Shown: positions 1 to 20,000 of the stretch, piece after piece
How positions within the stretch are numbered: position 1 is the stretch's first letter
How the letters are laid out: each line of letters starts with the position of its first letter
DNA from: an uncultured virus (IMG/VR IMGVR_UViG_3300005526_000008)
Taxonomy: Duplodnaviria; Heunggongvirae; Uroviricota; Caudoviricetes
IMG/VR virus record: IMGVR_UViG_3300005526_000008
Location: 55,330 to 75,329 of that record
DNA: 20,000 nucleotides
Direction: 5' to 3' (one strand)
Notes under the pieces: model-generated
What the model saw: only the letters and a program-made list of their open reading frames with translations
Database searches by the model: none
What the model was told of the DNA's origin: nothing
Translations under genes and position numbers: made by a program

Positions 1-2051
1 CCCGGTGGCTCGGGCACCGGCCCGCTCAACGACAGCCGTATGCCATGGCCATGCTTCATCGCCTGCTTCAGCCGGGCATGATGGATCTTGCCGGGCGGCT
101 GGTCGCCGGGCTGGTCGGTCGGGCCGCGACCGGGTGCGTTGATGACCCCTGTGGCGTTGGTCCAACCCTTGCGCATCGCACCCTCGTTCTTCTTGCCGAG
201 TTGCGGCGCCTTTCGGGACCGCGGGAAATCACCCTGCTGTTCAACCTTGCCTGAAGTGTATCTCGTTTTCAGACCAACTCCGTGCTTAAGCGAGGAAAAG
301 TAGCGTGTGATCGCTCGATGATGGGGCGTTATGATAGTGTGAGGCTTCTCAGGCGTTGCACCGAGAGCCATCGAAAAAGAATAGTCAGCACTTGATGCCC
401 CTGGAGGGATTTTGGTCGGATGGTTGTGAAATGTGTTTGACCCTTGGAAATCACGAAATCCTTTGATCGGCATTTTAACCTGAGTGGAATACGGCCTTCC
501 GGTGACGCGATGACTTACATGCCCCTTTGGATCGGTGATGATCAGCCGTTCCCTGCGCAAAGCATTGGCCCGCAACAGATCTCGCTTGATCTCAGGAAAT
601 GACGGTTTTTTGCCGATCGCCGTCGGCCGCCGGATCAGATCGCCAATATGCTGCCCGGCAATTCGCAGCACACGGGTGAGTGGCGCTCGCTTGATGAAAA
701 CGTTGTTCGGCGACATCCGGTAACGCTCGGTGCCGGTCAGCTTGCCGTGCTTGCGGCTGCTGAACTTCTTGCCGAACTCGCGCTTGAACGGCTCGAACGT
801 CTCGGGCTGGTTCTCGGTGTGCAGGCGGTCGAATACCCGGCGATGAGCGTATTGCATGAACAGCCGGAGCGGCTCGAGTTCGCGCTGCATCGTCGCGTCC
901 ATGGCGAAGTCGTAGTGGCCGACCCCGACCTTGTGCACCGCCATCAGCGCCGCATGCTTGTAGGCCCGTGCCGCCAGCCCCGGCGGCGTGCCTTTGGGGA
1001 TAAGGCCTTTCTTGTAACCGTATTCGACCGCGCCTTTCTGGTGATCGCGCACCACGCCAATCGAACGGCGCAGGATCTCGACCATGCGCGGATGGCGCAT
1101 CGCTTCGGTGAAGGTGCTGGGGTTCTCGATCGTCAGGTCACGATGCGGCCCAACCTTCTGTTTGCCCTTCTTTTTCGGCGGCTCGGCCAACGCTTCGGCC
1201 AGCAAAGGCCGTCCCATCGGGTAGGGCAGCAGCGATTCCGGCAGCGTGCTGCGATAGGCCTGGGGCAGGTGCAGCTTGAAGCGGGCGTTCATCGAGCCAA
1301 CCGCCTGCTCGGTGCCGCGGGTGTCCCAGACGCTGCGGCTGGCGCGTGTATCGGAGCGTTGCTGACCCTGCCGGAACAGGCCGATCGCTGCCTTCGACGG
1401 CGCTCCGGTGCTGCCCTGGCGTACCGAGATCGCGGTTTCGGCGTGATGGCGGGGACTGCGCGCGGCCGCGACGCGTTGCTGATGCTCGGCCGCCGACAGC
1501 AAGCCGGTGGTGTCGCGTTTCTTCAATCCGATCGGTTCGCCTGCCACGATGGGTTCGACAATGTTCTTCGCCCACTCGACATGCGCATCGGTCGCGCCGC
1601 CATCCTTGCCGTGGGAGGCTATGATCTGCCCTTTTGAATGGTGCAGTTGGTTGATGTCGTCCCTGAACTTGACGGTCTTGCCGACATGATCGTGGATGTG
1701 GCTGACCCAGTTGTTTAACGCCTTTCTCCGGCGCTGCCCCAGGTCGGTGGTGGGTTCAGGACCGTGCGCGGGCGGCGGCCCGTGAAACTGCTGTGGCTTC
1801 GGCGCCGGCGAAGGCGCGGCCGATTTGGGCGCCACGGAGGGACGCGGAGCCGCCGCTGCCGGGGGTGGCGTTTTGAAGGCTGTCCGCGGTGCAGACGCGG
1901 CGGTTGAACGGAATCTGCGCCGCATCGCCCCGGCAATACGCGCCCCTTTGCCTCGCATAAGCATGCCGGCCGCGATACCACCACCCGCCAATAACCCGGC
2001 CCCAGCAATCCTGGACGCCCAACCGGGTTTGTCAGGCTCCCGCTTTTTCAT
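1..2051 (-). CDS. Large multi-module protein directly downstream of the portal (putative internal head/ejected 'polyvalent' protein) with a JAB/MPN-like domain; 3'-truncated by the window edge
   Basis: Translated by hand. ATG at 2051 overlaps the portal stop (ATGA) and the frame stays open to position 1 (>683 codons: MKKREPDKPGWASRIAGAGLLAGGGIAAGMLM...RERLIITDPKG...TFHNHPTKIPPGASSADYSF...HGIRLSLSGPVPEPP). It is missing from the ORF track because there is no stop in the window. Confidence 0.88.
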   Translation of the reverse strand, partial: MKKREPDKPGWASRIAGAGLLAGGGIAAGMLMRGKGARIAGAMRRRFRSTAASAPRTAFKTPPPAAAAPRPSVAPKSAAPSPAPKPQQFHGPPPAHGPEPTTDLGQRRRKALNNWVSHIHDHVGKTVKFRDDINQLHHSKGQIIASHGKDGGATDAHVEWAKNIVEPIVAGEPIGLKKRDTTGLLSAAEHQQRVAAARSPRHHAETAISVRQGSTGAPSKAAIGLFRQGQQRSDTRASRSVWDTRGTEQAVGSMNARFKLHLPQAYRSTLPESLLPYPMGRPLLAEALAEPPKKKGKQKVGPHRDLTIENPSTFTEAMRHPRMVEILRRSIGVVRDHQKGAVEYGYKKGLIPKGTPPGLAARAYKHAALMAVHKVGVGHYDFAMDATMQRELEPLRLFMQYAHRRVFDRLHTENQPETFEPFKREFGKKFSSRKHGKLTGTERYRMSPNNVFIKRAPLTRVLRIAGQHIGDLIRRPTAIGKKPSFPEIKRDLLRANALRRERLIITDPKGHVSHRVTGRPYSTQVKMPIKGFRDFQGSNTFHNHPTKIPPGASSADYSFSMALGATPEKPHTIITPHHRAITRYFSSLKHGVGLKTRYTSGKVEQQGDFPRSRKAPQLGKKNEGAMRKGWTNATGVINAPGRGPTDQPGDQPPGKIHHARLKQAMKHGHGIRLSLSGPVPEPP
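240..690 (-). other. JAB/MPN (JAMM)-like metalloprotease domain within the 1..2051 ORF
   Basis: Glu (551-549) in ERLIITDPKG, then H-N-H (428-420), x8, S-x2-D (D at 386-384). This resembles the JAMM E...HxH-x7-S-x2-D motif with one extra spacer residue. The segment is visibly more AT-rich than its flanks. Boundaries are approximate. Confidence 0.65.
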
Positions 2052-3826
2052 TTGCCGCGCTTTGCCGACCTCAACTGCGCCGCATGTTTGTGCGCCATCT
2101 GCTCGCCGTGCGCCAAGGCTGCTTTAACGCCGGGATGTTCATGGAAAGGCACGACATTCGATCCGGCAGCGTCCACCATTTGACCTTCAGCGCCCACCAT
2201 GGCGCCCGTCATTTGGCCATTTGCCGGAGTTTCGGCGCCGTTTGCCGGAGTTTGCGGCGCGATCCCCAGCGCCTCGATGATCTCCGGCGGCAGGCCCTGC
2301 ACGAGTTCGTCGACCGATGGGTCGCCCTCGCCGGGCGCGCCGCCCAGTCCGGCCATCTCCTGGCCCGGCATCGTCGGCTGCGGCAGGCCGGTGACGTCCC
2401 AGCCGTTCGCGATGATCTTCTTGATGCCCTCGATCGAGAGGAAGCCCATCGGGCCGATGCCGCGCACGAAGGGCGGCACGCCGAGCGGTTCCATGCCGCG
2501 CTCGGTGCGGATGTCGTCGAGCGAGATCGCGCCCTCGTTGACCAGGACGACGTCGCGCTGTTCCTTCTCCGCGGGGTCGACTTTTCTGAAATCGTCCCAC
2601 ACCATCTCGATGTCCGGAAACCCGAACCAATCGGCAATGATGTAGTCGAGGAGACTCTTTATCCACGTCATAAGTGGGGCGAGGCCCTCCTGCAGGGCCT
2701 GTTCGTACATCGTCTCGCCGGTCGCGCGGTTGACCAGGCGAACGAACGGGGTCGGCGGCAGCGAGAAGCAGAAGGCGATGATACGCGCCAGCCACTCGTC
2801 AAACTGGTCGACCAGCGCCTCGGGCGAGCGGGTCATCACCGGGGTCACGCCGCCCGGGGCAAAGCGCATCTTCCGCCGGGTTACCGCGTCGTTGACGATG
2901 GTGTCCCAATAGGCTTGGAACTCGGCGATCTGTTGCGTGGTCCAGGTCGGAGGCACCTGCCACACCGCGTCGGGGATGGTGCCGTCGGTGAAGTAGGCGA
3001 GTTGCTGCGCCTGACGCCGCAGGCCGATATTCGCGGTGACCAGCACCTGCTCAACCGGGCTGCAGCCGTAGACCTTGTTCACCCGCCGGTTGCGCGGCGC
3101 GTAGATCATGTCCTCCTTGGAGAACTCGGCCGCGACGATGCCCTTCATGACCTGTTGGTAGGCTGGCCCGTCGAGCGGGGTGCGGCCGTCGTAGTTGAGC
3201 AGCGGCTTGATCATCGAGCCGTCGATGAGCTCAAAGCCGACCGTCTCGCCGCCGCGGTTCTTCTTGCGCACGATGGTCGCGGCATCGATGACCAGGTGTT
3301 CCTCGACGAGTTGCGACACCCATTGCTGCCAGCCGATCTCACCGTCGGGGCGCTCGAAAATGGCCTCGAGCTGGCGACAGCGGTCGTCGGTCTTGGGCCG
3401 CGACGCCTGATCGCCCTGCTTCTTCGGCATGATCGACTTCTTGAGGTTGCCGATCTGGTCCTTGCGGGTTTCGATGGCGAGGCGGATCAGGTCGTAGCCG
3501 CCCACGGCCGGGTCGGCGATGGCGCGCAGGCTTTCGAAGTTGATCGGCTCGAAGGAGCGCGGCGTATAGATAGTATTGTACGAAGTGGGGTAATCGAAAC
3601 GCCGACCACCCGCCCCGGGCGCCACGGGATCGAGCGGCCGGCCCGGCGGAAAGAACGGCAGTTCCGTAGACCCTGCCTGCCCCATCCCCAACCAGGTTCG
3701 CATCTGCCCGGAAATCCGCTGTATCAGTCCCGCCTCGACCGGGGTTGATGGGGCGTTGTCGCGGTTCATTCCCGGCAGGTTCATCGGCCGGTGCGGCATG
3801 TTCCAGGAACTAGGCGTGAGCGCCAC
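2048..3826 (-). CDS. Phage portal protein (HK97-type Phage_portal family) with a low-complexity C-terminal extension
   Basis: 592 aa. Portal-like motifs YDLIRLAIETRKDQI, LVIDA, YGCSPVEQV, YFTDGTIPD, FDEWLARIIAFCFSLPPTPFV, EGLAPLMTWIKSLLD and ISLDDIRTERGMEPL. GTG start abuts the upstream TAA. Confidence 0.93.
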   Translation of the reverse strand: MALTPSSWNMPHRPMNLPGMNRDNAPSTPVEAGLIQRISGQMRTWLGMGQAGSTELPFFPPGRPLDPVAPGAGGRRFDYPTSYNTIYTPRSFEPINFESLRAIADPAVGGYDLIRLAIETRKDQIGNLKKSIMPKKQGDQASRPKTDDRCRQLEAIFERPDGEIGWQQWVSQLVEEHLVIDAATIVRKKNRGGETVGFELIDGSMIKPLLNYDGRTPLDGPAYQQVMKGIVAAEFSKEDMIYAPRNRRVNKVYGCSPVEQVLVTANIGLRRQAQQLAYFTDGTIPDAVWQVPPTWTTQQIAEFQAYWDTIVNDAVTRRKMRFAPGGVTPVMTRSPEALVDQFDEWLARIIAFCFSLPPTPFVRLVNRATGETMYEQALQEGLAPLMTWIKSLLDYIIADWFGFPDIEMVWDDFRKVDPAEKEQRDVVLVNEGAISLDDIRTERGMEPLGVPPFVRGIGPMGFLSIEGIKKIIANGWDVTGLPQPTMPGQEMAGLGGAPGEGDPSVDELVQGLPPEIIEALGIAPQTPANGAETPANGQMTGAMVGAEGQMVDAAGSNVVPFHEHPGVKAALAHGEQMAHKHAAQLRSAKRGK

Positions 3827-4108
3827 TTAACGGGCGCCGAAGACGGTGGTGGCGCCGGTGATCGCGATCACGCGCTTGCAGGCAATGTCGTATTTGACCC
3901 CGGCGGTCACCGCCAGAGTGATCACCGAGGAGCTTTCCTTGGGCTCGAAGGTGATGGTGCCGGTGGCGTCGACCATGAACCCGGAGATCCAGGTGATGTT
4001 GCCGGCCGGGGCGACGCGTTGTGGCAGGTTGGGCCCGGTGATCGGCCCGGCCGAGGGCGTCACCACGAACATCTGGGTCCAGCGGTCTGAATAAAGCGGA
4101 TCGGGCAT
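3827..4108 (-). CDS. Small beta-rich virion protein, resembling the GTA head-spike base family (Rcc01079-like)
   Basis: 93 aa with pattern MPDP...VTPS...FMVDATGTITF...VTAGVKYDIACKRVIAITGAT, recalling spike-base proteins. GGAG RBS at 4117-4120. Confidence 0.55.
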   Translation of the reverse strand: MPDPLYSDRWTQMFVVTPSAGPITGPNLPQRVAPAGNITWISGFMVDATGTITFEPKESSSVITLAVTAGVKYDIACKRVIAITGATTVFGAR

Positions 4109-4140
4109 CAGCTCTGCTCCAGGAAGCGGCTATGTCCGCG

Positions 4141-4170
4141 ACCATAGGCAGCGATGTTCGTTTATTTCAA
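4141..4170 (-). promoter_or_regulatory. Putative sigma70-type promoter for the spike-base/portal module
   Basis: Minus strand reads TTGAAA (4170-4165), 18 nt, TATGGT (4146-4141). It occupies the largest intergenic gap of the window, ~30 nt upstream of the ATG at 4108. Confidence 0.45.
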
Positions 4171-4481
4171 GGATATGGCCATTTTTGCCTTGCCAGTTGC
4201 GCCCGCGAGACCATCCAGAGCTCGTTGGCCAGCGGCACCGGGTCGATCCCCAGGCGCTCCCACCACGCCAGTTCGTTGCCCGCATTCTCCACCGCGTCGT
4301 GGCAGCGGCGACAGATTGGAATAACCCAACAATCGCCGGATTTCAGCCCCCTTGCCCGAGGCTGCATGAATTTCAGATGATGCGGATCGGAAGGTGGGGC
4401 GGCACCACAGACGATGCATCGCAGAGTGCAGACGAAGACGAGATGATCTCGCGAACGTGGTCGAGCCGGCTTCTCAATCAA
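4167..4481 (-). CDS. DUF968-like / HNH-fold Zn-binding putative nuclease
   Basis: RSRDHLVFVCTLRCIVCG...DPHHL...GLKSGDCWVIPICRRCHDAVE...ELAWWERLGIDP matches the DUF968-type pattern (CxxCG..HH..K..D...PxCxxCH). Start placed at TTG 4481 (TTGA overlap with the HNH stop); the track start at 4502 is an alternative. Confidence 0.8.
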   Translation of the reverse strand: MIEKPARPRSRDHLVFVCTLRCIVCGAAPPSDPHHLKFMQPRARGLKSGDCWVIPICRRCHDAVENAGNELAWWERLGIDPVPLANELWMVSRAQLARQKWPYP

Positions 4482-5026
4482 CACCGAGGCACGTGCTTCC
4501 AAATTCTTCCAGCGCGGATTGACCAGATCATTGGTTGTCCAACGCCATACCTGCGCGCAAGCGTTCGTTGGCTGTCAGTAGATGAGCAGATTTCTCGGAT
4601 CTTCTGTTCCGTGAGGTTGCTTCGGTACAAGGGATGATCAGTTCCTCGTGGTATGCGGCCGTGCCGATCGCGATCATCAGAATTTTCGAGCGCCGTTGCC
4701 CATCGAAGATTGCCTTTGTGGCAGTTGCGACTGTTTCCATCCCAATGAGCCGTCTGATGAAAGCGACTTGGTCGCGGTCCATGAAAGGCTTCACAAACCA
4801 AAACATGCGCAGTGACGTATCGCTTTTCACAATTTCGCTGAAGCCCGTATTGAAAATACCGTCCGTTCCATCGGGGCTTAATGATCTTGCCGGCCTTGCT
4901 ATTTGATCCGTCGCGCTCACGACGAAGGTGTCCATACTCACTCACACCATAATTGTCGTTCCATTCCACAACGCGCCATTCCGCATCGGGTGGAACCGGA
5001 TCAGCCGGAGTGTTGTTTTTGCTCAT
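4478..5026 (-). CDS. NUMOD4-HNH homing endonuclease with C-terminal helix-turn-helix
   Basis: 182 aa. EWRVV..YGVSEYGHLR (NUMOD4-like); HVLVCEAFHGPRP..TAHWDGNSRNCHKGNLRWATALEN (HNH_3-type); LTEQKIREI..SQRTLARRYGVGQPMIWSIRAGRIWKH (HTH). More AT-rich than neighbours. Confidence 0.92.
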   Translation of the reverse strand: MSKNNTPADPVPPDAEWRVVEWNDNYGVSEYGHLRRERDGSNSKAGKIIKPRWNGRYFQYGLQRNCEKRYVTAHVLVCEAFHGPRPSRFHQTAHWDGNSRNCHKGNLRWATALENSDDRDRHGRIPRGTDHPLYRSNLTEQKIREICSSTDSQRTLARRYGVGQPMIWSIRAGRIWKHVPRC

Positions 5027-5029
5027 AAA

Positions 5030-5341
5030 TTATTCGACGCTCCACTCACGATAGGGCGGCCCGCGTACCACCGGATAGAGGACCAACTGAAATTTGTCGT
5101 CCTCGGTGGTGATCTGGGCAATCATCTGGCCGCCGCACATGAGGCAGCTCAGATGCTGTCGCCATTCCAACCGGCTATAAATCGTCTGCCCGCTGCAGAA
5201 ACCGCAGGTGATCCAGCCCGGCGTGAGCCCTATCTGCTGGCGTTTGGCGAATTCCCCGCGGGCGTATTGGCGCCGCCGGCCGACCTCGAACATCGAGCGC
5301 AAATGCCCCAGCGGATCCTTGCCATGCTCGCTACTCATCAT
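5030..5341 (-). CDS. Hypothetical protein with Zn-ribbon-like CxxC...CxxC
   Basis: 103 aa with CGFC and CLMC. GGAGAGG RBS before the ATG; overlaps the upstream stop. Confidence 0.7.
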   Translation of the reverse strand: MMSSEHGKDPLGHLRSMFEVGRRRQYARGEFAKRQQIGLTPGWITCGFCSGQTIYSRLEWRQHLSCLMCGGQMIAQITTEDDKFQLVLYPVVRGPPYREWSVE

Positions 5342-5663
5342 CCTCTCCGAACCGGTAGCCGGTTTCGTTGACGGATATCAGCGCGAGATAGGCCGTTCCG
5401 CCCATCGCTTCCACGACTTTGTAGTTCCAGATGCTGTCGTCGATCAGTTCGCGGGCCACCGCGCGCAACCACGCCGCGGTGTCGTTCTGCACCTGCTTGT
5501 CGCGATAGCCGCCGAAGGTGACGAATTCAGAGGCGCCGCCCTCGTAGGCCGGGGCTATCCCCTCGAGGGCGGCGTTCTGCGGATCGGCCATGCACGCGGC
5601 AACCTTGGCATCGCATTGATGTACCAACGCGTGCCACTTGCCGATGATGACCGGGTCGGTCAC
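5331..5663 (-). CDS. Hypothetical phage protein
   Basis: 110 aa, GTGA overlap with the upstream gene, normal composition. Confidence 0.75.
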   Translation of the reverse strand: MTDPVIIGKWHALVHQCDAKVAACMADPQNAALEGIAPAYEGGASEFVTFGGYRDKQVQNDTAAWLRAVARELIDDSIWNYKVVEAMGGTAYLALISVNETGYRFGEDDE

Positions 5664-6037
5664 CTGCGGTGCTCGACGACTGGCGTGCCTTCGCCGATGC
5701 GACGGATTTCCAGCACCCGCTTACGGGCCACGAAGCGTTCGGCGATCTTCTGCATCGCCTCGGCGTTCTCGCTTTCCGGCTCAAGCACGGTGGGGGTGAA
5801 GGTGATGCCCTTCTCGTCGATAGAGATCGCGTGGGCCTCGACGATGGTCTCGAGCCCGCGCTCGCGGATTTCCTCCGGCAGGTCGGGGTCGTCCGGCAGG
5901 CGCTGGAGGTAGCGGATGCGCACCAGTTCGCGCGCCGGGCAGGCGACCTTGAACAGGTCGAAATCGGCGGCGTCGGGGGGTAGCGGTAGCTCGGGCGGTT
6001 CGCCCATCTCGCGTCTCCGCGATGCGTTACTCATCAC
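5660..6037 (-). CDS. Hypothetical phage protein (charged)
   Basis: 125 aa, AGGAG RBS just upstream (start GTG 6037 or ATG 6034), coupled to the next gene. Confidence 0.78.
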   Translation of the reverse strand: MMSNASRRREMGEPPELPLPPDAADFDLFKVACPARELVRIRYLQRLPDDPDLPEEIRERGLETIVEAHAISIDEKGITFTPTVLEPESENAEAMQKIAERFVARKRVLEIRRIGEGTPVVEHRR

Positions 6038-6062
6038 ATTCTCCTATACCATGATTACTGCC

Positions 6063-9000
6063 TCACGCCATCATCATGACGCGCGCTTGGCTGGCGAGGG
6101 CCTGGGTTCTGGCCGAAACGGCGACGTGACCCGCACCAGCAATGTCAACGCCCATGAAGATGGTTCGTGCCGAACCAATCTGGACGTTGCCCTGGCCGAC
6201 GATGATCGCCGAAACCGGGCACATCGCATAGGCGGTGAAGCCGCCGCCGCCGACGCCGTCGATCTGCGTGGCTGCGACCTGGCGGGTGTTGCCCCTGACG
6301 GTGACGCTGGCCTGAGCGTCGATGGTAACGACGGCAGCACGCAACGCCGTAGCGTTGACGTTGACCGCGCCCTGTCCGGCGATCGCGATTGTCGCGAACT
6401 GCGCCTTGTAGGCATCGACGGCCACGCTGCCCTGGGCCGCGATCGATGTGGCGCCGTAGGTGATGCGCGCGGCATCGATGCTGACGCTGGCCTGGGCCGC
6501 GATCGCGCTGGCCGCGACCATGCGCTGGGTGGTGGAGATGCTGACCGTGGCCGAGGCCGCGATCGCGGTGGTGCCTTCCTGCCGCCCTTGCTGGATTGCG
6601 TTGACGAGGAGGGTGCCGACGCCGCCGATCGAGACCGTGGCGAACTGGCGTACGCCGGCGGCGATGCTGACTGTGCCCAGTCCAGCAACCGCCACCGCCG
6701 TAACTTGGGTCAGGACGCTGCCGGCACTAACCGCGCCCTGCGCGGCCGTCGCCACCGCCGCCGGGCGTATACCGCCGGCGGCAGCACTGACCGCGCCGAC
6801 GCCAACGATCGAGGCGGCTGCGGGTTGCGCTTCACCCCCCGCGCCGAGGACGTTGCCGACGCCGGCGACGCTGACGGCAGCGAATTGGAGCTGCGCGGCC
6901 GCGACGCTGACCGCGCCCTGGCTGTCGATCGATGCTATGGCTGGTGAGCTGCGCCGCGCGTCGACCGCGACGTTGCCCAGGCCGCCGATCGTGATGGTCG
7001 CTGTCTGCACGCCGGCCGCTGCGGCACTTGCGGCGAACGCCCCAAGGCCCGCGATGGTCGTGGCGGCCGGTAGGTTCAGGACGGCGGAGGCGGCGACGCT
7101 GCCGGTGGCCGCGATCGCGATTGCTGCCGGTAGATTAAGGGTGGCGGATGCCGTGATGCTGCCGACGCCAGCGATCGTCGTGGCGGCGGTGTAGGAAACC
7201 GCCCCGCTGACGAACTGCGCATCAGCCGTGACGTTGCCGACGCCCGCGATGCTGGCCGTGGCATAGATCAGCTTGCCGGCCGAGGCCGCGACACTGCCAA
7301 CGCCGCCGATCGTCGCCGCGGCATAGACGATCTTGCCGGCATCGACCGCAACGCTGCCCTGTCCGGCAATCGGGATCGTCGCGAACCGGCGCGCGATCGC
7401 GTCAACGCTGACCGCGGCCTGGCCCGCAATGGCGACATTGCCCGGCTGCGAGCCGGCCGAATTCGCGCCGAACGCGCCAACGCCAGCGATCGCGATCGTC
7501 GCGAACTGCCGTTGTATCGCCGTGACGCTGACGGTGCCGAAACCCGGGATGCCAGCGGCAGCAGCTTCCGGCGTTACGGCAGCGGCGCTGACGTTGCCGA
7601 CGCCCGCAATCGTCGTCGCAGCATAAATCAGCTTGCCGGCCGCTACCCCGACGGTACCGACACCGGCGCTCGTGCTGGCCGCCACCATGCGCTGGATAGC
7701 GGCAACGCCGACTGCGCCCAGGCCGGCGCTCGTGCTGGCGGCCGGCTGCGCCCTGATGGCATTGATCGCAACGCTGCCAATGCCAGCACTCGTGCTGGCC
7801 GCGACCTGACGCTGGACGGCAGACGCCGCGACGTTGCCAATGGCCGCGATAGTGACGGCAGCGGTCCATACAGTGCCTGCTGGGGCTACCTTGGTCGCGT
7901 CGACCGCGATGCTGGCGACGCCCGCGATCGTCGTGGCGCCATAGGAAACTTGCCGTGCGCTGACGGCAACGTTTCCCGTCGCGGCCATGCTCGCCACAGG
8001 TTCGATAGTTGCCGGCAAAGCAGATAGGGGAATCAGGCCTGCCGCTGTGGGTAAGGGAGCATAGAATTGGATTGACCGGACGGCGACATAGCCGCCTTGG
8101 ATTGGTCTGTGATCGAATATTGCCGCCTTGAAGGAGTCCGCTGTCGGACGGTCCGCATCGATCAAAGTCAAAGCGATGGGGGTGGAATAGCCGTTGATGT
8201 CGGCTTCGAGACGGTTCGCGGTGACGGTGTAGGCCGTCACGTTGATCGCGCCGACGGCGGAATTGGCTGCGCCTAAGATGTCGCCGTAGGCCGGACCGCC
8301 CCATGTAGAAACGTCGAGATGGCTAGAGGCGCCAGGGGCGAAGGGGGTTAAGTCAATTTCCACGCCGTTGTCGCCGGACGGCGAAAAAACAGAAAGAACC
8401 ACACATCCGGTAGATGATCCTGAAATATTTTGACCGGTTTGGGTGTGGACGGTTCGCACCGTCGTAGCTGTCAGCAGTAAGTTACGGGCTTCGCCGATGA
8501 AAGCCGCGGACATCGTTGGCAGATAGCCGTCGGGGGTCAGTTCGGCGCTGTTGTAGCCCGTAGTCGTCCAGCCGGCGTCCGCGAGCGGGTCGTTGCCGAC
8601 GAGGGTGTTGATGCCGACGACGCCGACCCCTTGCACCCAAGCTCGGCCCTGTGGAGATCCTCCGATGAAGTCGATGTGGATCTGCGCACCTGGTGACACC
8701 CAGTCGGGGGCCAGTATCGCGGCGACGTTGCCCGCGCCGGCAATGGTCACTGCCGCGACCATGGTGACGCGTTCGCGGATCTGGATGGCGCGGAACGAAA
8801 CGGCCGGCGCCCCGACCGGCGGCAAGATCAGATCGCTGGGACCGTCCTCCGAGTAGCCGAGTTCGAGTTGCGGGGCGCCAATTCGTAGAGTGTTGTCGAA
8901 GGGAACGGCGGCGGCGCTGTCGAGGCCAAAGCCCCAGTAAGGCCTGATGAAGCGGACATCTGAAAAGGTGTTGGTGTCCGAGATGTCGTGCCTACAATCC

Positions 9001-12000
9001 CACAACGGTCCCGTGAAAGCGGATTTTCCGTCGGAATGATTGCTGTAGTGGACTCCGTTTTCGTCGAGCTCTTCCCAGCCTATGTAGAACATGCTGACGG
9101 GGCCCCATATGCCCTCGCCCACCAGTTGCTTGAGGTAAAAGCTGAATAGCCATCCCTGGTCGTAGCCTGCCGGGATGGCTGTGTTGGTTTCGAAATAATA
9201 AAAGTCCGAGCTGTAGTGTACCCCGTCGGTGGTGCCGAAGATGCGGACGTCGATGTAGGGGATGCCGTCTTCGTAACCCGTGCCGAGGATGGTTAAGCTC
9301 AGTCCCACGCTCGCGGCTGCGGCGCTCCAGTCCGAGAAGTAGGTCGGGACGGTGCCCGGAGTGCCCGCGACCGCGCCCTCGAAGCGTGGGTTGCGGATGT
9401 AGTTCGCCTGGCCGCCAAGACCGGCGATGGAAGTGACTGCCGACTGTCGAAGAAAAACGTTGACTGGGCTGAAGGTTGTGGTGGCAGCGATGGTGGCAAA
9501 AGCATCGTAGGCAATATGTCCTGCCGGATTTCGGACCAGCGCTTCGCAGACGACGCGGCCAACTCCACCCATAGCCACGTTCGTCTGGATCTTGACGTTG
9601 TCACGGATTTCAATCGCGCGCGACGTGACCGCGAGAACACCGACCGGCGGCAGGATCAGACCGGAAGCAGATGGTCCCAACTCGAGTTGCGGGCCACCGA
9701 TCCGAATGATGATGTCAACCGGAACGCCCAGACTGGTAAAGTATATTTTCCAATACGGACGAATGTAGGTGGCGAGAGCGGTGGTAGGATTAGCGTAGCT
9801 GTATCTTTGGCTTGACAAAGGCGCCGACGTCGGCACTTGCCCGGTATCGAAATCTCCGATTATATCAGCAAATTTACTACTATATTCTGTCCAGCCAACG
9901 GCAAGAGACGCAACATTGGAGGTGCTGCCTCCAACCAGTCTGACGTAGATGCTGCTTGACCAGGTTTTCCTCGGGGGTACCGGGATGGTGTCGTAGTCTT
10001 CGAAATAATGCGGATAGTAGGCCGTGCTCCCCGCCACCGTACCAACAAGATGAATGTCGATGTAGGGAATGCCGTCTTCGTAGCCGACGCCGGCAATAGT
10101 TTCGAACAGGCCGGACGGTGGGTTTCCCCACCCGGTCCAGTAGGTCGGCGGCGATCCTTCACTGGTGGAGGGATCGCCCGCCCTTCCGCCTTCCCCGCGC
10201 GGATTGCGAATGACGTTGGTCCGGCCGCTAACGCCCGCAGTCGTCGAGGCTGTGTAGACCGGGTGAAAATCCCAGGCCCTGACATTGCCCAAGCCACCGA
10301 TAGTGCTGACAGTTCGCGCTCTCAGAACAGCGCTATCGCTAACCGCACCCAGGCCGGCGATCGTGCTGGCGGCAACTTGGCGTTGAACCGCGGCAACACT
10401 GACCACAGCAACGCCGGCGCTCGTGCTGGCTGCATAGACAATGCGCCGCGCATCGACCGCAACATTGCCGGCAGCAGCGATTGTGCTGACCGCAACCTGG
10501 CGCTGAACGGCACTGACCGCGACGTTGCCGGCAGCCACGATCGTCGTGGCGCCGGTCCACTGGGTGCCCGCACCGGCCACCCGGGTCGCGTCGACCGCGA
10601 TGGTGCCGACGCCGCCGATCGTCACTGCCGCAACGGCCTGCAACCTGGGGTAGATCTCGATCGCGCGTGTGATTATCGCTGGAGCACCGACCGGCGGCAG
10701 GATATTGCCGGTGGTTTCGACGTTCTCCAGTTGTGGCCAACCAATGCGCAGCGTGAAGTCAAGCGCGGCTCCGCTTATCTTGGTATCGACATAGATATAT
10801 TGACGCATGTAGTCGGCGCCGGCTGTCGTGGTGGCGTTGTTCGCCACCGACACGTAGCGGGTGCCCAATCCGCCTGGTTGCACCAGGGTCGAAGGGGTGA
10901 AGTAGGTGTCAGTAATCCAATCGACTTGCCCGCCGCTATTGGCGTAGCTCTGCATCGACACCCAGAGGTAATCGATGAACGACGCATCGCCGGGGATAAT
11001 GCGCATGTAGAACGACGACGCCCAGGTCGAGGTTCTTGGGACCGGTGTCGCATCGCCATCCTGGGCAGGCTGTATGGTGATCTCACCGCCGCCGGGCGTG
11101 GACCCGGTGAAGCGAACGTCGATGTAGTCGATGCCATTCTCGACCCCGGTCCCGACGATCTGCTGGGTAAGACCGGCGTTGTTTACTATCTGTCTCCAGT
11201 AGGTCGGAATGGAGCCCGGCGTTCCGGCAACCGCGCCTTCCGCGCGTGGGTTACGGATATAGTTGGTTCTGCCGCTGACGCCGGCGATGGTGGCTGCAGC
11301 AGTCACCGTGCCGGTGTGCACCGTGGCGTACGCCTTGACGTAGCCGGTGCCGCCCGGGGTGGAGGGCCAAACCGTGTAACCCGAGGGCGGAGTGTTGGCG
11401 AAGGAGCCCAGGCCCATCTCGACCGTGGCGCTGATACCGGAATTCACCCCCAGTTGGGTCACTATGAAAAGCGGCGTGACCGGCACCAGGCCGCTGATGT
11501 CCAGGCCGGTCGACGGCGTGGTCGGACTGTTCGAGGCGTTGTCGTTCCAGTTGCCGCTCGGGAGCTGACGGAACCAAATCCGCTTATTGTCCATGTCGAG
11601 CGCCATGGCGATCGACGCGGTCGACCAGGAGAACAGTATTCCCGTGTTAGAGCCGTTCAGCAGCACTCCCATGCCGGGTACGGCTATGCAGCAGTGGGTA
11701 CTCGGGGAATAGACCTCGAAATAGGTGGTGAGGGCCGTCGTGGCGACGCCAAAGCTACTGTTCCCGTCGAAGCCGCTGCCCGGCGTGAATTCGGCGTAGA
11801 ACTTGCCGCTGCTGACGACGGAGTTGCCCTTGGCGCCGTCGAAACCGCCGGCAGTTTTCGTGATCGTGCGGTTGTTGTTCGTGAACAGCGTCGTGGCCGG
11901 CGCGTCCGGGGACAGCGGGTTCCACGACGGCAGCGTGCCGATCGTGACGGCGCCGGTGTAGGTGGTTCCGGCCGTGCCCGCCACGACTGTCGCATCGGCC

Positions 12001-15000
12001 GCGACGGCGCCGAGGCCCGCGATCGTCGATTTCGCGACCGCGCTGACACGCTCGCGGATCTCGATGGCACGCGACGAGATGCCCGGTGTGCCGATCGGCG
12101 GCAGGATCAGGCCGGAGACGTTACTCCCTAGTTCAAATTGCGGAGCGCCGATCCTAAAAGTGATGTCGATAGCAACACCACTTCCGGTAACACCAAATCC
12201 CCAAAATGGAGAAACATAGTAGGTATTGCGATCCAGATTTTGGCCGGGCCCGACAACCAACTGACGTTGGCTTATGAGGGGCGCCGTGGTCGGGTCGAAG
12301 GGAGCGCCGTTGTTGTGGACCGCAACCGCAGTGCCGGCGGCATTAAATTCACGCCAGCCAGCTTGGACCCCGGTGGTGTTGACCGTGCTGCCGCCAACTA
12401 AGCGGTGGTAGAAACTCAACCACCACGTGTCGGCAAATCCGCTGGGAATGCCCGCCGTCCCAGTGGGCTCGAAGTAAGCGGTGGTGAAGAAACCAGCGAC
12501 GTTAGTCGTGCCGGCGTAGCGGACATCAATGTAGGGAATGCCGTCTTCGGTGCCGATACCGATGATGCTGAACGTCAGGCCTAAATTGTCGCCCCATCCG
12601 TTCCAGAAAGTAGGAGCGGTGCCTGGCGTGCCAGCGACAGCGCCCTCGGCGCGGGGGTTGCGGATCGAATTGGTCCGACCGCTGACGCCAGCAAGAGTTG
12701 CATTGGCGGTATAGACAGCAGGGCCTATCCGCGTCGCATCGACCGCGACGGCGCCGACGCCGGCAATAGAAACGGCGGCGGCCAGGTTCTGGCTGAGCCT
12801 GCCCTGGGTGGCCGCACCCCAGTTTTCTACTGCGATTACATTCTCGCGAGCGGTTCCCAACGTCGGAGAGTAGGTTTGCTGGGTGGTGTCTTGAATGTAT
12901 TTCCACGCTCCGTTGAGAGTGGCATTCGTGTTCGCGACGCCGCCGGTATTGCCGACACGAGTAAGCGGCGGAGTAGTCCAATTATGGGTGGTGTCGTTAG
13001 TGAACGTCTCGACAACGTCGCCGGCGACGGCACTCACCCCTATCAACACGCCATAAGCCAAACTAGGGTTAAAATTCCGGCTCGGATTAGTAATGGCGGT
13101 ATTTTGAGTAAATGAGCTTTGAGGCGTCGGAAGCACGCTCCGTTGCAATCCGGTCGCATAAAAGATCGAAATGGCGGCGGTTAGAGCGGTTCCAACAATA
13201 GGGATCGTAATGGTTTGGCCGGCGCTTAGCGCCAGGCAGTTGGGACAGTAAGCTCTGGTTACACCGAATGAGGGTGTAGTAAGGATCCAGTTTCCGGGGA
13301 CCTGGGTGTAAACATTCCCTGCCGAATCAGTAGGGGGGCTGTTGAAACTGGCACCGCCGGAAGCCGTGACTGACGCGCTGTATATTACGATCAAGGAGCC
13401 GGCCGGCACGTTAGCCGTTAAGGTGACCGGCGTTGCGCCGCCGCCCGTTTTTTGCTGTGCCGTGCCGATCGCGAAGACCTGGGGTATATTATCCGGCGTG
13501 TCGAACTGCCCTTGTCCGGCAATCGTCGTTGCCGCCGTGACCCCCGCGGCCGCCGACCAGTTCGCGGTCGCTATGGTACAGGCGGACTGGTAAAAGACCA
13601 CTGCGCAGGAATTGGACGTGCCCGCGGTGGTCTCGTTCCACTCGACCTGGAAGAACAGGTATTCGCCATCCAGGATGATGGTCGGCGCGTTCCAGGTGAT
13701 GGTGGACGTGTAGGTCGTCGCAGTCGCTATCATCGACACGGTCGAGCCGGTCAGAGCGCCGCTGGTCAGCTCTCGCGCGTTGACGCCGTTCGAAGCGGGG
13801 CCGGCCCAGATCCGGCAGCGCATATTCCCCACGACCGTTGCCGCGAGGGTTCGCATGCCGAAATTGAGCGTCCAGTTGCCGGCGCCAAACGTACCGGCAT
13901 AGCGCACGGGCGAACGGAACGCATCGCCCGAGGTGGTGATGGTGGCGCCGGTGCCGGCGTTCGGATCAACGGCAAAGTCGAGATTGCTCGTCGCGGACGC
14001 AACTGTGGCGGTGGCGGTGGCGCCAATTCGAGCGCGCCAGAAAGGCGTGGTGGTGGCAGTTTTGGCAGTCGTCCATCCGAACGCGCTAGCTGCGGCAGTG
14101 GGTGCGGTGCCGCCGTCCTGCATCACGCCAAACCAGTCCGGCGTGGTGGCCGCCGTGTTCAGCATGTAGAGGGTCTTGGGCGAGCCCGCGCCGGGAACCG
14201 GCCGCAAGACCGGCGCTATCAGGGCAGGCGGCTGTCGCGCGCGCGGCGGCTGGCGGACAAGGCGAGCCTCCGCAATGTAGTCGAAGAAGGCCGCAGACGA
14301 CGCAGGGGTTTCATAGGGGCCGACGTCCCACGCGCTGCCTTGCGGCCGCGTCGTGCCATAGATGTCTGTGGCGCTGGGGATGTGGACGGTGTCGGTGTAG
14401 CCCGTGTTGAGCGCGTCGGCTCCCGCCTTCAGTTTGAAGTCGGTGCCAATGCCTACGAACTGGTTTGCCGCCGTCTTGCTGAACAGCGTCCCGGTATCGG
14501 TCCATCCTGACGGATAGCTGGTCCAGTTCACGACGTTGTTGCGCGCGACGCCCGAGGTCAGGTTGGCATTACCGATGCCGCCCCACCCCATGATTATGCA
14601 ATTCGTGACCGTCGTGGTGCCGGAGTAGTTGCGGTGGATGGCATCGAAACCGGCTTGTGAGTTCAGCGCGATCATCACGCAGTTGGTGAAGCTGCAGCTA
14701 TTGTTTTGGCCGTTCCATATCGGGCTGCCTGACCCTGCCACCGATTCGTCGATGAACACGCAGTTGACATGATCGACCGATGAGCTTCCGCCAGCCCCGA
14801 TGATGCCGTTGTTGGCCTGCTCGAAATTTTCCCCGCGCACAACCATCCGGCTGACCGTCGTGGTGCCGCTGCTGCCGTTTTTTCCCAGGGCCAGACTGGC
14901 ATTCTGATGGATCGCGCCTGGCGCTCGAACAAGCTGCAGGCCGTCCAGAAGCCCATAATCCTCTTGGAGGATAATATTGTAACTATAGTTGCCTGATCGG

Positions 15001-15446
15001 GATATCTGCACGCCATAGCTTGCGCTGGGGATTAGCGGGTTGGTGGCGCGGTTCGGATTGTCGGCGAAACTTTCACCCGGCGCGCATTTCAGGGAGATGA
15101 TGTTGGCGGCGGTTGTCGTGTGCCCCGTAATCGACACATACGTGGTGCGAACAATGTCGCCGTTGTTCCAGATCAAGCCTTCGTATGCCTGCGCCAGCGT
15201 GCCGGGGATCGACGTGACCCACGCATCGATGGTGGAATAGTCCGAAGCCCCGTAGGTCGAGAGCCATTTGAAGACGGCAACGCCGCCGTTGTTGATCCCG
15301 GTTCCGGTGCCGGTAGGGGCAGCGGTCGATGATCCTGCCGTGGTGCATCGGTAGGCGTTGCCGGCATTCGAGCATGCTTCGTTTAGCGCGAAGCTGTGGT
15401 TGCTCCAGGCTGCCAGGCCGGTGTGGATGTTACTGGTGACGGTCAA
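6063..15446 (-). CDS. Giant modular fibre/adhesin-like virion protein (3127 aa)
   Basis: One uninterrupted Ala/Gly/Thr/Val/Ser-rich ORF with a TTGA-coupled start and no signal peptide. N-terminal beta-helix-like region ends in a choice-of-anchor-Q-like motif (DFKLKAGADALNTG..DIYGTTRPQGSAWDVGPYE). Then several beta-sandwich domains, four homologous ~215-aa modules, a SPRY-like domain and 20-aa stalk repeats. Confidence 0.9.
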   Translation of the reverse strand: MTVTSNIHTGLAAWSNHSFALNEACSNAGNAYRCTTAGSSTAAPTGTGTGINNGGVAVFKWLSTYGASDYSTIDAWVTSIPGTLAQAYEGLIWNNGDIVRTTYVSITGHTTTAANIISLKCAPGESFADNPNRATNPLIPSASYGVQISRSGNYSYNIILQEDYGLLDGLQLVRAPGAIHQNASLALGKNGSSGTTTVSRMVVRGENFEQANNGIIGAGGSSSVDHVNCVFIDESVAGSGSPIWNGQNNSCSFTNCVMIALNSQAGFDAIHRNYSGTTTVTNCIIMGWGGIGNANLTSGVARNNVVNWTSYPSGWTDTGTLFSKTAANQFVGIGTDFKLKAGADALNTGYTDTVHIPSATDIYGTTRPQGSAWDVGPYETPASSAAFFDYIAEARLVRQPPRARQPPALIAPVLRPVPGAGSPKTLYMLNTAATTPDWFGVMQDGGTAPTAAASAFGWTTAKTATTTPFWRARIGATATATVASATSNLDFAVDPNAGTGATITTSGDAFRSPVRYAGTFGAGNWTLNFGMRTLAATVVGNMRCRIWAGPASNGVNARELTSGALTGSTVSMIATATTYTSTITWNAPTIILDGEYLFFQVEWNETTAGTSNSCAVVFYQSACTIATANWSAAAGVTAATTIAGQGQFDTPDNIPQVFAIGTAQQKTGGGATPVTLTANVPAGSLIVIYSASVTASGGASFNSPPTDSAGNVYTQVPGNWILTTPSFGVTRAYCPNCLALSAGQTITIPIVGTALTAAISIFYATGLQRSVLPTPQSSFTQNTAITNPSRNFNPSLAYGVLIGVSAVAGDVVETFTNDTTHNWTTPPLTRVGNTGGVANTNATLNGAWKYIQDTTQQTYSPTLGTARENVIAVENWGAATQGRLSQNLAAAVSIAGVGAVAVDATRIGPAVYTANATLAGVSGRTNSIRNPRAEGAVAGTPGTAPTFWNGWGDNLGLTFSIIGIGTEDGIPYIDVRYAGTTNVAGFFTTAYFEPTGTAGIPSGFADTWWLSFYHRLVGGSTVNTTGVQAGWREFNAAGTAVAVHNNGAPFDPTTAPLISQRQLVVGPGQNLDRNTYYVSPFWGFGVTGSGVAIDITFRIGAPQFELGSNVSGLILPPIGTPGISSRAIEIRERVSAVAKSTIAGLGAVAADATVVAGTAGTTYTGAVTIGTLPSWNPLSPDAPATTLFTNNNRTITKTAGGFDGAKGNSVVSSGKFYAEFTPGSGFDGNSSFGVATTALTTYFEVYSPSTHCCIAVPGMGVLLNGSNTGILFSWSTASIAMALDMDNKRIWFRQLPSGNWNDNASNSPTTPSTGLDISGLVPVTPLFIVTQLGVNSGISATVEMGLGSFANTPPSGYTVWPSTPGGTGYVKAYATVHTGTVTAAATIAGVSGRTNYIRNPRAEGAVAGTPGSIPTYWRQIVNNAGLTQQIVGTGVENGIDYIDVRFTGSTPGGGEITIQPAQDGDATPVPRTSTWASSFYMRIIPGDASFIDYLWVSMQSYANSGGQVDWITDTYFTPSTLVQPGGLGTRYVSVANNATTTAGADYMRQYIYVDTKISGAALDFTLRIGWPQLENVETTGNILPPVGAPAIITRAIEIYPRLQAVAAVTIGGVGTIAVDATRVAGAGTQWTGATTIVAAGNVAVSAVQRQVAVSTIAAAGNVAVDARRIVYAASTSAGVAVVSVAAVQRQVAASTIAGLGAVSDSAVLRARTVSTIGGLGNVRAWDFHPVYTASTTAGVSGRTNVIRNPRGEGGRAGDPSTSEGSPPTYWTGWGNPPSGLFETIAGVGYEDGIPYIDIHLVGTVAGSTAYYPHYFEDYDTIPVPPRKTWSSSIYVRLVGGSTSNVASLAVGWTEYSSKFADIIGDFDTGQVPTSAPLSSQRYSYANPTTALATYIRPYWKIYFTSLGVPVDIIIRIGGPQLELGPSASGLILPPVGVLAVTSRAIEIRDNVKIQTNVAMGGVGRVVCEALVRNPAGHIAYDAFATIAATTTFSPVNVFLRQSAVTSIAGLGGQANYIRNPRFEGAVAGTPGTVPTYFSDWSAAAASVGLSLTILGTGYEDGIPYIDVRIFGTTDGVHYSSDFYYFETNTAIPAGYDQGWLFSFYLKQLVGEGIWGPVSMFYIGWEELDENGVHYSNHSDGKSAFTGPLWDCRHDISDTNTFSDVRFIRPYWGFGLDSAAAVPFDNTLRIGAPQLELGYSEDGPSDLILPPVGAPAVSFRAIQIRERVTMVAAVTIAGAGNVAAILAPDWVSPGAQIHIDFIGGSPQGRAWVQGVGVVGINTLVGNDPLADAGWTTTGYNSAELTPDGYLPTMSAAFIGEARNLLLTATTVRTVHTQTGQNISGSSTGCVVLSVFSPSGDNGVEIDLTPFAPGASSHLDVSTWGGPAYGDILGAANSAVGAINVTAYTVTANRLEADINGYSTPIALTLIDADRPTADSFKAAIFDHRPIQGGYVAVRSIQFYAPLPTAAGLIPLSALPATIEPVASMAATGNVAVSARQVSYGATTIAGVASIAVDATKVAPAGTVWTAAVTIAAIGNVAASAVQRQVAASTSAGIGSVAINAIRAQPAASTSAGLGAVGVAAIQRMVAASTSAGVGTVGVAAGKLIYAATTIAGVGNVSAAAVTPEAAAAGIPGFGTVSVTAIQRQFATIAIAGVGAFGANSAGSQPGNVAIAGQAAVSVDAIARRFATIPIAGQGSVAVDAGKIVYAAATIGGVGSVAASAGKLIYATASIAGVGNVTADAQFVSGAVSYTAATTIAGVGSITASATLNLPAAIAIAATGSVAASAVLNLPAATTIAGLGAFAASAAAAGVQTATITIGGLGNVAVDARRSSPAIASIDSQGAVSVAAAQLQFAAVSVAGVGNVLGAGGEAQPAAASIVGVGAVSAAAGGIRPAAVATAAQGAVSAGSVLTQVTAVAVAGLGTVSIAAGVRQFATVSIGGVGTLLVNAIQQGRQEGTTAIAASATVSISTTQRMVAASAIAAQASVSIDAARITYGATSIAAQGSVAVDAYKAQFATIAIAGQGAVNVNATALRAAVVTIDAQASVTVRGNTRQVAATQIDGVGGGGFTAYAMCPVSAIIVGQGNVQIGSARTIFMGVDIAGAGHVAVSARTQALASQARVMMMA
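6096..8000 (-). repeat. About 31 tandem degenerate 20-aa (60-bp) coding repeats, consensus roughly AA(S/T)TIAGxGxVxVxAxxxxx
   Basis: Examples: AASTSAGIGSVAINAIRAQP / AASTSAGLGAVGVAAIQRMV / AASTSAGVGTVGVAAGKLIY. The 60-nt DNA period is visible (ctcgtgctggc recurs near 7669, 7729, 7789). Four units are 2-6 aa longer. Confidence 0.92.
8764..9423 (-). repeat. Fibre module copy 4 (~215 aa, CBM/jelly-roll-like)
   Basis: ANYIRNPRFEGAVAGTPGTVPTYF...GTGYEDGIPYIDVR...LRIGAPQLELG...LILPPVGAPAVSFRAIQIRERV; boundaries approximate. Confidence 0.88.
9592..10236 (-). repeat. Fibre module copy 3
   Basis: RTNVIRNPRGEGGRAG...PPTYW...GVGYEDGIPYIDIH...IRIGGPQLELG..LILPPVG..SRAIEIRDNV; boundaries approximate. 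Confidence 0.88.
10240..10635 (-). repeat. Internal block of ~6-7 stalk repeats (20 aa)
   Basis: GATTIVAAGNVAVSAVQRQV / AVSTIAAAGNVAVDARRIVY / AASTSAGVAVVSVAAVQRQV / AASTIAGLGAVSDSAVLRAR. Confidence 0.85.
10640..11283 (-). repeat. Fibre module copy 2
   Basis: RTNYIRNPRAEGAVAGTPGSIPTYW...GTGVENGIDYIDVR...LRIGWPQLEN..ILPPVGAPAIITRAIEIYPRL; boundaries approximate. Confidence 0.88.
11355..11930 (-). other. SPRY/B30.2-like (ConA-fold) domain inside the fibre
   Basis: FTNNNRTIT..SSGKFYAEF..FGVAT..IAMALDMDNKRIWFR..FANTPPSGYTVW follows the SPRY pattern seen in phage fibres. Confidence 0.75.
12046..12689 (-). repeat. Fibre module copy 1
   Basis: RTNSIRNPRAEGAVAGTPGTAPTFW...GIGTEDGIPYIDVR...FRIGAPQFELG..LILPPIG..SRAIEIRERV; boundaries approximate. 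Confidence 0.88.
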
Positions 15447-15856
15447 CCAATTATCTTTCCGCTATCACCGATCACCTTCGGATCGGGGAGCGGGGGCTTC
15501 TGTACTTTCAAGGCCAGCACTTCATCCAGGGGAACATTGGCGCCGGAACGCAAGACGCCGCCGGTGTAGCTGTCCACGTCCACCCTGAAGCCGCGAAATT
15601 GCAGGGTGTTGGTGGTGTCCCACCATTGGGCGTCCTCGTTCCCCGGCTGCGGCATTTCGGGCGATAAGAATGATTCCAGATCGGTCACGGTAGCATCGGG
15701 CACCACGACCACAACAAATGGGTCGGTTTGTTCGGCCAAGCTCCAGCCCCAGCCGTCAGGCTGCACCACGATCACGTCGCCACGCTGCGACAGCTTGCTG
15801 GTGTGCTCGATGTCAGCGCCTTGCCGGTCCTGCATCCAGAGCAGCATTTCCGCCAT
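15443..15856 (-). CDS. Hypothetical protein coupled to the giant fibre gene (possible fibre chaperone or tip partner)
   Basis: 137 aa from ATG 15856 (TGATG overlap): MAEMLLW..RGDVIVVQPDGWGWS. Its stop overlaps the fibre TTG start. Confidence 0.8.
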   Translation of the reverse strand: MAEMLLWMQDRQGADIEHTSKLSQRGDVIVVQPDGWGWSLAEQTDPFVVVVVPDATVTDLESFLSPEMPQPGNEDAQWWDTTNTLQFRGFRVDVDSYTGGVLRSGANVPLDEVLALKVQKPPLPDPKVIGDSGKIIG

Positions 15857-16173
15857 CACACGGTGGCCTCGCGCCACCCGTCCCATTCCTGCACCACCTC
15901 ACCCTGCGGGGTGCGGTGGCTGTAGACGCACCAGTATTCAGTGCCGTCCTCTAGCGCGGTGATCGCGTGCAACACGTCGCGACGAACAAGGAAGTGCGTC
16001 GGGGCATGGAAGTCACGCTCTATGACCGTGCCGTTGGGCAGCGTGGCCGAGACATGCACGGCGCCCTTAAAGACAATCGTTGTGTGATCAAAATTGTGGG
16101 TATGGCCGCCTGATGTAGCGCCTTTCGTCGGCTGGATTTTGCGAATGAAGACGTTGCCACTGACCCACTCCAT
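15856..16173 (-). CDS. Small cupin-domain protein
   Basis: 105 aa from ATG 16173. GHTHNFDHTTIVFKGAVHV...PTHFLVRRDVLHAITALED gives the two cupin metal motifs (HxHxxxH...H). Confidence 0.82.
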   Translation of the reverse strand: MEWVSGNVFIRKIQPTKGATSGGHTHNFDHTTIVFKGAVHVSATLPNGTVIERDFHAPTHFLVRRDVLHAITALEDGTEYWCVYSHRTPQGEVVQEWDGWREATV

Positions 16174-16174
16174 C

Positions 16175-16441
16175 TCACTCTCCCACCCCATACGACCGCA
16201 GCGCGTCAGCCCGCCGCTCCATGGCCTCGAGCCTGCGCTCGAACGGAGTACAGCCACCGAAACCAACGCAGTTCGGACAAATCAATCGCATGCACTGGTA
16301 GCACATGCCGCCAATCGCGGCCGGATCGGCCTTGGGCGGAACGTGGACAATGTGCTGGCAGTGGAAGCAGGTGAAAGTGTCCCGCTCCTTGGTGCCGTCA
16401 GGCCCGGTAATGACCGCGTAACCGCCCGGGCGTCGCATCAC
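16175..16441 (-). CDS. Cys-rich Zn-finger-like protein
   Basis: 88 aa. CFHC...CYQC..ICPNC....C followed by a helical tail (PFERRLEAMERR). Confidence 0.78.
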   Translation of the reverse strand: MMRRPGGYAVITGPDGTKERDTFTCFHCQHIVHVPPKADPAAIGGMCYQCMRLICPNCVGFGGCTPFERRLEAMERRADALRSYGVGE

Positions 16442-16912
16442 TCATTCCAGCCACATCACAGTGGCGAGGAAAGTCGAGGTGTAGACCGGACTGAGCGCGC
16501 GCGTGGCAATGCCGTTCAGGTTGGTCGCCGGAATAACCAACTCCTGCCCGAGCACCGCGACCCAGCGATAGGTCGCCCGCTGGTTGACCGCGACGGTCAG
16601 CATGGAACTGGTCGCCGTGATACCGGGCTCAGCAGTCGGGTTGGCGTAGGCAACCATCGTCGAGGCGGTATCGGCCGGTTCGGTCACCAGCGGTGTAACC
16701 GCGGCCCCGCCCGTGCCCGCCGTCGTCTGGCGTGAAACATCCCAGACCACGACGTTGTCGGCCGGCGTGCCATCTACCCCGAGGTTCAGTTCGTAGATGT
16801 GCGCCCGACGCAGGCCCGTCGTCTGTGCGCTCACCGACAGGCACGTCTTGTAGGTCGTCGTCATGACCTGCTGGGTGCCGCCCAGACGATTGTTGGCGCT
16901 ATATGAGGGCAT
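16442..16912 (-). CDS. Thr-rich beta-sandwich-like protein, probable virion structural subunit
   Basis: 156 aa, TAATG-coupled start, Thr/Ala/Val-rich alternating beta pattern. Function inferred from composition and context. Confidence 0.72.
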   Translation of the reverse strand: MPSYSANNRLGGTQQVMTTTYKTCLSVSAQTTGLRRAHIYELNLGVDGTPADNVVVWDVSRQTTAGTGGAAVTPLVTEPADTASTMVAYANPTAEPGITATSSMLTVAVNQRATYRWVAVLGQELVIPATNLNGIATRALSPVYTSTFLATVMWLE

Positions 16913-17169
16913 TAACCCTGTCCTTCCTCGACCCAGGCAAAGCTAAACGTGCACCGAGCATAGGCTTCAACGTGTATTGGGTGACTTGGCCAGAGCCTGC
17001 ACGCACCTTGCCAGTAGGCGTGATCGGTATCATGCACAGAACATAGCCGTTTGCCCTCCGGACCAGGGCGCAGACGGGGGCACATGCCGTCGACGGGGGC
17101 GGCTTCCCCCGGCGGCGAGCCGATACAACAGTCACCGCAGTGACAGCACTCACCTGACCGGACCCACAT
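16912..17169 (-). CDS. CxxCxxCC (YkgJ-like) cysteine-cluster Zn/Fe-chelating protein
   Basis: 85 aa from ATG 17169 (TGATG overlap): MWVRSGECCHCGDCC...MCPRL...LCSVH...ACRLWP...RCTFSF. Confidence 0.78.
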   Translation of the reverse strand: MWVRSGECCHCGDCCIGSPPGEAAPVDGMCPRLRPGPEGKRLCSVHDTDHAYWQGACRLWPSHPIHVEAYARCTFSFAWVEEGQG

Positions 17170-17567
17170 CAGGCGAGGGTGATGAGCAGCGATCCCGGGT
17201 TGATCAGCAGGCTGTCGCCGATCGCCAGGGTGCGCGCCACCGACAGCGTGCCGAACCACAGCGCGTTGCCGCCCGTCACTGCCGCCGTGTCCCAGATCGA
17301 GATCCCCGAGATCGTGCGCGCGCTGCTGAACGGCCCGTAGCTGAGCGTGTTGGCGTTCGAGCACGACCCGGCCGGCGAGGCCGCGGCGCCCATCGTCACC
17401 GTCGCCCGGTTGGCGCCCTCGCCGGTGGCGATCTCGTACATGCTCGCCGTGGTCGGCGCCGTACTGGTCGCCACCGCCACCGCCCAGGCGGCGATCGCCG
17501 GCTCGGCCGCGCCGCCCAGCGTGTAATCGAGCATCGCTTTCACGCCATATGGAGTAATGCCAGCCAT
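17169..17567 (-). CDS. Small phage fibre-type structural protein
   Basis: 132 aa. ANRATVTM..CSNANTLSYG..ISGISIWDTAAVTGGNALWFGTLSVARTLAIGDSLLINPGSLLITLA is the pattern of a widespread small phage structural family often annotated 'tail fiber protein'. Confidence 0.78.
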   Translation of the reverse strand: MAGITPYGVKAMLDYTLGGAAEPAIAAWAVAVATSTAPTTASMYEIATGEGANRATVTMGAAASPAGSCSNANTLSYGPFSSARTISGISIWDTAAVTGGNALWFGTLSVARTLAIGDSLLINPGSLLITLA

Positions 17568-17568
17568 A

Positions 17569-18609
17569 TCAGTGTCCTTTCAGGTTGGAGCGGACGGCGG
17601 TGAAAACCGTGTCGAGTGCGATGTCCGCCATGCACTTCGACGCCTCGGCGTCAGCAGCCTTGACGCAGGTGCTCGCGTCGTCATGCAGCCTGTGACAGGG
17701 ATAGCAGGGCACGCGCTCCGGATCGGCGTGCAAGGACGTCGTATTAACCCAGTGCTTGGTGATGTTCTCTTCCGAAGCGTGCGACAACACCACCACCTTC
17801 GGCATCTTCTCCATCGCCACCGCCCAGGCCAGCCCGGTGTCGGGCGTGAGCACCAGGTCGCATTGCTGAATGGTGGCGAGCGCCCGGCGGATCGGCCAGG
17901 ATGGGTTCTTGGGATCGGGGGAAATGGCGGCGTGCAGTCCGTCAAGCGAGCCACGCCAGAGCTGTACGAAGTCCTGGACGTGCTGCGCCATCTTGTGATC
18001 GCGCTCGCCGGCCCCGAACAGCACTACCCTGACCTCGAGCTCGCCAAGCAGGCGCACCACCAGCATCGGCAAGTACGGCCAAATCTTATCAAGGCGCGAA
18101 CCAGAGATGGCGATGCCGACCACCCGGCGGTTCACGCCGTCACGTACGTTGTCCAGCGTGTCCCCGGCCTGCATCTGCTCTTTCTCGGTCGGGTAGAAGC
18201 GCGGACCGGGATCGAACTGGTGCGCCACGCCGCAAATGTCGTGGACATATTCGAGGTAGTTGTGACCGCACATCTTGCGTCGGAAGGCATCTGGCCACCA
18301 AAACGCGCATTCATTCCTGAACAGCGCCAGCTTGGTTTCGCAGCTGTGCGACAGGTTCACCCACCAGTCGTATTCGCTGCCGCGGTCGCGCATCCAGGCA
18401 TGCCATTGCTCGCCGTTGCCACCGGACGGAATATCACCTTCCTTCTTGACGATAATCCGCGACACGTAGGGGTTATTCTCGAAAACACAGGCCTGCGGCG
18501 CCTGCGCCATGACGTCGACCTCGTGGTTTTTGGCCAGCAGCGATAGCGCTGAAGCGGCGATGAGATTGTCGCCGATGCCGCCGAGCCGAACCACGAGGGC
18601 CCGGCTCAC
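17569..18609 (-). CDS. Glycosyltransferase family 9 (ADP-heptosyltransferase-like, GT-B fold)
   Basis: 346 aa from GTG 18609 (GTGA overlap). ALVVRLGGIGDNL, VFENNPYV, SRLDKIWP, CDLVLTPDTGLAWAVA and C-terminal CYPC-x9-C-x10-CMADI. Confidence 0.88.
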   Translation of the reverse strand: MSRALVVRLGGIGDNLIAASALSLLAKNHEVDVMAQAPQACVFENNPYVSRIIVKKEGDIPSGGNGEQWHAWMRDRGSEYDWWVNLSHSCETKLALFRNECAFWWPDAFRRKMCGHNYLEYVHDICGVAHQFDPGPRFYPTEKEQMQAGDTLDNVRDGVNRRVVGIAISGSRLDKIWPYLPMLVVRLLGELEVRVVLFGAGERDHKMAQHVQDFVQLWRGSLDGLHAAISPDPKNPSWPIRRALATIQQCDLVLTPDTGLAWAVAMEKMPKVVVLSHASEENITKHWVNTTSLHADPERVPCYPCHRLHDDASTCVKAADAEASKCMADIALDTVFTAVRSNLKGH

Positions 18610-18842
18610 CCTGCGCTGCCCTGGGCGCTGATGTGGATGATCTCGTCGATGACAACGGTCTTGGGCTGGCCGTCGCCCGGCGGCCGCTTGGCCTGGTATT
18701 CCGCCCGCGTCGCCTCGAGCGCCGCCGGATACTTGTCGGGCGAGGTCTGCCACAACTGGTGTAATTCAGCTGCCTTCTCTTTTACCCAAGCCGCCAGGGC
18801 CGGGTAGTCATCGGCCGCACCCAATAGAGCTTCTTCAGTCAT
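18606..18842 (-). CDS. Small hypothetical protein
   Basis: 78 aa. ATGA overlap with the methyltransferase stop and GTGA overlap with the GT9 start; fills the gap exactly. Confidence 0.72.
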   Translation of the reverse strand: MTEEALLGAADDYPALAAWVKEKAAELHQLWQTSPDKYPAALEATRAEYQAKRPPGDGQPKTVVIDEIIHISAQGSAG

Positions 18843-19465
18843 TCATTCCTCCATTTGCGTAGCATTGCCCCCGGCTGGCAGAGCGTTTCCGGCACCGGCA
18901 GCGCGGATACCGACGTGAAGCCGTGGTGATCCAGCCGTTCAAAAACCGACACGCCATCGTCGGCCCATCCCCAGATCTGGCCCTCGCGCACCGGCACGAA
19001 ACGCTCCGGCCGTTCCATCGTGCACAGAGTGCCACCAGGGCTGATCCCCGCCTTTAGCGTGCGCATCACCCCGTCGAGGATCGGCATCGGGATATGCTGC
19101 AGACACCACACCGTCAGCCCGCCATCTGCCAGGAAAGCGTTCTCGACCATGCAGTTGAAGAACCGCGGCGTGACCGCCTGGAACCACTCCGGGTTGCCCA
19201 CATACGTCGTGGCCATGGCGCGCATCGAGGCGCTCTGGTCGACCCCGACCACGCAGCAGCTCGTCCGGTCGACCATGGCCTTGCTCATCCGGCCGATGCC
19301 ACAGCCGTAGTCCACGACCATGTCGAGCGGCACGAAATCGAGCTTCTCGATCAGCCACTCGGTCTCGAGCTTCCAGCGCTCGTCGGTCGACAGCCCCATT
19401 TCGGGCGTGAGGATGATCGACTTTGCTTCTTCGATCGTGGCGCAGTCGAAGATCGTTGAACCCAT
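18839..19465 (-). CDS. Class I SAM-dependent methyltransferase
   Basis: 208 aa from ATG 19465. Motif I VVDYGCGIGR, motif II VVGVDQSASM, then WCLQHIP..ISPGGTL. No DNA-MTase catalytic motif (DPPY/NPPY/PC). Confidence 0.9.
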   Translation of the reverse strand: MGSTIFDCATIEEAKSIILTPEMGLSTDERWKLETEWLIEKLDFVPLDMVVDYGCGIGRMSKAMVDRTSCCVVGVDQSASMRAMATTYVGNPEWFQAVTPRFFNCMVENAFLADGGLTVWCLQHIPMPILDGVMRTLKAGISPGGTLCTMERPERFVPVREGQIWGWADDGVSVFERLDHHGFTSVSALPVPETLCQPGAMLRKWRNE

Positions 19466-19467
19466 GG

Positions 19468-20000
19468 TCACATCCGATTTGCAAGTATGGTTATGCCGAC
19501 GTCGGCGAGCAGCAAGTCTTGCTCCGGCGCCACGAGCTGCATGACGTCGCCGACCTCGAGCAAGCCGCCAGCGCCGGTAAGCAGGCAACTCGAACGGCTG
19601 GCTGGGGTGAGTGTTATCGTACCCAGTTCCACGACGCCGTCCGTTTCGCTCAACCGATTGAGCAGAAAGACCGCATTGGCTGCCGGCGGAGCCTTGGCAT
19701 AACTCACCGTGCCCGCCAGGCCGACCGGCACAGTCAGCGCGAAGCTCATCGGCAGGTTGATTTCTGTACCAGCCGCGGGGCGCCCGGCGTAGGGGAAGCT
19801 GATCGGCAACTGGCGCAACTCGACCGGAAGCTGGGGATAGCCGATCGGCACCGTCCCGAAATCGGCGATCTCGACGACCTCGACCAGCGGCGGCGGCGCC
19901 AGCACGTCGACCACGAGCGCGATCGGCGCCGGCATGATGACGTCGACCACCAGTACCGGCGGCGCGTCGACCACCACGTCAACGACGATGGTCTCGGTGA
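19468..20000 (-). CDS. Hypothetical beta-rich protein with N-terminal (V/I)VDV-Pro repeats; 5'-truncated
   Basis: Frame open to the window end (..TETIVVDVVVDAPPVLVVDVIMPAPIALVVDVLAPPPLVEVVEI), followed by a compact beta-rich domain. Stop lies just before the methyltransferase ATG. Confidence 0.75.
   Translation of the reverse strand, partial: TETIVVDVVVDAPPVLVVDVIMPAPIALVVDVLAPPPLVEVVEIADFGTVPIGYPQLPVELRQLPISFPYAGRPAAGTEINLPMSFALTVPVGLAGTVSYAKAPPAANAVFLLNRLSETDGVVELGTITLTPASRSSCLLTGAGGLLEVGDVMQLVAPEQDLLLADVGITILANRM

Follow-up and report, generated by a model that had tools for sequence, protein, structure and literature searches.

Described systems closest to P0002

The polyvalent proteins of phages and plasmids, as set out in the article by Iyer, Burroughs, Anand, de Souza and Aravind (2017; PMC5512222), include proteins with RadC and InPase domains and fusions with MuF or portal proteins. 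Polyvalent proteins with a RadC-clade JAB domain are large multidomain phage proteins encoded beside packaging genes, their JAB domain bears the signature HNHP...S..D, and domains are shuffled between orthologues. The article by Iyer et al. also argues that the RadC clade is without a groove for the tail of a ubiquitin-like protein (Ubl). Other points of comparison are the JAMM/MPN+ deubiquitinases and Ubl peptidases, namely, AMSH/Sst2, Rpn11, PfJAMM1, Cap3 and the bacterial Bil-type DUB. According to a 2012 article (PMC3482391), every JAMM enzyme that has been characterised is a peptidase working on the C-terminus of a Ubl, and divergent JAB clades serve as deliverable effector modules. Further, according to 10.1101/2023.09.04.556158, Bil conjugates a Ubl to a phage tail protein. 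Finally, minor head proteins of the MuF or SPP1 gp7 type, with their effector fusions, are encoded in the interval between portal and capsid genes.

Here, we describe P0002, a protein of 1129 residues encoded next to the portal gene of an uncultivated phage of about 91 kb. The association with polyvalent proteins drawn in the first-pass annotation holds for that class as delineated in PMC5512222: at least two unrelated domains are combined in P0002, packaging genes (portal and MuF) are its neighbours, and its orthologues vary in architecture, with InPase and JAB being swapped among relatives, the InPase being described in the same paper. Several features set P0002 apart from the RadC-clade proteins. 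Its module escapes the RadC, Prok-JAB and JAB models of Pfam, possesses its own two-helix N-terminal extension and shows an HxH-to-S spacing of 6 to 8, and the scaffold domains (a basic core and a segment containing RLNTQ) match no model in Pfam, which we take to hold the large polyvalent-protein domain families.

The P0002 gene and its neighbourhood

The window, i.e., the whole stretch of 20,000 nucleotides that was analysed, corresponds to G000:C1:55330-75329 of a record of 75 kb. On its minus strand, a frame of 683 aa (3..2051) follows the portal gene and contains no stop up to the left edge of the window. The first-pass annotation had taken this frame to be real and ATGA-coupled to the portal, and had suggested extending the contig to find its stop codon. 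In the full record, the frame stays open and the stop is reached left of the window, giving an ORF of 1129 aa. The features of this region are as follows.

2048..3826, minus strand: portal protein gene, 592 aa (PF04860, E 2.7e-13; phrog_2662, E 4.9e-58)
2048..2051, minus strand: ATGA overlap of the P0002 start codon and the portal stop codon (direct reading)
1..2051, minus strand: first 683 codons of the 1129-codon P0002 ORF (ORF calls and full record)
G000:C1:53991-55329, left of the window: remaining 446 codons of the P0002 ORF

Read directly in the sequence, the start ATG of P0002 (2051-2049) overlaps the portal stop TGA (2050-2048), and the ATG at 2051 is the sole start codon within 24 open codons upstream. 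The exact protein has been recorded by JGI/IMG, Logan and ENA, on two contigs, and a 91.5-kb IMG/VR contig encodes it at 100% identity. The 1129 open codons, the overlap and the presence of the protein in three sources uphold the initial description, and the gene is thus confirmed. It is extremely improbable that the frame is an artefact, either of chimeric assembly or of a frame that stays open by chance where GC is high. Long spurious ORFs do arise in GC-rich genomes, many opposite-strand ORFs of 300-550 aa are present here, and GC3 is only about 0.5 over most of the JAB cassette described below (residues 501-600). However, protein-level homologues are known for the core, cassette and distal segments, the identical protein occurs in three sources on two contigs, a truncated 489-aa record (P0013) crosses the left cassette junction, and synteny is kept in related loci, by which the artefact explanation is already ruled out for the most part. 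When the gene is divided into 22 intervals of 150 bases, GC3 is above GC2 in 20 of them, with lower values at residues 1-100 and 551-600.

With regard to the neighbourhood, the gene order is HNH, portal, P0002, three ORFs of 174, 264 and 210 aa, MuF (746 aa), a 501-aa protein and a 1570-aa protein, the latter having a protease-like N-terminus with a prohead-protease-like domain (phrog_9427, E 1e-5). When the neighbouring genes apart from the o400 ORF were scanned with PHROGs and Pfam, only head genes were returned. The slot after the portal had been described at first as one often occupied by MuF or minor head proteins, a description that does not suit P0002: it has no PF04233 match (0 Pfam families at E <= 1), and MuF is encoded separately, some 3 kb downstream (PF04233, E 4.3e-11; phrog_3517, E 1e-65), so that P0002 is not itself the MuF protein. 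It shares with the MuF and SPP1 gp7-type proteins the portal-to-capsid interval; a relative, P0022, carries a JAB-MuF fusion, and six 'minor capsid proteins' of BFVD match the module.

The order portal, P0002 homologue and MuF is kept in three of four related IMG/VR phages, and no MuF match was obtained within locus L008. In Falsiroseomonas sp. CW058 (L011), the order portal, core, JAB and MuF is the same and the portal is 46% identical, with the core (a protein of 525 aa) and the JAB module lying on two consecutive overlapping genes; the junctions are similar 4-nt overlaps, ATGA and then GTGA. The portals closest to that of the source phage belong to phages that infect Alphaproteobacteria. 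By this measure, the nearest isolated phage is Brevundimonas phage Polewnik, in which only hypothetical proteins are annotated after the portal. No homologue of P0002 is present there, since a tblastn search with P0002 against 50,697 GenBank phage records gave 0 matches. Likewise, P0002 matches no Pfam (E <= 1), PHROG, NCBIfam or PADLOC model, and the sole match of the whole protein in a PDB sequence search is to its low-complexity Pro/Ala linker.

Architecture of P0002

The mosaic organisation initially proposed for the protein is borne out, as the hydrophobic Gly/Ala stretch, the Pro/Ala linker, the His-rich stretch, the basic core and the E...HNH-x8-S-x2-D motif could all be located. The segments encoded in the window are listed below.

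1950..2018, minus strand: Gly/Ala-rich hydrophobic segment, possible membrane helix, residues 12-34 (Kyte-Doolittle 19-residue mean 1.38)
1752..1916, minus strand: Pro/Ala-rich linker, residues 46-100 (16 P and 13 A in 55)
1527..1751, minus strand: small His-rich segment, residues 101-175 (7 H in 80, counted over 101-180)
1452..1526, minus strand: junction motif KKRDTTGLLSAAEHQQRVAAA, residues 176-200, the point where the relatives' proteins start
687..1499, minus strand: conserved basic core, residues 185-455 (net charge +24)
177..686, minus strand: putative JAB/MPN+ cassette, residues 456-625 (the predicted JAB/MPN+ domain itself covering about 457-600), an insert relative to the closest relatives, and of low GC
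549..551, minus strand: E501, candidate JAMM glutamate, invariant in 13/13 modules and opening a predicted beta strand
384..428, minus strand: H542-N-H544...S553-x2-D556, putative JAMM metal/catalytic motif (conservation across 13 modules)
3..176, minus strand: segment WTNATGV..PGRGPTDQ, residues 626-683, common to P0003-P0005, where homology resumes past the cassette

In the N-terminal part, segments of P0008 and P0009 of the form GW...hydrophobic...G[KR] align with residues 12-34. The His-rich segment (residues 101-175) has no relative by tblastn in L005-L008 and no Pfam or PHROG match. The motif L[ST]xAExxxRxxA occupies residues 1-14 of P0003-P0009 and is repeated in P0008, P0009 and P0015. 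The core shares 45-59% identity with seven relatives, and a phmmer search with it gave E values from 1e-103 to 7e-9 against 19 proteins. It has no PDB match (the profile of 599 positions also included non-core columns, and its weak matches all lie outside the core), and an Atlas search with the core gave no usable match. Beyond the window, a segment HVKHAA...RLNTQ...ERW at about residues 700-790 is conserved among the relatives, and the Gly/Ala-rich C-terminal third also belongs to the conserved scaffold.

The predicted JAB/MPN+ module

Searching 1.84 billion representatives with the module yielded 13 matches, and a narrowed module alignment searched in IMG/VR recovered the same phage alone. 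In the alignment of 13 homologous modules, identity with the query is 20-41%; the closest module in the search is that of P0011 (46%), in which the motif is equally intact. Across 13 modules, E501, H542, H544 and S553 are invariant, and the N and D556 are conserved at 90% or more; because this conservation is maintained at low identity, the E...HNH...S..D motif is beyond chance. The canonical JAMM motif is E...HxH-x7-S-x2-D. The catalytic motif of the superfamily, E...HxH...S-x2-D, is present in the P0002 module with a spacing of 8, and the spacing is 6 in most relatives. In P0002, none of the five catalytic residues has been lost, nor has any of eleven further positions that are invariant in the family. 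The module also has a two-helix N-terminal extension of its own, in which H, G, P, R and R are invariant and D and P nearly so. A hydrophobic helix precedes 13 of the 16 module copies found elsewhere, and is missing from the P0002 cassette. HNH is found in 12 of the 13 modules and PS..D in most relatives; as the RadC signature is HNHP(SG)...PS..D, the HNHP...S..D signature of the module looks most RadC-like.

The JAB/MPN-like identity proposed initially was not reproduced by Pfam models. No JAB family was found for any of the 13 modules at E <= 10, and no JAB, Prok-JAB or RadC (PF04002) model finds the P0002 module at this level. The RadC model gave no match in six frames of the record (E <= 10), and 14 control genomes likewise gave no loci; neither PF15659 nor PF14220 matched the module in Pfam. 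Atlas searches with the module returned leads to Phage_min_cap2, Prok-JAB, Toxin-JAB1, PF15659 and DUF4329/Prok-JAB, with scores of 0.83-0.88, below the 0.9 level. When the profile of the 13 modules was compared with the PDB, all 15 matches were JAMM/MPN proteins or RadC, at E values between 0.09 and 1 (best 0.092), none being individually significant.

A single-sequence AlphaFold2 model of the module (pLDDT 38.6) was replaced by one based on the 13-row alignment, which reached a pLDDT of 67.1 and a pTM of 0.60, with blocks 21-70 at pLDDT 86-93. In this model, E501 begins strand 53-57, HxH ends strand 90-94 and S..D begins helix 105-113. In a VIA search, 17 of the 18 best rows were JAMM/MPN entries (Z 8.2-6.2, over model residues 31-150), although a Z of 7-8 falls where the tool warns of a possibly common arrangement. 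The best-scoring structures include the bacterial Ubl-deubiquitinase 8tyy_B (Z 8.2) and Cap3 9ild_A (Z 7.0), and sequence identity in the best five rows is 9-14%. RadC 2qlc scores Z 7.0 and aligns over 94 residues with the lowest rmsd (3.1 A) and the highest identity (18%), but is tied with the deubiquitinases. With Foldseek against the PDB, the best 13 rows were all AMSH, Sst2 or RadC (best E 1.1e-3, TM-scores 0.33-0.39), none attaining E <= 0.001. BFVD gave eight matches at E <= 1e-3; among its best 50 rows, the named ones comprise six 'minor capsid protein', two 'RadC-like JAB' and four 'RadC', and 'tail component' is also a name there. Matches to cytidine-deaminase folds (VIA Z <= 6.0) were rejected, the deaminase metal motif (H/C-x-E ... 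PC-x-x-C) not being in the module sequence.

The first-pass annotation of a JAB/MPN-like module is therefore sustained, as JAMM/MPN structures rank first in both VIA and Foldseek and the motif is conserved in 13 modules. The evidence, of moderate strength, points to residues ~457-600 forming a divergent JAB/MPN+ domain with an intact-looking JAMM motif. The predicted fold, the order E/HxH/S..D and the strand and helix placement agree with the JAMM/MPN+ deubiquitinases and Ubl peptidases. In contrast to these, the P0002 domain, at the 9-14% identity given above for the best five VIA rows, is embedded in a phage head-module protein of 1129 aa, and no sign of a Ubl-binding groove or a Ubl partner was seen. 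The P0002 module resembles the effector clades of PMC3482391 in its divergence, its presumed effector use and its weak Atlas leads to PF15659 and DUF4329/Prok-JAB, whereas P0002 has no immunity gene and no RHS or secretion context.

The first-pass annotation had suggested that the module could counter conjugation-based host immunity. In specific terms, it would be a virion-delivered deconjugating isopeptidase, Cap3- or Bil-like, removing Ubl that the host's defence systems (CBASS Cap2, Bil) attach to proteins of the phage or the host. We consider this unlikely. The high ranks of 8tyy_B and Cap3 9ild_A speak for it, as does the activity at Ubl C-termini of all JAMM enzymes characterised (PMC3482391); moreover, since Bil modifies a phage tail protein (10.1101/2023.09.04.556158), a virion-borne eraser would make sense. 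However, the HNHP signature and the highest identity favour RadC, a clade argued in PMC5512222 to be without a Ubl-tail groove. RadC, AMSH, Rpn11 and PfJAMM1 lie within 1-2 Z units of those matches, so the Cap3/Bil clade is not singled out; no gene for a Ubl, an E1 or an E2 was noticed in the vicinity, and the co-occurring cassettes in relatives (InPase, P-loop kinase) are nucleotide-directed. PADLOC, whose models should presumably cover the JAB proteins of defence systems, was searched with P0002, the module, P0021 and P0017 (a single-unit relative of 308 aa), and none of them matched a family at E <= 1. Our slight preference is for a target other than a ubiquitin-like protein.

Proposed acquisition and exchange of the cassette

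The GC content of the cassette is 0.48-0.57, compared with 0.62-0.72 in its flanks, and its GC3 is 0.46-0.64, compared with 0.76-0.92 in the core; this trough spans the cassette and thus suggests a recent acquisition. The JAB module was not found in the four closest syntenic phages, and none of the seven full-length relatives has it. Four of these seven carry a PF18823 InPase instead (E 8e-44 to 6e-47). P0011 has both JAB and InPase, at a different position, and P0022 unites the JAB module with a P-loop kinase and MuF. In more distant elements, the JAB module recurs fused to, or beside, the same core domain. The cassette borders were also inspected for a target-site duplication. The sole candidate, an exact repeat of 11 nt (window positions 189-199 and 765-775), was dismissed, as its two copies do not bracket the insert and its occurrence is close to chance expectation (estimated at about 0.05). 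The best reading of these comparisons is a lineage-specific scaffold into and out of which enzyme cassettes would be swapped, JAB here and InPase in several relatives.

A recent arrival could also be a mere passenger, either irrelevant or inactive because it does not yet work in this host or has ceased to do so, in an otherwise purely structural internal head or ejection protein. Its low GC and GC3, its absence from the four closest phages, the lack here of the upstream hydrophobic helix present in 13 of 16 copies elsewhere and an HxH-to-S spacing two residues longer than in most relatives would be consistent with this. Yet the frame is uninterrupted, the catalytic set of five residues is preserved along with eleven further family-invariant positions, and P0011, the closest module (46%), is equally intact; a passenger thus appears quite unlikely.

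Proposed role of P0002

With slightly better than even confidence, we propose that P0002 is a strongly basic, modular polyvalent protein of the head module, with swappable cassettes on a conserved scaffold, which would be loaded into the procapsid and ejected with the DNA, its JAB domain acting as a Zn-dependent hydrolase. The scaffold, between the portal and MuF genes, would consist of the core, the segment at about 700-790 and the Gly/Ala-rich C-terminal third, with the divergent RadC-like JAB/MPN+ domain inserted after the core. To judge from gene context, P0002 may enter the procapsid beside the portal and leave the capsid together with the DNA; because the core and the C-terminal two fifths are without an assignable fold, we infer these loading and ejection steps purely from that context. 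The JAB cassette would then act on a host target early in infection, and the bond cut may be of the peptide or isopeptide type, as with every biochemically characterised JAMM enzyme, or a nucleic-acid or nucleotide bond, as proposed for the RadC clade.

The position of the gene in the head-assembly module would also suit a morphogenetic protease, working in the infected cell or the procapsid to trim P0002 or other head proteins, for instance at L[ST]xAE, rather than an injected effector. The recurrence of L[ST]xAExxxRxxA at module borders and the BFVD names 'tail component' and 'minor capsid protein' given to JAB-fold phage structural proteins point in the same direction. This possibility is nevertheless rather unlikely: seven full-length relatives have the junction motif and no JAB, so that processing at L[ST]xAE cannot depend on JAB, assembly proceeds in the four closest phages although they have no such cassette, and a separate prohead-protease-like domain is present in the 1570-aa protein (phrog_9427, E 1e-5). 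A bolder version of the polyvalent, ejected protein, which we regard as very doubtful, combines the hydrophobic helix that usually precedes the module and the RadC-like JAB into a membrane-tethered, capsid-delivered enzyme that would erase Ubl (Bil/CBASS-type) or other conjugates at the site of DNA entry, L[ST]xAE being a capsid-targeting or cleavage signal that releases each cassette.

Significance

The polyvalent-protein concept is already in print, as PMC5512222 makes clear, and the P0002 scaffold and its JAB variant are new. With a few dozen sequences and a concept that was anticipated, the finding is useful rather than surprising. It extends the known range of phage polyvalent proteins by a scaffold family that had no annotation, and brings in a JAB clade missed by Pfam, PHROGs, NCBIfam and PADLOC. 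If true, the membrane-tethered conjugate eraser would give the first case of a virion component that counters Ubl-conjugation immunity in bacteria. Since Falsiroseomonas sp. CW058, which harbours one carrier, is in culture, it offers a place to test packaging, processing and RadC-like JAB activity. More generally, the family offers a natural experiment in cassette exchange, with one scaffold and one slot, JAB here and InPase in several relatives, and both fused and split forms.

Coding evidence and architecture of P0002

The open frame adjoining the portal gene, claimed in the first-pass annotation, is present on the minus strand (window 3..2051, 683 residues, no stop inside the window). The virus record is 75,329 bp long, and the window forms its final 20 kb. 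In the full record the frame ends after 1129 codons; the product is named P0002. The preceding gene codes for the portal (PF04860 E 2.7e-13; phrog_2662 E 4.9e-58), and the ATGA coupling between the two is confirmed, the ATG of the ORF (2051-2049) lying over the TGA of the portal gene (2050-2048). GC3 reaches 0.72-0.92 in 17 of 22 windows of 150 bases, with lower values at residues 1-100 and 901-950 (0.64-0.70) and at residues 451-600 (0.46-0.64), and this codon-position pattern supports P0002 as coding over most of its length. Two contigs carry the identical protein, which JGI/IMG, Logan and ENA all list, and a 91.5-kb IMG/VR contig bears it at 100% identity. The P0002 gene is thus real, and its protein is modular, with all previously listed segments recovered from composition and hydropathy:

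Segments of P0002
Residues 12-34: Gly/Ala hydrophobic stretch (hydropathy)
Residues 46-100: Pro/Ala linker (composition)
Residues 101-180: His-rich piece (composition)
Residues 185-455: basic core (net charge +24)
E501...H542-N-H544-x8-S553-x2-D556: JAMM motif (sequence)

The whole protein is strongly positive (K+R 192 versus D+E 76). No family match was obtained in Pfam (E <= 1), PHROGs (E <= 0.1), NCBIfam or PADLOC, and a PDB sequence search returned nothing beyond a match to the P/A linker. Among 5.8 billion proteins, a word-indexed search retrieved seven relatives of similar length (P0003-P0009), 45-59% identical to P0002 across 22-30% of the query. Their alignment with P0002 delineates a scaffold:

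Scaffold elements
Query 185-455: core
WTNATGV..PGRGPTDQ: short piece common to the query and three of the seven relatives
Query ~690-790: PEPPGG..HVKHAAxxVExHF / RLNTQ..GGxTRxERW segment
C-terminal region: Gly/Ala-rich

Behind the ERW segment, four of the seven relatives carry a PF18823 InPase domain (E 8e-44 to 6e-47), which is missing from P0002. The motif L[ST]xAExxxRxxA forms the N-terminal start of all seven relatives and is found at residue 185 in the query, so that the first ~175 residues of P0002 represent an extra N-terminal module. Two or three copies are present at module borders in P0008, P0009 and P0015, the last being one of the further JAB-bearing proteins.

A fuller form of this junction motif, (K/R)(K/R)xPxL[ST]xAExxxRxxA, occurs at the N-terminus or at module borders, up to three times per protein, namely at P0002 residues 176-200 (window 1452-1526), in P0003-P0009, P0015, P0017 and P0020, and at the start of ORF 8424-10001 of the Falsiroseomonas sp. 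CW058 locus (L011). P0017 and P0020, which consist of a single unit, have MLPLAKR at the start and GLPLAK.. at the end, as though cut from tandem units. The junction motif could be a capsid-targeting signal, a protease signal or a recombination linker. Another short motif, HPRxxxGRF/W, directly precedes Gly/Ala hydrophobic helices and cassettes in P0007, P0012, P0014, P0016, P0018, P0019, P0022 and P0023, and is not found in P0002.

Head-module context

P0002 is a head-module gene whose position is conserved. The genes around it are, in order:

Genes flanking the portal and P0002
Window 4167-4502 (-) and 4478-5026 (-), directly upstream of the portal: two HNH endonuclease genes (phrog_96 E 4e-12; phrog_59 E 1e-31)
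Downstream of P0002: ORFs of 174, 264 and 210 aa, in this order
Downstream of the 210-aa ORF: 746-aa protein, MuF domain at the C-terminus (phrog_3517 E 1e-65; PF04233 E 4.3e-11)
Downstream of the MuF protein: 501-aa protein
Next: 1570-aa protein, weakly prohead-protease-like at the N-terminus (phrog_9427 E 1e-5) and also matching DUF6496 (E 8.5e-9)
Next: 1649-aa protein
Beyond it, past an interval with plus-strand ORFs outside the scan: 503-aa protein of phrog_13692
Next: adaptor and neck proteins

The first-pass annotation noted that MuF/minor head proteins often occupy the slot after the portal; P0002 is not the MuF protein here, the MuF domain sitting in the separate 746-aa protein. With the 1649-aa and 1570-aa ORFs (G000:C1:37539-47197 (-) of the full record, outside the window), the interval from the portal to the capsid genes codes for several very large proteins. 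The scanned part of the record yielded no large terminase.

The four closest IMG/VR phages (L005-L008; contigs of 28.7-105 kb, three of them ~98-105 kb) have portals 53-75% identical to that of the window, and all four retain the order HNH, portal, P0002 homologue. Matches to the MuF protein and the 501-aa ORF follow in L005-L007 and are absent inside the L008 locus, and the 210-aa ORF is matched in all four. The 111-aa HNH is kept at the same position in these four loci and in L011. An additional ORF of 181-205 aa separates the portal from the P0002 homologue in L005 (7371-7988 (+)) and L007 (7469-8014 (+)); tight ATGA coupling thus does not hold throughout the group.

Elsewhere in the window, a 3127-aa ORF (6063-15446 (-)) upstream of the portal block contains internal repeats 34-57% identical and has no Pfam or PHROG match; a 629-aa ORF of the Falsiroseomonas locus (L011 12225-14114) resembles these repeats at 28-33%. 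The interval 17569-19588 (-) holds a 249-aa SAM-methyltransferase-like ORF (PF13649 E 1.9e-7) and a 394-aa ORF that matches glycosyltransferase family 9 below threshold (E 5.9e-4).

Probable JAB/MPN+ identity of the module

The JAB assignment of the first-pass annotation was examined with P0010, the 180-residue module piece (window 165-704, minus strand; P0010 numbering + 449 gives P0002 numbering). Phmmer against 1.84 billion cluster representatives gave 13 matches at E <= 1e-3 (4 at E <= 1e-10), one a truncated copy of the query and the others mosaic proteins of 308-1389 aa. In a 13-module alignment, the query module shares 20-41% identity with the other 12. H19, G31, P34, R41, R45, E52, V63, G69, H93, H95 and S104 (P0010 numbering) are unchanged, and D22, P27, G61, N94 and D107 are kept at >= 90%, indicating that the full JAMM set E...HxH...S..D and a family-specific N-terminal two-helix extension are under constraint.

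When the alignment profile was searched against all PDB sequences (E <= 10), all 15 matches were JAMM/MPN proteins, each non-significant (E 0.092-1), namely two archaeal Rpn11-like proteins, six BRCC36/BRCC3, one RadC and six Rpn11, with the HxH/S..D region in register. AlphaFold2 modelled the module with a pLDDT of 38.6 from the single sequence, and of 67.1 (pTM 0.60) with the 13-module alignment, residues 21-70 being at pLDDT 86-93. In this model, E52 starts strand 53-57, HxH ends strand 90-94 and S104/D107 start helix 105-113, which is the canonical JAMM placement.

When 48,161 PDB representatives were searched with the model by VIA-align, 17 of the top 18 rows were JAMM/MPN proteins, the one other row being an unannotated structural-genomics protein. 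Among these JAMM/MPN rows are the bacterial Ubl-deubiquitinase 8tyy_B (Z 8.2, 112 residues at rmsd 3.7 A), Sst2 (8.0), PfJAMM1 (8.0), Rpn11 (7.3), Cap3 (7.0), RadC 2qlc (7.0, 94 residues at rmsd 3.1 A with 18% identity) and AfJAMM (6.8), bearing in mind that Z 7-8 can reflect a common arrangement; cytidine deaminases, of related fold, first appear at Z 6.0. Foldseek against PDB was led by AMSH, AMSH-LP, Sst2 and RadC (best E 1.1e-3, TM-scores 0.33-0.39), and against BFVD it gave 8 matches at E <= 1e-3 (best 8.7e-5). Named proteins among the BFVD top 50 comprise six 'minor capsid protein', two 'RadC-like JAB domain containing protein' (1276 and 1429 aa), four 'RadC DNA repair proteins', two MPN proteins and one each of metalloprotease, deubiquitination hydrolase and tail component.

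Since motif conservation, sequence profile and predicted fold, three independent kinds of evidence that are each moderate, agree, the earlier JAB call is supported, and the module is very probably a JAB/MPN+ domain with a predicted competent metal site. The HNHP...(P)S..D signature points to the RadC side of the superfamily, as do the best identity and the best rmsd, but PF04002 (RadC) does not match the module, which is therefore named RadC-like rather than a RadC member. A second, different JAB-like motif was noticed in two relatives, YHSHP..SPPSPAD in P0016 (~690-720) and HNHSEATPLSIPD in P0018 (~430-450).

Mobility and distribution of the cassette

The JAB cassette is exchanged on the scaffold. 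Query residues 456-625 are missing from all seven relatives, the aligned homology ending at ..FIK and restarting at WTNATGV, and L005-L008 have no cassette. GC is 0.48-0.57 across the cassette versus 0.62-0.72 in its flanks, and GC3 0.46-0.64 versus 0.76-0.92 in the core, a composition consistent with a recent gain from a source of lower GC. An exact 11-nt direct repeat (window 189-199 and 765-775, 576 nt apart, in frame, both encoding GKK) lies near, not at, the cassette borders, and is by estimate at about chance level.

In P0011, a JAB module 46% identical to that of the query stands behind the ERW segment and ahead of InPase, and the 333-aa core-only protein P0025, whose contig has the same length as that of P0011, suggests a split form. 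In six other carriers, P0012, P0014, P0015, P0018, P0023 and P0024, the core's C-terminal half and the module form one protein (phmmer E 7e-72 to 7e-9). P0022 combines JAB module, P-loop kinase and MuF domain in one protein. With regard to Falsiroseomonas sp. CW058, whose NCBI protein P0021 carries the module, the gene order is HNH, portal (46% identical to that of the window), a 525-aa gene, P0021, further genes and MuF. The 525-aa gene has the junction motif at its start and holds the C-terminal half of the core; it overlaps the portal gene by ATGA and P0021 by GTGA. Taken with the other carriers, this locus shows that the association of portal, core and JAB, then MuF, is recurrent, in fused and split forms, despite the absence of the cassette from the nearest relatives.

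Of 16 JAB module copies located by a motif scan, 13 have a Gly/Ala-rich hydrophobic helix (KD19 1.13-2.17) 33-79 residues upstream, the copies of the query, P0011 and P0023 having none; the sole such helix of the query sits at its N-terminus. This pattern suggests that the usual JAB unit may be membrane-tethered.

Relation to polyvalent proteins and possible function

The closest known system is the RadC-JAB-bearing phage polyvalent protein, and P0002 fits this class as described in PMC5512222. In contrast to the known representatives, its scaffold is covered by no library, and its JAB clade, missed by Pfam, PHROGs, NCBIfam and PADLOC, has its own N-terminal extension and a non-canonical HxH-S spacing. 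The group also offers a well-resolved case in which JAB and InPase cassettes share one scaffold and one slot, with fused as well as split forms. The family is rare, with seven full-length relatives, five shorter core-bearing records, the 13 representative-search matches and P0024 (from a profile search). No P0002 homologue was detected by tblastn among 50,697 GenBank phage records, and the closest isolated portals are those of Brevundimonas phages (39-41% identity). Family members could stand in the supplements of PMC5512222.

According to Iyer et al. 2017 (PMC5512222), polyvalent proteins belong to phages with portal-terminase packaging, their own packaging and injection being a prediction, and RadC-type JAB and InPase are among their many domains; these authors hypothesised that RadC-type JAB acts on nucleic acids or nucleotides, and Zhang et al. 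2012 (PMC3482391) proposed a similar reading for Tox-JAB domains, while describing all characterised JAMMs as peptidases. As to the bond that the P0002 module may cleave, the JAMM peptidase precedent and the RadC-like signature point to different answers, as do the nucleotide-directed neighbour cassettes (InPase, P-loop kinase) and the high positive charge. The anti-conjugation role put forward in the first-pass annotation, read as Cap3/Bil-type counter-defence, is speculative, as neither the fold matches nor the PADLOC models point to it specifically. The annotation's proposal of a packaged multi-effector is plausible. P0002 would be loaded into the capsid and ejected along with the DNA, its Gly/Ala-rich segments might play a role at the membrane, and the JAB cassette would hydrolyse an early host target in a Zn-dependent manner.

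Follow-up and report, generated by a model that had tools for sequence, protein, structure and literature searches.

Organization of the giant ORF

The window (20,000 nucleotides of DNA from an uncultured virus) contains a giant gene in which a short beta-strand repeat is interrupted again and again by globular domains. This raises the question of whether the product is a free-standing stalk, as the first-pass annotation had proposed, or one component of a larger fibre. We propose, with a probability of about 0.55, that an uncultured siphophage uses it as the rope of a chain-like virion fibre; it would thread dimers of a Gp80-like protein and carry lectin-like domains at unit boundaries.

Positions 6063-15446 form a single ORF (P0001; Table 1), whose TTG start overlaps the stop of the upstream ORF. 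The range annotated at first, 6063-13540, corresponds to its C-terminal ~2490 residues. The whole 3127-aa protein had no Pfam or PHROG match. Judged by eye, the N-terminal region (residues 1-380) looks like a right-handed beta-helix, and it had no match in Pfam or among PDB sequences. The N-domain is kept at the N-terminus of P0002, P0003, P0007 and P0008.

The ORF carries ~45 copies of a 20-aa repeat with the consensus xAAxTIAGxGxVxVxAxxxx (45 matches to a profile made from 17 in-phase copies), and between residues 2528 and 2747 a run of 11 copies is found at exact 20-aa spacing. Charged residues make up 6.2% of the array and A/G/S/T/V 69%, and the strands are apolar on both faces; for comparison, a true DUF2807 helix segment is 22.8% charged. 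So few charges, together with apolar residues on both faces, would fit burial in a partner.

Table 1. Features of the giant ORF and of its upstream genes. Residue i of the giant ORF starts at window base 15446-3(i-1), counted downwards.
Feature	Residues	Window position	Strand	Evidence or remark
Giant ORF (P0001)	3127 aa	6063..15446	-	
N-terminal region	1-380	14307..15446	-	beyond the range annotated at first
N-domain	424-630	13557..14177	-	
First half-repeat	637-646	13509..13538	-	TAATTIAGQG; repeat profile
'TDSAG' insert	647-885	12792..13508	-	
Repeat segment	886-922	12681..12791	-	repeat profile
Module 1, CBM4-like	923-1125	12072..12680	-	module HMM
Repeat segment	1126-1170	11937..12071	-	
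SPRY-like insert	1171-1365	11352..11936	-	Atlas language-model neighbours
Repeat segment	1366-1391	11274..11351	-	resumes after SPRY-like insert (GTGYVKAYATVH...AAATIAGVSG)
Module 2, CBM4-like	1392-1593	10668..11273	-	module HMM
Middle array	1594-1740	10227..10667	-	seven repeats
Module 3, CBM4-2-like jelly roll	1741-1943	9618..10226	-	
Degenerate repeat segment	1944-2011	9414..9617	-	ends in half-repeat before module 4
Module 4, CBM4-like	2012-2218	8793..9413	-	module HMM 5.3e-91
Repeat segment	2219-2245	8712..8792	-	post-module strand RAIQIRERV and one copy
Putative 'ConA-like' insert	2246-2480	8007..8711	-	after repeat position 14
C-terminal array	2481-3127	6066..8006	-	~30 GxG repeat copies and conserved tail (...ARVMMMA)
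Gp80-family 'bead' gene	132 aa	17169..17567	-	PF23140, E 1.2e-19
GT9-like ORF		17569..18753	-	PF01075, E 5.9e-4, 19.7 bits, below cut-off of 22
SAM-dependent methyltransferase-like ORF		18839..19588	-	PF13649, E 1.9e-7

Most inserts interrupt the repeat at its GxG turn

Seven globular inserts lie within positions 6063-13540. Six of them begin at repeat positions 7-10, i.e., at the GxG turn, after which the repeat resumes in register, and this bore out the proposal that the stalk repeat is broken at or next to its Gly turn. Truncated copies stop at profile position 9-10 right before the 'TDSAG' domain (residues 637-646) and modules 2 (1382-1390), 3 (1731-1739) and 4 (2003-2011). Module 1 is preceded by ...ATLAGVSG, the SPRY-like insert was placed between repeat positions 7 and 8, and the ConA-like insert enters after position 14. 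Each of the four modules is followed by exactly 14 residues (RAIEIxxxVxxxxx), one more than the canonical 13, before the next xTIAG, and the same spacing was observed in the homologue junction rows checked by eye, e.g., P0002, P0003 and P0005. Because the four modules, which are paralogues with 41-42% identity, were duplicated flanks included, independent evidence for the register comes from no more than three families of insert (module, SPRY-like and TDSAG). When homologues were compared, the same scaffold was found to bear from 1 to 8 modules as well as inserts of other kinds (LamG, TDSAG), in line with the plug-in arrangement suggested at first.

The first-pass annotation had also asked whether the termini of an insert are adjacent in AlphaFold models of fragments. 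In an AF2 monomer model of residues 1594-2011, isolated DSSP bridge residues flank module 3 (146 and 150-151; 348-349 and 353), and their pairwise sum is 499. This fits an antiparallel ladder, in which the termini of the module would be adjacent. The flanks of module 3 thus appear to be paired, but only as we infer it from DSSP strings, which give no bridge partners, and at a pLDDT of 45-66.

Identity of the inserts

Module 3 was modelled by AF2 with a pLDDT of 94-98, and its beta-jelly-roll fold spans the whole module in the superposition on 2y6j (Z 13.2, rmsd 2.9, 158 of 167 residues aligned, model residues 149-331). Other structural neighbours were 5w6h (Z 12.3) and 8zdp (Z 12.1), and a Foldseek search yielded CBM4/16/22 matches. 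By this modelled fold the four modules are CBM4-like jelly rolls; a Pfam CBM (CBM_4_9) match was absent at E≤1.

The label SPRY, given in the first-pass annotation, agrees with the Atlas language-model neighbours, 29 of 30 of which carry SPRY (score 0.98; the neighbours are clusters where 17-74% of members carry it), but no Pfam SPRY (PF00622) match was obtained at E≤1. For the putative 'ConA-like' insert there were weak Atlas leads (0.87-0.90) to mixed families (DUF6645, LamG, CBM) and no Pfam match. The 'TDSAG' insert recurs in P0002 and P0006 (BLAST); by eye, N-terminal domains of other rope-type proteins look similar to it. The seven or more binding domains claimed at first hold as a count of seven inserts, whereas binding, of sugars in particular, is predicted from the fold only.

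The repeat array belongs to a class found beside Gp80-like genes

The 132-aa ORF located 1.7 kb upstream of the giant ORF scored 71.3 bits against PF23140 (cut-off 27), and its product matches 8jou_a (E 2.8e-6). PF23140 is the Gp80 family, the 'bead' of the chain-like fibres of GP4, A1002 and Bas63. Just one Gp80-like gene was found: neither the three small ORFs between it and the giant gene nor the alternative-frame ORF that overlaps it (16912-17364) showed similarity to Gp80. In Pfam and PHROG scans of the contig no collar-type anchor protein was recognised. The giant gene is placed between the terminase (TerL) and portal genes, outside the tail module. The single Gp80-like gene, the lack of a recognised anchor and the position of the giant gene all speak against a rope.

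PF23140 was present in the three viral records with repeat-bearing giants (3/3) and in neither of the two without them. At 11 of 15 other Gp80-like viral loci an ORF with at least five GxG units lies downstream on the same strand; in two of the other four the contig stops 94 and 311 nt past the Gp80-like gene. Among 84 distinct loci chosen for the CBM module alone, a Gp80-like gene was found in 3/3 array loci vs 1/81 non-array loci (Fisher p 4e-5). The same order was observed in cultured phages. In Heva, which is GP4-like, the match between the Gp80-like protein and 8jou_a, the gp80 chain of GP4, covers all 140 residues (E 7e-86), and the next gene encodes ~8-11 GxG units (8 by the spacing script) ~20 aa apart; MEP401 likewise has a Gp80-like gene and a GxG array gene. 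The MEP401 array and 11 of the 12 array ORFs measured at uncultured Gp80-like loci have a modal spacing of 20 residues and a consensus of the AxPhi-AGxG-xPhi-xA type, like the giant ORF; the median spacing was 20 in 10 of these 12, the remaining two having 21 and 22. Given that repeats of this class accompany genes for Gp80-family beads, the ORF probably does not encode the free-standing stalk 'unlike linear tail fibres' that had been put forward.

Fold of the array and alternative readings

A self-folding stalk, the bottle-brush of the first-pass annotation, is nevertheless the main alternative, though we regard it as less likely. The 20-aa repeats of a single chain would form a continuous beta-solenoid of two sheets, each repeat adding one rung with a rise of ~0.48 nm, the CBM, SPRY and other domains would project sideways from a permissive GxG loop, and the Gp80-like protein would have another role (cap, adaptor). 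Residues 2800-3127 alone, with a 23-row alignment, were indeed modelled by AF2 as a beta-solenoid (pLDDT 71, pTM 0.68), and this moderately confident model suggests that the array may fold by itself. With it VIA retrieved solenoids at Z 20-23 over at least 300 aligned residues, among them CsgA (8c50, Z 23.3) and the Pam1 tailspike (Z 22.6, rmsd 3.3 over 315 residues); two 'putative adhesins' of the DUF2807 type, 3ljy (Z 14.3) and 3jx8 (Z 13.8), ranked below many other solenoids. The conserved register of the inserts and the apparent pairing around module 3 also favour such a stalk. However, AF2 is inclined to turn any regular beta repeat into a solenoid. The seven-repeat middle array, with almost no alignment depth, was not confidently folded (pLDDT 30-64), and the degenerate segment 1944-2011 reached a pLDDT of 35-52. 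With the array model, Foldseek matched no PDB structure at E≤0.001 (3pet_A at E 5.5, TM 0.23-0.30). The likeness to the DUF2807/3PET helix is weak in sequence: phmmer found 3pet_A at E 0.012, and 9 of 17 distant array homologues have DUF2807 matches at E≤0.001, which in P0030 falls on the stretch aligned to the array, but the repeat profile reached 3pet at just E 1.2, the array had no Pfam DUF2807 (PF10988) match at E≤1, and DUF2807 was absent at E≤0.01 from 10 proteins scanned with Pfam, 9 of them carrying or flanking arrays. CsgA and the DUF2807 helices (3pet, 3ljy, 3jx8) do share strand-turn-strand repeats of ~20 residues with GxG-type turns; the array lies outside the Pfam family and its strand faces are far less charged. 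We know of no link between the CsgA or DUF2807 families and Gp80-like genes. The apolar strand faces argue against a solenoid of this kind, which also leaves the tight association with Gp80-like genes unexplained. Furthermore, it is sterically hard, by our estimate, because in homologues such as P0003 the modules are merely 21-22 residues apart, and domains of ~200 aa on successive 0.48-nm rungs, on one side of the solenoid, would clash.

A conventional homotrimeric tail fibre, with three chains intertwined via the repeats (triple beta-helix or spiral) and trimeric lectin domains in line, is improbable. The CBM4-like module does recur in ordinary phage tail-fibre proteins (~70 viral loci), module 1 matches the 'tail protein' gp49 of Azospirillum phage Cd, and trimeric tailspikes and fibres are among the structures that VIA aligned with the module. 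We saw neither a trimerisation motif nor a chaperone domain, though, the known ropes are single chains (PMC13730344, PMC12609058), and the association with Gp80-like genes would again go unexplained. Least probable of all is that the gene is a moron encoding a secreted or cell-surface adhesin-like protein outside the virion. Its unusual position between TerL and portal, flanked by the methyltransferase, the GT-like ORF and two HNH genes, would suit a moron; against this, it lies tightly packed with virion genes of the same orientation, its homologues are found exclusively on phage contigs, and every solved case of the Gp80 family is a fibre protein of the virion.

A proposed rope for Gp80-like beads

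The reading that we prefer is that the giant ORF encodes the rope of a beaded virion fibre. A rope should be an extended chain that offers docking sites in series, at roughly 12-24 residues for each bead or dimer. The ORF has ~45 20-aa units of the Gp80-adjacent array class, but AF2 rendered the array alone as a solenoid and not as an extended chain. Each unit would consist of two short apolar strands joined at the GxG turn; these strands would complete the open beta-sandwich of Gp80-like subunits, and dimers of the 132-aa protein could be strung along the ~45 sites. The CBM4-like, SPRY-like and other lectin-type domains would be built into the rope chain exactly at the GxG turn, so that beaded stretches and fixed sugar-binding heads would alternate along the fibre. 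The virion-proximal part is probably the long C-terminal array with its conserved tail, and the variable N-terminal two-thirds may be the host-sensing part.

More tentatively, the 20-aa GxG unit might be a general docking code, in a fibre of >100 nm that alternates, in a defined order, between pairs of Gp80-like beads and lectin domains (CBM4-like, SPRY-like, LamG-like). With the GxG turn as a permissive splice site, one gene could program the order of beads and lectins. If this were true, a long-tailed phage would carry an adhesion rope of programmable length and valency, encoded between terminase and portal as a self-contained cassette that might also hold fibre-modifying enzymes, of which the GT9-like ORF is a speculative candidate.

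Comparison with known systems

Rope-and-bead fibres are already known, and the present one is most likely a variant in which lectin-type domains stand at the repeat-unit boundaries of a giant rope. Fibre dimers of A1002 and GP4 dock serially on a rope via beta-sheet augmentation (PMC13730344), and in Fiber I of the Ralstonia phage GP4 the gp80 dimers sit on a rope that has its own gene (PDB 8JOU; via PMC13730344, PMC12609058). The GP4-type repeat protein had no sequence match in the PDB, and for this reason we infer, rather than observe, that the solved GP4 rope is the GxG repeat protein. The present locus resembles GP4 in its Gp80-family gene, with the bead gene before the repeat protein as in GP4-like Heva. 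GP4, in contrast, is a podophage, whereas the virus studied here is a siphophage with an RcGTA-like tail; the Heva repeat protein has 325 aa as against 3127; and GP4 shows five dimers, as against ~45 units, and lacks embedded lectin domains.

In the Pseudomonas podophage A1002, 11 dimers sit on a fibre-dock domain of ~268 residues with an embedded Ig-like domain, a precedent for globular domains in the chain, and the gp39 rope of ~300 A has roughly 24 aa per dimer, near the 20-aa unit found here (PMC13730344). There, gp39 is fused to a nozzle domain and two bead proteins (gp40/gp41) are used; here there is one bead gene, with four-fold more units and at least seven embedded domains. In the collar-whisker complex of the myophage Bas63, the whisker dimers, which are structurally homologous to GP4 Fiber-1, sit on a rope like beads; the rope runs in grooves of the whisker monomers, whose incomplete sandwiches it completes. 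This rope, with two dimers and no lectin domains, is a short extension at the N-terminus of the collar protein (PMC12609058).

The fold of the modules is that of CBM4, CBM16 and CBM22, to which they have 10-17% identity, and of the CBM-like heads of phage fibres (CBA120 TSP4, Douge gp20); unlike these heads, the module is not terminal here and is nested within a repeat unit.

Inserts are spliced in register with the 20-aa repeat

The giant protein (P0001) had been read in the first-pass annotation as a continuous repeat stalk with domains grafted at the Gly turn, and the range so described corresponds to the C-terminal ~2490 of its 3127 residues. A repeat profile was built from 17 in-phase repeat copies (consensus V-A-A-S-T-I-A-G-L-G-A-V-S-V-A-A-V-Q-R-Q), and it matched the protein 45 times, with ~30 matches in the C-terminal array (residues 2481-3127) and seven in residues 1594-1740. 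The 'TDSAG' domain and the CBM4-like modules 2, 3 and 4 were each immediately preceded by a truncated repeat copy ending at profile position 9-10, and module 1 was preceded by ...ATLAGVSG. The SPRY-like insert splits a repeat between positions 7 and 8, and the ConA-like insert (residues 2246-2480) enters after repeat position 14. From the module end to the next xTIAG there were exactly 14 residues in all four modules, i.e., the canonical spacing plus 1, and the same spacing was found in the homologue junction rows checked by eye (e.g., P0002, P0003 and P0005). Given these fixed truncation positions and the constant post-module spacing, the insertion point is non-random with respect to the repeat register, so that a splice point at or near the Gly turn, after which the repeat resumes, is real. 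Modules 1-4 are paralogues (41-42% identity) that were duplicated together with their flanks; hence, the insert families that count as independent support for the register number three rather than six.

Twelve homologues were found (1788-3043 aa), all of which terminate in a long array. When they were compared for gain or loss of domains, as the first-pass annotation had proposed, 1-8 modules and other inserts (LamG, TDSAG) were seen to vary on the same repeat scaffold. Module-based scans of metagenomes and genomes returned 29 and 7 loci, respectively, but few repeat-type relatives were gained.

The insert domains

The whole giant protein had no match in Pfam or PHROGs, and seven pieces of it gave no usable match in Pfam. 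Against PDB sequences, the whole protein matched only 3pet_A (E 0.012), its N-terminal 635 aa gave no meaningful match, and no hit of the array profile fell below E 1. Residues 1594-2011 were modelled with AlphaFold2 from a 95-row alignment that was deep over the module and held 0-12 rows over the repeats (the 110 module units found in the loci were thinned to 90 at ~80% similarity; 82 of these were used, along with 12 rows bearing repeat flanks). The pLDDT was 94-98 in module 3 and 30-66 in the repeats, with a pTM of 0.58. The module 3 model aligned to 2y6j (Z 13.2, rmsd 2.9 Å, 158 of 167 residues) and to the heads of phage fibres (CBA120 TSP4, Z 12.3; Douge gp20, Z 12.1), and Foldseek also gave CBM4/16/22 matches; the predicted fold is thus a jelly roll of the CBM4-2 type. 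The sole flank bridge residues in this model's DSSP string were 146, 150-151 and 348-349, 353, with a constant pair sum of 499, a pattern consistent with flanks paired as an antiparallel ladder. The module is also present in ordinary phage fibre proteins (~70 viral loci and Azospirillum phage Cd gp49), where a '...GLLIEE' strand and a 'TRAAD...' strand usually enclose it; it is thus an insertion-type domain beyond this protein too. For the SPRY-like insert the label came from 29 of 30 Atlas neighbours (score 0.98), without Pfam support, and the ConA-like label rests on weak, mixed leads.

The repeat array is associated with Gp80-like genes

A Gp80-like gene, the candidate bead gene, lies upstream of the giant gene. 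PF23140 was detected in 3/3 records with repeat-bearing giants and in 0/2 records without them. A viral contig scan with the Gp80-like alignment gave 16 loci, 15 of them from other phages, and in 11 of these 15 a downstream same-strand ORF carried at least 5 GxG units; a strict regular expression for these units failed to catch this phage's own array. The same 875-aa protein accounts for three of the 11, and two come from contigs found earlier in the analysis, which leaves ~8 independent cases. As for the four misses, two contigs end 94 and 311 nt past the gene, and two carry Gly-rich ORFs instead. In loci selected solely by the CBM module (105, 84 after de-duplication, with L040, which de-duplication had dropped, put back), the Gp80-like gene was present in 3/3 with an array versus 1/81 without (L040; Fisher p 4e-5). 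Of 12 measured array ORFs, 11 have a modal spacing of 20 residues and fit an A-x-Phi-A-G-x-G-x-Phi-x-A type of consensus, as does that of the cultured phage MEP401; ten of the 12 have a median spacing of 20, and the remaining two have medians of 21 and 22.

In the cultured phage Heva, the Gp80-like protein matched the GP4 gp80 chain 8jou_a over all 140 residues (E 7e-86), and the following gene bears ~8-11 GxG units; MEP401 has the same arrangement of Gp80-like gene, then array. Neither repeat protein had a PDB sequence match. The solved GP4 rope is probably a protein of the Heva repeat type.

Several variations on this arrangement were observed. The Gp80-like domain of L040 (residues 89-215, E 1.5e-14) is fused to an apparent pectate-lyase-type beta-helix, and this protein could be an enzyme-bearing bead. 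Two tandem Gp80-like paralogues precede the repeat protein in L126 and L128, and recall the two bead proteins of A1002. In L120 and L127, the Gp80-like gene is separated from the repeat-bearing giant by two paralogous ORFs of 500-600 aa that resemble right-handed beta-helices by eye. In L129 and L132, the Gp80-like gene is followed by one for a glycine-rich (GGxGG) protein in place of a 20-aa GxG array, and the rope protein of L130 has a Gly-rich stretch ahead of its array. Finally, in L065 three array-bearing ORFs (2147, 520 and 882 aa) surround a single Gp80-like gene, which suggests several ropes per phage.

Fold of the array and competing readings

GP4, VP1 and A1002 are reported to have fibre proteins of ~140 aa that dimerise, with the dimers docking serially on a 'rope' via beta-sheet augmentation; in A1002, a fibre-dock domain of ~268 residues takes 11 dimers and has an Ig-like domain embedded (PMC13730344). 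Rope-and-bead fibres are known from only a few structures, all solved lately by cryo-EM; these show between 2 and 11 bead pairs and no more than one Ig-like domain within the rope. The neck fibre of cyanophage A-1(L) differs in being a bead chain of head-to-tail trimers without a rope (PMC10966104), and it was set aside as a parallel because it is another design. We propose, with a probability of about 0.55, that the 'stalk' is the rope of a rope-and-bead fibre; the docking, stoichiometry, anchor and polarity would all be part of this proposal. The original 'bottle-brush' reading is borne out in part: its splice point is real and in register, and the domains differ among homologues, but its stalk most likely gives way to a rope.

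That stalk, a free-standing beta-solenoid, is a distinctly less probable reading, and AlphaFold2 taken alone favours it. Residues 2800-3127 were modelled from a clean, in-register 23-row alignment of true homologues (pLDDT 71, pTM 0.68). Foldseek found no match to this model in the PDB at E<=0.001, BFVD gave 5 at that threshold, to uncharacterised phage proteins, and an exhaustive VIA search aligned it to beta-solenoids: CsgA (Z 23.3), the Pam1 tailspike (Z 22.6, rmsd 3.3 Å, 315 residues), a beta-helical antifreeze protein (Z 19.9) and the DUF2807-type 3ljy and 3jx8 (Z 14.3 and 13.8). Weak DUF2807 sequence links, namely the 3pet_A match and Pfam DUF2807 matches in 9 of 17 distant homologues, point the same way; Pfam gave no DUF2807 match to the array or to 10 scanned proteins of Gp80-like loci (9 bearing or flanking arrays). 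However, AlphaFold2 is known to stack regular beta repeats readily, and both faces of both array strands are apolar, with 6.2% charged residues versus 22.8% in a true DUF2807 segment. Furthermore, modules 21-22 residues apart, as in P0003-type homologues, would by our estimate clash on one side of a solenoid, and the association with Gp80-like genes would be left unexplained. We consider a trimeric fibre improbable, and a non-virion protein slightly more so.

The literature searched describes no rope that has more than 11 bead pairs or embedded lectin domains, and ~45 units with embedded sugar-binding-type domains would be what is new here if the rope reading holds. The beaded design would then extend to ~45 units, occur on siphophages with GTA-like tails and accommodate a wide variety of sugar-binding domains, all at one fixed splice point, which would account for host-surface recognition diversifying via domain shuffling. 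A 20-aa AxPhi-AGxG-xPhi-xA array beside a PF23140 gene would also offer a simple annotation signature for giant 'hypothetical' phage proteins. A free-standing solenoid would instead be a rare instance of entire domains grafted into solenoid arcs.

Genomic context

The window forms the final 20 kb of a viral contig of 75.3 kb in IMG/VR (G000), and the same phage is present on a 91.5-kb contig (L007, record G003; 100% identity). The two overlap only partially and would jointly span ~108 kb by coordinate arithmetic, so the phage genome exceeds either record. Profile scans of the contig matched a tape measure (1875 aa), DUF2460, Gp84_N/BR0599, Phage-tail_3 and Rcc01698_C, and on these sequence matches the phage is classed as a siphovirus with an RcGTA-like tail module. 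The order on the longer contig is TerL, small ORFs, methyltransferase, GT9-like ORF, Gp80-like ORF, small ORFs, giant gene, three small ORFs, two HNH genes and portal. The terminase-to-portal interval (~16 kb) thus holds the whole fibre cassette together with the methyltransferase, the GT9-like ORF and the two HNH endonuclease genes, an unusual site for a fibre gene.

Features of the proposed fibre cassette and of related loci
Feature	Location	Strand	Remarks
Giant gene	window 6063-15446	-	single ORF, 3127 aa
Gp80-family ORF	window 17169-17567		PF23140 71.3 bits (cut-off 27); 8jou_a E 2.8e-6
Small ORFs between Gp80-like and giant genes	window 15443-15886, 15856-16266, 16442-16912		
Alternative-frame ORF overlapping Gp80-like gene	window 16912-17364		
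Methyltransferase-like and heptosyltransferase-like ORFs	window 17569-19588		immediately upstream of Gp80-like gene; latter under Pfam cut-off
Large terminase	L007:561-2063		phrog_38 E 2.4e-73
Portal	window 2048-3826		
Terminase-to-portal interval	window 15443-19998 and L007:561-7358		
ORF right after portal	window 3-2051, on to G000:53991		1129 aa; no Pfam/PHROG match
Gp80-like fusion	L040:3965-6703		913 aa
Tandem Gp80-like paralogues	L126:9968-10805; L128:7415-8667		
Paralogous intervening ORFs	L120:10397-13654; L127:10397-13637		
Glycine-rich protein genes	L129:10224-11522; L132:2893-4311		
Three array-bearing ORFs	L065:5336-20039		

The three intervening small ORFs and the alternative-frame ORF were rejected as further Gp80 proteins, with no profile similarity (hhalign probability below 1%). 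By eye, no rope-like tag was seen on the methyltransferase or GT-like ORF, and no other protein on the 75-kb contig scored 6 or more for rope repeats. The head module encodes two more giants, of 1570 and 1649 aa.
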